From Escherichia coli (GTDB taxonomy: Bacteria > Pseudomonadota > Gammaproteobacteria > Enterobacterales > Enterobacteriaceae), in the NCBI RefSeq assembly GCF_041248615.1, contig NZ_CP158426.1: DNA of 64,000 nt. One strand, given 5' to 3'. Of this stretch, positions 1 through 64,000 are shown one piece after another; positions within the stretch are counted from its first letter, which is position 1; every line of letters begins with the position of its first letter. Position numbers and translations under genes: made by a program. Below the pieces are notes generated by a model. The model saw nothing but the letters and a program-made list of their open reading frames with translations, did no database searches and had not been told where the DNA came from.

Positions 1-488
1 TCTTCATCGCACACCAGCCCGCCAGCAATCAGCGGTTGGCGGATTTTCTCCGTCACCCAGCCCAGCACTTTGGGCATACAGCCTGGCAGGATCTCAATAC
101 AATCCGGATTCGATTGCGCAACTTGCTTATCAATGTTGTGAAACGAAATTGAATCAACAATAAACAGGCGATGAATACAGAAAAAACCTTCCGCTCTTGC
201 TGCTTTCAGCATTGAGGCTTTGGTACTGATAATTCCGTCCGCCTCGGTCACCAGTTTCAAAAACTGAATCACCACTTCTTTATTTGACGCGCCTTCCAGC
301 AAATCAACATGAATAAAAGCATATTTTCCGGCATTTTTAATCTTTTTAACGATTTGACTAATGGTGCAGATATTGCCGTACAACACGGAAATAAACTGGC
401 ATTCAGAGTCGATTGCCAGTTGCAGGCTGGCATTATCTTTAACGGCAGCAATCACCGGATTCTGGCGGAGCAGGTGTAAGAGGGGCAT
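1..488 (-). CDS. ygcP: GlpP-like antiterminator-family protein, partial (start codon 488-486; C-terminus runs off the window edge)
   Basis: Hand translation of minus strand from ATG at 488 gives MPLLHLLRQNPVIAAVKDNASLQLAIDSECQF... with no stop to position 1; AAGGA RBS about 6 nt upstream; absent from ORF track because no stop lies in the window. Confidence 0.6.
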   Translation of the reverse strand, partial: MPLLHLLRQNPVIAAVKDNASLQLAIDSECQFISVLYGNICTISQIVKKIKNAGKYAFIHVDLLEGASNKEVVIQFLKLVTEADGIISTKASMLKAARAEGFFCIHRLFIVDSISFHNIDKQVAQSNPDCIEILPGCMPKVLGWVTEKIRQPLIAGGLVCDE

Positions 489-504
489 AAATTATCCTTA
501 TTAT

Positions 505-765
505 TTATCCAAAACGGTAGGTGATGCCGAATCCGGAAGGCGGATAGCGCCACTGTTGTAGTGTTGATTCGTCGCACAGCAAACGGCAGGTGCCACACTC
601 CAGGCAGCCGCGATAATCAACGCGTAAGTCACCTTCCGGTGTGAGCAAAAAAAGACCAGCCGGACAAGCGTTAATCAACCGTTGTACCGTCTGGCGCTCA
701 ACGGAGTCAGCCGGAACAATGTGCGGCGCATCGGCAACGCGCCAGAGATTACGGACTACAGACAT
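505..765 (-). CDS. ygcO: ferredoxin-like protein (FixX-like)
   Basis: ORF 505..801; CxxCxxCxxxC motif (CLECGTCRLLC); start trimmed to internal Met MSVVRN (86 aa), giving a 10-nt overlap with ygcN. Confidence 0.7.
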   Translation of the reverse strand: MSVVRNLWRVADAPHIVPADSVERQTVQRLINACPAGLFLLTPEGDLRVDYRGCLECGTCRLLCDESTLQQWRYPPSGFGITYRFG

Positions 766-2027
766 CGCAGACTCCTGATAACATCGCCCGCCAGATGCCA
801 CAGGCCGTGACGACGTAAATGACGCCAGAATAACTGGCGCAGCGGCGGAACAGGTTTATCACCCTGATCCCATAAATCACGGGAAATATCCTGCATTAAC
901 GCAGGCCACGCCCGATACCAGCCAGGTCGTTGCAAAAGCGCCGGAACATGCTGATAACGTTGTAGAACATCCCATAGCAGGCTGCGCTCGACGTTGTGAT
1001 GATAAAGCGCAAACAGATTTTGCGGCTCGCGGTGCTGGCAGGCGCTTATCAGCGTTTGTGCCGCCGCCTGCGCGCCAGTTAGCGCCATATCCATGCCGCG
1101 TACGGAAATTCCGGTATTGACGCAACTGCGCAACGCATCGCCCAGCAGCAGCCAGCCGTTACCGGCGTATTGCACCGGCATACTGTGCAAGCCACCTTCT
1201 GGCACCAGATGCGCACCATACTCCAGTGATTCCGTGTTTTTGATAAGCGGGCGCACTGCCGGATGCGTTTTAAAGCGAGCCAGCAGCTCGCTTGCCGGAA
1301 CACGACTTTGCGTAAGGGAAGAGAGCGGGCAAACAATCCCTAACGAGAGCGTTTGTTGATTAGTATAAAGAAATGCGCCGCCGGGTAAGTCATCACAGAT
1401 CCCGCCGCTGAACAGCAACGCTGCGCCTTCGTTATTCTCCAGATGAAAACGTTCTTCAATAGCGGATGTTTCCAGCGACAGCACTTCTTTGATCCCCAAC
1501 GCCATCGCTTCGCCAGCAGGACGAGTCACTAACCCGTGACGCTCAGCCAGGACGCTGTTGGCACCTTCTGCCAGCACCACATAACGGGCGCGGAGAATAT
1601 CGTCACCACAAATGACACCACACACCCTGCCGTTTACTTCATACAGCGCATCCACCGTCGCACCAGGGATGCATTCGACACCTTCTTTTTCGGCTTCGGC
1701 AACCAGCCACGGATCGAACCGTGCACGTAATACGCTCCAGGATTCACCGCCGGGCTGTAAGCTGGAAAACGTCGTTGCGCCATCCGGCGTTAACAGGGAA
1801 AGGCTTTCGTGAGTGATGCGTCGTTCAAGAGGCGCGGTCAGATGAAATTGTGGGAGGAGTTCCGCGAGCGCATGGGTGTATAAACGCCCGCCGGAAAGGT
1901 TTTTACTGCCGGGAATTTCAGCTCGTTCCAGTAACAGAACGGACAAACCTGCCCGCGCGCAGCGTAAAGCACAAGCGGTGCCTGCTATACCCGCACCAAT
2001 AATAATAATGTCGCAGTCGTCTTCCAT
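756..2027 (-). CDS. ygcN: FAD-dependent oxidoreductase (FixC-like)
   Basis: ORF 756..2057; N-terminal Rossmann motif IIIIGAGIAGT; start trimmed to MEDDCD (423 aa). Confidence 0.8.
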   Translation of the reverse strand: MEDDCDIIIIGAGIAGTACALRCARAGLSVLLLERAEIPGSKNLSGGRLYTHALAELLPQFHLTAPLERRITHESLSLLTPDGATTFSSLQPGGESWSVLRARFDPWLVAEAEKEGVECIPGATVDALYEVNGRVCGVICGDDILRARYVVLAEGANSVLAERHGLVTRPAGEAMALGIKEVLSLETSAIEERFHLENNEGAALLFSGGICDDLPGGAFLYTNQQTLSLGIVCPLSSLTQSRVPASELLARFKTHPAVRPLIKNTESLEYGAHLVPEGGLHSMPVQYAGNGWLLLGDALRSCVNTGISVRGMDMALTGAQAAAQTLISACQHREPQNLFALYHHNVERSLLWDVLQRYQHVPALLQRPGWYRAWPALMQDISRDLWDQGDKPVPPLRQLFWRHLRRHGLWHLAGDVIRSLRCL

Positions 2028-2104
2028 GTCGTGCCCCATATATCCAGAGCGCAACACCCTAACATAGCGTTACTTAAGGGAAATTGACCGCCGACACACT
2101 CTTA

Positions 2105-2470
2105 TCATTCGCCGCGATAGATGCAACCTGCGGTGCAGGTTTCTTTCACCATAACCGCACTTAACAGCGGAACAACCGGTTTAACCTGATCCCAAATCCA
2201 TTTTGCTAAAACCTCGCTGGTCGGGTTTTCCAGGCCAGGAATATCATTGAGATAATAGTGATCGAGGCGATCATAGGTTGGTTTAAATGCCGCTTTCAGT
2301 TCAGCGAAATCGATAATCCAGCCCGTATGCGGATCGACTTCCCCGGTAATTTCCAGTCGCACCATAAAGGAATGCCCGTGCAGGCGACCACATTTATGCC
2401 CTTCCGGGACGTGTGGTAAGCGGTGAGCGGCTTCGAAGGTGAAATCTTTAAATAACGTGGTGGACATCAT
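2105..2470 (-). CDS. queD: 6-carboxy-5,6,7,8-tetrahydropterin synthase
   Basis: ORF 2105..2554; QueD/PTPS-like sequence [35 protein letters not shown]; start trimmed to MMSTT at 2470 (121 aa). Confidence 0.85.
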
Positions 2471-2785
2471 AATTTCTCTACAGGACGATAAAACCGCCGT
2501 AGAGTACCGGAAAGGCTGTTTTTTCGCATTATCTAAAACGACTTTGTTGCGCAAAATCGCTGATTTATCTTATTGATGGGCAATATTCATTTGTTTTTCA
2601 TTGGGTTGGTTAATCTATTTTGTTGTTAAAGACTATTGCTAAAACAGGTTAGTCGATTTGGTTATTAGTTATCGCTATCCCGTCTTTAATCCACACCGTT
2701 CACCCCGTTAACCTTATCTTCTCTTCTGTTTTATGGGCGCTGACAGGGCGCAGAAACAGCTTTGCTTACTGGAACATAACGACGC

Positions 2786-4585
2786 ATGACGACACAGGTC
2801 CCACCTTCCGCGTTGCTTCCGTTGAACCCGGAGCAACTGGCACGCCTTCAGGCGGCCACGACCGATTTAACTCCCACCCAGCTTGCTTGGGTTTCTGGCT
2901 ATTTCTGGGGCGTGCTCAACCAGCAGCCTTCTGCGCTTGCAGCGACGCCAGCGCCCGCCGCAGAAATGCCGGGTATAACTATTATCTCCGCTTCGCAAAC
3001 CGGCAATGCGCGCCGGGTTGCTGAAGCATTACGCGATGATTTATTGGCGGCAAAACTGAACGTTAAGCTGGTGAACGCGGGCGACTATAAATTCAAACAA
3101 ATCGCCAGCGAAAAACTGCTTATCGTGGTGACGTCAACGCAAGGGGAAGGGGAACCGCCGGAAGAAGCCGTCGCGCTGCATAAGTTCCTGTTCTCCAAAA
3201 AAGCGCCGAAGCTGGAAAACACCGCGTTTGCCGTGTTTAGCCTCGGCGATAGTTCTTATGAATTTTTCTGCCAGTCCGGGAAAGATTTTGACAGTAAGCT
3301 GGCGGAACTGGGCGGTGAACGCCTGCTCGACCGTGTCGATGCCGACGTTGAATACCAGGCTGCTGCCATCGAGTGGCGCGCCCGCGTGGTTGATATTCTG
3401 AAGTCCCGTGCGCCTGTCGCGGCACCTTCGCAATCCGTCGCTACTGGCGCGGTAAATGAAATTCACACCAGCCCGTACAGCAAAGACGCGCCGCTGGTGG
3501 CGAGCCTCTCTGTTAACCAGAAAATTACCGGGCGTAACTCTGAAAAAGACGTTCGCCATATCGAAATTGACTTAGGTGACTCGGGCCTGCGTTACCAGCC
3601 GGGTGACGCGCTGGGCGTCTGGTATCAGAACGATCCGGCACTGGTGAAAGAACTTGTCGAACTGCTGTGGCTGAAAGGTGATGAACCTGTCACCGTCGAG
3701 GGCAAAACGTTGCCTCTGAACGAAGCGCTACAGTGGCACTTCGAACTGACCGTCAACACCGCCAACATTGTTGAGAACTATGCCACGCTTACCCGCAGCG
3801 AAACGCTGCTGCCGCTGGTGGGCGATAAAGCGAAGTTACAGCATTACGCCGCGACCACGCCGATTGTCGACATGGTGCGTTTCTCTCCGGCGCAACTGGA
3901 TGCCGAAGCGCTGATTAATCTGCTGCGCCCGCTGACCCCGCGCCTGTATTCCATCGCCTCCTCACAGGCGGAAGTCGAGAACGAAGTACACGTCACCGTT
4001 GGCGTGGTGCGTTACGACGTGGAAGGCCGCGCCCGTGCCGGTGGTGCCTCCAGCTTCCTCGCGGACCGCGTGGAAGAAGAGGGCGAAGTCCGCGTATTTA
4101 TCGAACATAACGACAACTTCCGCCTGCCAGCCAACCCAGAAACCCCGGTGATTATGATTGGCCCAGGCACCGGCATCGCGCCGTTCCGAGCCTTTATGCA
4201 GCAGCGCGCCGCTGACGAAGCGCCGGGTAAAAACTGGCTGTTCTTTGGCAATCCGCACTTTACGGAAGATTTCCTCTACCAGGTGGAATGGCAGCGCTAC
4301 GTCAAAGAGGGCGTGCTGACGCGTATCGATCTTGCCTGGTCGCGCGATCAAAAAGAAAAAATTTACGTACAAGACAAACTGCGCGAACAGGGCGCGGAGC
4401 TGTGGCGCTGGATCAATGACGGTGCCCACATTTATGTCTGCGGCGACGCTAATCGCATGGCGAAAGACGTTGAGCAGGCACTTCTGGAAGTGATTGCCGA
4501 ATTTGGTGGCATGGACACCGAAGCGGCGGATGAATTTTTAAGTGAGCTGCGCGTAGAGCGCCGTTATCAGCGAGATGTCTACTAA
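2786..4585 (+). CDS. cysJ: sulfite reductase [NADPH] flavoprotein alpha subunit
   Basis: 599 aa; flavodoxin-like N-terminal region then FAD/NADPH-binding C-terminal region; matches my recollection of E. coli CysJ; stop overlaps cysI start. Confidence 0.95.
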
Positions 4586-6297
4586 TGAGCGAAAAACATC
4601 CAGGGCCTTTAGTGGTCGAAGGAAAACTGACAGACGCCGAGCGCATGAAGCTTGAAAGCAACTACCTGCGCGGCACCATTGCGGAAGATTTAAACGACGG
4701 TCTGACCGGCGGCTTTAAGGGCGACAACTTCCTGCTGATCCGCTTCCACGGCATGTATCAGCAGGATGACCGCGACATCCGCGCCGAACGTGCTGAACAG
4801 AAGCTGGAGCCGCGCCACGCGATGCTGTTGCGCTGCCGTCTGCCGGGTGGCGTGATCACCACCAAACAGTGGCAGGCGATAGACAAATTTGCCGGTGAAA
4901 ACACCATCTATGGCAGCATTCGCCTGACCAACCGTCAGACGTTCCAGTTCCACGGTATTCTGAAAAAGAACGTCAAACCTGCGCACCAGATGCTGCACTC
5001 GGTCGGTCTTGATGCGCTGGCGACTGCTAACGACATGAACCGTAACGTACTCTGCACCTCGAACCCTTACGAGTCGCAGCTACACGCGGAAGCGTATGAA
5101 TGGGCGAAGAAAATCTCTGAACATCTGCTGCCGCGTACCCGCGCGTATGCGGAGATCTGGCTCGATCAGGAAAAAGTCGCCACCACCGATGAAGAACCGA
5201 TCCTCGGTCAGACTTATTTGCCGCGTAAATTCAAAACCACGGTAGTGATCCCGCCGCAGAACGATATCGATCTGCATGCCAACGACATGAACTTCGTGGC
5301 AATCGCCGAAAACGGCAAGCTGGTGGGCTTTAACCTGCTGGTGGGCGGTGGGCTTTCCATCGAGCACGGCAACAAGAAAACCTACGCCCGCACGGCGAGT
5401 GAGTTTGGTTATCTGCCGCTGGAGCATACGCTGGCGGTGGCGGAAGCCGTCGTGACAACTCAGCGTGACTGGGGTAACCGAACCGATCGTAAAAATGCCA
5501 AAACCAAATACACGCTGGAGCGCGTAGGGGTTGAGACGTTTAAAGCAGAAGTGGAACGTCGCGCGGGAATCAAATTCGAGCCGATCCGCCCGTATGAGTT
5601 CACCGGACGCGGCGATCGTATTGGCTGGGTTAAAGGCATTGATGATAACTGGCACCTGACGCTGTTTATCGAAAATGGTCGCATCCTTGATTATCCGGGG
5701 CGTCCGCTGAAAACTGGCCTGCTGGAGATCGCGAAGATCCACAAAGGTGATTTCCGCATTACGGCGAACCAGAATCTGATCATCGCCGGTGTGCCGGAAA
5801 GCGAGAAAGCGAAGATCGAGAAGATCGCCAAAGAGAGCGGGTTAATGAATGCCGTCACGCCGCAGCGTGAAAACTCAATGGCCTGCGTGTCATTCCCGAC
5901 TTGCCCGCTGGCGATGGCCGAAGCCGAGCGTTTCCTGCCGTCTTTTATCGACAACATCGATAATTTAATGGCGAAACATGGTGTCAGCGATGAGCATATC
6001 GTGATGCGTGTAACAGGCTGCCCGAACGGTTGTGGTCGCGCGATGCTGGCGGAAGTGGGCCTGGTGGGTAAAGCGCCGGGTCGCTACAACCTGCATCTTG
6101 GCGGCAACCGCATTGGGACACGTATCCCACGGATGTATAAAGAAAACATCACCGAGCCGGAAATCCTGGCGTCGCTTGATGAACTGATAGGGCGCTGGGC
6201 GAAAGAGCGCGAAGCGGGTGAAGGCTTCGGCGACTTTACGGTGCGTGCGGGCATCATTCGCCCGGTGCTCGATCCGGCGCGCGATTTGTGGGATTAA
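4585..6297 (+). CDS. cysI: sulfite reductase hemoprotein beta subunit
   Basis: 570 aa; siroheme/4Fe-4S cysteine cluster region ([10 protein letters not shown] ... TGCPNGCGR); 1-nt overlap with cysJ. Confidence 0.95.
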
Positions 6298-6370
6298 CCA
6301 TCAGCCCGGTCTTGTAGGCCCGATAAGACGCGTGAGCGTCGCATCAGGCAAGGCAAACAGTGAGGAATCT

Positions 6371-7105
6371 ATGTCCAAACTCGATCTAAACGCCCTGAAC
6401 GAACTGCCGAAGGTAGATCGCATTCTGGCGCTGGCAGAAACTAACGCCGAACTGGAAAAACTGGATGCTGAAGGCCGCGTTGCCTGGGCGCTGGATAATC
6501 TGCCCGGTGAATATGTACTTTCTTCCAGTTTCGGCATTCAGGCGGCGGTGAGCCTGCATCTGGTGAATCAGATTCACCCGGATATCCCGGTGATCCTCAC
6601 CGATACGGGTTATCTGTTCCCGGAAACCTACCGCTTTATTGACGAGTTAACGGACAAACTCAAGCTCAACCTGAAAGTGTACCGCGCTACCGAAAGCGCC
6701 GCCTGGCAGGAAGCGCGCTACGGCAAACTGTGGGAGCAGGGCGTTGAAGGCATTGAAAAGTACAATGACATCAACAAAGTCGAACCGATGAACCGGGCGC
6801 TGAAAGAACTGAATGCGCAAACCTGGTTTGCTGGCCTGCGCCGTGAACAATCCGGCAGCCGCGCCAATTTACCGGTGCTGGCAATTCAGCGTGGCGTATT
6901 TAAAGTGCTGCCGATTATCGACTGGGATAACCGAACTATTTATCAGTACCTGCAAAAACATGGCCTGAAATATCACCCATTATGGGATGAAGGATATTTA
7001 TCGGTCGGTGATACCCATACAACCCGTAAATGGGAACCCGGCATGGCGGAAGAAGAAACGCGTTTCTTTGGCTTAAAAAGAGAATGTGGGTTACACGAAG
7101 GGTAA
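6371..7105 (+). CDS. cysH: phosphoadenosine phosphosulfate (PAPS) reductase
   Basis: ORF 6218..7105 is 5'-over-extended; true start [15 protein letters not shown] at 6371 (244 aa), GAGG RBS upstream; C-terminal ECGLH motif. Confidence 0.9.
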
Positions 7106-7122
7106 ATATTGCCGGATAAATT

Positions 7123-7161
7123 AAACGCCTCTGTCAGAAATGATGGGGGCGTTTTTATTTT
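7123..7161 (+). terminator. putative rho-independent terminator of cysJIH
   Basis: 7-bp stem AAACGCC/GGCGTTT followed by TTTTTATTTT, 18 nt after the cysH stop. Confidence 0.4.
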
Positions 7162-7369
7162 GCGAGCAGCATTCCTGATTTTAAACGTGAACGCCGCTGG
7201 AAGAATTATCAGGTATAGAATGGCGTTGGGTGCTTGAGGCTGTCTGGCGTTAAGCATTCGCGAGGTTCCAGATGGACAAAAGCCCCAGGCGATATTTCTA
7301 TCAACCTGAGGCCAGCGTTCGAACCTAAGCAATTCGAATGTTAGTCTCTTCTTTGCAGGGAGGCAAGAC

Positions 7370-7522
7370 ATGCTGACAAAATATGCCCTTGTGGCAATCA
7401 TCGTACTGTGTTGTACAGTACTGGGATTCACGCTGATGGTAGGCGACTCGTTGTGTGAGTTGAGTATCAGAGAACGTGGTATGGAGTTTAAGGCAGTTCT
7501 CGCTTACGAATCGAAGAAGTAG
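7370..7522 (+). CDS. hokX: Hok/Gef-family small membrane toxin (type I toxin-antitoxin)
   Basis: 50-aa [53 protein letters not shown]: hydrophobic helix plus conserved C-terminal Cys/Glu pattern typical of Hok; GGAGG RBS; below the 60-aa cutoff of the ORF track. Confidence 0.7.
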
Positions 7523-7528
7523 CCACCA

Positions 7529-7548
7529 CGCGGGGGTAAAACCCCGCG
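7529..7548 (+). terminator. GC stem-loop at 3' end of the hokX transcript
   Basis: Perfect 7-bp stem CGCGGGG/CCCCGCG with 6-nt loop immediately after the hokX stop; no strong T-run, so it may be an mRNA-stability element rather than a terminator. Confidence 0.35.
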
Positions 7549-7555
7549 TATTGAA

Positions 7556-7716
7556 TTGTGATGGTTTGGTCTCCTGCACCCTTTTTTAATTTATATTGTT
7601 TATGTGAATATTATGCCTATGTTTATTATTTATATATATTACTGATGAAAATTATTTGATTATTCATAATGTAAATATTTTATTGAACGATATATATCAC
7701 AGATAATTTTTAATAT
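7556..7716 (+). promoter_or_regulatory. strongly AT-rich cas3 upstream/promoter region (candidate H-NS-silenced region)
   Basis: About 160 bp of very AT-rich sequence directly upstream of the cas3 ATG; promoter elements not individually resolved. Confidence 0.35.
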
Positions 7717-10416
7717 ATGCGTAAATATCCTTTAAGTTTACTGAAGGATAAAAATATTGTGACTTTTTTTGATTTCTGGGGAAAAACCCGACGCGGCGAG
7801 AAAGACGGGGGCGACGACTATCACCTTCTTTGCTGGCATTCGCTGGATGTAGCCGCGATGGGCTATTTAATGGTTAAAAGCAATTGCTTCGGACTGGCTG
7901 ACTATTTTCGTCAATTAGAGATTTCTGACAAGGAACAGGCGGCTCAATTTTTCGCCTGGTTGTTGTGCTGGCACGATACTGGTAAATTTGCCCGCTCATT
8001 TCAGCAACTTTACCTGCACCCGAAACTCAGGGTTCCGGAAGGTGCTAGAAAAAATTACGAAAAAATCTCTCATTCAACGCTGGGCTACTGGTTGTGGCAT
8101 CATTATTTAAGTGAATGTCAGGAGTTACTTCCTTCCTCTTCACTCTCTCCCCGCAAACTTACACGTGTAATAGCGATGTGGATGCCCATAACTACCGGGC
8201 ATCATGGTCGCCCGCCTGACCGTATTGATGAACTGGATAATTTTCTGCCTGAAGACAAAGCTGCCGCGCGAGATTTTCTTCTTGAAATCAAACCACTGTT
8301 TCCGCTCATAGAGATCCCCGCATTCTGGGATGATGATGAGGGCATTGAACTTATAAAACACCTTTCCTGGTATATCTCTGCAACCGTCGTGCTCGCAGAC
8401 TGGACGGGTTCGTCAACGCGATTTTTTCCACGCGTCGCACACCCAATGGATATTAAAGGTTACTGGCAGAAAACTTTAGTTCAGGCTCAAAACGCCTTAA
8501 CCGTCTTTCCTCTAAAAGCAAAAGTCGCGCCTTTCACCGGAATTAATACGCTGTTTCCTTTTATTGAGAATCCGACACCGTTACAGCAAAAGGTGCTGGA
8601 TCTGGATATCAGCCAGCCAGGGCCACAGTTATTTATTCTGGAAGATGTGACTGGCGCAGGTAAAACGGAAGCGGCGCTTATCCTGGCGCACAGGTTGATG
8701 GCTGCGGGTAAAGCGCAGAGTTTGTTTTTTGGCCTGCCAACAATGGCAACGGCCAATGCCATGTACGATCGACTGGTCAAAACCTGGCTTGCTTTCTATT
8801 CGCCAGAGTCCCGCCCCAGCCTGGTGCTGGCACACAGTGCCCGAACATTAATGGACCGCTTTAATGAATCACTCTGGTCCGGTGATTTAGTCGGGTCAGA
8901 AGAACCGGATGAACAAACGTTCAGTCAGGGATGTGCGGCCTGGTTTGCCGACAGTAACAAGAAGGCGCTACTGGCTGAAATTGGCGTCGGCACGCTGGAT
9001 CAGGCGATGATGGCGGTGATGCCGTTCAAACATAATAATGTGCGGCTTCTGGGACTGAGTAACAAAATCCTGCTGGCTGATGAGATCCATGCCTGTGACG
9101 CTTACATGTCATGCATTCTTGAAGGGCTGATCGAGCGGCAGGCGCGTGGCGGAAACAGCGTCATTTTGCTTTCTGCCACGTTATCTCAACAGCAGTGCGA
9201 CAAACTCGTTGCTGCCTTTGCGCGTGGTACAGAGGGCCAGCAAGAAGCTCCGTTCCTGGAAAAGGATGATTACCCCTGGCTGACGCACGTTACGAAATCC
9301 GATGTGCATTCACACCGGGTAGCGACGCGCAAAGACGTTGAGCGTAGCGTGAGCGTGGGTTGGCTTCATAGCGAACAAGAATGTATTGCGCGTATCGAAT
9401 CGGCAGTAAGTCAGGGGAAATGCATCGCCTGGATCCGGAATTCTGTCGATGACGCTATTAAGGTTTATCGTCAGTTGCTTGCCCGCGGCGTCATTCCTGC
9501 TTCCAGCCTTTCTCTTTTTCATAGCCGCTTTGCTTTTAGCGATCGCCAGCGAATTGAAACGGAAACGCTGGCACGCTTCGGTAAAAGTTGTAGTTTACAG
9601 AGATCATCACAAGTCATTGTTTGTACACAAGTAATTGAACAAAGTGTGGATATTGACCTGGACGAAATGATCTCCGACCTGGCCCCTGTTGATTTGCTGA
9701 TCCAGCGAGCGGGGCGATTACAGCGGCATATCCGCGATATTAATGGTCAGTTAAAGCGTGACGGAAAAGACGAGCGTTCTCCTCCTGAATTGCTGATTCT
9801 GGCCCCCGTCTGGGACGACTCTCCGGGTGATGAATGGTTTGGCAGAGCCATGCGTAACAGTGCATATGTCTACCCCGATCATGGGCGAATCTGGCTGACG
9901 CAGCGTGTGCTGCGTCAGCAAGGCGCTATTCAGATGCCACACTCAGCCCGGCTTCTGATTGAATCAGTCTACGGTGAGGACGTGGTAATGGCGGAAGGGT
10001 TTGCCCGCAGCGAGCAGGAGCAAGTGGGCAAATATTACTGCGATCGCGCAATGGCTAAAAAGTTTGTCCTGAACTTCAAGCCTGGCTATGCCGCCAATAT
10101 CAACGATTACCTTCCGGAAAAGCTGTCGACACGTCTGGCGGAGGAGTCTGTTTCCCTGTGGCTGGCTACCTGTATTGCCAGTGTGGTGAAGCCTTATGCC
10201 AACGGTGCTCACGCATGGGAAATGAGCGTTGTCAGAGTGCGTCGAAGCTGGTGGAAAAAACATCGGGATGAGTTTTCTTTACTGGAAGGGGAAGCGTTCA
10301 GGCAGTGGTGCATTGAACAGCGGAAAGATCCGGAGATGGCAAACGTGATTTTAGTTACCGATGACGAAAGTTGCGGGTATTCGGCTATGGAAGGATTGAC
10401 TGGCAAGGTTGGTTGA
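7717..10416 (+). CDS. cas3: Cas3 HD-nuclease/helicase, type I-E
   Basis: 899 aa; HD region near N-terminus (LCWHDTGKF), helicase Walker A (TGAGKTEAAL) and DEIH box (LLADEIHACD); position between cysH and cse1; N-terminus unlike K-12 YgcB as I recall it. Confidence 0.9.
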   Translation: MRKYPLSLLKDKNIVTFFDFWGKTRRGEKDGGDDYHLLCWHSLDVAAMGYLMVKSNCFGLADYFRQLEISDKEQAAQFFAWLLCWHDTGKFARSFQQLYLHPKLRVPEGARKNYEKISHSTLGYWLWHHYLSECQELLPSSSLSPRKLTRVIAMWMPITTGHHGRPPDRIDELDNFLPEDKAAARDFLLEIKPLFPLIEIPAFWDDDEGIELIKHLSWYISATVVLADWTGSSTRFFPRVAHPMDIKGYWQKTLVQAQNALTVFPLKAKVAPFTGINTLFPFIENPTPLQQKVLDLDISQPGPQLFILEDVTGAGKTEAALILAHRLMAAGKAQSLFFGLPTMATANAMYDRLVKTWLAFYSPESRPSLVLAHSARTLMDRFNESLWSGDLVGSEEPDEQTFSQGCAAWFADSNKKALLAEIGVGTLDQAMMAVMPFKHNNVRLLGLSNKILLADEIHACDAYMSCILEGLIERQARGGNSVILLSATLSQQQCDKLVAAFARGTEGQQEAPFLEKDDYPWLTHVTKSDVHSHRVATRKDVERSVSVGWLHSEQECIARIESAVSQGKCIAWIRNSVDDAIKVYRQLLARGVIPASSLSLFHSRFAFSDRQRIETETLARFGKSCSLQRSSQVIVCTQVIEQSVDIDLDEMISDLAPVDLLIQRAGRLQRHIRDINGQLKRDGKDERSPPELLILAPVWDDSPGDEWFGRAMRNSAYVYPDHGRIWLTQRVLRQQGAIQMPHSARLLIESVYGEDVVMAEGFARSEQEQVGKYYCDRAMAKKFVLNFKPGYAANINDYLPEKLSTRLAEESVSLWLATCIASVVKPYANGAHAWEMSVVRVRRSWWKKHRDEFSLLEGEAFRQWCIEQRKDPEMANVILVTDDESCGYSAMEGLTGKVG

Positions 10417-10513
10417 GATGCCTGCGACAGGGCTCTCTGAATAGTTGATACACCGAAAAGGATGGAATGATGGACAACCGACCTAGGATGGTCTTTTTTA
10501 CGAGAGGATGCGT

Positions 10514-12076
10514 ATGAACTCGTTTTCACTTCTGACAACCCCGTGGTTGCCCGTTCGTTATAAAGACGGAACGACAGGCAAACTGGCGCCTGTCGATCTG
10601 GCGGATGAAAATGTTGTCGATATTGCTGCGCCACGGGCAGATCTCCAGGGAGCGGCATGGCAGTTTTTGCTGGGGCTACTACAAACCAGCTTTGCGCCAA
10701 AAGATCATCGTCGTTGGGATGATATCTGGGAAGACGGACTGGAATCTGAAAAGCTACGGGAAGCATTGCTGTCCTTAGAACACGCTTTCCAGTTTGGGCC
10801 AGATTCCCCTTCATTTATGCAGGATTTCGAGGCGCTCACAGGAGATAAAGTTCAGGTCGCTTCGCTACTGCCTGAGATTCCCGGCGCTCAAACAACGAAG
10901 TTTAATAAAGACCACTTTATCAAGCGTGGTGTAACGGAATACCTGTGCCCACATTGTTCTGCGTTAGCTCTGTTCTCCCTACAGTTAAATGCGCCGTCAG
11001 GTGGTAAAGGCTACCGCACCGGTTTACGCGGCGGTGGGCCGATGACCACTCTGATTGAATTACAGGAATATCAGGGCAATCAACAAACGCCCTTGTGGCG
11101 CAAACTGTGGCTCAATGTGATGCCGCAGGACGAAGCCGACTTACCGCTACCCAAAAAATTTGACGATCTGGTTTTCCCCTGGCTTGGCCCGACGCGTACC
11201 AGCGAACTGGCCGGTGCGGTGGTAACCGATGATCAGGTTAATAAACTCCAGGCGTACTGGGGAATGCCGCGGCGTATTCGTATTGATTTTAATACCACGA
11301 CAGTCGGCAACTGCGATATTTGCGGCGAGCAGAACGACGCGCTCCTGAGCCTGATGACGACCAAAAATTACGGCGCGAATTATGCCATGTGGCAGCATCC
11401 CTTAACGCCTTACCGTGTACCCCTTAAAGAGGGCGGCGAGTTTTACTCGGTCAAACCACAACCAGGCGGTTTAATCTGGCGCGACTGGTTAGGCCTTATC
11501 GAAACGGGTAAATCAGAAAACAATACGGAACTTCCCGCGCTGGTGGTGAAACTCTTTAATGCCAGCAGTCTCAAGCAGGCAAAAGTGGGCCTGTGGGGAT
11601 TTGGTTATGATTTTGACAACATGAAAGCGCGCTGTTGGTACGAACACCATTTTCCGCTGCTGCTCGATAAAAAAGAAGGCCAGATACCGAAGCTGCGGCT
11701 GGCTGCGCAAACGGCTTCACGGATTCTGAGTCTGTTACGGAGTGCATTGAAAGAAGCGTGGTTCTCCGATCCAAAAGGTGCACGGGGTGATTTCAGTTTT
11801 GTGGATATCGACTTCTGGAACAAAACTCAGCATCGCTTCCTGAGGTTAGTGCGCCACATTGAAGAAGGTCAGGATGCGGATGAATTACTCAGCAAATGGC
11901 AAAAGGAAATTTGGTTATTCGCGCGTCAGGATTTTGACGAGCGTGTCTTCACCAATCCATATGAGCCCGTTGATTTGAAACGCGTCATGACCGCGCGCAA
12001 GAAATATTTTACAACATCGGCGGAGAAGCAAAATGCTAAAGCCGCCAGGGAGAAAAAGCAGGAGGCTGCTGAATGA
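10514..12076 (+). CDS. casA: Cascade large subunit Cse1 (CasA/Cas8e)
   Basis: About 520 aa ORF first in the Cascade operon; ORF track starts at 10508 but the second ATG (10514) has better GAGAGG spacing. Confidence 0.8.
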   Translation: MNSFSLLTTPWLPVRYKDGTTGKLAPVDLADENVVDIAAPRADLQGAAWQFLLGLLQTSFAPKDHRRWDDIWEDGLESEKLREALLSLEHAFQFGPDSPSFMQDFEALTGDKVQVASLLPEIPGAQTTKFNKDHFIKRGVTEYLCPHCSALALFSLQLNAPSGGKGYRTGLRGGGPMTTLIELQEYQGNQQTPLWRKLWLNVMPQDEADLPLPKKFDDLVFPWLGPTRTSELAGAVVTDDQVNKLQAYWGMPRRIRIDFNTTTVGNCDICGEQNDALLSLMTTKNYGANYAMWQHPLTPYRVPLKEGGEFYSVKPQPGGLIWRDWLGLIETGKSENNTELPALVVKLFNASSLKQAKVGLWGFGYDFDNMKARCWYEHHFPLLLDKKEGQIPKLRLAAQTASRILSLLRSALKEAWFSDPKGARGDFSFVDIDFWNKTQHRFLRLVRHIEEGQDADELLSKWQKEIWLFARQDFDERVFTNPYEPVDLKRVMTARKKYFTTSAEKQNAKAAREKKQEAAE

Positions 12077-12609
12077 GTATTGTAAAAGAGGAGCACAAAG
12101 CCACGCTGCGTAAATGGCACGAAGAGTTGCAGGAAAAACGCGGCAATCGTGCCAGTCTGCGGCGTAGCACAACGGTTAATGATGTTTGTCTGTCAGAAGG
12201 GTTTCGTTCTCTGCTGATGCAGACCCACACTTTGTGGAAAATTGAAGCACAAGAGTGGCGTTTTACCGCACTGGCGCTGGTCGCCGCAGTTAGCGCCAAT
12301 GTTAAAGCTATTGATGAACGGCAGCCTTTTGCCGCGCAGCTGGCGGCGGTAATGTCGGAGGGGCGTTTTACTCGCCTGTCGGCAGTAAAAACGCCTGATG
12401 ATTTACTGCGTCAGTTACGTCGCGCGGTCAAATTATTAAATGGTTCCGTCAATCTTATCTCTTTGGCAGAAGATATTTTCCGCTGGTGCCAGGAGAGCGA
12501 CGACCTGCTCAATCATCACCGCCGCCAGCAGCGGCCAACAGAATTTATCCGTATCCGCTGGGCGCTGGAATATTACCAGGCTGGCGACGCCGATAACGAA
12601 CAAAATTAA
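12073..12609 (+). CDS. casB: Cascade small subunit Cse2 (CasB)
   Basis: 178 aa; overlaps casA stop by 4 nt; position and size fit Cse2. Confidence 0.8.
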   Translation: MSIVKEEHKATLRKWHEELQEKRGNRASLRRSTTVNDVCLSEGFRSLLMQTHTLWKIEAQEWRFTALALVAAVSANVKAIDERQPFAAQLAAVMSEGRFTRLSAVKTPDDLLRQLRRAVKLLNGSVNLISLAEDIFRWCQESDDLLNHHRRQQRPTEFIRIRWALEYYQAGDADNEQN

Positions 12610-12623
12610 TAAAGGACTATCTC

Positions 12624-13679
12624 ATGACGACATTTATTCAGCTTCATTTGTTAACCGCTTACCCTGCTGCCAACCTTAACCGTGATGACACCGGTGCGCC
12701 AAAAACTGTGGTACTGGGTGGAGCAACGCGTCTGCGCGTTTCCTCACAAAGTCTGAAACGTGCGTGGCGCACTTCTGCACTTTTTGAACAGGCACTGGCG
12801 GGCCATATTGGTATTCGCAGTGGGCGTATTGCGCGTGAGGCGGCAACTATCCTGATTGAGAAAGGCATCGAAGAGAAAAAAGCCATCGAATGGGCGGCAA
12901 AAATTGCGGATTATCTTGGGAAAGCTAAAAACGACAAAAAACCAAAAGATCCGCTCACTAACGCCGAAACTGAACAGCTAGTCCATATCAGCCCGGCAGA
13001 ATTTGACGCCGTAAAAGCGCTGGCCCATCAACTGGCCGAAGAAAAGCGCGCGCCAAAAGAGGAAGATCTCGCTTTGTTACGTAAAGATCGCATGGCGGTA
13101 GATATCGCTATGTTTGGTCGTATGCTGGCGAATAAACCCGAATTTAATGTTGAAGCCGCCTGCCAGGTCGCGCATGCATTTGGTGTCAGTGAAACGATTG
13201 TCGAAGATGATTTTTTCACCGCCGTTGATGATTTGCGCCAGGCTTCTGAAGATGCCGGTGCCGGGCATCTTGGTGAAACCGGATTCGGTTCTGCGCTGTT
13301 CTACACCTATATCTGCATCGATAAAGATCTGCTGGTCGAAAACCTCGGCGGTGACGAAGCGTTAGCTAATCAGACCTTGCGCGCCTTTACGGAAGCCGCA
13401 CTTAAAGTCTCCCCAACCGGCAAACAGAACAGCTTTGCCAGCCGTGCCTACGCCTCCTGGGCGCTGGCAGAAAAAGGCACTGAACAACCACGCTCTCTGG
13501 CGGCGGCTTTCTATGAACCCATTAATGGCACCCGGCAGTTAGATGTGGCGGTGCAGCGTATTACAACGCTTCGCGAAAATATGAATACGGTCTATGAACA
13601 GAAGACCGAATGCGCAAGCTTTGACGTGATGAACAAACAGGGAAGCATGAAGGACGTGCTGGACTTTATCTGCGCGTAA
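12624..13679 (+). CDS. casC: Cascade backbone subunit Cas7e (CasC)
   Basis: 351 aa; N-terminus MTTFIQLHLLTAYPAANLNRDDTGAPK resembles the Cas7e N-terminus. Confidence 0.85.
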   Translation: MTTFIQLHLLTAYPAANLNRDDTGAPKTVVLGGATRLRVSSQSLKRAWRTSALFEQALAGHIGIRSGRIAREAATILIEKGIEEKKAIEWAAKIADYLGKAKNDKKPKDPLTNAETEQLVHISPAEFDAVKALAHQLAEEKRAPKEEDLALLRKDRMAVDIAMFGRMLANKPEFNVEAACQVAHAFGVSETIVEDDFFTAVDDLRQASEDAGAGHLGETGFGSALFYTYICIDKDLLVENLGGDEALANQTLRAFTEAALKVSPTGKQNSFASRAYASWALAEKGTEQPRSLAAAFYEPINGTRQLDVAVQRITTLRENMNTVYEQKTECASFDVMNKQGSMKDVLDFICA

Positions 13680-13689
13680 GGGGCGGCTA

Positions 13690-14436
13690 ATGAGCCAATA
13701 TTTGATTTTTCAGCTTCATGGGCCAATGGCATCCTGGGGCGTCGATGCCCCCGGCGAAGTGCGTCATACCCATGAACTGCCTTCGCGCTCAGCATTGCTG
13801 GGGCTGCTGGCTGCCGGGGTAGGGATTCGGCGTGATGATACCGAACGATTAAACGCGTTTAACCGCCACTATTCACTGGTGGTTTGCGCCAGCCGTAACC
13901 CGCGCTGGGCACGGGATTATCACACGGTCCAGATGCCAAAAGAGGTGCGTAAAGCGCGTTATTTCAGCCGTCGCGAAGAGTTGAGCGCCCCTGATCTTCT
14001 GAGCGCGATTATCTCCCGGCGCGACTACTACACCGATGCCTGGTGGATGGTGGCGGTGGCAACAACCCCCGATGCGCCTTACAGGCTTGAACAGTTGCAG
14101 GACGGTTTACGTCATCCGGTTTTTCCGCTTTATCTGGGGCGAAAAAGTCATCCGCTGGCGTTACCACTTGCGCCGTTACTGCTCGAAGGCAACGCGTCTG
14201 ATGTCTTACGTAACGCATACCAACAGTATCAGGATAGTTTCCGCGAACTGAAAGTCTCACTCCCGAAACTTCAGGATGAATGCTGGTGGGAAGGGGAACA
14301 CGACGGCCTGGTCGCGAGCAAAATATTACGTCGCCGGGATGTTCCTTTAAATCGTCAGCAGTGGCTGTTTGGGGAACGCACCATCAATCAGGGGCCGTGG
14401 CTCAGCAAGGAGGAACCATGTACCTCTCAAGAATAA
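13690..14436 (+). CDS. casD: Cascade subunit Cas5e (CasD)
   Basis: 248 aa; N-terminus MSQYLIFQLHGPMASWG parallels K-12 CasD MRSYLILRLAGPMQAWG. Confidence 0.85.
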   Translation: MSQYLIFQLHGPMASWGVDAPGEVRHTHELPSRSALLGLLAAGVGIRRDDTERLNAFNRHYSLVVCASRNPRWARDYHTVQMPKEVRKARYFSRREELSAPDLLSAIISRRDYYTDAWWMVAVATTPDAPYRLEQLQDGLRHPVFPLYLGRKSHPLALPLAPLLLEGNASDVLRNAYQQYQDSFRELKVSLPKLQDECWWEGEHDGLVASKILRRRDVPLNRQQWLFGERTINQGPWLSKEEPCTSQE

Positions 14437-15064
14437 CCTTACATACCGGCCAGCTTTCGCCTGCGCAGTTGCTGCATCTGGTGGATCGCGGTGAATATGT
14501 AATGCATCAGTGGCTGTGGGATCTTTTTCCTGGCGGCAAAGAAAGGCAATTTCTTTATCGTCGGGAAGAACTCCAGGGGGCGTTTCGCTTTTTTGTCCTG
14601 TCGCAGGAACGCCCGGCGGAAAGTGATATTTTCACCATCGAATGCCGACCATTTGCGCCAGAGTTGCGTACCGGACAATCCCTTTGTTTCAACCTGCGGG
14701 CGAATCCAACAATTTGTAAAGCGGGCAAACGCCACGACTTGCTGATGGAGGCGAAACGGCAGGTGAGGGGGCAGGTGGAAGGAAGTGATGTCTGGTTGCA
14801 TCAACAACAGGCGGCGCTGGACTGGCTGGCAGCGCAGGGGGAAAGAAGCGGTTTTACACTACTGGATACCTCGGTCGATGCCTACCGACAACAGCAACTG
14901 CGGCGGGAAAACTCCCGGCAACTGATCCAGTTCAGTAGCGTGGATTATACGGGGATGCTTACGGTCACCGATCCTGGGTTATTTCTGCAACGTCTGAGCC
15001 AGGGGTATGGCAAAAGCCGCGCGTTCGGCTGTGGTCTGATGCTGATCAAACCCGGAGCAGAGGC

Positions 15065-15068
<4 letters not shown>
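14418..15068 (+). CDS. casE: Cas6e (CasE) pre-crRNA endoribonuclease
   Basis: ORF 14280..15068 over-extended; start placed at MYLSRITLHTGQ (14418) with AGGAGG RBS at 14409-14414; 216 aa. Confidence 0.85.
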
Positions 15069-16278
<1,210 letters not shown>

Positions 16279-16374
16279 GTTATCTGTTCTTTAAAAATAA
16301 GGAAATGTTTTAATTTAGTTGGTAGATTGTTGATGCGGAATAAATTTTTTTAAAAACAGTTATGTATGCTTAGT
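16279..16374 (+). promoter_or_regulatory. CRISPR leader
   Basis: AT-rich 96 bp between cas2 stop and first repeat; leader-proximal end of the array. Confidence 0.55.
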
Positions 16375-17074
16375 GTGTTCCCCGCGTCAGCGGGGATAAA
16401 CCGGACTCAGTTTTTCCCTGCTGACCCTCCGAAGGGTGTTCCCCGCGTCAGCGGGGATAAACCGCCATGCCGCGCCAGCTCTGCGAAACAGCCCGCGTGT
16501 TCCCCGCGTCAGCGGGGATAAACCGATCCAAAGATAGTCGCCCCGATTGCCAAATTGGTGTTCCCCGCGTCAGCGGGGATAAACCGACGGTATTGTTCAG
16601 ATCCTGGCTTGCCAACAGGTGTTCCCCGCGTCAGCGGGGATAAACCGGCGGCACTAACGTGATAATCACGATCAATTATGTGTTCCCCGCGTCAGCGGGG
16701 ATAAACCGTGACGGTCCGAAAAAAGTTGGCTGAAGAAATTGTGTTCCCCGCGTCAGCGGGGATAAACCGGTTATTGCGTTTTCCTCACCTGCGGCGAGTC
16801 CGTGTTCCCCGCGTCAGCGGGGATAAACCGCATTCCGTGCAGCGGTCTGAATAATTGCCGCGGTGTTCCCCGCGTCAGCGGGGATAAATCGAGTAACGAC
16901 GAAAAAATACAGGCACGGGCCAGGTGTTCCCCGCGTCAGCGGGGATAAACCGATCCCCGCAGGTATCGCGCAGCTATCGATCGAGTGTTCCCCGCGTCAG
17001 CGGGGATAAACCGGACGCACTGGATGCGATGATGGACATCACTTGGAGTTCCCCGCCCCTGCGGTAGAACTCCC
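16375..17074 (+). CRISPR. type I-E CRISPR array: 12 repeats (29 nt), 11 spacers (all 32 nt), 61-nt period
   Basis: Repeat GTGTTCCCCGCGTCAGCGGGGATAAACCG starting at 16375, 16436, 16497, 16558, 16619, 16680, 16741, 16802, 16863, 16924, 16985; repeat 9 has C->T at 16889; degenerate terminal repeat GAGTTCCCCGCCCCTGCGGTAGAACTCCC at 17046-17074. Confidence 0.97.
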
Positions 17075-17094
17075 AGCTCTCATTTTCAAACCCA

Positions 17095-18132
17095 TCAAGA
17101 CGCCTTCGCCAGCTCCTTCACCAGCGGTAGCATTATCCGCATAACATCACGGCAGCGACGTTCTATTCTTCCAGGAAGTGCCTTATCAATATGTTGTTGA
17201 TTATCCAGTCTTACGTCATGCCAGCTATTTCCCGCAGGGAATGCAGCTGTTTTTGCGCGTTGCTGATAACCATCCTTATTCCCAAGATTCCAATTTGTTG
17301 CTTCTACCGAAAGTACGGCAATACCGGCTTTGTCGAAAACTTCGGCATCATTACAACAGCCAGTACCCTTCGGATAATTTTTATTCAAACCCGGATTGGT
17401 CGTTGCGGCAATTCCATGACTACGCGCAATTGCCAGCGCCCTGTCGCGCGTTAATTTCCTTACTGCTTCAGGGGTTTTTACACCGCTGTTGAAATACAAT
17501 TTATCGCCAACAATTAAGTTATCGAGATTAATCACCAGCAGCGTATTTTTCTTTTCGGTGTCACTCATCCGCTTGAGTAAATTCTCAGCGCCTAATTTCC
17601 CTTCCTCTTCGCCGCTGGTCGCCACAAATCGAATACCATACTCGGTAGGCGTATTTTTCAGGCGTTCTGCCAGTTCCAGCATGACACCTAAACCTGCAGC
17701 GTTATCATCCATTCCTTGTAACGTCAGTCCGCCGAGATTGGCATCGGCGTCAGCATCGCTCAGCGGGGCGTAAGTATCCAGATGCGCCATAATGATGATC
17801 TGCTGCGGCGCTTTGCCTTCATGAGCGGCAATCACCGTACTTCCCGTCACGTTATGCCAGCTCTTGCGATTATCGCGGGCGGTATAAATATACCGACTAT
17901 TAAATGTCCGAATATCACTGCGATAACCCATTTGCTGAAACTGTTGGCGAATATAATCGGCAGATAACATTTCTGCAGGAGTTCCGGTCATGCGTCCCGG
18001 AAAGAAAGTAGCAATATGTCGTGCCTGAGTATTAGCAAAATCGCCAGGTTTAGCTGACGAGGCGTGTACGGGGAGAATAAAGCATACGCCGAGCGCCAGG
18101 GCAGCGGTACGGTGGCGCAATGCGGAAAACAT
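17095..18132 (-). CDS. iap: alkaline phosphatase isozyme conversion aminopeptidase
   Basis: 345 aa with signal peptide and M28-peptidase-like core; convergent with CRISPR array. Confidence 0.85.
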   Translation of the reverse strand: MFSALRHRTAALALGVCFILPVHASSAKPGDFANTQARHIATFFPGRMTGTPAEMLSADYIRQQFQQMGYRSDIRTFNSRYIYTARDNRKSWHNVTGSTVIAAHEGKAPQQIIIMAHLDTYAPLSDADADANLGGLTLQGMDDNAAGLGVMLELAERLKNTPTEYGIRFVATSGEEEGKLGAENLLKRMSDTEKKNTLLVINLDNLIVGDKLYFNSGVKTPEAVRKLTRDRALAIARSHGIAATTNPGLNKNYPKGTGCCNDAEVFDKAGIAVLSVEATNWNLGNKDGYQQRAKTAAFPAGNSWHDVRLDNQQHIDKALPGRIERRCRDVMRIMLPLVKELAKAS

Positions 18133-18383
18133 AGTGAGTCCTTAAATACCATGCAAATTTTTTTACCGCCATAGTATGAAACTGCCGATGCGCTAAAACA
18201 ATTTCAAATCTTCCTAAACGCCCGAAATCCGGTGCCTTAAGCACTTTTTGATATTAGCTTTGCCAAATCGTTATTCCGTTAAGGAACTACTCATTCTAAT
18301 TGGTAATTTCATTCGTTCTCTTACGCTCCCTATAGTCGAAACATCTGATGGCAAGAAAATAGCGGTATTGCAAAGGAACGGTT

Positions 18384-19292
18384 ATGGATCAAAAACGACT
18401 TACTCACCTGCGGCAACTGGAGGCGGAAAGCATCCACATTATTCGCGAGGTGGCGGCAGAATTCTCAAATCCGGTGATGCTCTACTCTATCGGTAAAGAT
18501 TCCAGCGTCATGCTGCATCTGGCGCGCAAGGCGTTTTATCCAGGTACGCTGCCTTTCCCGTTGCTGCATGTCGATACCGGCTGGAAATTCCGCGAGATGT
18601 ATGAGTTCCGCGATCGTACGGCTAAAGCCTACGGCTGCGAGCTGCTGGTGCATAAAAACCCGGAAGGCGTGGCGATGGGGATTAATCCATTCGTTCATGG
18701 CAGCGCGAAACATACCGATATTATGAAAACTGAAGGCCTGAAACAGGCGCTGAATAAATACGGTTTTGATGCCGCCTTCGGTGGTGCACGCCGCGACGAA
18801 GAGAAATCCCGTGCTAAAGAGCGAATCTACTCTTTCCGTGACCGCTTCCATCGCTGGGATCCGAAAAATCAGCGCCCGGAGCTGTGGCACAACTACAACG
18901 GGCAAATTAACAAAGGCGAAAGCATTCGCGTCTTCCCGCTCTCTAACTGGACCGAGCAGGATATCTGGCAATACATCTGGCTGGAAAATATCGACATTGT
19001 GCCGCTGTATCTCGCTGCGGAACGACCGGTTCTGGAACGCGACGGTATGTTGATGATGATTGATGACAACCGTATCGACCTGCAACCGGGAGAAGTGATT
19101 AAAAAACGGATGGTGCGTTTCCGTACGCTGGGCTGCTGGCCGCTGACCGGTGCGGTGGAGTCAAATGCACAAACACTGCCGGAAATCATCGAAGAGATGC
19201 TGGTTTCCACCACCAGTGAACGTCAGGGTCGCGTGATTGACCGCGACCAGGCGGGATCCATGGAGTTGAAAAAACGTCAGGGGTATTTTTAA
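18384..19292 (+). CDS. cysD: sulfate adenylyltransferase subunit 2
   Basis: 302 aa; PAPS-reductase-like fold; followed by cysN. Confidence 0.95.
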
Positions 19293-19293
19293 G

Positions 19294-20721
19294 ATGAACA
19301 CCGCACTTGCACAACAAATCGCCAATGAAGGCGGCGTCGAAGCCTGGATGATTGCGCAACAACATAAAAGCCTGCTGCGTTTTCTGACCTGTGGTAGCGT
19401 CGATGACGGCAAAAGTACCCTGATTGGTCGTCTGCTGCACGATACCCGCCAAATCTACGAAGATCAGCTCTCATCGCTGCATAACGACAGTAAGCGTCAC
19501 GGCACCCAGGGCGAAAAGCTGGATCTGGCTCTGCTGGTGGACGGCCTGCAAGCTGAGCGCGAACAGGGCATCACCATTGACGTGGCTTACCGTTATTTCT
19601 CTACCGAGAAGCGTAAATTTATTATCGCCGATACCCCAGGGCACGAGCAGTACACTCGCAATATGGCGACTGGCGCATCGACATGTGAACTGGCGATCTT
19701 ACTGATCGATGCCCGTAAAGGCGTGCTCGATCAAACCCGTCGTCACAGTTTTATCTCCACACTGTTGGGGATCAAACATCTGGTCGTGGCGATCAACAAA
19801 ATGGATCTGGTGGGTTACAGTGAAGAGACGTTCACCCGTATTCGCGAAGATTATCTGACGTTTGCCGGGCAGCTGCCGGGTAATCTGGATATCCGCTTTG
19901 TGCCGCTCTCTGCACTGGAAGGCGACAACGTGGCTTCGCAAAGTGAAAGTATGCCGTGGTACAGCGGTCCGACACTGCTCGAAGTGCTGGAAACCGTGGA
20001 GATCCAGCGAGTGGTGGATGCCCAGCCAATGCGCTTCCCGGTGCAGTACGTTAATCGCCCGAATCTCGATTTTCGTGGCTACGCCGGAACGCTGGCATCC
20101 GGTCGAGTGGAAGTCGGGCAACGTGTCAAAGTGCTGCCCTCTGGTGTGGAATCAAACGTCGCGCGGATCGTGACTTTTGATGGCGATCGCGAAGAAGCCT
20201 TTGCCGGAGAAGCGATCACCCTAGTGCTGACGGATGAGATCGACATCAGCCGTGGCGATCTGCTGCTGGCGGCAGACGAAGCGTTACCGGCTGTGCAGAG
20301 CGCGTCGGTGGATGTGGTATGGATGGCGGAACAGCCGCTTTCCCCAGGCCAGAGTTACGACATCAAAATTGCCGGTAAGAAGACACGTGCTCGTGTTGAT
20401 GGCATTCGTTATCAGGTTGATATTAATAACCTTACCCAACGCGAAGTTGAAAACCTGCCGCTGAACGGCATCGGGCTGGTGGATCTCACTTTTGACGAGC
20501 CACTGGTGTTAGATCGTTATCAGCAAAATCCGGTTACCGGTGGGCTGATTTTTATCGATCGCCTGAGCAATGTGACCGTGGGTGCCGGTATGGTGCACGA
20601 GCCAGTTAGCCTGGCAACTGCTGCGCCATCTGAATTCAGTGCATTCGAACTGGAATTGAATGCCCTGGTTCGTCGCCACTTTCCGCACTGGGGCGCGCGC
20701 GATTTGTTGGGGGATAAATAA
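19294..20721 (+). CDS. cysN: sulfate adenylyltransferase subunit 1 (GTPase)
   Basis: 475 aa; GTP-binding motifs [18 protein letters not shown]. Confidence 0.95.
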
Positions 20722-21326
20722 TGGCGCTGCATGACGAAAACGTCGTCTGGCATAGCCATCCGGTCACTGTGCAACAACGCGAGCTACACCACGGTCATCG
20801 TGGTGTAGTGCTGTGGTTTACCGGCCTCTCCGGGTCCGGTAAATCAACGGTCGCCGGGGCGCTGGAGGAGGCGTTACATAAACTCGGCGTCAGTACGTAT
20901 CTGCTGGATGGCGACAATGTTCGCCACGGATTATGCAGCGATCTCGGTTTTAGCGATGCCGATCGTAAAGAGAATATCCGTCGCGTCGGTGAAGTGGCGA
21001 ATTTGATGGTTGAAGCCGGACTGGTGGTGCTGACCGCATTCATCTCGCCACACCGCGCCGAACGCCAGATGGTTCGTGAACGCGTAGGAGAAGGGCGCTT
21101 TATCGAAGTGTTTGTCGATACGCCGCTGGCGATTTGCGAAGCCCGCGATCCAAAAGGCTTATATAAGAAAGCGCGTGCCGGTGAACTGCGCAACTTTACG
21201 GGAATAGATTCCGTTTACGAAGCGCCTGAATCGGCAGAAATTCATCTCAATGGTGAACAATTAGTAACAAATTTGGTACAGCAATTATTAGATCTGTTGA
21301 GACAGAACGATATTATCAGATCCTGA
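20721..21326 (+). CDS. cysC: adenylylsulfate (APS) kinase
   Basis: 201 aa; P-loop GLSGSGKST. Confidence 0.95.
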
Positions 21327-21375
21327 GACACCACCGGGTTTCCATGCCCGGTTCGTCAAAGTAACAGGATCAAAT

Positions 21376-21699
21376 ATGCGTAATAGCCATAACATTACAC
21401 TAACAAATAACGACAGCCTTACTGAGGATGAAGAAACCACATGGTCACTGCCTGGTGCTGTGGTCGGTTTTATCTCCTGGTTATTTGCGCTGGCGATGCC
21501 GATGTTGATTTATGGCTCTAACACGCTGTTTTTCTTTATCTACACCTGGCCTTTCTTTCTGGCACTGATGCCTGTCGCGGTAGTGGTGGGGATTGCGCTG
21601 CATTCATTGATGGACGGAAAGCTACGCTACAGTATTGTTTTCACCCTGGTGACAGTAGGCATTATGTTTGGCGCACTGTTTATGTGGCTACTGGGCTAA
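21376..21699 (+). CDS. ygbE: small inner-membrane protein (DUF3561 family)
   Basis: 107 aa with hydrophobic segments; position between cysC and ftsB. Confidence 0.8.
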   Translation: MRNSHNITLTNNDSLTEDEETTWSLPGAVVGFISWLFALAMPMLIYGSNTLFFFIYTWPFFLALMPVAVVVGIALHSLMDGKLRYSIVFTLVTVGIMFGALFMWLLG

Positions 21700-21892
21700 T
21701 TTGTACTTTCTTGTCTCCTCTGTTCATAATTCAAACCGTAACTAATAATGAGATTATGTTCTGCACGCCCTGGGTATACGTAACAATGGACAAATGTGGT
21801 ACATTTGCCCGCGTTGTCGCGGTATCCCCAACAGAGGATGTAGAGTCGTCTTCGGATGCATGGGATGATGATGCCGTTTTTCAGGGGGCAGG

Positions 21893-22204
21893 ATGGGTAA
21901 ACTAACGCTGCTGTTGCTGGCTATTCTGGTCTGGCTACAGTATTCGCTGTGGTTCGGTAAGAACGGTATACATGACTATACCCGCGTCAATGATGATGTG
22001 GCGGCACAGCAAGCTACAAACGCGAAACTTAAAGCGCGAAACGATCAACTTTTTGCCGAAATTGACGATCTCAATGGCGGCCAGGAGGCGCTCGAAGAGC
22101 GTGCGCGTAATGAACTCAGCATGACCAGGCCGGGCGAAACTTTTTATCGTCTGGTGCCTGACGCGTCGAAGCGCGCACAGTCTGCGGGGCAAAACAATCG
22201 ATAA
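21893..22204 (+). CDS. ftsB: cell division protein FtsB
   Basis: 103 aa; N-terminal TM segment plus coiled coil. Confidence 0.9.
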
Positions 22205-22222
22205 ATCAGCCCGGGAATTAAC

Positions 22223-22933
22223 ATGGCAACCACTCATTTGGATGTTTGCGCCGTGGTTCCGGCGGCCGGATTTGGCCGTCGAATGCAAACGGAATGTCCT
22301 AAGCAATATCTCTCAATCGGTAATCAAACCATTCTTGAACACTCGGTGCATGCGCTGCTGGCGCATCCCCGGGTGAAACGTGTCGTCATTGCCATAAGTC
22401 CTGGCGATAGCCGTTTTGCACAACTTCCTCTGGCGAATCATCCGCAAATCACCGTTGTAGATGGCGGTGATGAGCGTGCCGATTCGGTGCTGGCAGGTCT
22501 GAAAGCCGCTGGCGACGCGCAGTGGGTATTGGTGCATGACGCCGCTCGTCCTTGTCTGCATCAGGATGACCTCGCGCGATTGTTGGCGTTGAGCGAAACC
22601 AGCCGCACGGGGGGGATCCTCGCCGCACCAGTGCGCGATACGATGAAACGTGCCGAACCGGGCAAAAATGCCATTGCTCATACCGTTGATCGCAACGGCT
22701 TATGGCACGCGCTGACGCCGCAATTTTTCCCTCGCGAGCTGTTACATGACTGCCTGACGCGCGCTCTAAATGAAGGCGCTACCATTACCGACGAAGCCTC
22801 GGCGCTGGAATATTGCGGATTCCATCCGCAGTTGGTCGAAGGCCGCGCGGATAACATTAAAGTCACGCGACCGGAAGATTTGGCACTGGCCGAGTTTTAC
22901 CTCACCCGAACCATCCATCAGGAGAATACATAA
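22223..22933 (+). CDS. ispD: 2-C-methyl-D-erythritol 4-phosphate cytidylyltransferase
   Basis: 236 aa; N-terminal [11 protein letters not shown] motif; ispDF operon. Confidence 0.93.
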
Positions 22934-23412
22934 TGCGAATTGGACACGGTTTTGACGTACACGCCTTTGGCGGTGAAGGCCCAATTATCATTGGTGGCGT
23001 ACGCATTCCTTACGAAAAAGGATTGCTGGCGCATTCTGATGGCGACGTGGCGCTCCATGCGTTGACCGATGCATTGCTTGGCGCGGCGGCGCTGGGGGAT
23101 ATCGGCAAACTGTTCCCGGATACCGATCCGGCATTTAAAGGTGCCGATAGCCGCGAGCTGCTACGCGAAGCCTGGCGTCGTATTCAGGCGAAGGGTTATA
23201 CCCTTGGCAACGTCGATGTCACTATCATCGCTCAGGCACCGAAGATGTTGCCGCACATTCCACAAATGCGCGTGTTTATTGCCGAAGATCTCGGCTGCCA
23301 TATGGATGATGTTAACGTGAAAGCCACTACTACGGAAAAACTTGGATTTACCGGACGTGGGGAAGGGATTGCCTGTGAAGCGGTGGCGCTACTCATTAAG
23401 GCAACAAAATGA
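22933..23412 (+). CDS. ispF: 2-C-methyl-D-erythritol 2,4-cyclodiphosphate synthase
   Basis: 159 aa; [12 protein letters not shown]...SDGDV motif. Confidence 0.93.
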
Positions 23413-24438
23413 TTGAGTTTGATAATCTCACTTACCTCCACGGTAAACCGCAAGGCACCGGGCTGCTGAAAGCCAATCCGGAAGACTTTGTGGTGGTGGA
23501 AGATTTGGGCTTTGAGCCTGATGGTGAAGGTGAGCATATTCTGGTTAGAATCCTCAAAAACGGCTGCAATACCCGTTTTGTGGCGGATGCACTGGCGAAA
23601 TTCCTGAAAATTCATGCCCGTGAAGTCAGCTTCGCTGGGCAAAAAGACAAACATGCTGTTACGGAACAGTGGTTATGCGCTCGCGTGCCGGGCAAGGAAA
23701 TGCCCGATCTGAGCGCCTTTCAACTGGAAGGCTGCCAGGTGCTGGAGTATGCGCGGCACAAGCGCAAGCTGCGTTTAGGCGCGCTGAAAGGTAACGCCTT
23801 TACCTTGGTACTACGCGAAGTGAGCAATCGCGATGACGTTGAACAACGTCTGATCGATATTTGCGTAAAAGGTGTACCGAACTACTTCGGTGCCCAACGT
23901 TTTGGGATTGGCGGTAGCAACTTGCAGGGCGCGCTGCGCTGGGCGCAAACCAATACTCCGGTGCGCGATCGCAATAAACGGAGTTTTTGGTTGTCGGCAG
24001 CCCGCAGTGCGTTGTTTAATCAGATTGTTGCTGAGCGCCTCAAAAAAGCAGACGTTAATCAAGTTGTTGACGGCGATGCGCTACAATTAGCCGGACGTGG
24101 TAGCTGGTTTGTCGCAACCACCGAAGAACTGGCGGAATTACAGCGTCGCGTCAACGATAAAGAGCTAATGATAACCGCCGCATTGCCGGGCAGTGGCGAA
24201 TGGGGAACTCAGCGTGAAGCGTTGGCATTCGAACAAGCAGCTGTCGCCGCAGAAACTGAATTACAAGCCTTACTGGTGCGCGAAAAAGTTGAAGCCGCGC
24301 GTAGAGCGATGCTGCTGTATCCGCAACAATTAAGCTGGAACTGGTGGGATGACGTCACCGTAGAAATCCGTTTCTGGCTTCCGGCGGGAAGTTTTGCAAC
24401 CAGCGTTGTCAGGGAACTTATCAACACAACAGGTGATT

Positions 24439-24458
<20 letters not shown>
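23409..24458 (+). CDS. truD: tRNA pseudouridine(13) synthase
   Basis: 349 aa; overlaps ispF stop. Confidence 0.9.
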
Positions 24459-25820
<1,362 letters not shown>

Positions 25821-25959
25821 AACGTGAGGAAATACCTGGATTTTTCCTGGTTATTTTGCCGCAGGTCAGCGTATCGTGAACATCTTTTCCAGTGTTCAGT
25901 ATGGTGCCTTGCACGGTAATTATGTCACTGGTTATTAACCAATTTTTCCTGGGGGATAA

Positions 25960-27099
25960 ATGAGCGCGGGAAGCCCAAAATTCACCGTTCGCCGCATTGC
26001 GGCTTTGTCACTGGTTTCGCTATGGCTGGCAGGCTGTTCTGACACTTCAAATCCACCGGCACCGGTCAGCTCCGTTAATGGCAATGCGCCTGCAAATACC
26101 AATTCTGGTATGTTGATTACGCCGCCGCCGAAAATGGGAACGACGTCTACAGCGCAGCAACCGCAAATTCAGCCGGTACAGCAGCCACAAATTCAGGCTA
26201 CTCAACAACCGCAAATCCAGCCAGTACAGCCAGTAGCTCAGCAGCCGGTACAGATGGAAAACGGACGCATCGTCTACAACCGTCAGTATGGGAACATTCC
26301 GAAAGGCAGTTATAGCGGCAGTACCTATACCGTGAAAAAAGGCGACACACTTTTCTATATCGCCTGGATTACTGGCAACGATTTCCGTGACCTTGCTCAG
26401 CGCAACAATATTCAGGCACCATACGCGCTGAACGTCGGTCAGACCTTACAGGTGGGTAATGCTTCCGGTACGCCAATCACTGGCGGAAATGCCATTACCC
26501 AGGCCGACGCAGCAGAGCAAGGAGTTGTGATCAAGCCTGCACAAAATTCCACCGTTGCTGTTGCGTCGCAACCGACAATTACGTATTCTGAGTCTTCGGG
26601 TGAACAGAGTGCTAACAAAATGTTGCCGAACAACAAGCCAACTGCGACCACGGTCACAGCGCCTGTAACGGTACCAACAGCAAGCACAACCGAGCCGACT
26701 GTCAGCAGTACATCAACCAGTACGCCTATCTCCACCTGGCGCTGGCCGACTGAGGGCAAAGTGATCGAAACCTTTGGCGCTTCTGAGGGGGGCAACAAGG
26801 GGATTGATATCGCAGGCAGCAAAGGACAGGCAATTATCGCGACCGCAGATGGCCGCGTTGTTTATGCCGGTAACGCGCTGCGCGGCTACGGTAATCTGAT
26901 TATCATCAAACATAATGATGATTACCTGAGTGCCTACGCCCATAACGACACAATGCTGGTCCGGGAACAACAAGAAGTGAAGGCGGGGCAAAAAATAGCA
27001 ACCATGGGTAGCACCGGAACCAGTTCAACACGCTTGCATTTTGAAATTCGTTACAAGGGGAAATCCGTAAACCCGCTGCGTTATTTGCCGCAGCGATAA
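25960..27099 (+). CDS. nlpD: murein hydrolase activator lipoprotein NlpD (LysM + M23 domains)
   Basis: 379 aa; lipobox LAGCS, LysM region, C-terminal M23 domain; directly upstream of rpoS. Confidence 0.93.
26155..26226 (+). repeat. in-frame 24-nt tandem repeat x3 within nlpD (QQPQIQPV-like linker)
   Basis: cagcaaccgcaaattcagccggta / cagcagccacaaattcaggctact / caacaaccgcaaatccagccagta. Confidence 0.8.
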
Positions 27100-27161
27100 A
27101 TCGGCGGAACCAGGCTTTTGCTTGAATGTTCCGTCAAGGGATCACGGGTAGGAGCCACCTT

Positions 27162-28154
27162 ATGAGTCAGAATACGCTGAAAGTTCATGATTTAAATGAA
27201 GATGCGGAATTTGATGAGAACGGAGTTGAGGTTTTTGACGAAAAGGCCTTAGTAGAAGAGGAACCCAGTGATAACGATTTGGCCGAAGAGGAACTGTTAT
27301 CGCAGGGAGCCACACAGCGTGTGTTGGACGCGACTCAGCTTTACCTTGGTGAGATTGGTTATTCACCACTGTTAACGGCCGAAGAAGAAGTTTATTTTGC
27401 GCGTCGCGCACTGCGTGGAGATGTTGCCTCCCGCCGCCGGATGATCGAGAGTAACTTGCGTCTGGTGGTAAAAATTGCCCGCCGTTATGGCAATCGTGGT
27501 CTGGCGTTGCTGGACCTGATCGAAGAGGGCAACCTGGGGCTGATCCGCGCGGTAGAGAAGTTTGACCCGGAACGTGGTTTCCGCTTCTCAACATACGCAA
27601 CCTGGTGGATTCGCCAGACGATCGAACGGGCGATTATGAACCAAACCCGTACTATTCGTTTGCCGATTCACATCGTAAAGGAGCTGAACGTTTACCTGCG
27701 AACCGCACGCGAGTTGTCCCATAAACTGGACCACGAACCAAGTGCGGAAGAGATCGCAGAGCAACTGGATAAGCCAGTTGATGACGTCAGCCGTATGCTT
27801 CGTCTTAACGAGCGCATTACCTCGGTAGACACCCCGCTGGGTGGTGATTCCGAAAAAGCGTTGCTGGACATCCTGGCCGATGAAAAAGAGAACGGTCCGG
27901 AAGATACCACGCAAGATGACGATATGAAGCAGAGCATCGTCAAATGGCTGTTCGAGCTGAACGCCAAACAGCGTGAAGTACTGGCACGTCGATTCGGTTT
28001 GCTGGGGTACGAAGCGGCAACACTGGAAGATGTAGGTCGTGAAATTGGCCTCACCCGTGAACGTGTTCGCCAGATTCAGGTTGAAGGCCTGCGCCGTTTG
28101 CGCGAAATCCTGCAAACGCAGGGGCTGAATATCGAAGCGCTGTTCCGCGAGTAA
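27162..28154 (+). CDS. rpoS: RNA polymerase sigma factor RpoS (sigma-38)
   Basis: ORF 27126..28154 over-extended; start at [17 protein letters not shown] (27162), 330 aa; sigma-70 family regions 2-4. Confidence 0.95.
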
Positions 28155-28170
28155 GTAAGCATCTGTCAGA

Positions 28171-28207
28171 AAGGCCAGTCTCAAGCGAGGCTGGCCTTTT
28201 TCTTTTG
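28171..28207 (+). terminator. rho-independent terminator after rpoS
   Basis: Stem AGGCCAG/CTGGCCT with loop, followed by TTTTTCTTTT. Confidence 0.6.
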
Positions 28208-28274
28208 TTTGGGAAGTCGGTGTGTTTTGTCGCCTGGATAAGACTCGTCAGCGTCCTACCCGGCAATCAGCATC

Positions 28275-28682
28275 CTATTTGCTCATCATCTTGCGCACCA
28301 ACTGCATAAACAGCTCCTTCTCTTCTGCACTCAAACGCCCCAAAAATTCCTCATCCACACTGTCACCAATGGGGATCGCCGCAGCAAGTACCTTTTCTCC
28401 TTCGGCAGTCAGCCAGACAAAGCGACGCCGCTTGTCAGCGGCGTCATGTTCACGTCTGACTAAGCCACGATTTTCCATTCTTGCCAACATTTCTGCCAGC
28501 GTTGCTTTGGTGCTGACTGCTGCTTCTATCAGTGCCACCTGTTCGATACCAGGCTTATCAGCAATGGCGCGCATCACCGCGTACTGTGGTTTGGTGAGGT
28601 TAGGTAACTCGTGCTGCCAGCGAGCCGTGTGCTGCTGAAAAAGCTGTCGTAACTGATGGAACGCTTTATTTCGTAACGCCAT
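28275..28682 (-). CDS. MarR-family (SlyA-like) transcriptional regulator
   Basis: ORF 28275..28715; winged-helix MarR-like region; start placed at MALRNKAF (28682), which has a GGAG RBS; divergent from ecdB. Confidence 0.8.
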   Translation of the reverse strand: MALRNKAFHQLRQLFQQHTARWQHELPNLTKPQYAVMRAIADKPGIEQVALIEAAVSTKATLAEMLARMENRGLVRREHDAADKRRRFVWLTAEGEKVLAAAIPIGDSVDEEFLGRLSAEEKELFMQLVRKMMSK

Positions 28683-28798
28683 GTAAACTCCGGGCAAACT
28701 ATCTGCCGCTATCATAGCGGTTTTTCAGTGACGAAGAAGATGTTGTTACTTTTCAGTGCTTGCCGCGATGAAAACAGAGGCGTATTTTAATAATAACG

Positions 28799-28810
28799 TT
28801 CGTATACGAA
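28799..28810. promoter_or_regulatory. perfect 12-bp palindrome TTCGTATACGAA; candidate MarR-type operator at the ecdB promoter
   Basis: Self-complementary 12-mer 19 nt upstream of the ecdB ATG in the divergent regulator-ecdB intergenic region. Confidence 0.35.
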
Positions 28811-28828
28811 TAATTAAGAGAATAAACA

Positions 28829-29422
28829 ATGAGACTGATCGTCGGGATGACAGGGGCTACCGGTGCGCCTCTTGGGGTGGCATTACTGCAAGCGCTGCGG
28901 GAGATGCCGAATGTCGAGACTCATCTGGTGATGTCGAAGTGGGCGAAAACCACCATTGAACTGGAAACGCCTTACAGCGCTCGCGATGTTGCTGCCCTCG
29001 CAGACTTCAGTCATAACCCGGCGGATCAGGCGGCGACCATCTCCTCAGGTTCCTTTCGTACCGACGGCATGATCGTTATTCCGTGCAGTATGAAAACGCT
29101 CGCCGGTATCCGTGTCGGTTACGCCGATGGCCTGGTAGGGCGCGCGGCGGACGTCGTGCTCAAAGAAGGCCGCAAACTAGTGCTGGTGCCGCGTGAAATG
29201 CCGCTTAGCACAATCCATCTCGAAAATATGCTCGCACTTTCGCGCATGGGCGTGGCGATGGTGCCGCCGATGCCTGCCTTTTATAACCATCCCGAAACGG
29301 TAGATGACATTGTCCACCACGTGGTAGCCCGCGTGCTGGATCAATTTGGCCTCGAACATCCTCACGCCAGGCGCTGGCAAGGATTGCCGCAGGCCCGGAA
29401 TTTTTCTCAGGAGAATGAATAA
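28829..29422 (+). CDS. ecdB: UbiX-family flavin prenyltransferase (aka pad1)
   Basis: 197 aa; UbiX/Pad1-like N-terminus MRLIVGMTGATGAPLGVALL; 1-nt overlap with ecdC. Confidence 0.85.
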   Translation: MRLIVGMTGATGAPLGVALLQALREMPNVETHLVMSKWAKTTIELETPYSARDVAALADFSHNPADQAATISSGSFRTDGMIVIPCSMKTLAGIRVGYADGLVGRAADVVLKEGRKLVLVPREMPLSTIHLENMLALSRMGVAMVPPMPAFYNHPETVDDIVHHVVARVLDQFGLEHPHARRWQGLPQARNFSQENE

Positions 29423-30849
29423 TGGCATTTGATGATTTACGCAGCTTTTTACAGGCGCTTGATGACCACGGCCAGTTACTGAAAATCAGCGAAGAGGTGA
29501 ACGCGGAACCGGATCTGGCAGCCGCAGCCAACGCCACCGGGCGTATCGGCGACGGCGCGCCCGCGCTTTGGTTTGATAATATTCGCGGCTTTATCGATGC
29601 CCGCGTGGCAATGAACACCATCGGTTCCTGGCAGAACCACGCGATTTCCCTCGGCCTGCCGCCAAACACCCCGGTTAAAAAACAGATTGATGAGTTTATC
29701 CGCCGCTGGGATAACTTCCCCATTACCCCGGAGCGCCGCGCCAATCCAGCCTGGGCGCAGAACACCGTCGATGGCGACGAGATCAACCTGTTCGATATTC
29801 TGCCGCTGTTTCGTTTAAACGACGGTGATGGCGGTTTCTATCTCGATAAAGCGTGCGTGGTTTCCCGCGATCCGCTCGACCCGGATAACTTCGGCAAGCA
29901 GAACGTCGGCATCTACCGCATGGAAGTGAAGGGCAAACGTAAGCTCGGCCTGCAACCGGTGCCGATGCACGATATCGCTCTGCATCTGCATAAAGCGGAA
30001 GAACGCGGTGAAGATCTGCCGATTGCCATCACCCTGGGTAACGATCCGATCATCACCCTGATGGGCGCCACGCCGCTGAAATACGATCAGTCTGAGTACG
30101 AAATGGCGGGCGCGCTGCGCGAAAGCCCGTACCCGATCGCCACCGCCCCGCTGACCGGTTTTGATGTGCCGTGGGGCTCGGAAGTGATCCTCGAAGGGGT
30201 TATCGAAAGTCGTAAACGTGAGATTGAAGGGCCGTTCGGTGAGTTTACCGGCCACTACTCCGGCGGGCGTAACATGACCGTGGTGCGTATCGATAAAGTC
30301 TCTTACCGTACCAAACCGATTTTCGAATCGCTCTATCTTGGTATGCCGTGGACCGAAATCGACTACCTGATGGGGCCTGCCACCTGCGTGCCGCTGTATC
30401 AGCAACTGAAAGCCGAGTTCCCGGAAGTGCAGGCGGTAAACGCCATGTACACCCACGGCCTGTTGGCGATTATCTCCACCAAAAAACGCTACGGCGGCTT
30501 TGCCCGCGCGGTGGGCCTGCGTGCAATGACCACGCCGCACGGTCTGGGCTACGTGAAGATGGTGATTATGGTCGATGAAGACGTTGATCCGTTCAACCTG
30601 CCGCAGGTGATGTGGGCGCTCTCCTCGAAAGTGAACCCGGCAGGCGACCTGGTGCAGTTGCCAAATATGTCCGTGCTGGAACTCGACCCTGGCTCAAGCC
30701 CGGCGGGGATCACCGACAAGCTGATTATCGACGCCACCACGCCTGTCGCCCCGGACAACCGTGGTCACTACAGCCAGCCGGTGGTGGATTTACCGGAAAC
30801 CAAAGCCTGGGCTGAAAAACTGACCGCTATGCTGGCCGCACGTAAATAA
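29422..30849 (+). CDS. ecdC: UbiD-family (prFMN-dependent) aromatic acid decarboxylase (aka yclC)
   Basis: 475 aa, UbiD-like; operon partner of the UbiX homologue. Confidence 0.85.
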   Translation: MAFDDLRSFLQALDDHGQLLKISEEVNAEPDLAAAANATGRIGDGAPALWFDNIRGFIDARVAMNTIGSWQNHAISLGLPPNTPVKKQIDEFIRRWDNFPITPERRANPAWAQNTVDGDEINLFDILPLFRLNDGDGGFYLDKACVVSRDPLDPDNFGKQNVGIYRMEVKGKRKLGLQPVPMHDIALHLHKAEERGEDLPIAITLGNDPIITLMGATPLKYDQSEYEMAGALRESPYPIATAPLTGFDVPWGSEVILEGVIESRKREIEGPFGEFTGHYSGGRNMTVVRIDKVSYRTKPIFESLYLGMPWTEIDYLMGPATCVPLYQQLKAEFPEVQAVNAMYTHGLLAIISTKKRYGGFARAVGLRAMTTPHGLGYVKMVIMVDEDVDPFNLPQVMWALSSKVNPAGDLVQLPNMSVLELDPGSSPAGITDKLIIDATTPVAPDNRGHYSQPVVDLPETKAWAEKLTAMLAARK

Positions 30850-30859
30850 GGAGAACAAG

Positions 30860-31096
30860 ATGATTTGTCCACGTTGTGCTGATGAACAGATTGAAGTGAT
30901 GGCGAAATCGCCGGTAAAAGATGTCTGGACAGTCTATCAGTGCCAGCATTGCCTCTATACCTGGCGCGATACCGAACCGCTTCGCCGCACCAGCCGCGAA
31001 CATTACCCGGAAGCGTTTCGTATGACGCAGAAAGACATTGATGACGTGCCAATGGTGCCGAGCATTCCGCCGCTGCTGGCGGAAGGTAAGCGTTAA
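30860..31096 (+). CDS. ecdD: small zinc-ribbon subunit of phenolic acid decarboxylase (BsdD/VdcD-like)
   Basis: 78 aa; CPRC...CQHC pair typical of the small D subunit. Confidence 0.75.
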   Translation: MICPRCADEQIEVMAKSPVKDVWTVYQCQHCLYTWRDTEPLRRTSREHYPEAFRMTQKDIDDVPMVPSIPPLLAEGKR

Positions 31097-31104
31097 TAAA
31101 AAGT

Positions 31105-31132
31105 GCCGGGTAGTGGCTTTGCTTTACCCGGC
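31105..31132. terminator. hairpin between convergent ecdD and pphB
   Basis: Perfect 8-bp stem GCCGGGTA/TACCCGGC with 12-nt loop, then CTCATTACTTTATTTTAT. Confidence 0.45.
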
Positions 31133-31136
31133 CTCA

Positions 31137-31793
31137 TTACTTTATTTTATAAAATGACAGCCGCCCGCTTTTCGGCGATCCGGTATCAATATAAATCTGG
31201 TTTGCGAACGTCTGAATGTTATCAAACATCATATGTCCAAATATAAAATAATCAGCGCCGTTTATTTGTTGTAACTCGCCATTAAGCGATTTCTGCACAC
31301 GATCAACAGGCCAGAGTAATTCTCTCTCCGCTATTTCTTTGCCAAAGAGATATTCACTCCCCGGATAATCTGCATGTGCGATGACATATTTTATTATGTC
31401 GTTAGTGATTTCAATAATATGTGGAAGGTGATGAAATTTCAGCAACAGATCTATTGCTTCTTGTTGTTCCGTCTCATTTAATTCAAAGAACCAGTCGCCG
31501 CCGCTGGCAAGCCACATATTGCCATCGCCGGTCGCGAACGCATCCAACGCCATCGCTTCATGGTTGCCTTTAACCGATGTAAACCAGGGCTGGTTTAGCA
31601 GGTGCAGCACGTTAAGACTCTCCGGCCCACGATCAATATTATCGCCGACAGAAATAAGTAAGTCGGCTTCAGGGCAAAAAGAGAGTTGATGTAAGCGGGA
31701 TTGTAATAATTGATAGTCACCATGAATATCACCAACGGCCCATATATGGCGATAGTGATGGGCATTGATTTTTTGATAGCGTGTAGATGGCAT
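31137..31793 (-). CDS. pphB: serine/threonine protein phosphatase 2
   Basis: 218 aa; metallophosphatase motifs GDIHG, GDNIDRG, GNHE. Confidence 0.9.
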   Translation of the reverse strand: MPSTRYQKINAHHYRHIWAVGDIHGDYQLLQSRLHQLSFCPEADLLISVGDNIDRGPESLNVLHLLNQPWFTSVKGNHEAMALDAFATGDGNMWLASGGDWFFELNETEQQEAIDLLLKFHHLPHIIEITNDIIKYVIAHADYPGSEYLFGKEIAERELLWPVDRVQKSLNGELQQINGADYFIFGHMMFDNIQTFANQIYIDTGSPKSGRLSFYKIK

Positions 31794-31898
31794 GGTTTTA
31801 CCCTGTAAAATAAGCTTTCCTATTATACAGGGTATTTTTATTTGATTCGTCAGTTGTCGTTAATATTCCCGATAGCAAAAGACTATCGGGAATTGTTA

Positions 31899-34460
31899 TT
31901 ACACCAGACTCTTCAAGCGATAAATCCATTCCAGCGCCTGACGCGGGGTGAGTGAATCCGGGTCCAGGTTTTCCAGTGCCTCGACCGCAGGCGACGTTTC
32001 TTCTGGCACTGACAGCAAAGACATTTGCGTACCATCCACTTGCGTAGCGGCGGCGTTCGGCGAAATGCTTTCCAGCTCACGCAGTTTTTGCCGTGCGCGC
32101 TTAATAACCTCTTTTGGCACGCCCGCCAGAGCAGCAACCGCCAGGCCGTAGCTTTTGCTCGCCGCGCCATCCTGCACGCTGTGCATAAAGGCAATGGTGT
32201 CGCCGTGCTCCAGTGCATCAAGATGCACGTTGGCGACGCCTTCCATTTTCTCCGGTAACTGGGTTAGCTCGAAATAGTGGGTGGCAAACAACGTCAACGC
32301 TTTAATCTTATTCGCCAGATTTTCCGCGCACGCCCACGCCAGCGACAGACCATCGTAAGTGGAGGTTCCGCGCCCAATCTCATCCATCAGCACCAGACTG
32401 TACTCGGTGGCGTTATGTAAAATATTGGCGGTTTCGGTCATCTCCACCATAAAGGTTGAACGCCCGGATGCCAGATCATCCGCTGCCCCTACGCGGGTAA
32501 AGATGCGATCGATAGGTCCAATCTCGACTTTTTGTGCCGGTACATAGCTGCCGATGTAGGCCATCAGCGCAATCAGTGCGGTCTGGCGCATATAGGTACT
32601 TTTACCGCCCATATTCGGACCGGTAATGATCAACATGCGACGCTGCGGCGACAGGTTCAGCGGGTTGGCGATAAATGGCTCGTTCAGTACCTGTTCAACC
32701 ACCGGATGGCGGCCTTCGGTGATGCGAATACCCGGTTTATCAATGAAGGTCGGGCAGGTGTAGTTCAGGGTATAGGCCCGCTCCGCCAGGTTAACCAGCA
32801 CATCAAGTTCTGCCAGTGCGCTTGCGCTCTGTTGCAACGCTTCCAGATGCGGCAACAGCAGGTCGAACAGCTCTTCATAAAGCTGTTTTTCCAGTGCCAG
32901 TGCTTTGCCTTTTGAGGTGAGAACTTTATCTTCGTACTCTTTTAGCTCTGGAATAATGTAGCGTTCGGCGTTTTTCAGCGTCTGGCGGCGCATGTAGTTA
33001 ATCGGTGCCAGATGGCTTTGTCCACGGCTGATCTGAATGTAATAACCATGCACCGCGTTAAATCCGACTTTCAGCGTGTCCAGGCCGGTACGTTCACGCT
33101 CGCGGACTTCCAGACGCTCCAGATAATCGGTCGCGCCGTCAGCCAGCGCGCGCCACTCATCCAGCTCTTCGTTATAGCCCGATGCGATAACACCACCGTC
33201 GCGCACCAGTACCGGCGGTGTGTCGATAATGGCCCGCTCCAGCAGATCGCGCAGTTCGGCAAACTCACCCATCTTCTCACGCAGCGCCTGTACCGGTGCA
33301 CTATTGACAGTTTCTAACTGCGCGCGCAGCTCCGGCAGTTGCTGGAAAGCGTGACGCATACGGGCCAGATCGCGTGGGCGAGCAGTTCGTAAAGCCAGAC
33401 GCGCCAGAATACGTTCCAGGTCGCCGACCTGACGCAGTACCGGCTGCAGCTCGGCGGTGAAATCCTGCAATGCGCCAATAGTTTGCTGGCGCTCAAGCAA
33501 GACGCGGGTATCGCGCACTGGCATATGCAGCCAGCGTTTCAGCATACGGCTGCCCATCGGCGTGACGGTGCAGTCGAGCACAGAAGCCAGCGTATTTTCC
33601 GCACCACCCGCCAGGTTCTGGGTGATTTCCAGATTACGACGCGTCGCGGCATCCATAATGATGCTGTCCTGCTCACGTTCCATGGTGATGGAACGAATAT
33701 GCGGCAGAGTCGTACGTTGGGTATCTTTCGCATACTGCAACAGACAACCGGCAGCACAAAGTCCGCGCGGCGCGTTCTCGACGCCAAAACCGACCAGATC
33801 GCGGGTGCCAAATTGCAGATTCAACTGCTGGCGCGCGGTGTCGATTTCAAACTCCCACAGCGGGCGACGGCGCAGGCCGCGACGGCCTTCAATTAACGAC
33901 ATTTCAGCAAAATCTTCTGCATACAGCAGTTCCGCAGGATTAGTGCGTTGCAGTTCTGCCGCCATCGTTTCCCGGTCAGCCGGTTCGCTCAGGCGAAAAC
34001 GACCGGAGCTGATATCCAGCGTCGCGTAGCCGAAACCTTTGCTGTCCTGCCAGATAGCCGCCAGCAGGTTGTCCTGACGCTCCTGCAACAGGGCTTCATC
34101 GCTGATGGTGCCTGGCGTAACGATACGCACAACTTTGCGCTCAACCGGACCTTTGCTGGTCGCCGGATCGCCAATTTGTTCGCAGATGGCAACGGACTCG
34201 CCCTGATTCACCAGTTTGGCGAGGTAGTTTTCCACCGCATGGTAGGGAATCCCCGCCATCGGGATCGGCTCTCCCGCCGAAGCACCGCGTTTGGTCAGTG
34301 AAATATCCAGCAGTTGCGATGCGCGTTTTGCGTCGTCATAAAACAGTTCATAAAAATCACCCATCCGGTAAAACAGCAGGATCTCGGGATGCTGGGCTTT
34401 CAGCTTGAGATATTGCTGCATCATGGGCGTATGGGCATCGAAATTTTCTATTGCACTCAT
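31899..34460 (-). CDS. mutS: DNA mismatch repair protein MutS
   Basis: 853 aa; Walker [10 protein letters not shown]; full-length. Confidence 0.97.
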
Positions 34461-34706
34461 GGGGTTATGTCCGGTTCCCTGATATTAAATGGGGTGTGAT
34501 GGTTTTTATTTTCGTTGTAATCACATAAGGCGCACATGATACCGGAGTTAATCATTTCAGGGGAAGAAGCGAACGGCGAGTTCTTGATGGTGATTCCGGG
34601 AAAGATGCTGTTTTGCAGCTTTTGCGTGATGATTATGAAGCAAGTACGCAAAATTGCGTCGGTTGAATAAACCTCCTCCTTCAGAGCCATAGTCCCCTTT
34701 CAAATT

Positions 34707-34729
34707 AAGTTGTAATATAAATACACCTT
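34707..34729 (+). promoter_or_regulatory. candidate NsrR operator upstream of ygbA
   Basis: AAGTTGTAATATAAATACACCTT, an imperfect 11-1-11 inverted repeat resembling the NsrR consensus as I recall it, 18 nt upstream of the ygbA ATG. Confidence 0.4.
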
Positions 34730-34746
34730 AAGAGTATGGAGGCAGC

Positions 34747-35091
34747 ATGTCCGGCAAGCGTATCTCTCGTGAAAAACTGACGATTAAAAAAATGATCGAT
34801 CTTTATCAAGCGAAATGCCCGCAGGCGTCAGCGGAGCCGGAGCATTACGACGCGCTGTTTGCCTACGCGCAAAAGCGGCTGGATAAATGTGTGTTCGGCG
34901 AAGAGAAACCAGCCTGTAAGCAGTGTCCGGTGCACTGTTACCAGCCTGCAAAGCGTGAAGAGATGAAACAGATTATGCGTTGGGCCGGGCCGAGAATGCT
35001 GTGGCGTCATCCGATCTTAACCGTGCGTCATCTCATCGATGACAAGCGTCCGGTGCCGGAGTTGCCAGAAAAATATCGTCCAAAGAAATAA
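34747..35091 (+). CDS. ygbA: nitrous oxide-stimulated promoter family protein
   Basis: 114 aa; cysteine pattern CPQ...CKQCPVHCYQ. Confidence 0.85.
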   Translation: MSGKRISREKLTIKKMIDLYQAKCPQASAEPEHYDALFAYAQKRLDKCVFGEEKPACKQCPVHCYQPAKREEMKQIMRWAGPRMLWRHPILTVRHLIDDKRPVPELPEKYRPKK

Positions 35092-35129
35092 ATCTGCCGG
35101 AGAGCCATACTCTCCGGCAAATAAGGCGT

Positions 35130-35558
35130 TTACGCTTTGGTGGCAATCAGGATGGCTGATGCTTTGATCAATGCAATAACGCGCGAGCCAGTGGTGAGTT
35201 TCATTTCATCCTGACTTTCATTTGTTACCACTGCCACAATTTCAAAACCCGCATCCGTTTTGATATGGACAGTGGCGTTCACTGCGCCTTCGGTGATTGT
35301 CGACACGCTGCCAGCAAACTGGTTGCGAGCAGAGAATTTCAGTCCACAGTCTTCCGTTGCCAGCGTTACCCACGGGGCTTTAATCAGGGCAATCGCTTCT
35401 TTCCCTTTCGCCAGACCCAGCGCTTGCTGGCTGCTGTGAGTCACAATTGCCACCAGCTTTGCACCACCTGCCAGCGTCAGTTCTACTTCGTCATTCACCG
35501 CGCCCATTGCTACTGCGCTAACTGTTCCGGTTAATTGATTTCTTGCTGAAACTGCCAT
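35130..35558 (-). CDS. molybdopterin/molybdate-binding protein, tandem Mop (TOBE) domains
   Basis: ORF 35130..35597; start placed at MAVSARNQLTGTV (35558) with AGGAGG RBS; two roughly 70-aa repeats (SARNQLTGTVSAV... / SARNQFAGSVSTI...). Confidence 0.8.
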   Translation of the reverse strand: MAVSARNQLTGTVSAVAMGAVNDEVELTLAGGAKLVAIVTHSSQQALGLAKGKEAIALIKAPWVTLATEDCGLKFSARNQFAGSVSTITEGAVNATVHIKTDAGFEIVAVVTNESQDEMKLTTGSRVIALIKASAILIATKA

Positions 35559-35602
35559 ACTGCCTCCTTTCATTGAATGTTGATCGAGTATAACCACATC
35601 TG

Positions 35603-37681
35603 TTAAATCAATGCCGATTTATCAATTCCCAGTCGCTTCATCCGTGACAGCAGAGTCGTGCGTTTCAGCCCCAGACGTTGCGCAGCGCCTTTAGGCCCGG
35701 CAACCACGCCGTTTGTTTCTTTCAGCACGCGAACAATCAACTGATATTCATCTTCGCCCTCCTGGGCGACAACCGTTGCGGCAGGCGGCGTTTCTGGTTC
35801 CGGTAAAACAATATCTGGCAGTGACAGCTGCAGCACGTTGCCGCGTGTTAGCAATACCGCGCGCTCGATGACGTTTTCCAGTTCGCGCACGTTACCCGGC
35901 CACTCCATGTTGCTCAAGGTGCGCAACGTCTCGGCAGGAATGCTGTCGATATTGCGCCCCAGACGACGGGCAATTTTGAAGGTAAAGGCTTTCGCCAGCA
36001 GCGGAATATCTTCCGGACGCTCGCGCAGGGGCGGCAGGTGGATCGGGAATACGTTCAGGCGGTAATAGAGATCGCTACGGAACTCTCGGTCGGCGACCAT
36101 TTTTTTCAGATCGCGGTTAGTCGCGGCAATTAAACGTACGTCCGTCTGAATGATTTTGTTGCTGCCGAGGCGTTCAAACTCCTGTTCCTGTAATACACGC
36201 AGCAACTTCGGCTGTAACTCCAGTGGCATATCGCCCACTTCGTCGAGGAACAGGGAGCTTTTATCCGCCAGTTCAAAACGACCAATGCGCTGGGCGCTGG
36301 CACCGGTAAAAGCCCCACGCTCATGACCAAACAGATCGCTCTCCAGCAATCCGGCAGGCATCGCCGCGCAGTTCATTTTTACCATGCGGCGATTATTACG
36401 CCCACTGAGATTATGGATAGCACGGGCAATCAGCTCTTTACCTGTACCAGTTTCACCGAGAATCAGCACGGTACTGTCGCTTTGCGCCACCATTTCAACT
36501 TGTTTAAGTACGCTGTACATGGCTTCGCTGCGGCCAATAATCTCGCCAAATTCACTATCAACATTGTTGAGCTGCTCGGTCAGGGCGAGGTTTTCATCAA
36601 CCAGCCGTTCTTTCAGACGATGGATTTCCTGATAGGCGAGGGCGTTATCGACAGCGATTGCCACACGTTCGGCAATCTGGCGCAGTAAATTCAGATTGGT
36701 AGTGGTAAACACTTTCTCTTCGCATTGCGCCAGTTTCAGCACGCCCAGCATGGTGTCGCCAGACATCAGCGGTAACAGGCACAAGGTTTGAATCTGGTTG
36801 CCCCAGGTGTCGAACAACATGCGTTCATAGGGGGCTAAATCGTCCCGCTCGTGGAGATTAATCAGCAGCATCTCTTTGCTTTTGAACACGCGTTCGGTGA
36901 GGGTTCCGGCTTCATCGACTTCGCTCTGTTCGTGGGCGGGATGCTGTTTATCAAGATAGTGAGTGGAGTAGATGTTGAGTTTGTTTTTACGGTGGCTGCG
37001 TAAGACGATGCTGATATCGTCAATGTCGAAGTAGTAATGGATTTCTTTGGCGACTTCGCTGACCAGTTCGTCCATATCCAGGCGGGAAAGCACCGCGTTG
37101 GTAATGGCAACCAGGATGCGGAAGTTATCGCGCTCCCGGCATAACAACTCATAGTCGACATTGTTAACGACGCGGCTCTGGATTTGTTCGGTGACGACAG
37201 AAACGATCTGCGTAAATGTTTGCAGACGATTGAACTCTTTTTCGCTCCAGGGGCGATCGTCATAACGAATAAATTCACAGCCACCAAAAATATGCCCTTC
37301 CGCCGCCAGTGGCATCAGGCAATAGTGACCAAATTTGGGGTATAGCCCACCTGCGGCCAGCTGCGGCCAGGTTTCACAAAATTCTTCGTAACTGCAATGC
37401 AGCGTATCAGGGCGCGACAAAATGCTGCGTACCGGACCGTGTGCCAGAACAGTTTCGTCTTCATATTTAATGGGGGTGTCTTTTTCACGCGATGCGTAAT
37501 AAGACGCACGTTGAGTCTGCGCTTGCCACAACACAATAGCCGCGTTGTCGGCGAGCGCAGAACGCTTTACCAGTTGCGAAAGAGCCTCACACAGCGAGGC
37601 CAGATCGGGCTGCTGCAATAGTGTCCGAGTGATGTCGAACAACCCTTGTTGTCCGAGATCACTCATCGGTGTATATGACAT
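35603..37681 (-). CDS. fhlA: formate hydrogenlyase transcriptional activator (sigma-54 enhancer-binding protein)
   Basis: ORF 35603..37717 over-extended; start at MSYTPMSDLGQQGLFDITR (692 aa); AAA+ sigma-54 activator motifs GETGTGKE and GAFTGA, C-terminal HTH. Confidence 0.93.
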   Translation of the reverse strand: MSYTPMSDLGQQGLFDITRTLLQQPDLASLCEALSQLVKRSALADNAAIVLWQAQTQRASYYASREKDTPIKYEDETVLAHGPVRSILSRPDTLHCSYEEFCETWPQLAAGGLYPKFGHYCLMPLAAEGHIFGGCEFIRYDDRPWSEKEFNRLQTFTQIVSVVTEQIQSRVVNNVDYELLCRERDNFRILVAITNAVLSRLDMDELVSEVAKEIHYYFDIDDISIVLRSHRKNKLNIYSTHYLDKQHPAHEQSEVDEAGTLTERVFKSKEMLLINLHERDDLAPYERMLFDTWGNQIQTLCLLPLMSGDTMLGVLKLAQCEEKVFTTTNLNLLRQIAERVAIAVDNALAYQEIHRLKERLVDENLALTEQLNNVDSEFGEIIGRSEAMYSVLKQVEMVAQSDSTVLILGETGTGKELIARAIHNLSGRNNRRMVKMNCAAMPAGLLESDLFGHERGAFTGASAQRIGRFELADKSSLFLDEVGDMPLELQPKLLRVLQEQEFERLGSNKIIQTDVRLIAATNRDLKKMVADREFRSDLYYRLNVFPIHLPPLRERPEDIPLLAKAFTFKIARRLGRNIDSIPAETLRTLSNMEWPGNVRELENVIERAVLLTRGNVLQLSLPDIVLPEPETPPAATVVAQEGEDEYQLIVRVLKETNGVVAGPKGAAQRLGLKRTTLLSRMKRLGIDKSALI

Positions 37682-37754
37682 TTTGTTCTTCCAGGAAAGC
37701 ACCGCAAAGCGGTGCAAAAGGTCATTGACTAACTATAGGAGATTTAGAATTTTA

Positions 37755-38765
37755 TTAGCATATACGCGGAAGCGGTTCGGCGTGTGGTAAATCGAGGGTT
37801 CGTTTCACGCCATACAGACCGGCAAGACGAACACCTTTACGTTCCACCACTTCACCAATCAGCGCCGCGTCTTTCCCCAGTGGATGGGAATGTAACGCTG
37901 CCAAAACTTGCTCTGCCGCGTTGCGTTCAACGGCGATCACCAGTTTGCCTTCGTTGGCAAAGTTAAGGGCGTCCAGTCCCAGCAGTTCGCAAACGCCGCG
38001 CACAGCAGGTTTAACCGGCAGTGCCGCTTCTGAAATTTCAATACCGCAACCGCAGGCTGCCGCGAACTCATGAACTACCGCGTTTACACCACCACGGGTG
38101 GCATCACGCAGCGCTTTCACGCCGGGAATGTCACGCAGCGTCTGAATAAGCGGCGTTAGTACCGCGCAGTCGCTGACCAGTTCGCCGTCCAGCCCCAGTT
38201 GCTCACGCAGGTTAAGGATAGTCGCCCCGTGGTCGCCGAGCGTGCCGCTAACCAGTAATACATCGCCTGCGGTTAGCGTCTGTGCGCCCCAGTGAATATT
38301 CGCCGGAATTGCGCCCATGCCAGCGGTGTTGATAAACAGTTTATCTGCCGCGCCGCGCTGCACCACTTTAGTATCGCCAGTGACGATGGCAATGCCTGCC
38401 GCGCGGGCGGTTTCTGCCATGCTGGTCACTACGGCTTTCAGTGTCTCCATCGGCAATCCTTCTTCGAGGATAAAGCCACAGGAGAGATAGCGCGGAATAG
38501 CGCCACTGACCGCAACGTCATTCGCGGTGCCGCAAATCGCCAGCTTGCCGATATTACCGCCAGGAAAGAACAGCGGGTCAATGACGTAACTGTCGGTGGA
38601 GAACGCCAGACGGTCGCCTTCCGCTACCAGCTGCGCCAGATCAAGACGGGCCTGATCTTCCTGCTCTGCCAGCCACGGGTTGGCAAAGGCTTCCATAAAT
38701 AGGCTGTTGATTAATTGCTGCATCGCCTGGCCGCCGCTGCCGTGGGCGAGTTGGATATTATTCAC
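37755..38765 (-). CDS. hypE: hydrogenase maturation carbamoyl dehydratase HypE
   Basis: 336 aa; terminal ...PRIC cysteine; hyp operon order. Confidence 0.92.
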   Translation of the reverse strand: MNNIQLAHGSGGQAMQQLINSLFMEAFANPWLAEQEDQARLDLAQLVAEGDRLAFSTDSYVIDPLFFPGGNIGKLAICGTANDVAVSGAIPRYLSCGFILEEGLPMETLKAVVTSMAETARAAGIAIVTGDTKVVQRGAADKLFINTAGMGAIPANIHWGAQTLTAGDVLLVSGTLGDHGATILNLREQLGLDGELVSDCAVLTPLIQTLRDIPGVKALRDATRGGVNAVVHEFAAACGCGIEISEAALPVKPAVRGVCELLGLDALNFANEGKLVIAVERNAAEQVLAALHSHPLGKDAALIGEVVERKGVRLAGLYGVKRTLDLPHAEPLPRIC

Positions 38766-39883
38766 GCTTCACTCTCCTGCTGACGATACTGATACCACGC
38801 GGCGCACGCTCCTTCGGAGGAAACCATCAGCGCACCAAACGCGGTTTGAGGATTACAGGTGTTACCAAACAGCGGGCATTGATGCGGCTTACATTTGCCC
38901 GTTAATACTTCGCCACAACGTGCGCGCGGGTCATCGCAGACCTGCTGCGGTGCCGGGCGGAAATGCGCTTCGGCATCGAATCGTTGATAATCCGGCGTCA
39001 GGTGTACACCAGAAGATTCAATCACGCCTAAGCCGCGCCATTCGCTGTCGCCGTTGACACAGAACACATCGGCAATCGCCTGTTGCGCCAGCAGGTTACC
39101 GGCATCCGGCACCACCCGACGATACTGATTCTCTACCTTGCTGTGGGCCGCTATTTTCTGCTCCACCAGCATCACCACGCCTTGCAGTAGATCAAGGGGT
39201 TCGAAACCAGCGACCACCAGCGGACGATGAAAATCGCTGGCGATAAAATTATAGGCATCAGTGCCGATAACCATACTAACGTGACCGGGCGCAAGAAACG
39301 CGTCGATACCGTTATCCGGCTCTTCCAGCAAACTGCGCAGCGTCGGGATAAGCGTAATATGCTGGCAGAAGAAGTAAAAATTCTGCACATCACGCGCTTT
39401 CGCCTGTTGCAGAGTGATGGCCGTCGTCGGCATGGTGGTTTCAAAACCTAAGCCGAAGAACACCACTTTGCGGGTTGGATTCTCCTGCGCCAGTTTCAAC
39501 GCATCCATCGGCGAGTAAACGATGCGCACATCGGCACCGCGTGCTTTTGCCTGCAACAGCGATCCCTGTTTCCCCGGCACGCGCATGGCGTCACCAAAGG
39601 TACAGAAGATGACTTCCGGATGACTGGCAATCTCCACGCAGGTGTCGATTCTACCCATCGGCAGTACGCACACCGGGCAACCGGGACCGTGGATAAACTC
39701 AACGTTTTCCGGCAGCAACTGGTCGAGGCCGAATTTAAAAATGGCGTGGGTATGACCACCGCACACTTCCATAATCCGCAGAGGGCGTTCGGCGGTGTAA
39801 GAGAGATGTGAAGCACGTTCGCGCAGATGCTCAATTAACTGCATCACCTGTTCCGGCGAGCGATATTCATCAACAAAACGCAT
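38762..39883 (-). CDS. hypD: hydrogenase maturation factor HypD
   Basis: 373 aa; CGxH and CPVC motifs. Confidence 0.92.
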   Translation of the reverse strand: MRFVDEYRSPEQVMQLIEHLRERASHLSYTAERPLRIMEVCGGHTHAIFKFGLDQLLPENVEFIHGPGCPVCVLPMGRIDTCVEIASHPEVIFCTFGDAMRVPGKQGSLLQAKARGADVRIVYSPMDALKLAQENPTRKVVFFGLGFETTMPTTAITLQQAKARDVQNFYFFCQHITLIPTLRSLLEEPDNGIDAFLAPGHVSMVIGTDAYNFIASDFHRPLVVAGFEPLDLLQGVVMLVEQKIAAHSKVENQYRRVVPDAGNLLAQQAIADVFCVNGDSEWRGLGVIESSGVHLTPDYQRFDAEAHFRPAPQQVCDDPRARCGEVLTGKCKPHQCPLFGNTCNPQTAFGALMVSSEGACAAWYQYRQQESEA

Positions 39884-40155
39884 TATTTTTCCTCGCCATA
39901 CAACAGCGCACCGACATCCGGCTCAACGTCAAACATGTTTTGTAAGGCGTCGAGAGTGTCGCGCGCTTCGGCTTCATTAATTACGCTCATGGCAAAGCCA
40001 ACGTGAACCAGTACCCACTGGCCCACGCGCGGCTGACCGTTTTCATCGCAGCTGCCGACTAACGTTAAATCGACATCGCGCTGAATGCCGCAGACGTCGA
40101 CTTTCGCCTGGTTGCCGTCAATGGTGCGGATCTGGCCGGGAACGCCTATGCACAT
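39883..40155 (-). CDS. hypC: hydrogenase maturation factor HypC
   Basis: ORF 39883..40182 over-extended; HypC must begin MC- ([14 protein letters not shown]), so start 40155, 90 aa. Confidence 0.9.
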
Positions 40156-41018
40156 CGCTGTGTCTCCAGCCAGTTCAGCCACTGGTCCATCCCTTCGCCG
40201 CTGGTGGCGGAAATAAGGATGATTTCAATTTCTGGATTGACTTCGCGGGCGCAGGCGATGCACTTCTCAACGTCAAAGTTGAGATACGGCAGCAAGTCAA
40301 CTTTGTTGAGCAGCATCAGCGAAGCTGCGGCAAACATATGCGGATATTTCAGCGGTTTGTCTTCACCTTCGGTAACGGAAAGCACCGCCACTTTGTGTTT
40401 TTCACCGAGATCGAAGCTGGCCGGGCACACGAGGTTGCCGACGTTTTCGATAAACAGAATACCGTTATCGTCCAGTGGCAGGCGCGGTGCGGCGTCGGCA
40501 ATCATCTGTGCGTCAAGATGGCAGCCTTTACCGGTATTCACCTGAATCGCTGGTGTGCCGGTAGCGCGAATGCGCGCGGCATCGTTCACGGTTTGCTGGT
40601 CGCCTTCAATAACCGCGCACGGAACGCTGTCTTTCAGGCGCATTAAGGTTTCCGTCAGCAGGGTGGTTTTACCGGAACCAGGGCTGGAAACCAGGTTGAG
40701 CACCAGTTGCTTGCGGGCAGCAAAGCGCGCGCGGTTGCGTTCAGCCAGACGGTTATTTTTGTCCAGCACGTCAATTTCGACTTCCAGCATCCGACGCTGG
40801 CTCATGCCCGGCGCGTGAGTACCCGCTTCGCCATGACCGTAATGCAGGTCGCCTTCTTCAGTCTGGCTGGGGGTAAATTCAGGCGCTTTAATGCCGGTGA
40901 TTTTCATCTTCGGGCGTGCCGCCGGGGCAAATGGCGCGCTACGAAACGCGGAATGAGGGTTATGTTCATCACCCTCGATATACAGGTTGCCTTCACCGCA
41001 ACCGCATGTTGTACACAT
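40146..41018 (-). CDS. hypB: hydrogenase nickel incorporation GTPase HypB
   Basis: 290 aa; N-terminal CTTCGC metal site, P-loop GSPGSGKTT. Confidence 0.93.
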
Positions 41019-41021
41019 CGC

Positions 41022-41372
41022 TCACTCCTGGTCTATTTCTATCCGCCGAATCTGTAAACCGTCGTCTGCCACAATCTGTAGCATGTCACCATGACACTGT
41101 GGACAGCGGCGGACGCGCTGGGTCAGTAGCGTCACATACTGTTGGCATGTTTCACACCAGCATTCGGCCTCTTGTTCTTCGAGGTGCAGTTTACAACCTT
41201 CCGCCACGCTGCCGCGGCAAACCAGATCAAAACAAAAGGCAAGAGAGCTGGTTTCGACACAAGAAAATGCGCCAATTTTGAGCCAGACCCCAGTTACGCG
41301 TTTTGCGCCGTGTTTTGCGGCCTGCTGTTCGATCAATTCCAGTGCCCGTTGGCAGAGGGTTATTTCGTGCAT
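41022..41372 (-). CDS. hypA: hydrogenase nickel insertion protein HypA
   Basis: ORF 41022..41384; start MHEITLCQRALELIEQ (116 aa); CxxC...CxxC zinc site. Confidence 0.9.
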   Translation of the reverse strand: MHEITLCQRALELIEQQAAKHGAKRVTGVWLKIGAFSCVETSSLAFCFDLVCRGSVAEGCKLHLEEQEAECWCETCQQYVTLLTQRVRRCPQCHGDMLQIVADDGLQIRRIEIDQE

Positions 41373-41402
41373 ATCGCCTCCCATTAACTATTGCCAGCTA
41401 CA

Positions 41403-41418
41403 AGCAATAATTGTGCCA
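41403..41418 (-). promoter_or_regulatory. sigma-54 promoter (-24/-12) for the hyp operon
   Basis: Minus strand reads TGGCAC-AATTA-TTGCT, a near-perfect sigma-54 consensus about 30 nt upstream of hypA. Confidence 0.6.
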
Positions 41419-41531
41419 GTGTTGATTATCCCTGCGGTGAATAATGTCGATGATGTCGAAATGACACGTCGACACGGCGACGAAATTCATCTTTAGCTTA
41501 AAAATCGCTTTAATAACAATTAATTAAAAGT

Positions 41532-41547
41532 TGGCATGGAAAATGCT
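41532..41547 (+). promoter_or_regulatory. sigma-54 promoter (-24/-12) for the hyc operon
   Basis: TGGCAT-GGAAA-ATGCT with GG-N10-GC spacing about 37 nt upstream of hycA. Confidence 0.55.
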
Positions 41548-41583
41548 TAAAGCTGGCATCTCTGTTAAACGGGTAACCTGACA

Positions 41584-42045
41584 ATGACTATTTGGGAAAT
41601 AAGCGAGAAAGCCGATTACATCGCACAGCGGCATCGTCGCCTACAGGACCAGTGGCACATCTACTGCAATTCGCTGGTTCAGGGGATCACGTTATCGAAA
41701 GCGCGCCTGCATCACGCCATGAGCTGCGCGCCGGACAAAGAACTCTGTTTCGTCCTTTTTGAACATTTTCGTATTTACGTCACCCTGGCGGATGGCTTTA
41801 ACAGCCACACCATCGAGTATTACGTCGAAACAAAAGATGGTGAAGTCAAACAGCGGATTGCGCAGGCGCAACTGAGCATTGACGGCATGATTGATGGCAA
41901 GGTCAACATCCGCGATCGCGAACAGGTTCTGGAACACTATCTCGAAAAAATCGCTGGCGTTTACGACAGCTTATACACCGCCATTGAAAACAATGTGCCG
42001 GTGAATTTAAGCCAACTGGTAAAGGGACAAAGCCCGGCAGCATGA
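41584..42045 (+). CDS. hycA: formate hydrogenlyase regulatory protein HycA
   Basis: 153 aa; first gene of hyc operon. Confidence 0.9.
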   Translation: MTIWEISEKADYIAQRHRRLQDQWHIYCNSLVQGITLSKARLHHAMSCAPDKELCFVLFEHFRIYVTLADGFNSHTIEYYVETKDGEVKQRIAQAQLSIDGMIDGKVNIRDREQVLEHYLEKIAGVYDSLYTAIENNVPVNLSQLVKGQSPAA

Positions 42046-42169
42046 GCTGAGGCTTTGCCCGTTTTGCAGGCGTTACGCCTGTTTGGGGATGGGCGTGTCG
42101 ATGAGTGTCGAAAATGACATTTCATCGGCATGTTTTCGTCAAAAATGACAATCACCTGAGGAATGCCTG

Positions 42170-42781
42170 GTGAATCGTTTTGTAATTGCTGACTCCACGC
42201 TCTGTATCGGCTGCCACACCTGTGAGGCCGCCTGTTCAGAGACGCATCGCCAGCACGGCCTGCAATCAATGCCGCGCCTGCGAGTGATGCTCAATGAAAA
42301 AGAATCTGCGCCGCAGCTCTGTCACCACTGTGAAGATGCGCCCTGCGCGGTGGTTTGCCCGGTTAACGCCATCACCCGCGTTGATGGGGCCGTGCAGTTG
42401 AATGAAAGTCTGTGCGTAAGCTGCAAACTGTGCGGCATCGCCTGCCCGTTTGGCGCAATTGAATTTTCCGGCAGCCGTCCGCTGGATATTCCGGCAAACG
42501 CCAATACCCCGAAAGCGCCACCGGCACCGCCTGCTCCGGCGCGTGTCAGCACATTGCTTGACTGGGTGCCAGGTATTCGCGCGATCGCCGTCAAATGTGA
42601 CCTTTGTAGCTTTGATGAACAAGGTCCGGCCTGCGTGCGGATGTGCCCGACTAAAGCCCTGCATCTGGTGGATAACACCGATATCGCCCGCGTCAGCAAA
42701 CGTAAGCGTGAGCTGACTTTTAACACGGACTTTGGCGATCTCACCTTGTTTCAGCAGGCTCAAAGTGGAGAGGCTAAATGA
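42170..42781 (+). CDS. hycB: formate hydrogenlyase subunit 2 (4Fe-4S ferredoxin)
   Basis: 203 aa; multiple CxxCxxCxxxCP motifs. Confidence 0.93.
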   Translation: MNRFVIADSTLCIGCHTCEAACSETHRQHGLQSMPRLRVMLNEKESAPQLCHHCEDAPCAVVCPVNAITRVDGAVQLNESLCVSCKLCGIACPFGAIEFSGSRPLDIPANANTPKAPPAPPAPARVSTLLDWVPGIRAIAVKCDLCSFDEQGPACVRMCPTKALHLVDNTDIARVSKRKRELTFNTDFGDLTLFQQAQSGEAK

Positions 42782-44604
42782 GCGCAATTTCCCTGATCAA
42801 TAGCGGCGTGGCGTGGTTTGTCGCCGCCGCTGTTCTGGCATTTCTCTTTTCTTTTCAAAAGGCGCTAAGCGGCTGGATAGCCGGAATTGGCGGCGCGGTG
42901 GGTAGTCTGTATACGGCAGCCGCGGGCTTTACTGTGCTGACTGGCGCGGTTGGCGTGAGCGGTGCGCTGTCGCTGGTAAGCTACGATGTGCAAATCTCTC
43001 CGCTTAACGCGATTTGGCTGATTACGCTCGGCCTGTGCGGTCTGTTTGTCAGCCTCTACAACATTGACTGGCATCGCCACGCGCAGGTGAAGTGCAACGG
43101 CTTGCAGATCAATATGTTGATGGCTGCCGCCGTCTGCGCCGTCATCGCCAGCAACCTCGGCATGTTCGTGGTAATGGCTGAAGTCATGGCCTTGTGTGCG
43201 GTGTTCCTTACCAGCAACAGCAAAGAGGGCAAACTGTGGTTTGCGCTGGGGCGTCTTGGCACTCTGCTGCTGGTGATTGCTTGCTGGCTGCTGTGGCAGC
43301 GTTACGGCACGCTGGATCTGCGCCTGCTGGATATGCGTATGCAACAGCTGCCGCTCGGTTCCGATATCTGGCTGCTCGGTGTGATTGGCTTTGGCCTGCT
43401 GGCCGGGATTATTCCGCTGCACGGCTGGGTGCCGCAGGCACATGCTAACGCCTCTGCGCCAGCTGCCGCGTTGTTTTCTACGGTAGTCATGAAAATTGGC
43501 CTGCTGGGCATTTTAACCCTGTCGCTGCTGGGCGGTAATGCACCGCTGTGGTGGGGGATCGCGCTGCTGGTGCTCGGCATGATCACCGCGTTCGTCGGCG
43601 GTCTGTATGCGCTGATGGAGCACAACATCCAGCGCCTGCTGGCTTACCACACCCTGGAGAATATCGGCATCATTCTGCTGGGGCTGGGCGCTGGCGTAAC
43701 GGGTATCGCGCTCGAACAACCGGCGCTGATTGCCCTTGGTCTGGTCGGTGGTCTGTACCATCTGCTTAACCATAGCCTGTTCAAAAGCGTACTGTTCCTC
43801 GGGGCGGGGAGCGTCTGGTTCCGTACCGGGCATCGCGATATCGAAAAACTTGGCGGTATTGGCAAGAAAATGCCGGTTATCTCCATCGCCATGTTAGTCG
43901 GGCTGATGGCAATGGCTGCGCTGCCGCCGCTGAACGGGTTTGCCGGGGAATGGGTTATCTATCAATCCTTCTTCAAACTGAGCAATAGTGGCGCGTTTGT
44001 TGCCCGTCTGCTGGGGCCGCTGCTCGCTGTGGGGCTGGCAATTACCGGTGCGCTGGCGGTGATGTGTATGGCGAAAGTCTATGGCGTCACGTTCCTCGGC
44101 GCGCCGCGTACCAAAGAAGCCGAAAACGCCACCTGTGCGCCGCTCCTGATGAGCGTAAGCGTGGTGGCACTGGCGATTTGCTGCGTCATTGGCGGTGTTG
44201 CTGCGCCGTGGCTGCTGCCGATGCTCTCTGCTGCTGTACCTCTGCCGCTGGAGCCTGCTAACACCACCGTTTCTCAACCCATGATCACGTTGCTGCTGAT
44301 TGCCTGCCCGCTGCTGCCATTCATCATTATGGCGATTTGCAAAGGCGATCGTTTGCCGTCGCGTTCCCGCGGCGCGGCCTGGGTGTGCGGCTACGACCAT
44401 GAAAAATCAATGGTGATTACTGCTCACGGTTTTGCCATGCCGGTGAAACAGGCGTTTGCGCCGGTGCTGAAACTGCGCAAATGGCTGAATCCGGTGTCGC
44501 TGGTACCGGGCTGGCAGTGTGAGGGGAGTGCGTTGCTGTTCCGCCGGATGGCGCTGGTTGAACTGGCGGTACTGGTGGTGATTATTGTTTCACGAGGAGC
44601 CTGA
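42778..44604 (+). CDS. hycC: formate hydrogenlyase subunit 3 (membrane antiporter-like)
   Basis: 608 aa polytopic membrane protein. Confidence 0.93.
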   Translation: MSAISLINSGVAWFVAAAVLAFLFSFQKALSGWIAGIGGAVGSLYTAAAGFTVLTGAVGVSGALSLVSYDVQISPLNAIWLITLGLCGLFVSLYNIDWHRHAQVKCNGLQINMLMAAAVCAVIASNLGMFVVMAEVMALCAVFLTSNSKEGKLWFALGRLGTLLLVIACWLLWQRYGTLDLRLLDMRMQQLPLGSDIWLLGVIGFGLLAGIIPLHGWVPQAHANASAPAAALFSTVVMKIGLLGILTLSLLGGNAPLWWGIALLVLGMITAFVGGLYALMEHNIQRLLAYHTLENIGIILLGLGAGVTGIALEQPALIALGLVGGLYHLLNHSLFKSVLFLGAGSVWFRTGHRDIEKLGGIGKKMPVISIAMLVGLMAMAALPPLNGFAGEWVIYQSFFKLSNSGAFVARLLGPLLAVGLAITGALAVMCMAKVYGVTFLGAPRTKEAENATCAPLLMSVSVVALAICCVIGGVAAPWLLPMLSAAVPLPLEPANTTVSQPMITLLLIACPLLPFIIMAICKGDRLPSRSRGAAWVCGYDHEKSMVITAHGFAMPVKQAFAPVLKLRKWLNPVSLVPGWQCEGSALLFRRMALVELAVLVVIIVSRGA

Positions 44605-44606
44605 GA

Positions 44607-45530
44607 ATGAGTGTTTTATATCCGTTAATTCAGGCGCTGGTGTTATTTGCCGTTGCGCCGCTGCTCTCCGGTATAACCCGCGTGGCGCGCGCCCGCTTGC
44701 ATAACCGTCGCGGGCCGGGCGTGTTGCAGGAGTATCGCGACATTATCAAACTGCTGGGCCGCCAGAGTGTTGGCCCGGATGCCTCCGGCTGGGTGTTCCG
44801 CCTGACGCCGTATGTGATGGTGGGCGTCATGCTGACTATCGCTACTGCGCTGCCGGTGGTGACCGTTGGTTCTCCGCTGCCGCAGCTGGGCGATTTGATC
44901 ACCTTGCTGTATCTCTTTGCCATCGCGCGTTTCTTCTTTGCCATTTCTGGTCTGGATACCGGTAACCCGTTTACCGCTATCGGCGCGAGCCGTGAAGCGA
45001 TGCTTGGCGTGCTGGTCGAACCGATGCTGCTGCTTGGTCTGTGGGTTGCGGCGCAGGTTGCCAGTTCCACCAACATCAGCAACATCACCGACACCGTTTA
45101 TCACTGGCCGCTGAGCCAGAGCATCCCGCTGGTGCTGGCGCTTTGTGCCTGTGCGTTCGCCACTTTTATCGAAATGGGCAAACTGCCGTTCGACCTGGCG
45201 GAAGCCGAGCAGGAGTTGCAGGAAGGGCCGCTCTCTGAATACAGCGGTAGCGGCTTTGGCGTCATGAAATGGGGTATCAGCCTGAAACAGCTGGTGGTGT
45301 TGCAGATGTTCGTCGGGGTGTTTATTCCGTGGGGACAAATGGAAACCTTCACCGTCGGTGGGCTGCTGCTGGCGCTGGTGATTGCCATCGTCAAACTGGT
45401 GGTTGGCGTCCTGGTTATCGCGCTGTTCGAAAACAGCATGGCCCGTCTGCGTCTTGATATTACTCCGCGCATTACCTGGGCTGGGTTTGGCTTTGCATTT
45501 TTAGCGTTCGTCTCCTTGCTGGCGGCGTGA
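44607..45530 (+). CDS. hycD: formate hydrogenlyase subunit 4 (membrane)
   Basis: 307 aa, NuoH-like membrane protein. Confidence 0.93.
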   Translation: MSVLYPLIQALVLFAVAPLLSGITRVARARLHNRRGPGVLQEYRDIIKLLGRQSVGPDASGWVFRLTPYVMVGVMLTIATALPVVTVGSPLPQLGDLITLLYLFAIARFFFAISGLDTGNPFTAIGASREAMLGVLVEPMLLLGLWVAAQVASSTNISNITDTVYHWPLSQSIPLVLALCACAFATFIEMGKLPFDLAEAEQELQEGPLSEYSGSGFGVMKWGISLKQLVVLQMFVGVFIPWGQMETFTVGGLLLALVIAIVKLVVGVLVIALFENSMARLRLDITPRITWAGFGFAFLAFVSLLAA

Positions 45531-45547
45531 TTAAAGAGAGTTTGAGC

Positions 45548-47257
45548 ATGTCTGAAGAAAAATTAGGTCAACATTATCTCGCCGCGCTGAATGAGGCATT
45601 TCCCGGCGTCGTGCTGGACCACGCCTGGCAGACCAAAGATCAGCTGACTGTCACCGTAAAGGTGAACTACCTGCCGGAAGTGGTGGAGTTTCTTTACTAC
45701 AAACAGGGTGGCTGGCTGTCGGTGCTGTTTGGCAACGACGAACGCAAACTGAATGGTCATTACGCCGTTTACTACGTGCTGTCGATGGAGAAGGGCACTA
45801 AGTGTTGGATTACGGTTCGCGTCGAAGTTGACGCCAACAAACCGGAGTATCCGTCCGTGACGCCGCGCGTTCCGGCGGCGGTGTGGGGCGAGCGCGAAGT
45901 GCGCGATATGTACGGTTTGATTCCGGTTGGTCTGCCGGATGAACGTCGTCTGGTGCTGCCGGATGACTGGCCGGATGAACTTTATCCGCTGCGTAAAGAC
46001 AGCATGGATTATCGTCAACGTCCGGCACCGACTACCGATGCTGAAACCTACGAGTTCATCAACGAACTGGGCGACAAGAAAAACAACGTCGTGCCGATTG
46101 GTCCGCTGCACGTCACTTCCGACGAACCGGGTCACTTCCGTCTGTTCGTCGATGGCGAAAACATTATCGACGCCGACTACCGCCTGTTCTATGTCCATCG
46201 CGGCATGGAAAAACTGGCGGAAACCCGCATGGGTTACAACGAAGTGACCTTCCTCTCTGACCGTGTGTGCGGGATCTGCGGCTTTGCTCACAGCACCGCC
46301 TACACCACGTCGGTGGAAAACGCGATGGGTATTCAGGTGCCAGAACGTGCGCAGATGATCCGCGCCATTCTGCTGGAGGTAGAACGCCTGCACTCGCATC
46401 TGCTCAACCTCGGCCTCGCCTGTCACTTTACCGGCTTCGACTCCGGCTTTATGCAGTTCTTCCGCGTGCGTGAAACCTCCATGAAAATGGCAGAGATCCT
46501 TACCGGTGCACGTAAAACCTACGGCCTGAACCTGATCGGCGGGATTCGTCGCGATCTGCTGAAAGATGACATGATCCAGACCCGTCAACTGGCACAGCAG
46601 ATGCGTCGTGAAGTGCAGGAGCTGGTGGATGTGCTGCTGAGCACACCGAACATGGAACAGCGCACCGTCGGCATTGGTCGTCTGGATCCGGAAATCGCTC
46701 GCGACTTCAGTAACGTTGGCCCGATGGTCCGTGCCAGCGGTCACGCCCGTGATACCCGTGCCGATCACCCGTTTGTTGGTTATGGCCTGCTGCCAATGGA
46801 AGTCCACAGCGAGCAGGGCTGCGACGTTATTTCCCGTCTGAAAGTGCGTATCAACGAAGTCTATACCGCGCTGAATATGATCGATTACGGTCTGGATAAC
46901 TTGCCGGGCGGCCCGCTGATGGTGGAAGGCTTTACCTACATTCCGCACCGTTTCGCGCTGGGCTTTGCCGAAGCGCCGCGCGGCGACGATATCCACTGGA
47001 GCATGACCGGCGACAACCAGAAGCTGTACCGCTGGCGCTGCCGTGCGGCGACCTACGCGAACTGGCCGACCCTGCGCTACATGCTGCGCGGCAACACCGT
47101 TTCCGATGCGCCGCTGATTATCGGTAGCCTGGACCCTTGCTACTCCTGTACCGACCGCATGACCGTGGTCGATGTGCGTAAGAAAAAGAGCAAAGTGGTG
47201 CCGTACAAAGAACTCGAGCGCTACAGCATTGAGCGTAAAAACTCGCCGCTGAAATAA
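45548..47257 (+). CDS. hycE: hydrogenase 3 large subunit
   Basis: ORF 45527..47257 over-extended; start at MSEEKLGQHYLAAL (569 aa); NiFe motifs RVCGICGFAH and C-terminal DPCYSCTDR. Confidence 0.93.
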   Translation: MSEEKLGQHYLAALNEAFPGVVLDHAWQTKDQLTVTVKVNYLPEVVEFLYYKQGGWLSVLFGNDERKLNGHYAVYYVLSMEKGTKCWITVRVEVDANKPEYPSVTPRVPAAVWGEREVRDMYGLIPVGLPDERRLVLPDDWPDELYPLRKDSMDYRQRPAPTTDAETYEFINELGDKKNNVVPIGPLHVTSDEPGHFRLFVDGENIIDADYRLFYVHRGMEKLAETRMGYNEVTFLSDRVCGICGFAHSTAYTTSVENAMGIQVPERAQMIRAILLEVERLHSHLLNLGLACHFTGFDSGFMQFFRVRETSMKMAEILTGARKTYGLNLIGGIRRDLLKDDMIQTRQLAQQMRREVQELVDVLLSTPNMEQRTVGIGRLDPEIARDFSNVGPMVRASGHARDTRADHPFVGYGLLPMEVHSEQGCDVISRLKVRINEVYTALNMIDYGLDNLPGGPLMVEGFTYIPHRFALGFAEAPRGDDIHWSMTGDNQKLYRWRCRAATYANWPTLRYMLRGNTVSDAPLIIGSLDPCYSCTDRMTVVDVRKKKSKVVPYKELERYSIERKNSPLK

Positions 47258-47266
47258 GGAATCGCC

Positions 47267-47809
47267 ATGTTTACCTTTATCAAAAAAGTCATCAAAACCG
47301 GCACGGCGACCTCGTCTTATCCGCTGGAGCCGATTGCGGTTGATAAAAACTTCCGTGGTAAGCCAGAGCAGAACCCGCAGCAGTGCATCGGCTGCGCGGC
47401 CTGCGTCAATGCCTGCCCGTCAAACGCCTTAACGGTTGAAACCGACCTCGCCACAGGAGAGCTTGCCTGGGAGTTTAATCTCGGGCGCTGCATCTTCTGT
47501 GGACGCTGCGAAGAAGTTTGCCCGACGGCGGCGATCAAACTGTCGCAAGAGTACGAACTGGCGGTGTGGAAGAAAGAAGACTTCCTGCAACAGTCCCGTT
47601 TCGCGCTGTGCAACTGCCGCGTCTGCAATCGTCCTTTCGCCGTCCAGAAAGAGATCGACTACGCCATTGCGCTGCTTAAGCACAATGGTGACAGCCGCGC
47701 GGAAAACCACCGCGAAAGCTTTGAGACTTGCCCGGAATGTAAGCGCCAGAAATGCCTGGTGCCGTCCGACCGTATTGAACTGACTCGCCATATGAAAGAG
47801 GCCATCTGA
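47267..47809 (+). CDS. hycF: formate hydrogenlyase subunit 6 (iron-sulfur)
   Basis: 180 aa; two 4Fe-4S motifs. Confidence 0.93.
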
Positions 47810-48576
47810 TGAGCAATTTATTAGGCCCCCGTGACGCCAACGGCATTCCGGTCCCGATGACGGTGGATGAATCCATCGCCAGCATGAAGGCGTCGTTACT
47901 GAAAAAAATCAAACGTTCTGCCTACGTTTACCGCGTGGACTGCGGCGGCTGCAACGGCTGCGAAATCGAAATTTTCGCCACGCTTTCGCCGCTGTTTGAT
48001 GCAGAACGCTTCGGCATTAAAGTCGTTCCTTCACCGCGTCATGCGGATATTTTACTGTTTACCGGCGCGGTCACCCGTGCAATGCGATCCCCTGCGCTGC
48101 GTGCGTGGCAGTCCGCGCCGGACCCGAAAATTTGTATCTCCTACGGTGCCTGCGGTAACAGCGGCGGGATCTTCCACGATCTCTACTGCGTGTGGGGCGG
48201 TACGGATAAAATCGTCCCGGTGGATGTTTATATCCCTGGCTGCCCGCCAACGCCTGCCGCCACGCTGTACGGCTTTGCAATGGCGCTCGGCCTGCTGGAG
48301 CAGAAAATTCACGCCCGTGGGCCGGGTGAGCAGGATGAACAACCGGCGGAGATCCTGCATGGCGATATGGTGCAGCCGCTGCGCGTGAAAGTGGATCGCG
48401 AAGCTCGCCGCCTGGCGGGTTACCGTTACGGTCGCCAGATTGCCGATGACTTCCTGACACAGTTAGGGCAGGGCGAAGAGCAGGTTGCACGCTGGCTGGA
48501 AGCGGAAAACGATCCGCGTCTGAACGAGATTGTCAGCCATCTGAATCATGTTGTTGAAGAGGCGCGTATCCGATGA
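47809..48576 (+). CDS. hycG: hydrogenase 3 small subunit
   Basis: 255 aa; NuoB-like CGGCNGC...GCPP motifs. Confidence 0.93.
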
Positions 48577-48983
48577 GTGAAAAGGTGGTGTTCAGTCAAC
48601 TGAGCCGTAAATTTATTGATGAGAACGATGCCACGCCCGCCGAGGCGCAGCAGGTGGTCTATTACAGCCTGGCGATTGGTCACCACCTTGGGGTTATCGA
48701 TTGCCTGGAAGCGGCGCTCACCTGTCCGTGGGATGAATATCTGGCATGGATTGCCACTCTGGAGGCGGGCAGCGAAGCCCGCCGCAAAATGGAAGGCGTG
48801 CCGAAATATGGTGAGATCGTCATCGACATTAACCATGTGCCGATGCTGGCCAACGCATTCGATAAAGCCCGGGCTGCGCAAACTTCGCAGCAGAAAGAAT
48901 GGAGTACAATGCTGTTAAGTATGCTGCATGATATTCATCAGGAAAACGCCATCTATTTGATGGTGAGGAGATTGCGTGACTGA
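48573..48983 (+). CDS. hycH: formate hydrogenlyase maturation protein HycH
   Basis: 136 aa; operon position. Confidence 0.9.
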
Positions 48984-49446
48984 CGTTTTACTCTGTGTTG
49001 GCAATAGCATGATGGGCGATGATGGCGCAGGTCCGCTGCTGGCGGAAAAGTGTGCCGCCGCGCCGAAAGGTAACTGGGTGGTGATTGACGGCGGTAGCGC
49101 ACCGGAAAACGACATCGTCGCTATTCGCGAACTGCGCCCGACACGACTGTTGATTGTCGACGCCACGGATATGGGGCTAAACCCCGGCGAGATCCGCATC
49201 ATCGATCCGGATGATATCGCCGAGATGTTTATGATGACTACCCATAACATGCCGTTGAACTACCTTATCGACCAGTTGAAAGAAGACATTGGCGAAGTGA
49301 TTTTCCTCGGCATCCAGCCGGATATCGTCGGCTTTTACTACCCGATGACCCAGCCGATTAAAGACGCCGTAGAAACCGTTTATCAACGACTGGAAGGCTG
49401 GGAAGGGAATGGCGGATTCGCGCAGTTAGCGGTGGAAGAAGAGTAG
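48976..49446 (+). CDS. hycI: hydrogenase 3 maturation protease
   Basis: 156 aa; N-terminus VLLCVGNSMMGDDGAGP typical of hydrogenase maturation endopeptidases. Confidence 0.92.
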   Translation: MTDVLLCVGNSMMGDDGAGPLLAEKCAAAPKGNWVVIDGGSAPENDIVAIRELRPTRLLIVDATDMGLNPGEIRIIDPDDIAEMFMMTTHNMPLNYLIDQLKEDIGEVIFLGIQPDIVGFYYPMTQPIKDAVETVYQRLEGWEGNGGFAQLAVEEE

Positions 49447-49506
49447 TTCGTAGACAAACATGTTCACGTTTTGGAATTTGGACGTGCAATTGTGACGTGT
49501 AGACAG

Positions 49507-49527
49507 GTGTTTACATATTGTGAACAC
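49507..49527. promoter_or_regulatory. imperfect palindrome GTGTTTACA-N3-TGTGAACAC; candidate antitoxin operator
   Basis: 9-bp arms with one mismatch, about 85 nt upstream of the HigB-like ORF; a related GTTCAC half-site lies at 49462-49467. Confidence 0.35.
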
Positions 49528-49612
49528 CCGTGTGATCAACTACTATAGAAAAATAAATCCGAAGGAATGGTAGTCCAGGTTTAGTCATTCAGGCGCTAAT
49601 AAGGAAGTTAAA

Positions 49613-49924
49613 ATGCACATCATTTCGAAAGCGCCATTTGAAGAGTGTGCGCGCAAATATCCTAACGACGCTCTGGCTCTACACTCATTGTATCGGGTTA
49701 TTAAGGAAACGGATTTTTCTACACCAGAAGAAATGCGAACGGCGTTTCCTAACCTCGACAATTTTAAATATCGCAACAAATGGTACGTTCTGGATGTCGG
49801 CGGGAACAATCTTAGGGTTATTGCCTACATAAACTTTGTTAATAAGCGGTTCTTTGTGAAGCACATAACGAATCACGCAGAGTATGACAAACTGACACGT
49901 TACTACAGAGAGAACAAAGAATGA
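49613..49924 (+). CDS. HigB-like type II toxin (RelE/ParE superfamily mRNA interferase)
   Basis: 103 aa; alignable by eye to K-12 HigB as I recall it (shared ...KYP...FPSLDNFKY...GGNELRVVA... pattern); AAGGAAG RBS. Confidence 0.8.
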   Translation: MHIISKAPFEECARKYPNDALALHSLYRVIKETDFSTPEEMRTAFPNLDNFKYRNKWYVLDVGGNNLRVIAYINFVNKRFFVKHITNHAEYDKLTRYYRENKE

Positions 49925-50340
49925 CTGCTAATGCTGCACGCGCTGTTAAAGCAACAAGAGAACTGGTCAATGCAGTCCCCTTTCTGGGAGGCAGTGACTC
50001 AGAAGATGATTATCGTGAAGCACTGGAACTGGTCGAATATTTGATTGAAGAAGATGACACCAATCCACTTATCGACTTTCTGGCGAGCCGCATTGCAGAA
50101 TATGAAAACAACAACGAAAAGTTTGCAGAGTTCGACAAAGCCGTTGCAGCAATGCCGGTTGGCGTGGCGTTACTTCGTACGCTGATTGATCAACATAATT
50201 TGACCTATGCGGATTTGAAGAACGAAATCGGCTCTAAATCTCTGGTCAGTCAGATTTTGTCTGGGCAACGATCCCTGACGATATCCCATATTAAGGCACT
50301 TTCAGCCCGATTTGGCGTTAAGCCGGAATGGTTTCTTTGA
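49921..50340 (+). CDS. HigA-like antitoxin (XRE-family HTH)
   Basis: 139 aa; 4-nt ATGA overlap with the toxin gene; resembles K-12 HigA as I recall it (AVPFLGG, GSKSLVSQILSGQRSLT). Confidence 0.8.
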   Translation: MTANAARAVKATRELVNAVPFLGGSDSEDDYREALELVEYLIEEDDTNPLIDFLASRIAEYENNNEKFAEFDKAVAAMPVGVALLRTLIDQHNLTYADLKNEIGSKSLVSQILSGQRSLTISHIKALSARFGVKPEWFL

Positions 50341-50366
50341 TTTTGACTGATGCCAAACCCAAGATT

Positions 50367-50391
50367 GCCCGATGCGCAACGCTTATCGGGC
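50367..50391. terminator. hairpin between convergent higA-like gene and ascB
   Basis: Perfect 7-bp stem GCCCGAT/ATCGGGC with 11-nt loop followed by TTTCCTGGTT. Confidence 0.4.
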
Positions 50392-50418
50392 TTTCCTGGT
50401 TCGTGCGACGGTAGTTAC

Positions 50419-53309
<2,891 letters not shown>

Positions 53310-53565
53310 CGGATTTTATCCTGTTATCAGTAGGGTAGATGTAGTTGTTATCAGTCGACGTGACGGAAAAATGCCGATGCTGAAACGGAATTAGGAAACC
53401 GGTTTCACAAAATCATGAATAGTTGTCACTAAATAAGCAAGAGAGTTAATTGTTCATTTTTTATATTTGTGAAACCGGTCACCTGAATATTTTTCCCGCC
53501 GATTGCGCAAGGACAATCGGCAAACGGTGCAGTACACTGCGTTGATTGCGTGTAAAGGGATGAAA

Positions 53566-54579
53566 ATGATGACGACGATGCTGGAAGTGGCGAAGCGCGC
53601 CGGGGTTTCAAAAGCGACCGTTTCCCGCGTGCTTTCAGGTAATGGCTACGTCAGCCAGGAGACTAAAGATCGCGTGTTTCAGGCGGTAGAAGAGAGCGGT
53701 TACCGCCCAAACTTGCTGGCGCGCAATCTGTCGGCGAAGAGTACTCAGACGCTGGGGCTGGTCGTGACCAACACGCTTTACCACGGCATTTATTTTAGTG
53801 AATTACTCTTTCATGCCGCGCGAATGGCGGAAGAGAAAGGGCGACAGTTGCTATTGGCAGATGGTAAACACAGCGCCGAAGAAGAGCGCCAGGCGATTCA
53901 GTATCTGCTGGATTTGCGCTGCGACGCCATTATGATTTACCCGCGTTTTTTAAGCGTGGATGAGATTGATGACATCATTGACGCACACAGTCAGCCGATA
54001 ATGGTGCTTAATCGCCGCCTGCGCAAAAACAGCAGCCATAGCGTCTGGTGCGATCATAAACAGACCAGCTTTAACGCCGTGGCAGAGTTGATAAACGCCG
54101 GACATCAGGAGATTGCTTTCCTTACCGGCTCGATGGATTCTCCCACCAGCATTGAACGTCTTGCCGGGTATAAAGACGCGCTGGCGCAGCATAGTATTGC
54201 GCTCAATGAAAAACTTATCGCTAACGGTAAATGGACGCCCGCCAGCGGGGCCGAAGGGGTAGAAACGTTGCTCGAACGTGGGGCTAAATTTAGCGCGTTA
54301 GTTGCCAGTAACGACGATATGGCGATAGGTGCGATGAAAGCGTTACACGAGCGCGGCGTAGCGGTGCCAGAGCAGGTGTCAGTTATCGGATTCGATGATA
54401 TCGCTATTGCCCCCTATATCGTTCCGGCGCTCTCCAGCGTAAAAATTCCGGTGACTGAGATGATTCAGGAAATTATTGGACGGCTGATTTTTATGCTCGA
54501 TGGCGGGGATTTCTCACCGCCGAAAACCTTCAGCGGAAAATTGATCTGCCGCGACTCACTCATTGCCCTTTCGCGATAA
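53566..54579 (+). CDS. ascG: LacI-family repressor of the asc operon
   Basis: ORF 53503..54579 over-extended; start at MMTTMLEVAKRAGVSKATVSRVL (53566) with AAAGGGA RBS; 337 aa. Confidence 0.9.
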   Translation: MMTTMLEVAKRAGVSKATVSRVLSGNGYVSQETKDRVFQAVEESGYRPNLLARNLSAKSTQTLGLVVTNTLYHGIYFSELLFHAARMAEEKGRQLLLADGKHSAEEERQAIQYLLDLRCDAIMIYPRFLSVDEIDDIIDAHSQPIMVLNRRLRKNSSHSVWCDHKQTSFNAVAELINAGHQEIAFLTGSMDSPTSIERLAGYKDALAQHSIALNEKLIANGKWTPASGAEGVETLLERGAKFSALVASNDDMAIGAMKALHERGVAVPEQVSVIGFDDIAIAPYIVPALSSVKIPVTEMIQEIIGRLIFMLDGGDFSPPKTFSGKLICRDSLIALSR

Positions 54580-54592
54580 ACATTGTCATCAC

Positions 54593-54627
54593 ATGTCATC
54601 GTCACTAGTGTCGATGACATCGTTTTT
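54593..54627 (+). terminator. 28-bp near-perfect palindrome plus T-run after ascG (terminator and/or regulator site)
   Basis: ATGTCATCG-N10-CGATGACAT with internal palindrome CACTAGTG, followed by TTTTT; 14 nt after ascG stop, about 100 nt upstream of hydN. Confidence 0.45.
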
Positions 54628-54727
54628 CCTGCATTGCAGAATTTAATTTCTTTAAATAACAGTAAATTAAAAACTGGCATGATTTGTGAATGTATCGGCG
54701 CATTAACTGTCATTGCTGGAGAATTTG

Positions 54728-55255
54728 ATGAACCGTTTCATCATTGCTGACGCGAGTAAATGTATTGGTTGCCGTACCTGTGAAGTGGCGTGCGTGGTTT
54801 CTCATCAGGAGAATCAGGACTGTGCATCGCTGACCCCGGAAACTTTTTTACCGCGAATCCATGTCATTAAAGGTGTGAACATTTCTACGGCAACAGTCTG
54901 CCGTCAGTGTGAAGATGCACCGTGCGCTAACGTCTGCCCGAATGGTGCTATCAGCCGTGATAAAGGGTTTGTTCATGTGATGCAGGAACGTTGCATTGGT
55001 TGCAAAACCTGCGTTGTGGCTTGCCCGTATGGCGCGATGGAAGTGGTGGTACGTCCGGTGATTCGCAACAGCGGCGCGGGGCTGAATGTACGGGCTGACA
55101 AAGCCGAAGCCAATAAATGCGACCTCTGTAACCATCGTGAAGACGGCCCGGCGTGTATGGCGGCTTGCCCGACCCATGCGCTGATTTGTGTCGATCGTAA
55201 TAAACTTGAACAACTGAGCGCAGAAAAACGTCGCCGTACGGCGCTGATGTTCTAA
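54728..55255 (+). CDS. hydN: electron transport protein HydN (4Fe-4S ferredoxin-type)
   Basis: ORF 54713..55255; start at [22 protein letters not shown] (54728) with GGAG RBS; 175 aa. Confidence 0.92.
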
Positions 55256-55407
55256 AAATCTTACAGAACTGTTCTGGTATCAAAGGAATTCCCGGAAATA
55301 TTCGTAGAATACGAAGCGGGCAGTATCGCCGACCTGTGACTGCCGGATGCGACGCGCTCGTGTCCGGCTGGGCGGGTTACGCAATTCATGATGGCGGGAA
55401 TAACTCA

Positions 55408-57648
55408 ATGGCAAAAAACACATCTTGCGGTGTCCAACTGCGTATTCGTGGCAAAGTGCAGGGCGTCGGTTTTCGTCCGTTTGTCTGGCAGCTGGCACAG
55501 CAATTAAATCTTCACGGCGATGTCTGTAATGACGGCGATGGAGTGGAAGTCCGGCTGCTGGAAGACCCGGAAACGTTTCTTGTGCAGTTGCATCAGCACT
55601 GCCCGCCGCTGGCGCGTATTGATAGCGTCGAGCGTGAGCCGTTTATCTGGTCACAACTGCCCACCGAGTTCACTATCCGTCAGAGCACAGGCGGAGTCAT
55701 GAATACGCAAATTGTTCCCGATGCCGCGACTTGTCCTGCCTGTCTTGCTGAAATGAATACCCCGGGCGAGCGGCGTTATCGTTATCCGTTTATCAACTGT
55801 ACCCACTGCGGCCCACGTTTCACCATTATTCGCGCGATGCCTTACGACCGCCCGTTTACCGTGATGGCGGCGTTTCCGCTGTGTCCGGCCTGTGACAAAG
55901 AATATCGCGACCCGCTCGATCGTCGCTTCCACGCCCAGCCGGTGGCCTGCCCGGAGTGTGGCCCCCATCTTGAATGGGTAAGTCATGATGAACATGCGGA
56001 ACAAGAGGCGGCATTACAGGCAGCTATCGCACAGTTAAAAATGGGCAACATTGTCGCCATCAAAGGGATTGGCGGATTTCATCTTGCCTGCGATGCACGT
56101 AACAGTAACGCGGTGGCGACACTTCGGGCGCGCAAACATCGCCCGGCGAAACCGCTGGCGGTCATGTTGCCAGTGGCTGACGGTTTACCAGACGCTACGC
56201 GCCAGTTGCTTACCACGCCCGCCGCGCCGATTGTGCTGGTGGATAAAAAATATGTACCTGAGCTTTGTGATGATATCGCCCCTGGCCTTAACGAAGTCGG
56301 GGTAATGTTGCCTGCGAACCCGCTCCAGCATTTGCTGTTACAGGAACTGCAATGCCCGCTGGTGATGACCTCCGGTAACCTGAGCGGTAAACCACCGGCT
56401 ATCAGCAACGAACAGGCGCTGGCGGATTTGCAGGGCATTGCCGACGGATTCTTGATACATAACCGCGACATCGTGCAGCGGATGGATGATTCGGTGGTGC
56501 GTGAAAGCGGCGAAATGCTGCGCCGTTCGCGGGGGTATGTGCCGGATGCGCTGGCTTTGCCTCCGGGCTTTAAAAATGTTCCGCCTGTGCTGTGTCTCGG
56601 CGCGGATCTGAAAAATACCTTCTGCCTGGTGCGCGGTGAACAAGCAGTGTTGAGTCAGCATCTGGGCGATTTAAGTGACGATGGCATCCAGATGCAGTGG
56701 CGCGAAGCGTTACGCCTGATGCAAAACATCTACGATTTTACCCCGCAATACGTTGTGCATGACGCACATCCGGGCTATGTCTCCAGCCAGTGGGCGCGCG
56801 AAATGAATCTGCCGACGCAAACGGTGCTGCATCATCATGCTCATGCGGCGGCGTGTCTGGCAGAACATCACTGGCCACTGGATGGCGGTGATGTCATTGC
56901 GTTGACGCTCGACGGTATCGGTATGGGGGAGAACGGCGCTTTATGGGGCGGCGAGTGCCTGCGGGTGAACTATCGCGAATGCCAGCACCTGGGCGGCTTG
57001 CCTGCAGTGGCGCTTCCGGGGGGCGATTTGGCGGCGAAGCAGCCGTGGCGTAACCTGCTGGCGCAGTGCCTGCGCTTTGTGCCGGAGTGGCAGAATTACC
57101 CTGAAACGGCAAGTGTGCAACAGCAAAACTGGAGCGTGCTGGCGCGGGCCATTGAGCGTGGAATTAACGCGCCGCTGGCATCATCGTGTGGACGTTTGTT
57201 CGATGCTGTGGCGGCGGCACTGGGCTGTGCGCCAGCCACGTTAAGCTATGAAGGTGAAGCGGCTTGTGCTCTGGAGGCGCTAGCAGCTTCATGCGACGGA
57301 GTGACGCATCCGGTGACGATACCGCTGGTGGACAATCAACTGGATCTCGCCACTTTCTGGCAGCAGTGGCTGAACTGGCTGGCACCGGTTAATCAACGCG
57401 CGTGGGCGTTTCATGATGCGCTGGCGCAGGGTTTTGCCGCGTTGATGCGTGAGCAGGCCACGATGCGCGGTATCACTACGCTGGTATTTAGCGGTGGGGT
57501 TATTCATAACCGATTGCTGCGTACACGCCTGGCGCATTATCTCGCTGATTTCACATTACTCTTTCCGCAGAGTTTACCGGCGGGTGATGGCGGCTTGTCT
57601 CTGGGGCAGGGGGTTATTGCTGCGGCGCGCATCCTGCATGCTGCATAG
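55408..57648 (+). CDS. hypF: [NiFe]-hydrogenase maturation carbamoyltransferase HypF
   Basis: ORF 55336..57648 over-extended; start at [25 protein letters not shown] (acylphosphatase-like N-terminus); zinc-finger CxxC pairs; about 746 aa. Confidence 0.9.
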
Positions 57649-57691
57649 TGGCGGATGTGGCGTAACTAAGCGTAAAAAGAGCGCGGACAGT

Positions 57692-57713
57692 CCCCTCGCC
57701 CTTTGGGCGAGGG
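57692..57713. terminator. hairpin between convergent hypF and norW
   Basis: 9-bp stem CCCTCGCCC/GGGCGAGGG with 3-nt loop. Confidence 0.45.
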
Positions 57714-57725
57714 AGAAAACCATGC

Positions 57726-58859
57726 CTACACCGGCAACGTTTTCAACAATCCAAACGCCTCTTTCATCCGATCCTCACTGACCACAAAGGCGCGAAGCTG
57801 GTCGGCATCATCAACACCGCGCGCCACCATTCCCTGGCGTTCGGTATTAATTTGCCAGCGTAAATCCTGACGCTGGGTTTCGCCTGCCAGATGCAGCGGT
57901 AATTCTGGCGTTTTGATTTTCACCAGCATCGCCGGGAGTTTCAGCGGCGTGTTATTGCCGAGAAGATTTTTTGCCAGCACCATCGCGCTAAGTTGAATCG
58001 GCTGGAGGAACGGCAATACCTGACCGTTAATTTCCGTGCAATCGCCCAGCGCATAAATATCGGCATTACTGGTTTGCAGATAACTATCGACGCAAACGCC
58101 GCGATTAATCGTCAGCCCGGCGCGTCGTGCCAGGGCGGTTTCCGGGCGCAGTCCGGTGGCGGCAATTACCGCATCCACTTCGATGCTGCGCTGGCGGTCC
58201 AGCGTTGCCAGAATGCCAGAATCCGTTTTTTCCAGCCCCTGCAACTGAGATTTTAACAGCAGATGAACGCCAATCTCCGTCAACCGATGCTGCAAGCGGC
58301 TGCTTACTTCCGGTGGCATTAACGATGCCAGAATACTGGCAGCGTTGTCGATTAGCGTGACCGCTTTGCCTGCACGACAAAAATCCATCGCCAGTTCGCT
58401 ACCAATCAAGCCACCGCCAACAATCAATACGCGTCGGGCATCCCGCAGTTGCGTTTCACAGGCGCGATACTCTTGCTGACTATTTAATGTCAGCATTAAC
58501 TCACGCCCAGGCACTGGCGGGACAAAGGCGCTGGCTCCGGTTGCCAGCACTAACTTGTCGTATTGCCACTGATTATTCTGACTTTTCACCACATGGGCTT
58601 CGGCATCGATATCCGTCACCCAGGTGTGCGGAAACAGGTGCAGATTAAACTGCTCGGCAAATTCACCCGCCGTCTGGCGGGTAAGGTCATCGGCACGTTG
58701 CCCCTGGCTGATAACATGGCTGAGATCCGGTTTGTTGTACTCATCCATGCTGTCGGCGGCAATCAGAGTTAATGGAATACTGGCGTCCTGTTTGCGAATA
58801 TTTTTCACCAGTTGGCGGGCGGCGAAGCCCGAACCAATGATCACAATGCCGTTGCTCAT
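57726..58859 (-). CDS. norW: NADH:flavorubredoxin reductase
   Basis: 377 aa; FAD motif [10 protein letters not shown]; overlaps norV stop. Confidence 0.93.
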
Positions 58860-60295
58860 TTTGCCTCCGATGCCAGTTCGTCAAAGACGTCTTTGCCGAG
58901 AGAGCATTCCGGGCACAGGAAGTTATCCGGGACTTCACTCCACGGCGTTCCTGGCGCAACGTCCTGCATTGGCTCGCCTTTTGCCGGATCGTAAATCCAC
59001 TGGCAGACGCTGCACTGCATCCGTGGGCCGAGGTCAGCCGTCGTGTTGGCAGAGGTTTCTTCTTTAACCACCGTATTCACCGTGCTCTGCGGCAGCGGCG
59101 CGAGCGCCCACTGACGGGCGATTTCGCGACCGTGTTCACGGCATAACTCCAGAGCGTCCTGGTCCGGTCGCCATTTGGCTTTCAGGCTAAGCGACATTTC
59201 GAAACCTGCATCCTGCAGGCGTGTGGAAAGACGATCCACCGCACCGCCGCTCCAGCCGTGAGAGCCGAAAGCACTGGCGCGTTTGTTACGGAAGCGTAAA
59301 CCAGTCATCTCCTCCACCAGCCCGGCGATTTTCGGCATCATCACATTATTCATCGTAGAAGTGCCGACCAGCACGCCTTTTGAGCGGAAGACATTGGTCA
59401 GGATTTCGTTTTTATCGCTTCGGGCGACGTTGAAAATTTTCACCGCCACGCGTGGGTCGGTTTCCGCAATACCCTGGGCGATAGCATCGGCCATCATGCG
59501 GGTATTATTCGACATGGTGTCGTAGAAAATGGTGATTCTGTCTTCCTGATAATCCGCCGCCCATTTCAGGTACAGCTCGACAATTTGCGTCGGGTTATCG
59601 CGCCATACCACGCCGTGAGAGGTCGCTATCATATCGACTGGTAAGTTAAAGCCCAGGATCTCGGTAATTTTCGGCGTTACCAGGCGGCTGAACGGCGTCA
59701 GGATATTGGCGTAGTAACGCTGGCACTGCTCGAAAAGCTCCGTCTGATCCACTTCATCGTTGAACAGATGCTCGTCGCAGTAGTGCTGACCGAAAGCATC
59801 GTTACTGAATAGCACCGCGTCGCCTGTCAGGTAAGTCATCATGCTGTCCGGCCAGTGCAGCATTGGCGTTTCGACAAAAATGAGCTGTTTGCCGTTGCCG
59901 ATATCCAGTGTGTCGCCAGTTTTCACCACATTAAAATTCCACTCCGGATGATGGTGATGACCATTTATCGAGTCGATAGCGTTGGCAGTACAGTAAATCG
60001 GCGTATCGGGAATTTGCGCCATCAGTTCGGTCAGCGCCCCGGCGTGGTCCTCTTCAGCATGGTTAATCACGATGTAATCGATATCCGCCAGATCGATTTC
60101 ATTACGCAGGTTCTGCACAAATTCGCGGCTGAATTTATGGTCAACGGTGTCGATCAGCACGTTTTTTTCTTCGCGGATGAGGTAGCTGTTGTAGCTGCTG
60201 CCGCGCAGCGTTTTATATTCCGTGCCGTGAAAATCACGCACTTCCCAGTCACGTTGACCAACCCAATGAATGTTATTTTTCACCACAATAGACAT
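58856..60295 (-). CDS. norV: anaerobic nitric oxide reductase flavorubredoxin
   Basis: 479 aa; metallo-beta-lactamase-like domain, flavodoxin domain, C-terminal rubredoxin CxxC...CPEC. Confidence 0.95.
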
Positions 60296-60342
60296 AGCAA
60301 CCTCAATTTATTCAGCGTGTTCTAAAAAGATGTCTTGCTAAT

Positions 60343-60358
60343 TGCAGATTGCGTGCCA
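60343..60358 (-). promoter_or_regulatory. sigma-54 promoter (-24/-12) for norVW
   Basis: Minus strand reads TGGCAC-GCAAT-CTGCA about 45 nt upstream of norV. Confidence 0.6.
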
Positions 60359-60413
60359 GTTTTTTATCTGATTGTTTTTACTCTATAAATAAAATTATGC
60401 TCATTAATGAGTA

Positions 60414-60469
60414 GTCAAAATGACTATCAATCAAATGGTCGATATGACAATATCTATAGTCAAATTGAC
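60414..60469. promoter_or_regulatory. three NorR enhancer sites (GT-N7-AC)
   Basis: GTCAAAATGAC (60414-60424), GTCGATATGAC (60438-60448), GTCAAATTGAC (60459-60469). Confidence 0.7.
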
Positions 60470-60481
60470 AGTGAGGCAAAG

Positions 60482-61996
60482 ATGAGTTTTTCCGTTGATG
60501 TGCTGGCGAATATCGCCATCGAATTGCAGCGTGGGATTGGTCATCAGGATCGTTTTCAGCGCCTGATCACCACGCTGCGTCAGGTGCTGGAGTGTGATGC
60601 CTCTGCGTTGCTACGTTATGACTCGCGGCAGTTTATTCCGCTTGCCATCGACGGGCTGGCGAAGGATGTACTCGGTAGACGCTTTGCGCTGGAAGGGCAT
60701 CCACGGCTGGAAGCGATTGCCCGCGCCGGGGACGTGGTGCGCTTTCCCGCAGACAGCGAATTGCCCGATCCCTATGACGGTTTGATTCCCGGGCAGGAGA
60801 GTCTGAAGGTTCACGCCTGCGTTGGTCTGCCATTGTTTGCCGGACAAAACCTGATCGGCGCATTGACGCTCGACGGGATGCAGCCCGATCAGTTCGATGT
60901 TTTCAGTGACGAAGAGTTACGGCTGATTGCCGCGCTGGCGGCGGGAGCGTTAAGCAATGCGTTGCTGATTGAACAACTGGAAAGTCAGAATATGCTGCCA
61001 GGCGATGCCGCGCCGTTTGAAGCGGTGAAACAGACGCAGATGATCGGTCTGTCGCCAGGTATGACGCAATTGAAAAAAGAGATTGAGATTGTGGCGGCGT
61101 CCGATCTCAACGTCCTGATCAGCGGTGAGACGGGAACCGGTAAGGAGCTGGTGGCGAAAGCGATTCATGAAGCCTCGCCACGGGCGGTGAATCCGCTGGT
61201 CTATCTCAACTGTGCCGCACTGCCGGAAAGTGTGGCGGAAAGTGAACTGTTCGGGCATGTGAAAGGAGCGTTTACTGGCGCTATCAGTAACCGCAGCGGG
61301 AAGTTTGAAATGGCGGATAACGGCACGCTGTTTCTCGATGAGATCGGCGAGTTGTCGTTGGCATTGCAGGCCAAGCTGCTGCGGGTGTTGCAGTATGGCG
61401 ATATTCAGCGCGTTGGCGATGACCGCAGTTTGCGGGTCGATGTGCGCGTGCTGGCGGCGACTAACCGTGACTTACGCGAAGAGGTACTGGCAGGGCGATT
61501 TCGCGCTGACTTGTTCCACCGCCTGAGCGTGTTTCCACTTTCAGTGCCGCCGCTGCGTGAGCGGGGCGATGATGTCATTCTGCTGGCGGGGTATTTCTGC
61601 GAGCAGTGTCGTTTGCGGCTGGGGCTCTCCCGCGTGGTATTAAGTGCCGGAGCGCGAAATTTACTGCAACACTACAATTTTCCGGGGAACGTTCGTGAAC
61701 TGGAACATGCTATTCATCGGGCGGTAGTGCTGGCGAGAGCAACCCGCAGCGGCGATGAAGTGATTCTTGAGGCGCAACATTTTGCTTTTCCTGAGGTGAC
61801 GTTGCCGCCGCCAGAAGTGGCGGCGGTGCCCGTTGTTAAGCAAAACCTGCGTGAAGCGACAGAAGCGTTCCAGCGTGAAACCATTCGTCAGGCGCTGGCG
61901 CAAAATCATCACAACTGGGCCGCCTGTGCGCGGATGCTGGAAACCGACGTCGCCAACCTGCATCGGCTGGCGAAACGTCTGGGGCTGAAGGATTAA
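60482..61996 (+). CDS. norR: NO-responsive sigma-54-dependent transcriptional regulator
   Basis: ORF 60407..61996 over-extended: it would run through the three NorR sites; start at [18 protein letters not shown] (60482) with GAGG RBS; 504 aa; GETGTGKE and GAFTGA motifs. Confidence 0.9.
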
Positions 61997-62958
61997 ATAA
62001 TCCCGGCCTGATAGAAATCCTGCAGGTTAATTGCGCCGGTGAGTTTGCCGTTTTCATCCACTACCGGTGCGGCAGTGATTTTGCGCTTCATCAGGATCTC
62101 TTTGGCGTCGATGGCGCGACTTTGTGCCTGTAATGTGGTGCCGCCTGTCGTCATCGCTTCATTAACTGGCGTGGTGAGTGCGCCGCCGCCAACCAGCCAG
62201 CGACGTAAATCGCCGTCGGTAAAGACGCCTTGTACCTGTTGTTGAGCGTCACATACCGCCACCAGCCCCAGACCAGTGCGGCTGAGTTCCAGCATCGCAT
62301 CCATCACGCTGGCGGTTAACGCTACTTGTGGGATAGCGTCATCACGACGCATCAGATGATGCACTTTATTCAGCAAGCGAGCGCCCAGTGCTCCTGCAGG
62401 GTGGGAGCGGGCAAAATCTTCTTCATTAAATCCGCGCGCCTGCATGACCGCCATCGCCAGCGCGTCACCCATCATCAGGGTATTCACGGTGCTGGAGGTC
62501 GGCGCAAGGTGCATCGGACAGGCTTCGCGTTCTACGGAGATATCCAGCACCGCTTTTGCCGCCAGGCCCAGCGGTGACGTCGGTTTGCCGGTCATCGCCA
62601 GCAGCGCGATAGATTTATCTTCCAGACGCGGAATAATCAGATCCAGTTCCTTCGCGCCACCGGAGTAAGAGATAAACAGCATCACATCGCGGCTTTCAAT
62701 CATCCCCAGATCGCCGTGCAGTGCTTCTGCCGGATGGACAAAAAAAGCCGGTGTGCCAGTGCTGGCAAGCGTTGCGGCGATTTTCTTACCAATGTGGCCC
62801 GATTTGCCAATTCCCGAAACCACCACTTTGCCTTCGCAGTGCAGGATGATATTGGCGGCGCGAACAAAATCATCGCCCAGACGTTCCGGTAAACGGCTTG
62901 CTTCCTGCAACTCCAGCATTAACGTCTGACGTCCCGCGTTCAGTAGTGCTTCACTCAT
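61993..62958 (-). CDS. gutQ: arabinose 5-phosphate isomerase (SIS + tandem CBS)
   Basis: 321 aa; SIS domain [14 protein letters not shown]; overlaps srlR and norR ends. Confidence 0.92.
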
Positions 62959-63724
62959 TGCTCTCTCCGGTTATGATCACATCGATCCCTTTCTTTTCCA
63001 GCGCCTGACGAAACGCTGGATCGATACCTGCGTCGGTAATTAGCTTATCGACGCTTTCAAGACTGCAAACTACGTTGGGGCTTTTACGGCCAAACTTTGA
63101 TGAGTCTGCCATCAAAATCACTTCGCGCGCGGCATTGCACATTGCCTTACTGACGGTATAAACCTCGTTGAACGTGGTTACGCCCGCATTGAGATCGATG
63201 CCGTCGGTGCCCATAAACAATTTATCGAAGGTGAAATGCTCGAAGGCATTCTCTGCCAGTTGCCCGTGAAATGAGGCCGATTTTTTACGAAATGTTCCGC
63301 CTGGCATCAGGATAGTTTGTTCGTTATCCAGTTCGGATAGCGCATTGACGATATGCAGACTGTTGGTCATCACTGTGATGTTATTAAAGCGCGAGAGCAG
63401 GGGAACCATCTGCAAAACGGTACTGCCAGCATCAAGAATGATCGAATCGCCATCATGGATAAAACTAACGGCAGCTTCTGCAATCAGCTCTTTCTTGTGG
63501 GTGTTGATGAGTGTTTTATGATCGATAGGCGGATCGGATTCCTCTTTATTCAACACCACTCCGCCATAAGTACGAATGACGGTTCCGGCATGTTCCAGAA
63601 TGACCAGATCTTTGCGAATGGTTGTGCCTGTGGTGTCAAAGTATTGCGCCAATTCTTCAACCGAGCATTTACCCTGCTTTTGCAGATACTCCAGAATGGC
63701 GGCCTGACGCTGACGAGGTTTCAT
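62951..63724 (-). CDS. srlR: DeoR-family glucitol operon repressor
   Basis: 257 aa; N-terminal [32 protein letters not shown]. Confidence 0.92.
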
Positions 63725-63790
63725 GGGCGTGATTACCTGATTTAGGTTTCAAAATGATAACTTCGCAAGCAAGTAACATTCACAACGAAA

Positions 63791-64000
63791 TTATCCACGT
63801 TTCAGTTTAAGCGCCAATGATAGAGCATTCTGTGATAGTGGATCATGGGGAAAGATCACATCGGGCTGTAAATCACCCGCATACATACCGGTAATTGCGG
63901 GAATTTTTTGTGGTCGGGCGAAGACGGTCAGTCCTTTCATAAACAAGGTGTCGACGATGCGTTGCTGATCGTCCAGGGCGATGGCGACCACGACCCGCGG
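63791..64000 (-). CDS. gutM: glucitol operon activator GutM, partial (5' end beyond window)
   Basis: Minus-strand frame is open to the window edge and ends in ...LSLALKLKRG; matches the GutM C-terminus as I recall it. Confidence 0.75.
   Translation of the reverse strand, partial: PRVVVAIALDDQQRIVDTLFMKGLTVFARPQKIPAITGMYAGDLQPDVIFPHDPLSQNALSLALKLKRG

Follow-up and report, generated by a model that had tools for sequence, protein, structure and literature searches.

The spacer between cysH and cas3 in the 64,000-nucleotide stretch of E. coli DNA analysed here (the window, to which all coordinates refer) very likely holds the chromosomal E. coli hokX/sokX type I toxin-antitoxin locus, in a form that is intact in this strain. 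An earlier note, made from the letters alone, had proposed a hokX-like toxin gene of the Hok family at this site, and this proposal is borne out by Pfam, by the Rfam hok-leader model, by RefSeq annotation and by the literature. Several complete genomes (e.g. NZ_CP080260.1) match bases 7100-7720 with 100% identity, and RefSeq annotates the loci that are 100% identical to that of the window as "Hok/Gef family protein" WP_000956458.1, located between cysH and cas3. The locus lies directly downstream of cysH and matches the annotated sokX region, and of 237 urological E. coli strains 90% have been found to carry a hok toxin gene together with sokX beside cysH, the remaining strains having sokX alone, like K-12 (PMC12736100). 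A hok gene at cysH-iap has likewise been recognised as a homologue of hokX, which had been identified earlier in E. coli B (PMC7232551). hokX/sokX is already described, named and catalogued and occurs in most E. coli; the copy in the window is intact but ordinary, and as a named module of most E. coli it matters little beyond correct annotation. What we add are the coordinates of SokX and of its promoter, the tac, ucb and fbi elements, the true 3' extent of the unit, a correction concerning K-12, the missing canonical mok start in Escherichia hokX and a common length polymorphism of the upstream ORF (uORF). The extent of 7200-7560 given earlier has the right location and is too short: the unit runs from the -10 at about 7214 through a T-run at 7582-7587, and since an fbi-like element (7568-7581) and this T-run were found, the locus reaches about 7588 and not 7560. 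The features of the spacer on the sense strand are as follows.

7105: end of cysH.
7123-7154: intrinsic terminator of cysH, called by a consensus promoter/terminator scan.
7214-7221, plus strand: putative hokX promoter -10 region TATAGAAT, with TAGAAT at 7216-7221; 6 nt separate it from the inferred +1 (7228).
7228-7588, plus strand: predicted full-length hokX mRNA of about 360 nt, comprising the leader, the hok CDS and a 3' UTR with fbi and the T-run.
7228-7241, plus strand: tac-like 5' element GGGUGCUUGAGGCU (GGGUGC..GAGGCU), which pairs with 7568-7581 in the full-length fold.
7246-7259, plus strand: ucb-like element, the alternative tac partner after 3' truncation, by analogy with R1.
7272-7328, plus strand: short upstream ORF with ATG at 7272, Shine-Dalgarno GAGG at 7262-7265, 18 codons and TAA at 7326-7328.
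7308-7348, plus strand: Sok-target hairpin from the Rfam structure alignment, with stem CGUUCGAA/UUCGAAUG and loop ACCUAAGCAA containing TAA.
7358-7363, plus strand: hok Shine-Dalgarno sequence GGGAGG, 6 nt before the ATG.
7370-7522, plus strand: hokX CDS, with ATG at 7370 and TAG at 7520-7522; 50 codons, 50 aa.
7528-7549, plus strand: GC-rich 3' stem-loop ACGCGGGG/CCCCGCGU, 8 bp with loop GUAAAA.
7568-7581, plus strand: fbi-like element GGUCUC-CU-GCACCC, followed directly by T6 at 7582-7587.
7717: start of cas3 (899 aa).

The toxin gene is a 50-codon ORF whose coordinates and Hok/Gef family assignment agree with those proposed from the letters, and ORF filters set at 60 aa miss it, as had also been remarked. 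Profile searches detected Hok-family similarity with both Pfam and Rfam: the peptide matches Pfam HOK_GEF (PF01848) over the entire profile (1-42 of 42) with 39.1 bits against a cut-off of 22 (E=5.7e-10). It misses curated NCBIfam cut-offs, scoring 53 versus 89 for NF007290 (the HokA equivalog) and 39.5 versus 73 for NF007279 (Hok family subfamily). HokA, the best NCBIfam match, was rejected as its identity, since the score is too low for that model and HokE, identical at 39 of 50 residues, is nearer. The ribosome binding site that had been judged good is indeed present (GGGAGG with a spacer of 6 nt), and this Shine-Dalgarno sequence is partly paired within a small hairpin in every fold computed. 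Compared with O157, E. whittamii and Escherichia sp. MOD1-EC7003, the hok CDS shows 0 non-synonymous and 3-5 synonymous differences, and compared with Atlantibacter, Klebsiella and Yokenella it shows a pN/pS of 0.17-0.27 at a pS of 0.37-0.56, so that pN/pS versus orthologues ranges from 0 to 0.27 overall; this pattern of divergence indicates that the Hok peptide is under purifying selection. An identical peptide is listed in Table S2 of a 2026 preprint (bioRxiv 10.1101/2025.08.07.668861) as construct 46_982/LRP171, placed under an arabinose promoter for a toxicity assay. The text of that source reports 42 of 45 constructs as toxic and names the three non-toxic exceptions as 19_179, 60_1482 and 69_1540, 46_982 not being among them. 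Given the synonymous-biased divergence and this toxicity record, the peptide is therefore probably toxic and selectively maintained.

The region upstream of the CDS is recognised as a hok mRNA leader. Rfam RF01794 matches 7228-7385 over the full model (1-157) with 111.7 bits against a threshold of 59 (E=2.6e-26), and no other Rfam family exceeds its threshold anywhere in the 64 kb. On K-12, RF01794 matched hokC and hokB on the strand of the hok/mok CDSs, with the annotated sokC and sokB on the opposite strand; the family named 'sok' therefore models the hok mRNA leader from its 5' end to the hok AUG. As a match called 'sok' marks the sense-strand leader of hok, a strand taken from it can easily be the wrong way round. 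We placed the hokX +1 at G7228 because of the start of the Rfam model and because of the comparison with R1, in which the -10/+1 geometry TATGAT-GTGCCC-GGCGCTTGAGG (L012 321-343) corresponds to TAGAAT-GGCGTT-GGGTGCTTGAGG in hokX. No clear -35 can be read from the sequence for this putative promoter. The string 'tcaggtata' (equal to 7209-7217) stands in the final column of a table row for the hokX locus in PMC5331693, and we read it as a predicted promoter motif. The consensus promoter/terminator scan of the locus called neither the hok nor the sok promoter, its sole output being the cysH terminator and a site within hok that resembles a promoter; both promoters were located by inspection of the letters and by their homology to those of R1 and K-12, and are only moderate matches to consensus. 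Low-level transcription, with low read counts, has been reported across the leader region in O157:H7 EDL933.

Folding of the predicted full-length mRNA (7228-7588) yielded a minimum free energy of -128.9 kcal/mol (z=-3.19; none of 100 shuffles folded as well), and in this fold 12 of the 14 tac positions are paired in the long-range tac/fbi helix. Among the 127,960 windows of 20 nt that the two strands of the 64 kb provide, fbi ranked as the seventh best distinct duplex site for the 14-nt tac, the best of all being the antisense of tac itself. In folds truncated at the 3' end (7228-7560 and 7228-7549), tac is predicted to switch to 7246-7259 with rearrangement of the leader, such that removal of 7561-7588 gives tac/ucb pairing, an R1-type conformational switch in silico. 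The GC-rich stem-loop that had been noticed behind the stop codon at 7529-7548 is present and measures 7528-7549. In an alignment of 14 sequences (orthologues and haplotypes), the four specified helices are 96.5% paired, versus 29-46% for slid controls, and for tac/fbi 96.4% of the cells are paired. Compensatory changes on both sides were seen at three pairs, of which two belong to the Sok-target hairpin and the third to the 3' hairpin, and four fbi-side changes preserve pairing; for tac/fbi the covariation is confined to one side, as the pattern used in the orthologue search kept tac constant. The 3' end of the hokX transcript is a guess, because the T-run is not preceded by a local terminator hairpin.

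The sok gene, which had been held not to be confidently placeable, can be located on the opposite strand, with a recognisable promoter and terminator.

7330 to 7272, minus strand: SokX, where K-12 sokX (b4701) maps with 57 of 59 bases identical.
7312 to 7282, minus strand: SokX terminator hairpin, with the U-tract UUUU at 7281 to 7278.
7338-7366, minus strand: putative sokX promoter, with -35 TTGCCT at 7366 to 7361, a 17-nt spacer and -10 TAACAT at 7343 to 7338.

The putative -10 lies 7 nt from the +1 (G7330) and the -35 overlaps the hok Shine-Dalgarno sequence. This promoter agrees with consensus at 8 of 12 positions, under the scan threshold of 9/12, and both hexamers are conserved in the orthologues. 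SokX folds with -23.8 kcal/mol (z=-2.37), and in K-12 SokX RNA has been detected by RNA-seq in all conditions. Judged by its sequence, the sokX gene of the window encodes a cis-antisense RNA, with its own promoter and terminator, that is complementary to the hok leader.

K-12 had been named as a strain with hokX/sokX at this position, which holds for sokX and the hok leader and fails for the hok CDS. The alignment with K-12 is near identity from cysH through the leader and ends at window position 7372, directly after the hok ATG; K-12 therefore has sokX and the leader, and no hokX CDS. The K-12 annotation has sokX (b4701) at 2887353-2887411, lying antisense to both cysH and cas3. Of the 5,426 complete E. 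coli genomes compared, 5,415 contain at least some of the hok mRNA region and 4,146 (76%) contain 80% or more of it. Truncated classes include the following.

K-12 type: matches only mRNA positions 1-145.
Strain C: IS421 inserted at about 7544, within the 3' stem-loop.
EC6622: IS1 at mRNA position +41.

hokX borders a variable CRISPR-Cas region, and the K-12-variant cas cassette starts right after the hok ATG; because this cassette junction lies at the hok ATG, presence or absence of hokX marks which cas cassette a strain carries. As a separate observation, a CRISPR array in the window was reported by a repeat search and not by Tandem Repeats Finder or by Rfam at gathering thresholds. Orthologues were sought by a DNA-pattern scan with the tac pattern in one genome per species. 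Orthologues adjoining cysH were found in E. whittamii, two other Escherichia species, Atlantibacter sp. RC6 and two assemblies labelled Pseudocitrobacter, and hokX-like loci were found in K. pneumoniae, Atlantibacter subterranea and Yokenella, with no cysH in the stretch fetched. Several of the 27 tac-pattern matches were set aside as not hokX: some are of hokC type, and in the matches from Pseudomonas, Photobacterium and a Bacillota MAG no hok ORF was detected.

The feature that sets the locus apart is the absence of any mok. The only upstream ORF that had been noticed (ATG 7272, 18 codons), which is also the only one preceded by a Shine-Dalgarno sequence, does end without overlapping hok, at 7328 and 42 nt before the hok ATG, and our search for a frame of the R1, mokB or mokC type that reaches the hok start found no credible one. 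In the model alignment the position of the mokB/mokC AUG corresponds to window 7319-7323, where hokX reads TCG/GAA; Escherichia hokX therefore has no canonical mok start. CGTTCGAAC stands at this position in every E. coli haplotype and every Escherichia orthologue, while the hokX-like locus of K. pneumoniae keeps CGAATGAAC and with it an in-frame 67-codon ORF. An in-frame, mokC-like N-terminal extension of hok was also sought: the frame is open back to 7310 and contains no ATG, GTG or TTG. A 12-codon ORF from ATG 7338 to TGA 7376 was rejected as a leader peptide since it is without a Shine-Dalgarno sequence, though it reaches the hok start; ATG 7338 owes its conservation to being complementary to the Sok -10 box.

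The frame that begins at ATG 7272 differs in length between E. coli lineages, as the following haplotypes illustrate (of the 5,426 complete E. coli genomes, those that matched a 103-nt probe with 99% identity or more were counted).

CAG..CCTAAGC, the haplotype of the window: the frame stops at TAA, codon 19; about 816 genomes.
TCG..CGT-AGC, the O157/B2 haplotype: the frame stops at TAG, codon 19; 1,017 genomes.
TTA..CCCAAAC, the commonest E. coli haplotype: the frame is open to TGA 7374-7376, overlapping the hok ATG; about 2,302 genomes.
CAG..CCCAAAC, the K-12 type: no codon-19 stop, the frame running into K-12-specific sequence; at least 847 genomes.

For the K-12-type CAG..CCCAAAC haplotype there was no hok annotation among the best matches listed. 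CCCAAAC stands in place of CCTAAGC or CGTAGC in about 42% of complete E. coli genomes. In every other Escherichia species sampled, codon 19 of this frame is a stop upstream of hok (TAA or TAG), so that the open form looks like a derived state that arose within E. coli. The T of TAA 7326-7328 belongs to the loop motif CUAA/CUAG of the Sok-target hairpin, which is conserved in the family. Taken with the stops in the other Escherichia species, this makes the stop look ancestral and driven by the RNA rather than a recent nonsense mutation. The suspicion that the module is degenerate is thus right in that a canonical mok is absent, but the TAA sits in a conserved loop motif and the peptide is selected and probably toxic; 'degenerate' is not the best reading, and what is unusual is the lack of any mok.

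In R1, mok must be translated at least to the hok Shine-Dalgarno sequence, and mutation of the mok start or stops upstream of hok abolish toxicity. This leads to the alternative that hokX is a translationally silent relic, intact in sequence, in which Hok is essentially never made because Escherichia hokX lost the mok start codon, so that only SokX and the leader RNA would be produced and no killing function would exist. TCG at the mokB/mokC start throughout Escherichia hokX, set against the in-frame ATG that K. pneumoniae keeps, accords with such a loss, as do the at least 847 K-12-type genomes that lost the CDS and kept sokX and the IS elements that strike the locus repeatedly. However, the peptide is under apparent purifying selection in the very lineages that are mok-less (0 non-synonymous versus 3-5 synonymous differences) and across the wider comparison with Atlantibacter, Klebsiella and Yokenella (pN/pS 0.17-0.27), the CDS is kept in 76% of genomes, and a strong Shine-Dalgarno sequence and a conserved tac/fbi lock would be pointless in an mRNA that cannot be translated. 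We therefore regard a silent relic as unlikely.

A second alternative takes the ATG-7272 ORF itself as a functional equivalent of mok, its length polymorphism setting the coupling to hok. A good Shine-Dalgarno sequence (GAGG, 6 nt) precedes this ORF, the ATG of which falls within the region complementary to SokX; moreover, in about 2,302 genomes it forms a 34-codon frame whose end overlaps the hok start as ATGCTGA, a textbook layout for coupling. Yet neither hokB and hokC nor the orthologues of Klebsiella, Atlantibacter and Yokenella have an ATG at the position of ATG 7272, this ATG is part of the 3' strand of a conserved 5' hairpin with a P(unpaired) of only 0.09 in the full-length fold, the frame stops before hok in the other sampled Escherichia species, such that the open form looks derived, and the T of its TAA is accounted for by the family loop motif. 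A mok function for this ORF is accordingly rather improbable. Nothing except the small size of the CDS speaks for a chance ORF in the spacer that plays no part in a toxin-antitoxin system, and this reading is already refuted by the Pfam (E=5.7e-10) and Rfam (E=2.6e-26) matches and by synonymous-biased conservation across genera.

For the preferred reading of an intact hokX/sokX locus, we propose a mechanism modelled on the R1 hok/sok paradigm. A weak constitutive promoter would give rise to a hok mRNA of about 360 nt (7228 to about 7588) that would be locked in an inactive form by pairing of tac (7228-7241) with fbi (7568-7581). Slow 3' trimming would then remove fbi, allowing tac to refold onto 7246-7259 and the leader to rearrange. 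The short, constitutive SokX (7330 to about 7272) would pair with the leader hairpin and the duplex would be destroyed, presumably by RNase III, whereas loss of SokX would permit translation of Hok and, as a consequence, damage to the inner membrane. Since no mok frame with a ribosome binding site reaches hok, Hok would have to be translated from its own strong Shine-Dalgarno sequence (GGGAGG, 6-nt spacer), and SokX would act via mRNA decay or structure and not by blocking mok. This mok-independent translation of Hok and its control by SokX is the weakest part of the model. It is conceivable, albeit on balance quite doubtful, that Escherichia hokX is a natural mok-less hok/sok system without leader-peptide coupling and that E. 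coli is in addition polymorphic for a derived allele that restores coupling. If so, the CCCAAAC allele would have fused the uORF to a stop over the hok ATG, and lineages would differ in how the toxin is switched on. The missing mok frame poses a small, testable question on the generality of the R1 regulatory model.

Comparison with known systems places the locus of the window among the characterised hok/sok modules. The K-12 sokX region occupies the same site and is identical through the leader to the hok ATG save for 2 of the 59 sokX bases, whereas the hok CDS and 3' UTR are present in the window only. Unlike strain C, EC6622 and E. coli B, the window has a locus without an interrupting IS element. 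The closest characterised paralogue is hokE/sokE of K-12, which resides at another chromosomal site and whose peptide shares 39 of 50 residues with that of hokX; in the preprint (bioRxiv 10.1101/2025.08.07.668861), HokE and the hokX peptide fall into the same 60%-identity cluster (46). The K-12 loci hokB/mokB/sokB and hokC/mokC/sokC score 109.7 and 118.3 bits with RF01794, compared to 111.7 bits for hokX, and have in common with it the 5' start GGGUGC(U/C)UGAG, the Sok-target loop (CCUAGCAA/CUGAAC) and a Sok annotated at the antisense position equivalent to that of SokX. In mokB and mokC the AUG lies 6-8 nt inside the Sok 5' end and reads into hok, whereas hokX has no such frame. Finally, hok/mok/sok (parB) of R1 is plasmid-borne and encodes a Hok of 52 aa, whereas hokX is chromosomal and encodes a divergent peptide of 50 aa; R1 has a 70-codon mok that overlaps hok and hokX has none, and the fbi of R1 comes with a separate terminator hairpin whereas that of hokX is followed directly by the T-run. 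Post-segregational killing is not expected for a chromosomal copy such as hokX. Beyond these differences, R1 and hokX share a Hok-family toxin, a weak promoter (putative in hokX) whose -10 and +1 are spaced alike, pairing of a 5' tac with a 3' fbi, tac/ucb pairing after 3' trimming (for hokX as a prediction), a Sok promoter placed over the hok Shine-Dalgarno sequence and a GC hairpin after the stop codon.

The hokX locus (coding sequence 7370-7522, plus strand) lies between cysH and cas3, and comparison of the window with other genomes shows two points of divergence within or just beyond it. Identity with K-12-type genomes ends at window 7372, directly after the hok ATG (as seen against K-12 itself), so the K-12-variant type I-E cas cassette has its junction inside hokX, and cas-less genomes with iap-adjacent sequence (ST131, NA3664) diverge from the window only past the T-run, at approximately 7587. 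The variable CRISPR-Cas region therefore has its cysH-side edge at hokX. Downstream of the cas operon, a CRISPR array at 16376-17014 holds at least 11 repeats of GTGTTCCCCGCGTCAGCGGGGATAAACCG with a period of 61; this array was reported neither by Tandem Repeats Finder nor by Rfam at gathering thresholds. The interval from the hokX T-run to the cas3 ATG (7590-7716) is extremely AT-rich (16-25% GC). As no local hairpin was seen upstream of the T-run, transcription of hokX may read through towards cas3.

The terminator hairpin at 7282-7312 is completely base-paired in the Sok (minus) strand, whereas the same hairpin in the hok sense strand carries a C-A mismatch at one position that is a G-U pair in Sok, a difference that fits selection on the structure of the antisense RNA. 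The adjacent segment, inside the SokX 5' tail and its target loop (7313-7334), occurs in four common E. coli leader haplotypes:

Common E. coli leader haplotypes at window 7313-7334
7313-7334, first haplotype: CAG..CCTAAGC
7313-7334, second haplotype: TCG..CGT-AGC..G
7313-7334, third haplotype: TTA..CCCAAAC
7313-7334, fourth haplotype: CAG..CCCAAAC

A 1-nt deletion in the O157/B2 haplotype joins the TTG(+7) frame to hok, giving a 95-codon ORF.

The Rfam family RF01794 ("sok antitoxin") matches the window at 7228-7385 and, at 602-754 of L010 and 767-918 of L011, the K-12 hokC/hokB loci, yet it covers the sense strand of hok, beginning at the 5' end of the mRNA and reaching the hok AUG, and the antisense Sok RNA is not what the model matches. 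Annotations derived from RF01794, such as "sok_15/sokX" in PMC5331693, have both the strand and the length of Sok wrong. A 152-codon minus-strand ORF (6973-7431) covers the 3' end of cysH, the spacer and the 5' part of hok; it overlaps real features of the opposite strand and is almost certainly spurious.

Beyond Escherichia, the hokX-like locus of K. pneumoniae ATCC 13883 (approximately 1474-1677 of L032) retains an in-frame ATG at the mokB/mokC start position, yielding a 67-codon mok-hok fusion frame, whereas Escherichia hokX has TCG at this position, which suggests that the Escherichia lineage has lost the mok start. Two assemblies labelled Pseudocitrobacter faecalis and P. vendiensis (L015 and L031) encode a cysH protein 97-98% identical to that of E. 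coli and also have a nearly identical hokX, a likeness surprisingly high for a separate genus, for which mislabelling, contamination or recent transfer are possible explanations.

Finally, IS elements have struck hokX independently in different strains. In strain C, IS421 lies within the hokX 3' hairpin (approximately window 7544) and severs fbi, the 3' element at 7568-7581, from the rest; in EC6622, IS1 resides at hokX mRNA position +41 (approximately window 7268); and strain JMK_KBN3987 has an IS1A copy. These insertions are reminiscent of the IS-inactivated hok loci that have been described in K-12 and E. coli B.

What the first reader, a model, noticed from the sequence alone, without database searches (positions are those of the whole stretch)
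7556..7716. Extremely AT-rich 160-bp tract directly upstream of cas3
This stretch (e.g. ttatttatatatattactgatgaaaattatttgattattcataatgtaaatattttattgaacgatatatatcac) is far more AT-rich than the surrounding genome, typical of H-NS nucleation regions that silence cas promoters in E. coli. Whether this divergent cas variant is silenced the same way as the K-12 set is not obvious from sequence.
Basis: partly seen in the sequence, partly recalled or inferred. Interest (0 to 1): 0.25.

Follow-up and report, generated by a model that had tools for sequence, protein, structure and literature searches.

The report
AT-rich control region before cas3

Summary
Observation confirmed, coordinates shifted. 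The window is E. coli cysJIH–hokX–cas3–casABCDE12–CRISPR–iap. The 161-bp stretch 7582-7742 is 16% GC, against a window mean of 53%. It is the lowest of the whole 64 kb.

- **Left edge.** Bases 7556-7589 are the 3' end of the hokX mRNA.
- **Right edge.** cas3 most likely starts at GTG 7759, not the annotated ATG 7717. The non-coding tract is therefore 7590-7758 (169 bp, 17% GC).
- **Identity.** This is the cas-E1 gene set and its linked intergenic element, probably "IG4" of Almendros et al. 2014. It occurs in 2774 of 5426 complete E. coli genomes and is unrelated to the K-12 (E2) sequences.
- **Conservation.** In 9 of 10 related loci from several genera, the most AT-rich 100 bp of the locus starts within 180 bp upstream of cas3. 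The sequences themselves do not align.
- **Architecture.** The cas3–casA gap is 97 bp with normal GC. The AT-rich, H-NS-bound K-12 cas3–casA intergenic region has no counterpart here.

Best reading: the cas3 (possibly whole-operon) promoter and 5' UTR inside an H-NS-type silencing tract. Promoter role is inferred from position and conservation. H-NS binding is inferred from composition only. No experimental data for E1 were found. Ordinary kind, modest interest.

The parts
7228..7385 (+). sok antitoxin RNA / 5' part of the hokX mRNA. Flanking element, not part of the tract.
   Evidence: Rfam RF01794, 111.7 bits, E = 2e-26.
7371..7523 (+). Intact hokX (Hok/Gef family) ORF of 50 aa.
   Evidence: ORF read from the sequence. 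Annotated as a Hok/Gef family protein in identical RefSeq genomes. K-12 lacks this ORF.
7524..7589 (+). 3' end of the hokX mRNA: a GC-rich hairpin, the fold-back segment GGTCTCCTGCACCC that pairs with the 5' end at 7228-7233, and a T-run.
   Evidence: The full-length fold pairs the 5' and 3' ends, z = -3.2. Homology shared by 5408 of 5426 genomes stops at about 7589. A third cas variant joins at the same point.
7590..7659 (.). Distal half of the AT-rich tract. It evolves fast and carries indels, but it stays AT-rich in the E. coli E1 alleles aligned.
   Evidence: Mean pairwise identity is 84% (minimum 70%) among 6 E. coli E1 alleles, against 96-97% for the neighbouring segments.
7660..7758 (+). 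Proximal half of the tract. It is non-coding but as conserved as the coding sequence. Proposed cas3 core promoter plus 5' UTR.
   Evidence: Mean identity is 96% among E. coli alleles. Identity to the window is 95% in Escherichia sp. and 98% in Pseudocitrobacter. It is non-coding because a 1-nt insertion creates an in-frame TAA in L004 and L013.
7686..7701 (.). AACGATATATATCACA: a weak CRP-like 16-mer matching 7 of 10 positions of TGTGA-N6-TCACA, centred 65.5 bp upstream of the start codon. It overlaps the H-NS-consensus-like 10-mer at 7687-7696.
   Evidence: The best CRP-like match falls 63.5-72.5 bp upstream of the cas3 start in 8 of 10 related loci. It is individually significant only in K. 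grimontii and Phytobacter, P about 0.004. CACAGA is invariant in the alignment. The H-NS 10-mer is not enriched: 51 matches against 41 expected.
7702..7727 (+). Candidate -10 elements: GATAAT at 7702-7707, paired with TTTATT at 7679-7684, and TAAATA at 7722-7727, which lies 20 nt after TCACA.
   Evidence: PWM scan, 8.3 bits for TTTATT-17-GATAAT. The TCACA-to-(-10-like) spacing of 18-20 nt is shared with E. albertii, I. alba and K. grimontii (read). No transcription start data exist, so this is inference.
7744..7761 (+). Shine-Dalgarno AAGGA (7744-7748) and the probable true cas3 start codon GTG (7759-7761).
   Evidence: Sequence. Homologues in other genera begin at the aligned GTG or TTG, and E. 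albertii has an in-frame stop with no alternative start upstream. Frame-breaking insertion in L004 and L013.
7759..10416 (+). cas3 of the cas-E1 variant, 885 aa from the GTG. RefSeq annotates 7717-10416, 899 aa.
   Evidence: It is 29% identical to K-12 Cas3. The published E1-specific primer cas3E1-R (PMC3903273) matches 7800-7819.
10417..10513 (+). Short cas3-casA spacer of 97 bp and 48.5% GC, with no AT-rich island.
   Evidence: There is no significant RNA structure, z = -0.03, and no consensus promoter or terminator. The only candidate is a weak TTGATA-15-AATGAT. This short form is present in 2425 of 2448 genomes that match.
10514..16278 (+). casA-casB-casC-casD-casE-cas1-cas2 (E1), 52% GC.
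16279..16375 (+). CRISPR leader. Its 100-bp minimum, 21% GC at 16268-16367, is the second most AT-rich 100-bp stretch of the window.
16376..17072 (+). CRISPR array: 12 repeats with a 61-bp period. The last repeat is degenerate.

Best explanation
Bases 7590-7758 are the regulatory region of the cas-E1 version of the E. coli type I-E cas genes. This is probably the intergenic element Almendros et al. 2014 called IG4.

The proximal ~100 bp (7660-7758) hold the cas3 promoter and a short 5' UTR, with a Shine-Dalgarno AAGGA and the start codon GTG 7759. The next gene, casA, follows cas3 after only 97 bp of normal-GC DNA. The same promoter may therefore feed the whole cas3-to-cas2 set.

The tract is 17% GC and dense in TpA steps. 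That makes it a strong predicted binding and nucleation site for H-NS (and StpA), which would occlude RNA polymerase and keep the system quiet unless it is counter-silenced. A conserved TCACA-containing site centred about 65 bp upstream of the start codon may be a CRP-type activator site.

Shown directly:
- the composition of the tract;
- its non-coding status;
- its boundaries;
- its linkage to the E1 cassette;
- conservation of the proximal half;
- conservation of AT-richness across genera;
- absence of a counterpart to the K-12 AT-rich cas3-casA intergenic region.

Inferred only: promoter position, H-NS occupancy, silencing, co-transcription with casA, and CRP involvement.
For: - **Composition.** This is the lowest-GC stretch of 64 kb (16% in 161 bp, z about -6.4) and has the highest TpA count. 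It is more AT-rich than the K-12 cas3-casA region that the literature reports as H-NS-bound.
- **Location.** It lies directly upstream of cas3. Its left edge coincides with the homology breakpoint at 7589/7590, so it belongs to the cas cassette and not to the flank.
- **Non-coding, yet conserved.** The proximal half is 96% identical among E. coli alleles, the same as the coding sequence, and 95% and 98% identical to the window in two other taxa. A frame-breaking indel shows it is not coding.
- **AT-richness conserved across genera.** In 9 of 10 E1-clade loci (Escherichia, Pseudocitrobacter, Intestinirhabdus, Citrobacter, Salmonella, Klebsiella, Phytobacter), the locus-wide minimum-GC 100-bp window starts within 180 bp upstream of cas3. 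The z-scores run from -3.5 to -5.6, although the sequences do not align.
- **Gene spacing.** The cas3-casA gap is 21-177 bp in all but one (K. spallanzanii, about 500 bp) of the 9 related loci that include casA. It is 97 bp here and shows no terminator.
- **Promoter-like sites.** Their density is the highest in the window, 21 per 200 bp against a mean of 2. From my own knowledge, this is typical of H-NS-bound AT-rich DNA.
- **Precedent.** H-NS represses cas3 transcription in K-12 in stationary phase (PMC4782391), in S. Typhi (as summarised in PMC8039139) and in K. pneumoniae NTUH-K2044 (PMC4987720).
Against: - No experimental H-NS occupancy or hns-mutant expression data for any E1 strain were found.
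- The AT island is only 169 bp and is flanked by DNA of about 46-50% GC. H-NS-bound regions in O157:H7 Sakai average 1643 bp (PMC4764244), so spreading and stable silencing are not assured.
- The E1 cas genes have host-like GC (50-52%), unlike K-12 E2 (45-46%).
- The H-NS consensus 10-mer match is not above chance.
- No single strong sigma-70 promoter stands out. The built-in scan finds none on the + strand in the tract, and the PWM scan gives only mediocre sites on both strands.
- A weak promoter-like site exists in the cas3-casA spacer, so casA may have its own promoter.
- K. indica has an E1-type cas3 70 bp after cysH with no AT island, so the tract is not indispensable.
Confidence: 0.6

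Rival explanations
1. The tract is an ordinary AT-rich promoter, UP-element and 5' UTR region that is not meaningfully controlled by H-NS. On this reading cas-E1 is regulated mainly by other factors, such as CRP or growth phase, as the K-12 cas3 promoter largely is.
For: The K-12 cas3 promoter is CRP-activated and only slightly affected by hns deletion in a reporter assay (PMC7019758). The best CRP-like matches cluster 63.5-72.5 bp upstream of the start in 8 of 10 related loci. The AT island is short and its flanks have normal GC.
Against: A GC of 13-17% over 100-170 bp goes far beyond ordinary intergenic AT-richness in this window, where the next lowest 161-bp window is 28.6%. The E. coli CRP-like site is poor, 7 of 10, shuffle P about 0.5. 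H-NS represses cas3 in three other enterobacterial type I-E systems.
Confidence: 0.2
2. The tract is a functionless junction or spacer left at the border of the exchanged cas cassette, and it is AT-rich through relaxed selection and mutation bias.
For: It starts exactly at the cassette breakpoint. Its distal 70 bp are highly variable and carry indels. IS elements insert just upstream in some genomes.
Against: The proximal 99 bp are as conserved as the coding sequence. The AT-rich minimum sits immediately upstream of cas3 in 9 of 10 loci from several genera that have different upstream neighbours and spacing. cas3 needs a promoter and a ribosome-binding site, and this is the only non-coding DNA available between the hokX mRNA 3' end, with its T-run, and cas3.
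Confidence: 0.1
3. Part of the tract, 7717-7758, encodes a 14-residue N-terminal extension of Cas3, as RefSeq annotates.
For: The ATG at 7717 opens the longest ORF. RefSeq uses it in many genomes.
Against: There is no Shine-Dalgarno sequence before 7717, while AAGGA lies 10 nt before GTG 7759. Homologues start at the aligned GTG or TTG. E. albertii has an in-frame TAA and no alternative start upstream. L004 and L013 carry a 1-nt insertion that puts the ATG out of frame and into a TAA.
Confidence: 0.07

Closest known systems
IG4, the intergenic element linked to the cas-E1 genes at the E. coli CRISPR-I locus (Almendros et al. 2014, mBio, PMC3903273)
   Same: Same chromosomal position, between hok/sok and the E1-type cas3. 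The hok/sok system is present, as that paper reports for all non-E2 strains. The E1-specific primer from the paper matches the window's cas3 at 7800-7819. The element is found only with E1.
   Different: The paper catalogues the element for evolutionary reconstruction. It gives no composition, promoter or H-NS analysis. I could not see its figure, so the identification with IG4 rests on the text description only.
The K-12 (cas-E2) cas3-casA intergenic region that carries the casA promoter, silenced by H-NS and relieved by LeuO (Pul et al. 2010 and Westra et al. 2010, as cited in PMC4782391)
   Same: An AT-rich non-coding island (29.5% GC, 100-bp minimum 18%) upstream of cas genes in a type I-E locus at the same chromosomal site. 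It works as an H-NS nucleation region over a weak promoter.
   Different: It lies between cas3 and casA, not upstream of cas3. It shares no sequence homology with the tract. In E1 the equivalent gap is 97 bp with 48.5% GC. The E1 tract is more AT-rich and shorter.
The K-12 cas3 promoter region (Yang et al. 2020, PMC7019758; Majsec et al. 2016, PMC4782391)
   Same: Same functional position, immediately upstream of cas3 and downstream of the cysH / sokX flank.
   Different: The sequence is unrelated and has 34% GC. hokX is deleted in K-12. It is CRP-activated through a footprinted site, and the H-NS effect is weak or confined to stationary phase.
H-NS-repressed cas3 units of S. Typhi (Medina-Aparicio et al. 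2017, via PMC8039139) and K. pneumoniae NTUH-K2044 (Lin et al. 2016, PMC4987720)
   Same: Enterobacterial type I-E systems in which cas3 mRNA rises when hns is removed.
   Different: The cas variants and gene arrangements differ. S. Typhi cas3 is described as divergent from the cas operon. The K. pneumoniae NTUH-K2044 system has cas genes flanked by two arrays and prefers a different PAM (TTN). Their sequences were not compared here.

Membership tests
H-NS (xenogeneic-silencing) target region | AT content far above the genome average over about 100 bp or more. | tested here: met
   17.2% GC over 169 bp and 13% over 100 bp, against 53% for the window. It ranks first among all windows.
H-NS (xenogeneic-silencing) target region | Flexible TpA-step-rich sequence, or a match to the high-affinity motif (tCGATAAATT / TCGATATATT). 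| tested here: inconclusive
   The TpA count is the highest in the window, z about 8.8. The 8-of-10 motif match at 7687-7696 is no better than chance: 51 matches against 41 expected window-wide.
H-NS (xenogeneic-silencing) target region | Associated with horizontally acquired or variant DNA. | tested here: met
   The tract is specific to the E1 cassette and starts at the cassette breakpoint. It is present in 2774 of 5426 genomes, while the flank is present in 5408.
H-NS (xenogeneic-silencing) target region | H-NS occupancy in vivo or in vitro (ChIP, EMSA, footprint). | not testable with these tools
   No data for an E1 strain in the literature searched.
H-NS (xenogeneic-silencing) target region | Derepression of the downstream gene in an hns mutant. 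| not testable with these tools
   Transcriptome data for an EDL933 hns mutant exist (PMC9263587), but the held supplements contain no cas gene entries.
cas-E1 / IG4 arrangement of the E. coli CRISPR-I locus | An E1-type cas3, matched by the published primer cas3E1-R, downstream of cysH with hok/sok present. | tested here: met
   The reverse complement of the primer equals window 7800-7819. hok ORF and sok RNA are present. Cas3 is 29% identical to K-12 E2.
K-12 cas3-casA intergenic casA-promoter region | An AT-rich intergenic region of about 400 bp between cas3 and casA, homologous to the K-12 sequence. | tested here: not met
   The E1 gap is 97 bp with 48.5% GC. The tract shows no homology to the K-12 region.
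CRP-dependent cas3 promoter | A CRP site (TGTGA-N6-TCACA) at an activating distance from the promoter. | tested here: inconclusive
   The E. coli site matches 7 of 10 (shuffle P about 0.5). Relatives match 8-9 of 10 at the same distance, with P about 0.004 in two genera. The transcription start is unknown.
hok/sok toxin-antitoxin locus (applies to 7228-7589 only) | A sok RNA model match, a Hok ORF, and pairing between the 5' and 3' ends of the mRNA. | tested here: met
   RF01794 at 111.7 bits. The ORF at 7371-7523 is annotated as Hok/Gef. The fold pairs 7228-7233 with the 3' end, z = -3.2.

The most novel reading that the evidence does not exclude
In the majority cas-E1 variant the regulatory logic differs from the K-12 textbook case. 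There is no separate casA control region. cas3 through cas2 form one operon driven from a single ultra-AT-rich tract upstream of cas3. That tract combines H-NS silencing with a conserved activator site, CRP-like and centred about 65 bp upstream of the start codon. The nuclease Cas3 and the Cascade proteins would then be switched on together, rather than Cas3 being separately limiting as in K-12.
Probability: 0.35. Interest if true: 0.45.

Novelty: new member of a known kind. Interest (0 to 1): 0.3.

Why it matters
Almost everything known about E. coli CRISPR-Cas regulation comes from K-12, which carries the minority E2 gene set (about 1184 of 5426 complete genomes). That includes H-NS, LeuO, CRP, and Cas3 as the limiting factor.

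The E1 set seen here is in 2774 of 5426 genomes, including O157:H7. Its regulatory DNA is in a different place and has an unrelated sequence.

If the tract is the single H-NS-silenced switch for cas3 and Cascade together, conclusions about why E. coli CRISPR is "silent" need re-testing in E1 strains. The same applies to Cas3 being limiting and to how the endogenous system might be awakened, for example for self-targeting antimicrobials.

The step itself is incremental. It would be a further example of an AT-rich, probably H-NS-controlled cas promoter.

Tried and rejected
- **Built-in promoter scan.** It found no consensus promoter on the + strand in the tract.
- **Own PWM scan.** It gave many mediocre hits on both strands and no clear winner, so no transcription start is claimed.
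- **H-NS high-affinity 10-mer search.** Matches were not enriched, so this was dropped as evidence.
- **Rfam search of 7000-8000.** It found only sok and no RNA family in the tract.
- **BLAST of the tract.** I compared it with the K-12 cas3-casA intergenic region, the K-12 cas3 upstream region, the third-variant intergenic region, the CRISPR leader and the rest of the window. It found only chance 10-11-mers, so the tract is not a relocated copy of any of these.
- **Small ORFs in the tract.** One example is ATG 7614, giving about 10 codons. It is not conserved in the O157 allele (read) and was rejected.
- **RNA fold of the cas3-casA spacer.** There is no significant structure and no terminator.
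- **Literature.** None found a study of H-NS, LeuO or transcription starts for cas-E1. Supplements of the EDL933 hns-mutant modulon paper and the Sakai H-NS ChIP paper held no cas entries. Medina-Aparicio et al. 2017 is not held.
- **K. pneumoniae NTUH-K2044 as the closest experimental analogue.** Its system has a different arrangement and a different preferred PAM, so it is cited only as precedent.

Full report
**What is there.** The window is an E. coli chromosome segment. Its gene order is cysJ, cysI, cysH, an intact hokX/sok toxin-antitoxin locus, cas3, casA-B-C-D-E, cas1, cas2, a 12-repeat CRISPR array, iap and cysDNC.

The AT-rich tract is real and extreme:
- The 161-bp window 7582-7742 is 16.1% GC, against a window mean of 53.1% (sd 5.8%).
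- That is the lowest value in all 64 kb; the next lowest non-overlapping 161-bp window is 28.6%.
- The lowest 100 bp, 7619-7718, is 13% GC.
- The tract holds the highest count of TpA steps of any 169-bp window: 33, against a mean of 6.6.
- The second most AT-rich 100 bp in the window, 16268-16367 at 21% GC, lies mostly in the CRISPR leader.

On the left, 7556-7589 is the 3' end of the hokX mRNA. The segment GGTCTCCTGCACCC pairs with the mRNA 5' end at 7228-7233 in a fold with z = -3.2. The stretch 7300-7589 is conserved in 5408 of 5426 complete E. coli genomes whether or not they carry these cas genes. Homology to genomes with other cas content stops at about 7589. A third cas variant is joined at exactly the same base. 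The tract therefore belongs to the cas cassette and not to the flank.

On the right, the annotated cas3 start ATG 7717 is very probably wrong:
- Homologues in Escherichia albertii, Intestinirhabdus, Citrobacter and Salmonella start at the GTG aligned with 7759, and in Phytobacter and Klebsiella indica at an aligned TTG.
- E. albertii has an in-frame TAA and no alternative start upstream.
- Escherichia sp. and Pseudocitrobacter carry a 1-nt insertion between the two codons that puts the ATG into an in-frame TAA.
- AAGGA lies 10 nt before GTG 7759, and nothing resembling a Shine-Dalgarno sequence precedes 7717.

The non-coding element is therefore 7590-7758: 169 bp, 17.2% GC.

**Which cas genes.** Cas3 here is only 29% identical to K-12 Cas3. 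The published E1-specific primer cas3E1-R matches 7800-7819. This is the cas-E1 variant of Almendros et al. 2014 (PMC3903273). That paper states that E1 is always linked to an intergenic element called IG4, E2 (K-12) to IG5, and that hok/sok is present in all strains except E2 carriers. The tract fits IG4 by position, although I could not see the figure.

Among 5426 complete E. coli genomes:
- the tract plus the cas3 5' end is present in 2774, at 89-100% identity, including O157:H7;
- the K-12-type upstream region is present in about 1184;
- a third variant is present in 25.

The tract has no detectable similarity to the K-12 cas3 upstream region, the K-12 cas3-casA intergenic region, the third-variant intergenic region or the CRISPR leader.

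**Internal anatomy.** The tract has two halves.

The distal 70 bp, 7590-7659, evolve fast. Mean pairwise identity among six E. coli alleles is 84% (minimum 70%), with indels, yet they stay AT-rich.

The proximal 99 bp, 7660-7758, are 96% identical. That equals the adjoining coding sequence, even though this half is non-coding. I read the proximal half as core promoter plus 5' UTR.

Promoter-like sites are denser here than anywhere else in the window: 21 per 200 bp against a mean of 2. None is strong. The two candidates are TTTATT-17-GATAAT (7679-7707) and TAAATA (7722-7727).

A TCACA motif at 7697-7701 is invariant within Escherichia. The best match to the CRP core TGTGA-N6-TCACA falls 63.5-72.5 bp upstream of the cas3 start in 8 of 10 related loci. 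It is strong in Klebsiella grimontii and Phytobacter (9 of 10, P about 0.004) but weak in E. coli (7 of 10, P about 0.5). This is a lead only. It is notable because the unrelated K-12 cas3 promoter is CRP-activated (PMC7019758).

**Comparative evidence for function.** Ten E1-clade loci from several genera were compared. In nine, the lowest-GC 100-bp window of the whole 4-9 kb locus starts within 180 bp upstream of cas3. The values are 13-28% GC, with z from -3.5 to -5.6. Beyond Escherichia and Pseudocitrobacter the sequences cannot be aligned. Klebsiella indica is the exception: its cas3 follows cysH after 70 bp. Composition is thus conserved where sequence is not, which argues for a composition-dependent function.

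**Architecture differs from K-12.** In K-12 the 414-bp cas3-casA intergenic region is 29.5% GC, with a 100-bp minimum of 18%. It carries the H-NS-silenced, LeuO-relieved casA promoter (literature cited in PMC4782391; composition). In E1 that gap is 97 bp and 48.5% GC. It has no significant structure, no terminator and only a weak promoter-like site. The short form is present in 2425 of 2448 matching genomes. Eight of the nine related loci that include casA have gaps of 21-177 bp, and Klebsiella spallanzanii has about 500 bp. The E1 genes themselves are 50-52% GC, against 45-46% for E2. The E1 locus thus has two small AT islands at its two ends and nothing AT-rich in between.

**Interpretation.** The best-supported reading is that 7590-7758 is the cas3 promoter and 5' UTR, and possibly serves the whole cas3-to-cas2 operon. 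It sits in a tract whose composition strongly predicts H-NS/StpA binding.

Precedent comes from three other enterobacterial type I-E systems in which H-NS lowers cas3 mRNA:
- K-12, eight-fold, in stationary phase only (PMC4782391);
- S. Typhi (PMC8039139);
- K. pneumoniae NTUH-K2044 (PMC4987720).

There are real caveats:
- The evidence for H-NS is composition only.
- The one consensus-like 10-mer is not above chance.
- The island is short compared with typical H-NS-bound regions, which average 1643 bp in Sakai (PMC4764244).
- Its flanks have normal GC.
- I found no ChIP, hns-mutant or transcription-start data for any E1 strain.

Its comparison with K-12 holds for composition but not for position or homology.

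**Verdict.** This is a genuine and striking compositional feature. It can be explained as a further example of a known kind: an AT-rich, probably H-NS-controlled cas promoter region. The element had already been catalogued as a sequence element, but it is functionally unstudied. Its main value is to flag that the majority E. coli cas variant has a regulatory layout different from the K-12 model.

Noticed in passing
window 7717-7761: The RefSeq-style cas3 start, ATG 7717 (899 aa), is probably 14 codons too long. Comparative evidence points to GTG 7759 (885 aa), preceded by an AAGGA Shine-Dalgarno sequence.
   Followed up: yes
window 10417-10513; L002 13118-13566: The E1 cas3-casA gap is only 97 bp in nearly all genomes. 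Strain 135 is otherwise almost identical but has a 449-bp gap. The extra ~350 bp includes a degenerate CRISPR repeat in reverse orientation (TTATCCCCGTTGACACGGGGAAC).
   Followed up: partly
L003 4287-7594 (E. coli C3728): A third type I-E cas variant occupies the same cysH-hokX / iap site. Its Cas3 is 44% and its CasA 47% identical to E1. Its cas3 is inverted and divergent from casA, with a 610-bp intergenic region containing two solitary CRISPR-like repeats. It is present in 25 of 5426 complete E. coli genomes, all at 99% identity or more. The divergent cas3 layout matches the one described for S. Typhi.
   Followed up: partly
L021 1218-2330 (E. coli MRSN346595); equivalent to about window 7533: An IS4-like IS421 element is inserted between hokX and the AT tract in some E1 genomes. 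About 500 genomes have the tract but lack contiguity with hokX (2768 against 2261). This could alter transcription into cas3.
   Followed up: partly
window 7228-7589 versus L001 13221-13330: hokX is intact here (50-aa ORF, full hok mRNA fold, strong sok match). K-12 keeps only the sokX side: its E2 cassette replaces everything from the hokX start codon onward.
   Followed up: yes
L007 2964-3034 (Klebsiella indica): An E1-type cas3 begins only 70 bp after cysH and has no AT-rich island. This is the single exception among 10 related loci, and it may be transcribed by read-through from cysH.
   Followed up: no
L012 (MAG labelled Collinsella sp.): A 7-kb contig assigned to a Collinsella (Actinobacteria) metagenome bin carries a cas3 97% identical to the E. 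coli E1 gene. This is most likely a binning contaminant.
   Followed up: no
window 60305-60465: This is the second most AT-rich 161-bp stretch of the window (28.6% GC). It spans the gap between divergent ORFs at 58856-60295 (-) and 60407-61996 (+) and runs about 60 bp into the second ORF. It was not examined.
   Followed up: no
window 7686-7701 and the aligned sites in L005, L006, L009, L010 and L014: The best CRP-core-like match lies at a nearly constant distance, 63.5-72.5 bp upstream of the cas3 start, across genera whose upstream regions otherwise do not align. It is followed 18-20 nt later by a -10-like hexamer in four of the genera.
   Followed up: partly

Follow-up and report, generated by a model that had tools for sequence, protein, structure and literature searches.

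Type I-E Variants of E. coli and Layout of the Locus

Two variants of type I-E CRISPR-Cas, E1 and E2, have been described in E. coli (Almendros et al. 2014, mBio, PMC3903273); the same variants were termed cas-EO (O157:H7 type) and cas-EK by Diez-Villasenor et al. (2013, RNA Biol, PMC3737337), and var. B-8552 and var. K-12 in a 2025 survey (PMC12736100). Published cas-E1 loci display the layout cysH - hok/sok - cas3...cas2 - leader - array - iap and an AWG (CWT) PAM. The type I toxin–antitoxin pair hok/sok was reported from every strain but those carrying E2, Salmonella and E. albertii were placed in the E1 cluster, and E2 was concluded to be a later replacement (PMC3903273). The coexistence of two variants at the iap-cysH site, the module replacement, the association with hok/sok and the PAM difference were thus published in 2013–2014 and again in 2025. 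As a discovery, the locus described here therefore has little weight; it is rather a reminder that K-12 is unrepresentative.

We analyzed a stretch of 64,000 nucleotides of E. coli DNA (NZ_CP158426.1; hereafter the window), which matches the chromosome of E. coli NRZ14408 (NZ_LT599825.1), a KPC-2-positive clinical isolate, at 100% identity. Positions 7717–17074 contain cas3-casA-casB-cas7-cas5-cas6e-cas1-cas2, followed by a 96-nt AT-rich leader and then by the array. This is almost certainly an intact type I-E CRISPR-Cas locus of the cas-E1/var. B-8552 variant, located at its native site between cysH-hok/sok and iap of NRZ14408, a reading based on gene content, intactness, catalytic residues, variant identity, frequency, spacer targets, and PAMs. 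The cas-E1 locus is already known and is the ordinary majority form in E. coli; it seems atypical only by comparison with the laboratory strain K-12, in which the rarer replacement version is present. The features are as follows:

7228..7522, + strand: hok/sok type I toxin–antitoxin, between cysH and cas3, which marks the E1 arrangement
7228-7385, + strand: sok (Rfam, 111.7 bits)
7370-7522, + strand: Hok ORF (RefSeq Hok/Gef family protein; NCBIfam Hok family matches)
7523..7716, + strand: AT-rich intergenic region upstream of cas3 (27% GC), without K-12 counterpart
7717..10416, + strand: cas3, 899 aa, HD nuclease fused to SF2 helicase
10514..12076, + strand: casA/cse1, 520 aa, large Cascade subunit
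12073..12609, + strand: casB/cse2, 178 aa, small Cascade subunit
12624..13679, + strand: cas7e/casC, 351 aa, Cascade backbone
13690..14436, + strand: cas5e/casD, 248 aa
14418..15068, + strand: cas6e/casE, 216 aa, pre-crRNA endoribonuclease by family
15065..15988, + strand: cas1e, 307 aa, integrase by family
15985..16278, + strand: cas2e, 97 aa
16279..16374, + strand: leader (24% GC)
16375..17074, + strand: CRISPR array (CRISPR2.1/CRISPR1), in which 11 spacers of 32 nt separate 12 repeats of 29 nt

The region at 7523..7716 is presumed to be the promoter/regulatory region of cas3. An in-frame ATG at 10508 provides an alternative start for casA, which would give a protein of 522 aa. Only sok was matched in the Rfam scan, which reported no CRISPR repeat family.

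Intactness of the Cas Genes and Type I-E Membership

All eight Cas proteins cover NCBIfam type I-E models nearly end to end, with scores above the curated cut-offs. In particular, the signatures of cse1/casA (TIGR02547, 609 bits for a cut-off of 70) and cse2/casB (TIGR02548, 103 bits for a cut-off of 28.5) were matched over their full length, and both the HD (TIGR01596) and the helicase core (TIGR01587) models scored above cut-off in Cas3. Membership in type I-E is further supported by the presence, in canonical order, of cas7e (TIGR01869, 448 bits), cas5e (TIGR01868, above cut-off), cas6e (TIGR01907, 288 bits), cas1e (TIGR03638, 381 bits), and cas2e (TIGR01873, above cut-off). The array likewise has the type I-E form, that is, 29-nt hairpin repeats, 32-nt spacers, and an AT-rich leader downstream of cas2.

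The catalytic residues checked in Cas3, Cas1, Cas2, and Cas6e are all conserved: H86/D87 of Cas3 correspond to H74/D75 in K-12, the Walker A K316 to K320, the DEIH box D455-E456-x-H458 to the K-12 DEVH box, and S486/T488 of the SAT motif to S483/T485; His30 of Cas6e aligns with the catalytic His20 of K-12, and E141, H208, D218, and D221 are conserved in Cas1. A previous reading of this DNA, made from the sequence only, had described the cas gene order as intact, with no visible frameshift, and the locus as complete. Both statements hold, as we found no internal stop in any of the eight ORFs and neither frameshift nor premature stop, and RefSeq flags none of the genes as a pseudogene.

Assignment to cas-E1 and Frequency in E. 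coli

Several markers assign the locus to E1. The published E1 primers (PMC3903273) match exactly, cysH-F at 7150-7170 and cas3E1-R at 7798-7817, and primer cas3E2-R has no site in the window within three mismatches. hok/sok is present between cysH and cas3, and all 11 full repeats begin with GTGTT (AACAC on the other strand), as in the E1 type A repeat. Over its entire length the leader equals that of NZ_OW967178.1; two more E1 strains, compared only in the last 27 nt, show no difference there. The genes measure 2700/1563/537/1056/747/651/924 nt and have GC contents of 50–55%, in agreement with Table 1 of PMC12736100 for var. B-8552. Near-identity of Cas3 and CasABCDE to the K-12 type (cas-E2/cas-EK) was not found (24.5–38%). 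The locus differs from published cas-E1 loci in strain-level detail only, namely its set of 11 spacers and a T in the hairpin loop of all full repeats.

Of 5426 complete E. coli genomes, 2420 contain E1 at a coverage of at least 80%, and 1115 contain the K-12 type; a megablast search with the K-12 cas3-casE region matched 1187 genomes. The E1 cas3-cas6e region shows 95–99% nucleotide identity in 2202 genomes and 100% in NZ_OW967178.1. From these counts, and from PMC3903273, E1 is the commoner and probably the primary variant, and K-12 the outlier.

Divergence from K-12 and Boundaries of the Replaced Module

The sequence-only reading had also claimed that the cas genes differ strongly from those of K-12 while the flanks are K-12-like. 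The second part is confirmed by global amino acid identities to K-12 of about 99% (CysH 99.6%, Iap 98.8%, CysD 99.7%). The first holds for Cas3 (30.9%; 29% by BLASTP) and for the Cascade subunits CasA (24.5%), CasB (27.8%), Cas7 (31.0%), Cas5 (37.8%), and Cas6e (31.2%) but not for Cas1 (84.9%) and Cas2 (85.1%), whose divergence is moderate. Because none of these pairwise alignments exceeded 90% identity, the identification of a divergent variant stands, and the proposal that two highly divergent I-E cas sets occupy the iap-cysH site, the one here being the non-K-12 set, agrees with the three published studies (PMC3903273; PMC3737337; PMC12736100). Consistently, the K-12-type equivalog models remained below cut-off (NF007248 for Cas3, 424 bits vs. 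569; NF007247 for CasA, 104 vs. 576), and over cas3-cas6e we found no similarity between E1 and the K-12 type at the megablast level, K-12-type strains matching only from cas1 onward.

Alignment to K-12 locates the edges of the divergent segment. Upstream, the identity of about 99% extends as far as the hok ATG, near 7373, and no further, and the K-12 junction carries a truncated hok/sok remnant, which shows that the deletion happened on the K-12 side. Downstream, the leader aligns with the K-12 leader but has diverged; the last spacer, S11, is common to K-12 at 30 of 32 positions, and so is the terminal repeat. The swapped module thus extends through the leader into the leader-proximal repeats and spacers, with hok removed in K-12. 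The whole cas3-to-leader module has almost certainly been replaced in the K-12 lineage by a lower-GC E2 module, with loss of hok and retention of the trailer end of the array, and this replacement is the reason for the strong difference from K-12. The cas genes have a GC content of 51.5% here versus 44.8% in K-12, that of the window being 53.2%.

The two variants share their subtype, gene order, chromosomal site, 29-nt repeat hairpin, and 32-nt spacers, along with a homologous leader, the trailer spacer and terminal repeat, and Cas1 and Cas2 at 85% identity. On the other hand, K-12 has a deletion of hok, which is intact here, the cas3-casA intergenic spacer measures 97 nt versus 414 nt, and the repeat starts with GTG instead of GAG. 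They also differ in the reported acquisition motif, which is CWT for the E1 variant and CTT for K-12 (PMC3737337).

Repeats and History of the Array

The array has a period of 61 nt. The repeat, GTGTTCCCCGCGTCAGCGGGGATAAACCG, is exact in ten copies; one further copy carries a single change (AAATCG, at 16863-16891). The last repeat is degenerate, as is normal for I-E arrays. Eleven repeat matches were observed versus none expected in shuffled sequences, and the 11 spacers read previously were recovered letter for letter. The repeat is predicted to fold into a hairpin with a 7-bp stem and a GUCA loop (−15.2 kcal/mol), isoenergetic with that of the K-12 repeat, the C-to-U change relative to K-12 being located in the loop. 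We considered this loop T as a rare lineage marker and rejected it, this repeat form being present in 1561 of 5426 genomes.

None of the spacers is unique to this strain, for each recurs in one or more other genomes: NZ_OW967178.1 has S1 and S2, and bird and human strains from several continents have S3–S11. Relative to its relatives, the array is shorter through internal deletions, units having been lost and not gained. It is thus a deletion derivative of longer arrays and shows no sign of recent adaptation. The trailer spacer S11 is nearly universal in E. coli; spacer searches gave about 4260 chromosomal places when S11 and S4 were included and 52 after removing both, as well as 601 plasmid places, which come mainly from S4.

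Spacer Targets and PAM

Three spacers (S4, S9, and S10) have identifiable targets, each protospacer being preceded by an ATG PAM. These spacers and the trailer spacer are located as follows:

16587-16618, + strand: S4, matching upfA of P1-like phage-plasmids
16892-16923, + strand: S9, matching a prophage "gateway protein" gene
16953-16984, + strand: S10, matching a prophage baseplate J gene
17014-17045, + strand: S11, trailer spacer

The upfA gene of P1-like elements contains a 100% match to S4 in 19 phage records and in about 600 plasmids; this protospacer has the PAM ATG in RCS47-like elements but ACG in the reference P1 and P7. S9 shows 100% identity to its target, and S10 matches at 30 of 32 positions, both targets being structural genes of prophages. 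The protospacer motif of E1 is CWT (AWG), within which CAT is frequent and preferred by the non-K-12 variant (PMC3737337); the ATG found at S4, S9, and S10 is CAT on the other strand.

For the remaining 8 of the 11 spacers, no protospacer was found in the collections searched. S1 and S2, the newest two, had no match in IMG/VR, in a search with every sixth position degenerate, S1–S3 and S5–S10 had none among the plasmid records of the E. coli collection, and S11 matched only other CRISPR arrays. An apparent S11 protospacer on plasmid pIOMTU792 was discarded, as it belongs to a captured copy of a CRISPR locus and is not a target. The search for targets, including self-targets, had been proposed together with the sequence-only reading; besides the targets of S4, S9, and S10, it showed that the spacers match the NRZ14408 chromosome at the array only. 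Within the window, no second copy of a spacer was found with up to ten mismatches, except for one chance match of S4 with ten. S4 was absent from those parts of the NRZ14408 plasmids (475 kb in all) that were examined. The present spacer memory thus appears to be aimed at P1-like phage-plasmids (S4) and two kinds of prophages (S9 and S10), of which the spacers would be a small but concrete record of past encounters.

Predicted Function and Activity State

Family membership and conserved residues, from which we infer expression, crRNA processing, and interference activity, suggest the following steps. The array would be transcribed from the AT-rich leader, and Cas6e would cleave each repeat hairpin to yield 61-nt crRNAs, with which CasA, CasB, Cas7, Cas5, and Cas6e would assemble into Cascade. 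Cascade would then locate DNA protospacers after an AWG PAM, here ATG, and recruit the HD nuclease and helicase Cas3, leading to target degradation. Cas1-Cas2 would add 32-nt spacers (33 nt when counting the PAM-derived G, the last base of the repeat) at the leader end. The ATG at the PAM position of all three protospacers supports this scheme indirectly.

Flanks about 99% identical to K-12 around Cas3 and Cascade proteins only 25–38% identical would, taken alone, resemble an insertion, and part of the locus is found on a conjugative plasmid elsewhere, making mobility possible. A recent acquisition of the cas genes by this strain or lineage, from another genus into a K-12-like backbone, is nevertheless very improbable and already largely refuted: the same variant occupies the same site in 2420 of 5426 complete genomes, its cas GC content lies near the window's, that of the K-12 set being 44.8%, the truncated hok/sok remnant places the deletion on the K-12 side, and Salmonella and E. 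albertii belong to the E1 cluster, E2 being the later replacement (PMC3903273). Similarly, it is hard to believe that the locus, complete as it looks, is a degenerate remnant without function. The array is shrinking, one repeat carries the AAATCG point mutation, and the terminal repeat is degenerate, but the latter is normal in I-E systems and K-12 has the same one, 10 of the 12 repeats have the same sequence and form the canonical hairpin, and the eight proteins, free of stops and frameshifts, match their models over the full length and retain the catalytic residues checked.

The chances that the intact locus is transcriptionally silent, through H-NS or a similar factor, are by contrast evenly balanced; it would then protect the cell barely or not at all under normal conditions, persisting as a memory in slow decay. 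This concerns the activity state and not the identity of the locus, and it is compatible with the assignment to an intact cas-E1 system. The K-12 type I-E system is established to be silenced by H-NS, and GC content is 24–27% upstream of both cas3 and the array, the DNA upstream of cas3, at 27%, being of the kind bound by H-NS. The lack of strain-specific spacers, the loss rather than gain of units relative to relatives, and the near universality of the trailer spacer also point to silence. Conversely, the integrity of all eight genes and of the checked catalytic residues, and the occurrence of the variant at a coverage of at least 80% in 2420 genomes, argue for selection to keep E1. Moreover, the 97-nt cas3-casA spacer, with 48.5% GC, is unlike the 414-nt region of K-12, which contains the H-NS/LeuO-controlled Pcas, so that K-12 regulation cannot simply be transferred to this locus. 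A simple sigma-70 consensus scan, uninformative in that its hits were fewer than in shuffled sequence, revealed no promoter in the leader or upstream of cas3 or casA.

P1-like phage-plasmids often carry ESBL or mcr genes. It is conceivable, but in our opinion unlikely, that NRZ14408, a multidrug-resistant clinical strain, has a natively active E1 system that excludes such elements by means of S4, that the ATG-to-ACG change of the PAM represents escape, and that the majority Cascade perhaps differs from that of K-12 in regulation and PAM reading. To our knowledge, nearly all structural and mechanistic information on E. coli Cascade and Cas3 concerns the minority E2 variant. PDB searches with E1 CasA and Cas3 retrieved no solved E1 structure, the solved E. 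coli Cascades being all of the K-12 type. The best match for CasA was 4QYZ, at only E = 2e−15, and those for Cas3 were the type I-E proteins of Thermobaculum terrenum (4Q2C, E = 7e−78) and Thermobifida fusca (4QQW/6C66, E = 8e−65), which share the same HD-helicase architecture but, as distant sequences from unrelated phyla, serve as structural references only.

Architecture and Integrity of the Locus

The window is identical to positions 1184001–1248000 of the chromosome of E. coli NRZ14408 (NZ_LT599825.1; window coordinates are chromosomal coordinates minus 1184000), a strain whose assembly includes four plasmids besides the chromosome, one of the four carrying KPC-2. The features discussed here are:

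7228–7522: hok/sok type I toxin–antitoxin locus, intact, between cysH and cas3 (Hok ORF 7370–7522, 50 aa)
7717–16278: cas3, casA, casB, cas7, cas5, cas6e, cas1 and cas2 in this order, eight ORFs, all co-oriented
directly 3′ of cas2: leader, 96 nt, 24% GC
16375–17074: CRISPR array, 3′ of the leader

A complete locus with canonical gene order, as proposed by the sequence-only reading, was confirmed: no internal stop was seen in the translations of the eight ORFs, the RefSeq annotation flags none of the cas genes as a pseudogene, and all Cas proteins score above the curated NCBIfam cut-offs, with the type I-E models covered nearly end to end. Alignment with the K-12 proteins showed that the HD motif, Walker A lysine, DExH box and motif III of Cas3, E141, H208, D218 and D221 of Cas1, E9 of Cas2 and the Cas6e histidine are conserved; these residues are catalytic according to work on K-12, whose residue numbers follow the established literature.

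The array keeps a period of 61 nt throughout. Ten of its repeats read exactly GTGTTCCCCGCGTCAGCGGGGATAAACCG, one departs from this sequence at a single position, and the terminal repeat is degenerate; a scan for the repeat pattern gave 11 occurrences, versus 0 in shuffled sequence. Its 11 spacers (S1–S11, S1 being leader-proximal) are each exactly as first read. The repeat RNA folds into a 7-bp hairpin equal to that of the K-12 repeat, the C-to-U difference being located in the tetraloop, and the loop-T form is common (1561 of the 5426 complete E. coli genomes). Repeat 9 (16863–16891) bears a single C-to-T change (…ATAAATCG), also present in NZ_OW967178.1 and not in strain A10, which is a small clonal marker.

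Divergence from K-12 and Variant Identity

Relative to K-12 (MG1655), amino-acid identity is 31% for Cas3, 24.5% for CasA, 28% for CasB, 31% for Cas7, 38% for Cas5 and 31% for Cas6e, whereas the flanking CysH, Iap and CysD are 99.6%, 98.8% and 99.7% identical. The initial impression of cas genes strongly unlike K-12 between K-12-like flanks thus holds for Cas3 and Cascade, and less so for Cas1 and Cas2 (85%). The window Cas3 and CasA do not reach the cut-offs of the K-12-specific NCBIfam equivalog models, and cas-gene GC content is 51.5% versus 44.8% in K-12. On the cysH side, nucleotide identity of about 99% breaks off at the hok ATG (window ~7373), K-12 lacking both the hok ORF and a 194-nt AT-rich region 5′ of cas3. 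The Rfam sok match spans 7228–7385 (+ strand), and K-12 retains only the upstream part, annotated sokX and ending at this ATG, which indicates that replacement of the cas module in K-12 deleted the toxin. Towards iap, the trailer and the degenerate terminal repeat are common to both, as is the final spacer at 30/32 positions; the leaders are homologous and diverged.

That two divergent I-E cas variants occur at iap–cysH, the window holding the non-K-12 one, is supported by the published record. Almendros et al. (2014; PMC3903273) described variants E1 and E2, placed the integration event inside the array, and already reported the association of hok/sok with the cas variant, hok/sok being found in every strain but E2 carriers. 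E1 is the major cluster, takes in Salmonella and E. albertii outgroups and has a mean GC content of 53.5%, whereas E2 (mean 45.6%) is made up of K-12, the majority of phylogroup A strains and E. fergusonii (PMC3903273). Their diagnostic E1 primer, cas3E1-R, matches window 7798–7817 exactly, and no site for the E2 primer was found in the window. The non-K-12 variant, or cas-EO, is tied to type A repeats and leader, with acquisition motif CWT versus CTT for K-12 (Diez-Villasenor et al. 2013; PMC3737337). Gene lengths and GC content equal those of "var. B-8552" listed in a 2025 survey (PMC12736100). Together, these results place the locus firmly in type I-E and in the E1 variant; it is an already known and ordinary feature of E. 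coli. A PDB search found no solved structure of E1 proteins, the nearest matches being K-12 CasA (E = 2e−15) and, for Cas3, Thermobaculum or Thermobifida.

Among the 5426 complete E. coli genomes, a sample skewed by, among other things, laboratory K-12 derivatives, the window cas3–cas6e segment was found at a coverage of at least 80% in 2420 and the K-12 segment in 1115. Most genomes with any match to the window segment (2202 of 2788) are 95–99% identical to it, and NZ_OW967178.1 is 100% identical. Despite the sampling bias, E1 is clearly the majority form in E. coli.

Array History

The array was compared with those of three relatives, NZ_OW967178.1 and strains A10 and CH4796 (x1–x12 being spacers of the relatives):

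Window: S1 ... S11
NZ_OW967178.1: S1 S2 x1 x2 S3 S5–S10 x3–x6 S11
A10 and CH4796: x7–x10 S3 S4 S5 x11 S6 x12 S7 ... S10 x3–x6 S11

Because the relatives hold extra units, the window array is a deletion derivative, having lost x1, x2, x11, x12 and x3–x6. Its leader-end units are not those of A10, a difference that polarised acquisition would predict. NRZ14408 has no private spacer, each one being found in another genome as well; any of S1–S3 or S5–S10 was matched in only 46 of 5426 genomes.

Spacer Targets

The spacers, concatenated, served as query against the phages of INPHARED, the plasmids of PLSDB and complete E. coli genomes. S4 (16587–16618) matches 19 phage records and about 600 plasmids; the site, 100% identical, lies within upfA, which in P1-like phage-plasmids is found beside the plasmid replicon. 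The protospacer itself is identical in P1 (NC_005856) and RCS47, and the three bases 5′ of it are ATG in RCS47-like elements (RCS47 locus L009, 60–94) versus ACG in reference P1/P7 (P1 locus L003, 1499–1533), a difference that may have arisen by drift or as an escape from targeting that depends on AWG. Two STEC genomes have a prophage "gateway protein" gene that S9 matches at 100%; for S10, the match is to a baseplate J gene of prophages in several genomes (30/32, seed intact). Both protospacers are preceded by ATG. ATG at S4, S9 and S10 fits the CAT/CWT motif of E1; AWG at all three has a chance of about (2/64)^3, and ATG in three of three cases is very unlikely to be coincidental.

The remaining spacers gave no protospacer at E ≤ 1 (phages), E ≤ 5 (plasmids) or E ≤ 1 (E. 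coli genomes), and S1 and S2, the two searched in IMG/VR, were not matched there. S11 matched nothing beyond other CRISPR arrays; it is the trailer spacer found almost universally in E. coli arrays, also in that of K-12. No self-target was found on the NRZ14408 chromosome, the strain's plasmids being covered in part for S4. In strain ECA64 (NZ_CM144250.1/NZ_OZ392456.1), which has several window spacers in common, a second matching place lies outside the array and may represent a prophage targeted by a spacer that the strain itself carries.

Possible Activity

From membership of type I-E/E1 we infer a working model in which the array would be transcribed from the leader and its repeats processed by Cas6e; Cascade would then survey DNA for AWG-flanked protospacers, Cas3 would degrade the target, and Cas1–Cas2 would add new spacers at the leader end. 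An array devoid of private spacers, a history dominated by losses and very AT-rich upstream regions are consistent with the view of E. coli I-E systems as mostly silent. The intactness of the genes across thousands of genomes argues for the system being maintained. The cas3–casA spacer measures 97 nt versus 414 nt in K-12, so that regulatory detail from K-12 should not be transferred uncritically.

Other Observations

The 293-kb conjugative IncHI2A plasmid pIOMTU792 (NZ_LC542972.1) carries casB-cas7-cas5-cas6e-cas1-cas2, a 10-spacer array and iap at 20058–26056, with protein accessions for CasB, Cas7, Cas6e, Cas1 and Cas2 equal to those of the window; cas3 and casA are absent from its PLSDB gene table, which is incomplete. 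This block adjoins ISEcp1-blaCTX-M-15 (28168–30561), interrupts a DUF6012 gene and has the look of a chromosomal segment captured through ISEcp1 read-through. Elsewhere in the window, genes for a MarR-family regulator, hydroxyarylic acid decarboxylase subunits B, C and D, and pphB lie between rpoS and mutS (28275–31793), corresponding to the known polymorphic rpoS–mutS region, and a HigB-family toxin gene with an HTH antitoxin gene lies between hycI and ascB (49613–50340).

Follow-up and report, generated by a model that had tools for sequence, protein, structure and literature searches.

A single-base repeat variant and the species-wide anchor repeat in a type I-E CRISPR-1 array of Escherichia coli

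Introduction

Repeats with point mutations and a degenerate terminal repeat belong to the textbook features of CRISPR arrays, and CRISPR typing schemes already make use of such differences. Since type I-E adaptation takes the leader-proximal repeat as the sole template for new repeats, a mutation in an internal repeat stays in its one unit. Cas6e cleaves at the hairpin's 3' base, behind repeat position 21, and repeat positions 22–29 form the 8-nt 5' handle of the next crRNA.

The closest described system to the array reported here is E. coli CRISPR-1 (or CRISPR2.1) in strains with the non-K-12 cas-E variant, which occupies the same locus (cysH-cas3...cas2-leader-array-iap) and has the same 29-nt repeats, 32-nt spacers, ATG PAMs, and degenerate terminal repeat. 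In these arrays, the terminal repeat was found to be almost always degenerate at its 3' end (Touchon & Rocha 2010, PMC2886076). Subsequently, the degenerate repeat and the conserved spacer at the iap end were together named the “anchor”, which is present in most strains with any cas-E variant (Almendros et al. 2014, PMC3903273).

The other close system is CRISPR-I of K-12 with its engineered 5'-handle mutants, where position −3 is among those mutated and where the 8-nt handle, AUAAACCG, is the same as in the array described here (PMC3764190). In K-12, repeat mutants at positions −1 to −3 were processed normally (Westra et al. 2013, PMC3764190), and the −3 mutants also formed the complex normally, but both phage resistance and interference needed a C at −3 (PMC3764190). 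Binding of the crRNA and targeting of DNA were likewise found to depend on the 5' handle's sequence as well as its length (Beloglazova et al., PMC4288178). On the DNA side, PAMs with a C at −3 or −2 allow neither interference nor priming, and the self signal by which the array is protected is CCG (Xue et al. 2015, PMC4678831).

Here, we describe an array of this kind found in a window of E. coli DNA, by which we mean the whole 64,000-nt stretch that was analysed. We consider it very probable that its peculiarities are explained by a point mutation in an internal repeat, which marks a sub-lineage and alters one 5' handle, and by an anchor that is a fossil shared across the species. All of these features belong to a well-described system and the anchor has been published; therefore, what we report is already known, real but ordinary. 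Its importance is small, with two modest uses, one as a sub-lineage marker and the other as an illustration of repeat templating and of the crRNA handle.

Results and Discussion

The Locus, the cas Operon, and the Leader

The chromosome of E. coli isolate NRZ14408 (NZ_LT599825.1) matched at 100% over the query, and RefSeq annotates on it the order cysH, Hok/Gef, cas3, casA, casB, cas7e, cas5e, cas6e, cas1e, cas2e, CRISPR, and iap, the last on the opposite strand. The list of open reading frames of the window agrees with this order, and the cas genes of the window are intact according to the same annotation. The coordinates of all features are given in Table 1.

Table 1. Features of the CRISPR-1 locus in the window, with their positions, strand, and the basis of each assignment.
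Feature	Position	Strand	Basis
Complete type I-E cas operon (cas3, cse1/casA, cse2/casB, cas7e, cas5e, cas6e, cas1e, cas2e), non-K-12 variant	7717..16278	+	Open reading frames, RefSeq annotation, identity to K-12
A+T-rich leader, from the cas2 stop codon to repeat 1	16279..16374	+	Sequence; related and K-12 leaders
CRISPR-1 (CRISPR2.1) array: 11 well-formed 29-nt repeats, 11 spacers of 32 nt, degenerate terminal repeat	16375..17074	+	Parsing; RefSeq CRISPR annotation
Repeat 9, with T instead of C at repeat position 27 (window 16889) as sole difference from the consensus	16863..16891	+	Array parsing; T in isolate 362, C in 13 other records with spacer 9
Spacer 9, whose crRNA would have the altered handle AUAAAUCG; 32/32 match to a prophage gene with ATG PAM	16892..16923	+	Sequence searches
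Repeat 11, last well-formed repeat, GTGTT...TCAGC type; K-12 equivalent GTGTTCCCCGCATCAGCGGGGATAAACCG	16985..17013	+	Comparison with related arrays and K-12
Species-wide anchor spacer GACGCACTGGATGCGATGATGGACATCACTTG; K-12 version differs at 2 positions	17014..17045	+	Genome survey, comparison with K-12
Degenerate terminal (anchor) repeat GAGTTCCCCGCCCCTGCGGTAGAACTCCC	17046..17074	+	Array parsing, relatives, literature
iap, convergent with the array; stop codon 20 nt from the terminal repeat	17095..18132	-	Open reading frames, RefSeq

The operon differs from that of K-12 in an uneven manner. The interference proteins share only 21% (Cse1), 30% (Cas7), 35% (Cas5), 27% (Cas6e), and 29% (Cas3) identity with their K-12 counterparts, and Cse2 gave no significant match to its own in the protein comparison with K-12, whereas Cas1 and Cas2 are 85% identical. 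Identities of 21–35% for Cascade and Cas3 versus 85% for Cas1 and Cas2 fit the published exchange of modules between two E. coli cas-E variants. The final 100 nt of the leader are the same in 12 of 12 related arrays, and the window leader and the K-12 leader agree in 76 of 105 aligned columns.

Outside the operon, a gene for a toxin of the Hok/Gef family lies at window positions 7370–7522, between cysH and cas3; the sokX small RNA of K-12 is placed at the equivalent position. A scan of window positions 15500–18000 against Rfam at E ≤ 1 returned zero families.

Anatomy of the Array

The repeats start from 16375 to 16985 at an exact period of 61 nt, followed by the twelfth, degenerate copy at 17046–17074, and all 11 spacers are different. 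Ten repeats are exactly GTGTTCCCCGCGTCAGCGGGGATAAACCG, so the statement of the earlier note that eleven repeats share one sequence holds for these ten and fails for repeat 9, which is the variant. In other respects, its description of a type I-E array, with one repeat differing by a single base and a last repeat that is degenerate, was correct in coordinates and sequences. All 11 well-formed repeats start with GTGTT and have the loop GTCA, whereas those of K-12 CRISPR-I combine a GAGTT start with a GCCA loop. A stem is predicted from repeat position 5 to 22, around the 4-nt loop, and is followed in the consensus by the 8-nt handle.

The array adjoins cas1e-cas2e and a full Cascade/cas3 operon, with the A+T-rich leader on the cas2 side. 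The region under study is the leader-distal part of a chromosomal type I-E CRISPR-1 array between cas2 and iap, and we found no structural differences between it and the E. coli CRISPR-1/CRISPR2.1 arrays described before. Its spacer set is matched in full only in its own record and in part in 14 other arrays.

The T of Repeat 9 Is Genuine, Inherited, and Derived

Given that a one-base difference inside a 12-fold repeat may arise from consensus errors or mis-phasing, the T at 16889 might be thought to be a sequencing or assembly error of the source record. The joined sequence of spacer 8, repeat 9, and spacer 9 was therefore used as query against E. coli genome records, and the matched arrays were fetched and parsed. 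The whole unit was found in 12 records, two of them at 100% and 10 with one mismatch, and three further records contain the repeat and spacer 9 with one mismatch. The 100% pair consists of the source record and isolate 362 from Madrid (NZ_OW967178.1). The lone mismatch always falls at repeat position 27, where NRZ14408 and isolate 362 have T and every other record has C. With spacer 9 by itself as the query, a sensitive search gave 15 arrays, 2 with T and 13 with C, these 13 including two pairs of records of the same length and coordinates that are probably the same strains.

The array of isolate 362 has spacers s1, s2, s3, and s5–s10 in common with the window, s1 and s2 being at the leader end, contains the extra spacers s11, s12, and s13–s16, and lacks s4. 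These internal spacer gains and losses relative to the window indicate that isolate 362 is a separate isolate with a related array. Its independent assembly, from another country, has T in the same unit with the same spacers on both sides, and therefore, the T does not stem from a sequencing error; it is derived, since all 13 other records with spacer 9 have C. The identical change is seen in other arrays too, and we regard an error in the source record as extremely improbable, being directly contradicted by isolate 362. The T at 16889 is thus a genuine, inherited, and derived polymorphism of the sub-lineage of NRZ14408 and isolate 362, and the C to T change arose as a point mutation after the repeat had become internal. 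The C to T variant reported in the earlier note is in this way confirmed by a second assembly, and the comparison with related strains that it had proposed was carried out, with the outcome that the variant is not fixed among the relatives, given its presence in 2 of 15 arrays with spacer 9.

Most likely, the mutation would have remained confined to one unit from the moment it occurred, marking from then on the sub-lineage of these two isolates, and the T at 16889 offers a clean marker of the array sub-lineage that they have in common. Private changes of the same kind are present in internal repeats of the relatives, namely A26G in the repeat ahead of spacer s13 (eight arrays), C11T (one array), and T13C (the two older repeats), and the K-12 array itself has three variant repeats at its distal end. 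In the relatives, the two repeats preceding the last good repeat have C13 (GCGCCAGC), as compared with window positions 16924–17013. A block of spacers, from s13 to s16 or s24, is missing from the window, presumably by deletion from repeat to repeat, and the relatives show other internal losses as well as one duplicated spacer (s3, twice in one array).

The Same Change in Other Arrays

The C27T change is also found in units unrelated to that of the window. In E. coli F1140 (NZ_OY754377.1; positions 1601–1629 of the fetched locus), it lies in the last well-formed repeat of an array having only the anchor spacer in common with the window, and, on its sequence context, this looks like an independent occurrence. 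Single T27 copies are present in seven genomes with repeats of the GAGTT type, and a T27 repeat of the GTGTT...GCCAGC type is present in 154 genomes, with a median of 7 copies per genome.

Strain 7/2 (NZ_CP023820.1; positions 2135–2712 of the fetched locus) has T27 (AAATCG) in repeats 1–7 and C27 in repeats 8–10, and its seven-unit block occurs at ≥99% identity in 118 genomes. This pattern is as expected from a mutation of the first repeat followed by its copying at seven acquisitions. Since T27 fills seven leader-proximal repeats in this strain, the base does not block integration, repeat duplication, or spacer acquisition. The private internal change of the window and the same change copied through seven leader-proximal repeats in strain 7/2, placed side by side, illustrate first-repeat templating.

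Processing of Repeat 9 and the Handle of the Spacer-9 crRNA

The earlier note had placed the changed base in a 3' handle and supposed that it could affect Cas6e processing or the handle of the adjacent crRNA. The 5' handle of the downstream crRNA in fact consists of the last 8 nt of the repeat, and repeat position 27 is position −3 of this handle, so that the handle is indeed altered, the crRNA of spacer 9 having AUAAAUCG instead of the usual sequence. An effect on processing, in contrast, is unlikely, given that the predicted fold is −15.1 kcal/mol for both the consensus and repeat 9, that the stem pair probabilities in the context of repeats 8 to 10 are 0.99 vs. 1.0, leaving the hairpin unchanged, and that the K-12 mutants at −1 to −3 were processed normally (PMC3764190). 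By analogy with K-12, Cas6e would still cut normally at the unchanged base of the hairpin and deliver a spacer-9 crRNA with the altered handle, and the U at −3 would probably weaken or abolish interference by this one guide alone.

Normal processing at repeat 9, together with weakened or lost interference by the spacer-9 guide, is the best-supported prediction, although it is drawn from the K-12 Cascade, whose subunits are only 21–35% identical to those of the window. Among the 21 repeat mutants of Westra et al. 2013 (PMC3764190), the changes at −3 that we could confirm are C-3G and C-3A combinations. The natural change in the window thus differs from these engineered K-12 changes in being C to U. 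On the DNA side, the flank of spacer 9 changes from CCG to TCG, with the C at −2 kept; because of this retained C, the array should probably still be protected from self-targeting.

The strain 7/2 arrays bear on the same base. The C27T array type is present in more than 100 sequenced genomes with intact cas genes, and the fact that seven spacers, one of them against the prophage that spacer 9 targets, were gained and kept behind T27 repeats in a widespread lineage suggests that this cas variant may tolerate U at −3. At the least, the 7/2-type arrays suggest that U at −3 is not strongly counter-selected. This pattern sits oddly with the need for C at −3 in the K-12 Cascade, and it is the only mildly new point of the present work. 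That the non-K-12 (I-E1-type) E. coli Cascade may tolerate a U at −3, in a departure from the cytosine requirement of K-12, we put forward only tentatively, and we lean towards doubting it. If it were true, natural repeat polymorphism would map the handle positions needed by each Cascade variant, and the T27 arrays provide a natural test of the need for the −3 handle base in a non-K-12 Cascade.

Spacer 9, Its Target, and the Question of Self-Targeting

Mutated repeats flanking a spacer are a described means of escape from CRISPR autoimmunity. The change in repeat 9 could on these grounds have been selected to disable the crRNA of spacer 9, for example as relief from the targeting of a resident prophage. 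The spacer is in fact a perfect match, with a functional ATG PAM, to a prophage gene annotated as a “phage gateway protein” in STEC384 and STEC379, the match extending to 33 nt with the repeat-derived G, and any base other than C at −3 abolishes interference according to the K-12 data. Nevertheless, a sensitive search at E ≤ 10 found no second copy of spacer 9 in the genome record of either NRZ14408 or isolate 362, and self-targets are equally lacking in the 13 records that have the ancestral C. The change is, moreover, seen again in unrelated units. We thus reject relief from self-targeting as the reason for the change, neither T-carrying genome having a second copy of spacer 9, and consider selection against the spacer-9 crRNA very unlikely overall. 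Transitions, to which a C to T change belongs, are the most frequent class among base substitutions, and this, together with its recurrence in unrelated units and the absence of a self-target, makes neutral drift a sufficient cause of the mutation in repeat 9.

In E. coli type I-E arrays, the spacers come from phage or plasmid protospacers with an AWG PAM that supplies, through its G, the final base of the repeat, and the targets of spacers 9 and 4 are in keeping with this. In strain 7/2, spacer 2 of the array has its match in the DUF3383 gene that adjoins the gateway gene in the same STEC379 prophage. Spacer 4 (window 16587–16618) has a 32/32 match to upfA of P1-family phages and phage-plasmids, where the flank of the protospacer is ATG in RCS47 and ACG in P1 and P7. 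As judged from these flanks, the ACG of P1 and P7 could be a PAM escape variant, a C at −2 having been reported as non-permissive.

The Terminal Repeat and the Anchor Spacer

The terminal repeat agrees with the window consensus at 18 of 29 positions, distributed very unevenly, with 10 matches among the first 11 positions and 8 among the last 18. It had been described in the earlier note as having lost its stem complement; the two pairs at the Cas6e cleavage site are gone indeed, and the other four of the six pairs (CCGC/GCGG) are kept. Of 5426 complete E. coli genomes, 3793 (about 70%) contain the last spacer and the terminal repeat, together with 36 nt of flank, at a coverage of ≥80%. The anchor spacer and the terminal repeat of the window agree, without differences, with the anchor of Almendros et al. 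2014 (PMC3903273).

The GAGTT start of this repeat had also been read as a possible trace of K-12-type ancestry, and this reading does not survive comparison, given that the same anchor is present in those 3793 genomes with any repeat type. With the K-12 consensus, the terminal repeat agrees at 20 of 29 positions, marginally better than the 18 of 29 of the window consensus, through A2 and C13. The terminal repeat of K-12 MG1655 is a 30-nt version, GAGTTCCCCCGCCTCTGCGGTAGAACTCCC, and the K-12 repeat just before the terminal unit, GTGTTCCCCGCATCAGCGGGGATAAACCG, is of the GTGTT...TCAGC type, near the window type and unlike the GAGTT...GCCAGC of the other K-12 repeats. In seven further genomes, sampled across the identity range for terminal-repeat haplotypes, the terminal repeat starts with GAGTT or GAATT, whether the active repeats are GTGTT or GAGTT. 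The terminal unit is the same in 12 of 12 relatives of the window, and GAGTT terminal repeats close GTGTT arrays there and in three of the sampled genomes. Since the GAGTT start is species-wide and the adjacent repeat of K-12 is itself of the GTGTT type, these data give no evidence of descent from a K-12-type array. Moreover, the repeats of the window lack the GAGTT start and GCCA loop of K-12, neither its Cascade nor its leader is K-12-like, and a GAGTT terminal repeat is not exclusive to K-12.

The terminal repeat is thus a record of the ancestry of the arrays of the whole species and not of a K-12-type ancestry, in line with the published account (PMC3903273), and the ancestral repeat may have resembled the A2 and C13 state. 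The terminal repeat and the spacer preceding it are the oldest unit of the array, common to about 70% of E. coli genomes. We infer that this anchor unit would never be the copying template and would be too diverged to recombine with other repeats, remaining as a fossil at the iap end.

The terminal repeat could instead be kept for a hairpin of its own, serving as an RNA end or terminator-like structure for the pre-crRNA or the iap transcript, which would explain the A at position 2. For its RNA, folding predicts an extended hairpin of −12.6 kcal/mol (GAGUUC/GAACUC plus CCGC/GCGG), with z = −5.0 vs. shuffled sequences, and the 30-nt K-12 terminal repeat has the same predicted fold at −14.1 kcal/mol; the conservation of the unit in about 70% of genomes could be taken in the same sense. 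However, the haplotypes vary across strains between GAGTT and GAATT, between GAACTC and GAACAC, and between 29 and 30 nt, and the combinations GAATT...GAACTC, GAGTT...GAACAC, and GAATT...GAACAC lose one or two of the outer pairs, which no second change restores, weakening the fold to between −8.8 and −5.3 kcal/mol. In addition, a terminator and promoter scan of window positions 16200–17400 returned no terminator-like site at the terminal repeat, and there is no U-tract 3' of the stem on either strand. The conservation, for its part, is explained by recent common ancestry (PMC3903273). Given the uncompensated pair breaks and the empty U-tract and terminator searches, selection for the hairpin is unlikely, and we downgraded it, on account of those pair-breaking variants, to a highly improbable cause of the persistence of this repeat. 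The fossil anchor is the reading that we prefer.

A scan of genome contigs with TGCGGTAGAACWCCCARCTC in search of an outgroup returned none from other Escherichia species, and its only hit was an E. coli-like contig in a metagenome-assembled genome labelled Bacillota. This 4.5-kb contig (JAEWTL010000035.1, “MAG: Bacillota bacterium”) contains a CRISPR-1 array of the E. coli type along with the anchor unit and the 3' end of iap, and is almost certainly mis-binned E. coli DNA.

Follow-up and report, generated by a model that had tools for sequence, protein, structure and literature searches.

A 24-nt in-frame tandem repeat in the NlpD tether of Escherichia coli: rare length variation outside the rpoS promoter and leader

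An "unusual amino acid repeat" in NlpD is reportedly already named in the title of a 1994 paper by Ichikawa et al. (J Bacteriol 176:1630). The Pro-Gln-rich repeat region of the protein was described by Tidhar et al. in 2009 (PMC2736372); the repeat treated here is this same feature in the same gene, without difference. NlpD is a lipoprotein of the outer membrane, and its activation of AmiC in cell separation is reported in the literature (PMC5533458). Its N-terminal linker was predicted to be disordered by Tsang et al., and a fusion carrying only this linker was weakly enriched at midcell (PMC5533458). El Rayes et al. group the linker with the disordered N-terminal linkers of other outer-membrane lipoproteins, like RcsF and Pal, and the repeats belong to the NlpD linker that is classed there as intrinsically disordered (bioRxiv 10.1101/2021.01.05.425367). 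For RcsF, both the length and the disorder of the linker matter for Lol-dependent sorting. When residues 29-64 of NlpD were deleted in the same study, ~60% of the protein stayed in the inner membrane and the chaining of envC nlpD cells was only partly rescued; the sorting defect was suppressed by deleting lpp. According to this work, part of the NlpD linker favors Lol-dependent sorting to the outer membrane. This deletion lies directly upstream of the repeats (residues 66-89) and leaves the repeat units intact.

The nlpD repeat resembles simple-sequence contingency loci and phase-variable genes in that tandem DNA repeats, situated in a gene for an envelope protein, change their copy number by slippage. 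It differs from them in that the unit length is a multiple of 3 nt, the identity between units is only ~70%, length changes seldom occur and the gene is never switched off. The (Glu-Pro)n(Lys-Pro)n region of TonB is a Pro-rich, periplasm-spanning spacer. It offers a functional analogy only, both stretches being proline-rich, of low complexity, periplasmic and tolerant of length change, whereas the protein, the membrane anchor and the repeat chemistry all differ.

The window, i.e., the whole stretch of E. coli DNA that was analyzed (64,000 nt), carries an nlpD open reading frame with 100% identity to the gene that E. coli genomes annotate as "murein hydrolase activator NlpD". The encoded protein has a signal peptide ending in a lipobox with its cysteine, followed by a LysM domain and then a C-terminal M23/LytM domain (Table 1). 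The gene order surE-pcm-nlpD-rpoS is present, according to the open reading frames of the window and the annotated homologous loci. Directly downstream of rpoS, the window contains a MarR-family regulator gene (28275-28715, minus strand), where K-12 has ygbN. This MarR arrangement is common to O157:H7 and several other strains, in which hydroxyarylic acid decarboxylase genes adjoin it, and the region between rpoS and mutS is a known variable region.

Table 1. Coordinates of the nlpD-rpoS features and of the repeat array in the window.
Feature	Position	Strand	Description
nlpD coding sequence	25960..27099	+	379 aa; murein hydrolase activator NlpD
Lipobox L-A-G-C, residues 23-26	26026..26037	+	Cys26 = lipidated first residue of the mature protein; read from the translation
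(CCG)3 run encoding PPP	26121..26129	+	(CCG)2 in strain A30 (alignment)
Repeat unit 1 (u1)	26155..26178	+	CAGCAACCGCAAATTCAGCCGGTA = QQPQIQPV
11-nt exact direct repeat, first copy	26158..26168	+	CAACCGCAAAT; in u1
12-nt exact direct repeat, first copy	26170..26181	+	CAGCCGGTACAG
Repeat unit 2 (u2)	26179..26202	+	CAGCAGCCACAAATTCAGGCTACT = QQPQIQAT; most diverged unit
Repeat unit 3 (u3)	26203..26226	+	CAACAACCGCAAATCCAGCCAGTA = QQPQIQPV
11-nt exact direct repeat, second copy	26206..26216	+	CAACCGCAAAT; in u3; 48 nt from the first copy
9-nt x2 tandem repeat	26218-26235		TRF
Degenerate fourth unit	26227..26250	+	QPVAQQPV; 3' half = that of u1
12-nt exact direct repeat, second copy	26242..26253	+	CAGCCGGTACAG; 72 nt from the first copy
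LysM domain, residues 123-165	26326..26454	+	Pfam, E = 2.7e-12
Main rpoS promoter rpoSp, inside nlpD	26561..26596	+	-35 TTGCGT 26561-26566; -10 TATTCT 26584-26589; start sites 26594-26596
Peptidase_M23 (degenerate LytM, dLytM) domain, residues 279-372	26794..27075	+	Pfam, E = 4.6e-33
rpoS coding sequence	27162..28154	+	330 aa; annotation in homologous loci

The first-pass annotation of this DNA had reported three in-frame 24-nt units (QQPQIQPV / QQPQIQAT / QQPQIQPV) in the NlpD linker, and both parts of this description hold. The translation of the open reading frame 25960-27099 places exactly three consecutive units, in frame with nlpD, at 26155-26226. They encode residues 66-89, inside the N-terminal linker (residues 27-122) and between Cys26 and the LysM domain. 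As in a VNTR, the repeat is arranged head to tail at a single locus: TRF reports a period of 24, 2.7 copies, 70% matches and a score of 67, the array extending slightly beyond 26226 into a half-degenerate fourth unit. The three units agree at 15 of their 24 positions, and nowhere else in the 64-kb window is a better value reached at period 24; in 50 shuffles of the window, the maximum averaged 7.7 and reached 9 overall. The three-unit repeat is far beyond chance.

The units are imperfect copies of each other. Three differences separate u1 from u3, all of them synonymous, compared to seven between u1 and u2 and nine between u2 and u3. The QQPQIQ peptide core is identical in all units despite the diverged DNA; as the u1/u3 differences are all synonymous and u2 is further off, the core was conserved while the DNA drifted. 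The longest exact direct repeats in the array are CAACCGCAAAT (11 nt, 48 nt apart) and CAGCCGGTACAG (12 nt, 72 nt apart), the latter resulting from the 3' half shared by u1 and the fourth unit.

Comparing the repeat number across E. coli genomes had been proposed as a check, an identical number in all strains being the outcome that would speak against copy-number change. The census set consisted of 5,426 complete E. coli genomes (complete genomes only), of which 5,420 hold the nlpD region. When a variant-allele probe was ranked by coverage x identity, wild-type genomes tied with true variants, two pieces having been joined; hence, synthetic-allele probes were used with E-value limits set so that wild-type genomes cannot pass, insertions being detectable only for the queried designs. 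A 48-nt deletion, which leaves one unit, was found in 61 genomes, a 72-nt deletion in two genomes, in which the annotated nlpD is 72 nt shorter, and a 48-nt duplication (five units) in one genome, PapRG-04-4, whose middle unit is chimeric exactly as predicted. Alleles of -24, +24 or +72 nt were not found with these probes among the 5,420 nlpD-bearing complete genomes. The repeat number thus varies between strains, in 64 of 5,420 genomes (1.2%), and 98.8% keep exactly three units. A length polymorphism among strains (-48, -72 and +48 nt), the second hallmark of a VNTR, is present but low.

A 102-nt wild-type probe gave <80% coverage or no match in 64 genomes. These are the 61 genomes with the 48-nt deletion, the two with the 72-nt deletion and the divergent RM9387, so the deletion census appears complete. 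By comparison, 99 sampled nlpD rows (megablast, whole gene or 191-nt probe) were all of wild-type length, except for a 3-nt deletion in strain A30; this random sampling missed variants present at ~1%, but it brought up the divergent allele of RM9387.

Several side observations concern the linker region and the gene as a whole. Strain A30, isolated from a baboon, has (CCG)2 at the equivalent of 26121-26129, i.e., an in-frame deletion of 3 nt. Within nlpD, polymorphism is highest in the linker region 26100-26290, where most genomes are 97.4-98.4% identical to the window, vs. ~99.1% across the complete gene. At the last codon of u1 and u3, strains show GTA or GTG in different combinations, which may reflect conversion between units. 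The nlpD of RM9387 is a very divergent allele that still has three units. At the equivalent of ~26060-26260, the 5' part of the gene in this strain (L001) is only ~86% identical to that of other E. coli and carries an E. fergusonii-type linker, which suggests, from the sequence, an imported recombinant segment. No match to the linker region was obtained in 6 of the 5,426 complete genomes, and none to the whole gene in 5; these may be nlpD deletions.

The breakpoints of the length variants are informative. The junctions of the 48-nt duplication and of the common form of the 48-nt deletion are as expected from a crossover within the CAACCGCAAAT copies. Those of the 72-nt deletion fit a crossover within the CAGCCGGTACAG copies, to which the 72-nt duplication is assigned as well. 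The 72-nt deletion was predicted from CAGCCGGTACAG and then found in the two genomes mentioned above; the 72-nt duplication is represented outside the complete-genome set by an E. coli protein of 388 aa (P0003), the 388-aa allele having the accession HGC2327091.1. Strain Z1322HEC0006 illustrates the common event, a precise 48-nt in-frame deletion after which a single u1/u3 chimeric unit remains. Most of the examined junctions fall in 11-12-nt exact direct repeats, while PEC145 differs. Because the units are only ~70% alike, most junctions lie in these exact repeats and the steps are 48 or 72 nt. The expectation that such a repeat is prone to slipped-strand changes in copy number was thus only partly borne out: variation exists and recurs, but it is rare and proceeds in 48- and 72-nt steps, never in steps of 24 nt. 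The accompanying idea that a change in repeat number alters the length of the NlpD linker is correct, each event changing it by 16 or 24 residues with the frame kept.

These observations are very probably best explained by an old tandem repeat, imperfect and in frame, in which a degenerate fourth unit follows three units of 24 nt; it undergoes rare length changes at short homologies and plays no role for rpoS. The array encodes residues 66-98, a Pro/Gln-rich part of the N-terminal tether of NlpD. This intrinsically disordered tether joins the lipid anchor at Cys26 to the septal-targeting LysM domain and the AmiC-activating dLytM domain. The divergence between units, mostly synonymous, would suppress ordinary one-unit slippage. 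What remains would be rare deletions or duplications of the replication-slippage type, at short homologies (mostly CAACCGCAAAT or CAGCCGGTACAG), each shortening or lengthening the tether by 16 or 24 residues with the reading frame intact. The resulting length alleles appear to be tolerated and are probably nearly neutral, with no part in the transcription of rpoS or in its leader. The analysis itself shows the anatomy of the array, its place relative to rpoSp, the frequencies of the alleles, their junctions and their separate origins. We infer the slippage mechanism, and likewise near-neutrality, for which the single ground is the survival of one-unit lineages. The most economical reading of the repeat is that of a filler of length and composition in a flexible tether, with a loosely constrained number of units.

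The 48-nt deletion is found in diverse backgrounds. Two O157:H7 strains, TW14359 (one unit) and EDL933 (three units), are separated by only 2 SNPs across the 5,012 aligned bases surrounding nlpD, both in rpoS (window positions 27704 and 27949), but TW14359 differs from other one-unit strains by 34-39 SNPs. Strain PEC145, also with one unit, is 9 SNPs away from the three-unit MG1655 and keeps a pure u1, i.e., a junction different from that of the others. Moreover, two structures occur downstream of rpoS among the one-unit strains, with ygbN in some and the MarR and decarboxylase genes in others. From the few SNPs to three-unit strains, the distinct junction of PEC145 and the two downstream structures, we conclude that the deletion arose independently at least three times. 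The O157:H7 group of the TW14359/EC4115/SS17/SS52 type accounts for 28 of the 61 genomes with the deletion, and the allele is consistent within the clone. The deletion is, hence, a marker that can be sized by PCR and that separates TW14359-type from EDL933-type O157:H7. The RpoS proteins of TW14359 and EDL933 have different accessions.

Outside E. coli, three units are present in E. fergusonii, E. whittamii and two other Escherichia species. The type strain of E. albertii has four units, and an albertii-like genome has seven, via a recent duplication of a 72-nt block (TRF period 72, 96% matches); this seven-unit allele of the E. albertii type is absent from the set of complete E. coli genomes. 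Cedecea has two units and a degenerate one, while Salmonella, Citrobacter, Kosakonia and Enterobacter have about one unit within a degenerate Q/P/V-rich stretch. In Yersinia, the Pro/Gln repeat region is absent from the NlpD of all species (PMC2736372). A natural nlpD indel has likewise been described in Salmonella Typhimurium UK-1, in the form of a 12-bp in-frame deletion (PMC3391293). It differs from the variants described here in species, in its degenerate repeat context and in size (12 bp vs. 48 or 72 nt).

This distribution bears on the possibility that QQPQIQxx is a functional peptide module with a selected number of units, serving, e.g., as a spacer of defined reach between the outer membrane and the septal peptidoglycan, as a weak midcell-targeting element or as an element interacting with Lol, and that the lineage alleles are adaptive. 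The peptide core stayed identical between units while the DNA diverged, and the QQPQIQ core is conserved as protein across Escherichia species. Three units are present in 98.8% of the E. coli genomes as well as in several further species of the genus. This could indeed mean that a particular length or motif is selected and not just tolerated. The weak midcell enrichment of the linker-only fusion (PMC5533458) and the need for part of the linker in efficient outer-membrane sorting (bioRxiv 10.1101/2021.01.05.425367) point in the same direction, as does the one-unit allele, which is fixed in a clonal O157:H7 sublineage (28 complete genomes) and whose 363-aa protein also occurs in Shigella. However, all Yersinia species do without the repeat region, Salmonella and Citrobacter have it in a reduced form of about one degenerate unit, the number of units ranges from 1 to 7 within Escherichia, and natural one-unit lineages are widespread and successful. 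Furthermore, the deletion that impairs sorting removes residues 29-64 and not the repeats. A selected module is, hence, unlikely.

A narrower proposal concerns the shortened tether only. The 48-nt deletion (-16 residues) has a repeated origin and characterizes an O157:H7 sublineage, and the same 363-aa protein has been recorded from Shigella dysenteriae and S. flexneri. The short form might be adaptive in host-restricted pathogens, not a neutral marker, which we consider quite improbable. If true, a shorter tether could act via AmiC activation, via the outer-membrane sorting load or via envelope properties.

The repeat could also be viewed as a contingency-like locus, where a slippage-prone copy number tunes both the length of the NlpD linker and, via the promoter or leader context, the expression of rpoS. 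Copy-number variants do exist and recur. The repeats are on the same DNA as rpoSp, upstream of it, and the only rpoS transcripts to contain them are the minor ones that read through from nlpDp1/p2 (PMC2676305). The positions were compared by mapping rpoSp onto the window with the rpoS ATG at 27162, in the numbering of PMC1852560 (-35 box at -601 to -596, -10 box at -578 to -573 and start at -568 to -566); the mapped start sites agree with a 5'UTR of 567 nt (PMC10372455). On this scale, the repeats extend from -1007 to -936, while rpoSp covers -601 to -566. The end of the repeats is separated by 335 nt from the -35 box and by 369 nt from the start site, which leaves the array outside both the rpoSp core and the 567-nt leader. 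The first-pass annotation was right that the main rpoS promoter lies inside nlpD; its placement of the repeats just upstream of that promoter does not fit the distance to the -35 box, and the suggested effect of repeat number on the rpoS leader context is not supported.

Published clones lead to the same view. With nlpD-rpoS amplicons that start at -657 (window 26505) and lack the repeats, an rpoS mutant regained high, RpoS-dependent acid resistance (PMC1852560), so rpoS expression does not require the repeats in cis. The authors of the UK-1 genome similarly place the 12-bp nlpD deletion outside the rpoS promoter region and consider an effect on rpoS unlikely (PMC3391293). No Rfam family matched in a scan of 25000-28400. 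A scan of 25800-27200 with the sigma-70 consensus gave no promoter-like site, although it also missed the real rpoSp.

The behavior of the array itself is also unlike that of a contingency locus, which would have near-perfect repeats with high slippage and would switch expression. The units match at ~70%, the longest exact repeats measure 11-12 nt, length varies in 1.2% of the genomes, and ±24-nt alleles are missing from the census. Every change that was observed keeps the frame and has a length divisible by 24, so on/off switching is not possible, and the repeat does not lie between promoter elements. Tuning of rpoS by this repeat is, by position, largely refuted and in our estimation very improbable; the minor read-through nlpD-rpoS mRNA could still be subject to a small effect. 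The nlpD repeat is a low-polymorphism coding minisatellite, not a switch.

Other rearrangements of the locus were encountered among database proteins. P0030 (340 aa, from a single Logan contig) is an NlpD variant without 39 residues of the second linker (QPTITYSE...VPTAS). By homology, this loss equals an in-frame deletion of 117 nt (window 26570-26686) between two copies of CAACCGA. Such a deletion would remove the -10 box and the start site of rpoSp while keeping nlpD in frame, and may be a natural deletion of the rpoS promoter. In P0045, P0087 and P0092, an N-terminal part that is 100% identical to NlpD is fused to a Sigma70_r4 domain, at a total of 403 aa, or to decarboxylase domains of the UbiD type, at 550-560 aa. 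These chimeras suggest natural deletions that begin in the 3' part of nlpD and end within rpoS or beyond it.

Finally, although assemblers can in principle collapse short repeats and the five-unit allele comes from a single genome, there is next to no probability that the repeat or its length variants are chance similarities or assembly artefacts: chance is ruled out by the 15 invariant positions against a maximum of 9 in the whole-window shuffles, the array (<=120 nt) is shorter than typical reads, the one-unit allele was assembled in 61 complete genomes from many laboratories and consistently in TW14359, EC4115, SS17 and SS52, and the junctions are precise and in frame.

The repeat is an ordinary, previously described coding minisatellite. 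Neither a census of its length alleles nor a report of nlpD length polymorphism in O157:H7, including its use as a sublineage marker, was found in the searched literature, the full text of Ichikawa et al. (1994) being outside its scope; both are minor additions.

For the biology of rpoS, the repeat has little meaning because it lies outside the promoter and the leader. It does offer a clean natural example of repeat units whose sequence divergence confines slippage to a small number of registers, at 48 and 72 nt but never at 24. Moreover, the NlpD tether tolerates changes from -24 to +16 residues in complete genomes, and of +24 residues in one database protein. These tolerated lengths bear on the role of linker length in lipoprotein sorting and in amidase activation.

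Follow-up and report, generated by a model that had tools for sequence, protein, structure and literature searches.

What lies between rpoS and pphB in this Escherichia coli strain, and which compound do the encoded proteins recognize and convert? An earlier note on the 64,000-nucleotide stretch analyzed here (the window) had read this segment as a MarR/SlyA-like regulator gene transcribed divergently from a three-gene decarboxylase operon, placed in the polymorphic rpoS–mutS interval in an O157-like arrangement. Our analysis cleanly confirms that reading and adds answers on the substrate and the inducer. We conclude with high confidence that this is the hosA-ecdBCD cassette already known from E. 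coli (also described as slyA/hosA-pad1-yclC and kpdR-kpdBCD) in its short O157:H7/EHEC-1 configuration, with a 4-hydroxybenzoate (4-HBA)-induced decarboxylase mechanism. Gene and operator identities, intact frames, conserved motifs, layout and distribution were computed in this analysis, while the substrate range, induction by 4-HBA and the role of EcdD come from published work on orthologues with 95–99% identity (100% at some of the residues checked).

Layout of the rpoS–pphB interval

The interval holds a MarR gene on the minus strand and, on the plus strand, an operon of UbiX-like, UbiD-like and zinc-ribbon genes, and all four open reading frames were found where the earlier note had placed them. 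On the left, rpoS is followed by an intrinsic terminator on the plus strand (28168..28201), with a GC-rich stem of 14–15 bp, a subsequent T-run and a fold energy of −25 kcal/mol (z −3.9). The pphB–rpoS interval of K-12 shares with the window just the 46 nt directly after rpoS (28155–28200), and the variable segment therefore begins at about 28200/28201, where K-12 homology ends. An Rfam match of ctRNA_p42d to this terminator hairpin (28.7 bits against a threshold of 50) was judged to be due to chance, and the Rfam scan of 27900–32000 returned no other match.

On the right, the conserved flank is pphB on the minus strand (31137–31793; NCBIfam NF007425, 463 bits, cutoff 332), and homology with K-12 and with the longer form of the locus picks up again at about 31138. 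A junction spacer of 40 nt (31097..31136) separates ecdD from pphB. It contains a hairpin (31105–31132) with fold energies of −18.4 (plus strand; z −2.4) and −19.9 kcal/mol (minus strand; z −4.3), the minus-strand stem being followed by a T-run. This hairpin is probably a bidirectional terminator serving both ecdD and pphB.

EcdB, EcdC and EcdD constitute a three-subunit decarboxylase system

The three plus-strand genes are contiguous and co-oriented: ecdB and ecdC share one base where stop and start codon meet (TAATG), and a gap of 10 nt precedes ecdD, which has a GGAG ahead of it. The assignment to the ecdBCD/vdcBCD/bsdBCD family is borne out by the NCBIfam VdcB, VdcC and VdcD profiles, all of which score above their cutoffs; the family matches lie well outside what chance would give. 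The profile search that the earlier note had named as a check thus matched all three proteins, B and C being recognized by Pfam as well and D matching the ShdD subunit in PDB 7AE4.

EcdB (kpdB/pad1; 28829..29422, plus strand) is a predicted UbiX-type flavin prenyltransferase making prenylated FMN (prFMN), with 312.5 bits to VdcB (cutoff 290), 257 bits to the UbiX subfamily (cutoff 188) and a Pfam Flavoprotein match at E 2.5e-44. It is identical to O157:H7 Pad1 (PDB 1SBZ) at 194 of 197 residues (E 1.3e-128).

EcdC (kpdC/yclC; 29422..30849, plus strand) scores 788.9 bits to VdcC (cutoff 650), has the UbiD_N/UbiD/UbiD_C domains of Pfam, and is identified here as a UbiD-family prFMN-dependent 4-hydroxybenzoate/vanillate decarboxylase. 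It carries the motifs NVGIYR (N161, R166), MHD (H183), EYE (E225/E227) and EGPFGE (E269, E274), whose residues we take to be the equivalents of N168/R173/H191/E233/E277/E282 in Fdc1, as assigned by motif spacing rather than by structural alignment; the metal/prFMN ligands and the E-R-E catalytic triad expected of a VdcC-type enzyme are thus represented. Assignment as UbiD proper was rejected, with 173.5 bits to the NF008175 equivalog model against a cutoff of 788. Residues 3–471 align at E 3.5e-160 to PDB 7AE4_A, the VdcC chain of the S. hydroxybenzoicus VdcCD structure (PMC8379154).

EcdD (kpdD; 30860..31096, plus strand) scores 120 bits to VdcD (cutoff 30) and matches ShdD (PDB 7AE4_a) at E 2e-11. 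A dedicated Pfam family for subunit D was not found, the Pfam matches being weak zinc-ribbon-like ones alone. The four zinc cysteines C3, C6, C28 and C31, together with R36 and E39, stand at the same positions as in ShVdcD, and VdcD is described as a Zn-ribbon allosteric activator (PMC8379154). By analogy, EcdD would be the zinc-ribbon subunit that activates EcdC.

The cassette therefore has in common with the VdcBCD, BsdBCD and ShdBCD systems (Streptomyces sp. D7, B. subtilis and Sedimentibacter hydroxybenzoicus; PDB 7AE4) the three-subunit B/C/D organization, the prFMN chemistry and a zinc-ribbon D subunit with cysteines at positions 3, 6, 28 and 31. Unlike in those systems, the regulator is the MarR-type HosA; that of B. 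subtilis is the LysR-type BsdA. Substrates differ too, the Streptomyces enzyme being restricted to vanillate and that of E. coli preferring 4-HBA. With UbiX/UbiD of ubiquinone biosynthesis, EcdB and EcdC share two protein families and the cofactor logic, but EcdC acts on a soluble rather than a polyprenylated substrate and needs the additional D subunit. In RefSeq, an identical region of isolate 362 is annotated as [quoted passage not shown], and the NCBI pipeline already names the cassette genes.

HosA and its operator

The divergent gene hosA encodes a MarR-family repressor of 135 residues (28275..28682, minus strand). Although the longest open reading frame runs to 28715, the ATG at 28682 is likely the real start, because it has a GGAG six bases upstream and agrees both with the PGAP start in a near-identical genome and with the N-terminus of crystallised HosA. 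The product matches Pfam MarR and is identical to the "Transcriptional regulator HosA" of PDB 8AGA at 131 of 134 aligned residues (~98%, E 2e-82), and the Sakai orthologue is annotated hosA; the MarR/SlyA-family assignment thus holds. SlyA proper (29 bits, cutoff 120) and MarR proper (27 bits, cutoff 240) were both rejected as the identity of the regulator.

Published work identifies 4-HBA as the effector of HosA (Roy & Ranjan 2016, cited both in PMC6261655 and in bioRxiv 10.1101/2024.04.24.590444), with a Kd of 4.7 uM (PMC6261655), and a crystal structure of the HosA/4-HBA complex has been reported. For HosA of strain UMN026, relief of DNA binding by 4-HBA is described in PMC6261655 and, as cited there, by Roy & Ranjan 2016. 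The contact residues listed in the bioRxiv study (His9, Arg12 and Asp110) and their neighbours F8, F15, H18 and K31 are all conserved in the protein encoded here, which has the change D28N relative to the crystallised protein. By its title, the study of Ferrandiz et al. 2005 (cited in PMC5491219) reports an effect of HosA on the motility of EPEC, and HosA may therefore have targets beyond the ecdBCD operon. HosA is also in use as a biosensor for 4-HBA.

The control region between hosA and ecdB (28683..28828) spans 146 bp with 38% GC. Within it, the HosA operator GTTCGTATACGAAT (28798..28811) lies 18–31 nt upstream of the ecdB ATG, and its inner 12 bp form a perfect palindrome. It matches the published 14-bp operator GTTCGTATACGAAC at 13 of 14 bases with the 12-bp core intact; the perfect 14-bp palindrome is present in strains L002 and Sakai, whereas in the window the final base is T (GAAT instead of GAAC). 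The EMSA/BLI probes used for HosA (PMC6261655 supplement) contain the operator with flanks identical to those of the window. Over the full 64 kb the core is found a single time, where chance would give 0.13 occurrences. We claim no promoter in this region, since the one sigma-70-like match (28787–28814) compares with 2.0 expected by chance.

Proposed mechanism and substrate

These assignments suggest the following scheme. EcdB, a UbiX paralogue, would prenylate reduced FMN to give prFMN, with which EcdC would reversibly and non-oxidatively decarboxylate 4-hydroxybenzoate, yielding phenol, and vanillate, yielding guaiacol. EcdD, with its four-cysteine zinc ribbon, is predicted to bind EcdC stoichiometrically and to be required for its activity. 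HosA would bind the 14-bp palindrome just upstream of ecdB, repressing both the operon and its own gene, until 4-hydroxybenzoate bound at the HosA dimer interface takes it off the DNA. Since 4-hydroxybenzoate would free HosA from DNA, the operon would be induced by its own substrate. Tight repression would presumably also guard the cell's own pool of 4-hydroxybenzoate, the ubiquinone precursor.

The earlier note had held that substrate and inducer are not evident. This is correct for the letters alone; the literature supplies both. Recombinant O157 EcdCD decarboxylates 4-hydroxybenzoate, with the highest activity, and vanillate, according to Table 2 of PMC6644310, which cites Lupa et al. 2005 (compounds 49a and 57a, decoded from the table headings as 4-hydroxybenzoate and vanillate, respectively). 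By analogy with the O157:H7 enzyme, to which it is 98.5–99.4% identical, the enzyme of the window would reversibly decarboxylate 4-hydroxybenzoate and/or vanillate. Through this cassette, about 45% of E. coli strains can make phenol from 4-hydroxybenzoate, a compound that stems from plant phenolics and from the breakdown of parabens.

One could argue that under physiological conditions in the gut the enzyme acts mainly on a different phenolic acid (vanillate, protocatechuate, gallate or a hydroxyarylic acid derived from the diet or from parabens), 4-hydroxybenzoate being no more than the best substrate in vitro. The activity of recombinant O157 EcdCD on vanillate fits this idea, as do the several further hydroxybenzoates taken by the Klebsiella enzyme (PMC6644310 Table 2) and the overlapping substrate ranges of the B. 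subtilis and Sedimentibacter VdcCD enzymes (PMC8379154). We nevertheless consider it unlikely: 4-HBA is both the highest-activity substrate of the E. coli enzyme and the reported HosA effector, crystallised in complex with it, and AroY-type protocatechuate decarboxylases are far more distant from EcdC (E 1e-24 to 1e-27) than VdcC is (3.5e-160). That the genes are decaying remnants without function in this strain, as might be imagined for a deletion and recombination hotspot with one base change in the operator, is extremely improbable given four intact frames with coupled starts and ribosome-binding sites, the retained catalytic and zinc-binding motifs, and the pattern of codon changes relative to Sakai. 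Across ecdBCD these number 83 synonymous and 7 nonsynonymous (56 and 3 in ecdC) despite 3–6% nucleotide divergence, and ecdBCD is thus under purifying selection.

The window carries the short form of the locus

The O157:H7 hosA-kpdBCD locus (ECs_3594-3591; Z4047-Z4045 region) has the same gene content, order and orientation as the window, the order in Sakai being mutS-pphB-kpdD-kpdC-kpdB-hosA-rpoS. This layout has been described as "pattern I", that of O157/EHEC-1, with the genes named kpdD, kpdC, kpdB and slyA (PMC4209514), and as a 2.9-kb hosA-pad1-yclC segment downstream of rpoS (PMC5491219). As in pattern I, the window has the cassette, lacks the genes from ygbN (o454) to ygbI and has ecdD directly next to pphB. 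Sakai has, in addition, an identical 40-nt ecdD–pphB junction, and the O157-like arrangement is thereby established. Protein identity to Sakai is 94.8% for HosA, 98.5% for EcdB, 99.4% for EcdC (472/475) and 98.7% for EcdD, but nucleotide identity over the cassette is just 94–97%, so that the window strain has other alleles. A further difference is the presence of a TOBE-domain gene between ygbA and fhlA, which Sakai does not have. These two differences indicate that the strain is not of the O157 lineage, though the short form is common to both.

In K-12 MG1655 the space between pphB and rpoS is taken up by ygbI-ygbN and the cassette is missing, which agrees with the placement of the cassette in a polymorphic interval. 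The earlier note had singled out ygbI–ygbN homologues as what would speak against its reading; K-12 YgbI–N protein queries gave no match in the rpoS–pphB interval, and elsewhere in the window they matched only srlR (62972–63718), a DeoR paralogue with 29% identity. The description of the cassette as standing "instead of" the K-12 genes is right for the short form but does not extend to the species, for about two thirds of cassette-bearing E. coli also have ygbN-ygbI adjacent to it. In this long form ("pattern IV"), found in EPEC and many other E. coli, hosA-ecdBCD is followed by ygbN-ygbI; the window lacks this block of ~6 kb and has a 32-nt hairpin in its place. A search tolerating up to 6 errors did not find this hairpin in the K-12 locus or in the long form.

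The polymorphism, enzyme, regulator, effector and operator have all been published, and nothing at this locus is new. The rpoS–mutS layout serves as a marker of lineage and pathotype, and the one seen here is an ordinary, known strain-to-strain difference that carries little weight as a discovery.

Distribution and origin of the cassette

Of 5426 complete E. coli genomes, 2417 (44.5%) carry the cassette, some 530–810 of these in the short layout. This patchy presence could mean that it is a small genomic island, acquired recently by horizontal transfer, rather than ancestral DNA lost by K-12. The 57.5% GC of ecdB and ecdC, against 53.2% for the window, points the same way, as does the claim of "acquired from Shigella" in the HosA preprint (10.1101/2024.04.24.590444). 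The GC examination that the earlier note had proposed nonetheless yielded no meaningful deviation: the cassette as a whole has 55.4% GC and the adjoining mutS 56.0%, the compositional outlier being pphB (42.6%), and we rejected GC as uninformative on horizontal transfer. Shigella, moreover, is phylogenetically E. coli. The rpoS–pphB interval contains no integrase, IS, tRNA or flanking direct repeat, and no plasmid copies were found among complete E. coli genomes. Ewers et al., after earlier work, treat the patterns as variants of one locus. A four-gene cassette ~82% identical at the nucleotide level occupies the same rpoS–mutS interval in Klebsiella pneumoniae and Salmonella Senftenberg, which argues for ancestral residence with lineage-specific loss. 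Recent acquisition is, we judge, quite improbable, and because the cassette shares its position with these genera, its loss from K-12 is most likely.

The Klebsiella kpdBCD and Salmonella stdBCD loci both have the same MarR+B+C+D content. The Salmonella cassette is inverted, so that its D end abuts rpoS, and the Klebsiella locus has extra DUF4440, MFS, LysR and hok/gef genes and lacks pphB. More distant copies (75–78% identity) are carried on genuine megaplasmids of Pantoea. Matches labelled as plasmids in PLSDB for E. coli and Klebsiella pneumoniae were set aside, as these records of 4.8–5.4 Mb are evidently mislabelled chromosomes.

Within the species, the cassette is a mosaic produced by recombination, the crossover lying close to where ecdB and ecdC meet. 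Long-form strain L002 has 99–100% nucleotide identity to the window in hosA and ecdB and the same operator region. In a more specific version, which we regard as doubtful and offer very tentatively, a long-form lineage would be the source of hosA-ecdB and a short-form lineage resembling porcine ETEC that of ecdC through mutS, and the degenerate operator half-site (GAAT) together with HosA D28N could alter repression or inducibility. The same tentative proposal holds separately that the 32-nt short-form hairpin suggests an origin of the short form other than by simple deletion of the long form; such a deletion had been proposed earlier.

A MarR-family regulator and a decarboxylase operon between rpoS and pphB

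The interval is bounded on the left by rpoS (27162-28154; terminator at 28168-28201) and on the right by pphB (31137-31793, minus strand), beyond which lies mutS. The ORF list reveals exactly the arrangement that an earlier note had read from the sequence alone, a minus-strand MarR gene (hosA) and three plus-strand ORFs (ecdB, ecdC and ecdD). The longest hosA ORF spans 28275-28715 (146 codons). Its true start is probably the ATG at 28682, giving a 135-aa protein: this codon has a GGAG six bases to its 5' side, PGAP chose the same start in an essentially identical genome, and the N-terminus of crystallised HosA coincides with it. The window is E. coli DNA, and isolate 362 (NZ_OW967178.1) differs from it by 1 base in 15,851. 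On the plus strand, ecdB (28829-29422, 197 aa) and ecdC (29422-30849, 475 aa) overlap by one base (TAATG), while ecdD (30860-31096, 78 aa) starts 10 nt past ecdC with its own GGAG, an arrangement that looks like a translationally coupled operon.

In K-12 MG1655 the gene order is mutS-pphB-ygbI-J-K-L-M-N-rpoS without the cassette, so that ygbI-ygbN stands where the window carries hosA-ecdBCD, as had been claimed. K-12 YgbI-YgbN protein queries gave zero matches in the interval, and only 28155-28200 is common with the K-12 pphB-rpoS DNA.

The proposed UbiX/UbiD/small-subunit identity is borne out by curated NCBIfam models, whose cutoffs all three proteins exceed (EcdB, VdcB, 312.5 bits against a cutoff of 290; EcdC, VdcC, 788.9 against 650; EcdD, VdcD, 120 against 30). 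We thus found neither ygbI-ygbN in the interval nor proteins unmatched by the UbiX/UbiD/BsdD families, the two observations named beforehand as counting against the earlier reading. EcdC as UbiD proper was ruled out, its 173 bits falling short of the 788 required. Pfam assigns Flavoprotein to EcdB, UbiD_N, UbiD and UbiD_C to EcdC and MarR to the regulator, and holds no family for subunit D. EcdD matches ShdD/VdcD of PDB 7AE4 and carries the cysteines that bind zinc in ShVdcD (C3, C6, C28 and C31) as well as R36 and E39. Residues 3-471 of EcdC align with the C chain of 7AE4 (E 3.5e-160), and the motifs NVGIYR, MHD, EYE and EGPFGE are kept; from their spacing and the known residues of Fdc1, we take these to be the Mn/prFMN ligands and the E-R-E triad. 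Of the 197 residues of EcdB, 194 are identical in PDB 1SBZ (O157:H7 "Pad1").

Substrate and inducer

The two points left open in the earlier note, the substrate and the inducer, are already answered by publications. A review table (PMC6644310, which cites Lupa et al. 2005) places the recombinant EcdCD of E. coli O157:H7 among the "4-hydroxybenzoate decarboxylases"; the substrate it decarboxylates best is the compound common to every enzyme of that class, and its second is the sole substrate of vanillate decarboxylase. The EcdCD substrates are therefore 4-hydroxybenzoate (4-HBA) and vanillate. The window's proteins are 98.5% (EcdB), 99.4% (EcdC) and 98.7% (EcdD) identical to those of O157:H7 Sakai, and transfer of function from Sakai should therefore be safe. 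In the homologous VdcCD, the D subunit is strictly required, binds zinc and forms a stoichiometric complex adjoining the E-R-E loops (PMC8379154).

The regulator shares 131 of 134 residues with "Transcriptional regulator HosA" (PDB 8AGA), with six further PDB entries likewise matched, and its Sakai orthologue is annotated hosA; by these matches, we identify the MarR-family regulator of the cassette as HosA. Assignment to SlyA or MarR proper was rejected, the scores being far under both NCBIfam equivalog cutoffs. According to two sources that cite Roy & Ranjan 2016 (Biochemistry 55:1120), a preprint (bioRxiv 10.1101/2024.04.24.590444) and a Science Advances paper (PMC6261655), HosA represses its own gene as well as the hydroxyarylic acid decarboxylase operon, its target is a palindrome 3' of the transcription start, and 4-HBA releases it. 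A Kd of 4.7 uM was measured for 4-HBA (PMC6261655).

The published HosA oligonucleotides (PMC6261655) carry the operator, and their flanks are identical to 28776-28834. In Sakai and in L002, a strain with the long form of the interval, the operator is the perfect palindrome GTTCGTATACGAAC. The predicted operator of the window is GTTCGTATACGAAT (28798-28811, 18-31 nt 5' of the ecdB ATG), with T rather than C at the last position; the window holds a single copy of its 12-bp core, where chance would give 0.13. HosA retains all three published ligand contacts, His9, Arg12 and Asp110, and its residue 28 is N in contrast to D in L002, Sakai and the crystallised protein.

Distribution and ancestry of the cassette

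The cassette is carried by 2417 of 5426 complete E. coli genomes, in every case on the chromosome. Other strains display a long form, rpoS-hosA-ecdBCD-ygbN...ygbI-pphB-mutS. The resemblance to O157-type strains holds, in that Sakai has the same short form (rpoS-hosA-ecdBCD-pphB) with a byte-identical 40-nt ecdD-pphB spacer. About 800 genomes have the short form by joined-match criteria, a count that takes in a few carrying IS1 or some other insertion; a strict 261-nt junction query returns 532. Ewers et al. 2014 named four layouts of the interval, the short one as pattern I, "O157:H7 & EHEC 1 group", and labelled the genes kpdD, kpdC, kpdB and slyA (PMC4209514), and PMC5491219 (citing Herbelin et al. 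2000) places a 2.9-kb hosA-pad1-yclC segment 3' of rpoS. The arrangement is therefore textbook-level for this locus: system and layout are both already known, and the earlier interpretation is supported.

The spacer at 31097-31136 contains a 32-nt hairpin (GCCGGGTA-N12-TACCCGGC, then CTCA) that is identical in Sakai, folds well on either strand and is probably the terminator of ecdD as well as of pphB. In the examined loci of the long form and of K-12 we did not find it; the short form would therefore not have arisen from the sequenced long form by deletion alone.

A preprint suggests acquisition of the cassette as an island (bioRxiv 10.1101/2024.04.24.590444). Against a recent acquisition of this kind, Klebsiella pneumoniae and Salmonella Senftenberg have the same MarR-B-C-D cassette in their rpoS-mutS interval, at ~82% DNA identity in each. 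The K. pneumoniae copy (L008 4880-7728) is oriented as in the window, with DUF4440/MFS/LysR genes and a hok/gef gene as its flanks, whereas that of S. Senftenberg (L007 5996-8838) is inverted relative to rpoS and adjoins ygbI. PLSDB lists the two records as "plasmids", yet they contain chromosomal core genes. We also found no mobile-element signatures in the window's rpoS-pphB interval, which likewise speaks against an island; the GC deviation check proposed in the earlier note proved uninformative. Recent acquisition thus appears less likely, and these comparisons are better explained by a cassette that resided there ancestrally and was lost in particular lineages such as K-12.

Within E. coli, the window's cassette appears to be an intraspecies recombination mosaic. 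Its hosA-ecdB part is 99-100% identical to L002; from ~29200-29400 on (to ~34460), ecdC, ecdD, pphB and mutS are 94-97% identical to L002 and Sakai, and short-form porcine ETEC/O139:H1 strains match the ecdC-through-mutS stretch at 99.8%. Compared with Sakai, ecdBCD diverges by 3-6% in nucleotides, with 83 synonymous vs 7 nonsynonymous codon changes (56 and 3 in ecdC). These counts indicate purifying selection on the operon, which argues against its decay. The corresponding counts are 85 and 1 in mutS, and 16 and 14 in pphB, where GC is low (42.6%); the latter suggests relaxed or diversifying selection on pphB.

Other features of the window

Between ygbA and fhlA, the window has a gene with two TOBE/Mop (molybdenum-pterin binding) domains (35130-35558, minus strand). 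This gene, c3292 in PMC4209514, is present in the window and L002 and missing from K-12 MG1655 and Sakai, and by this comparison constitutes a second presence/absence polymorphism flanking mutS. Since Sakai lacks it, the strain is no O157 relative despite the common short junction. The mutS-ygbA intergenic region encodes a predicted 44-aa hypothetical protein (34536-34670, plus strand; PGAP annotation in isolate 362). Upstream of iap lie a hok/gef family gene (7065-7217), a complete type I-E cas operon from cas3 to cas2e (7412-15973) and a CRISPR array (16070-17013). Between hycI and ascB, a HigB-family toxin gene and an HTH-domain (antitoxin-like) gene occupy ~49613-50340 (plus strand), where the gap in Sakai measures only about 120 bp. 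Finally, norV (~58.7-60.2 kb) is full length (1440 nt in isolate 362) and Sakai has a shorter copy (1236 nt; L003 16527-17762), a further lineage difference inside the window.
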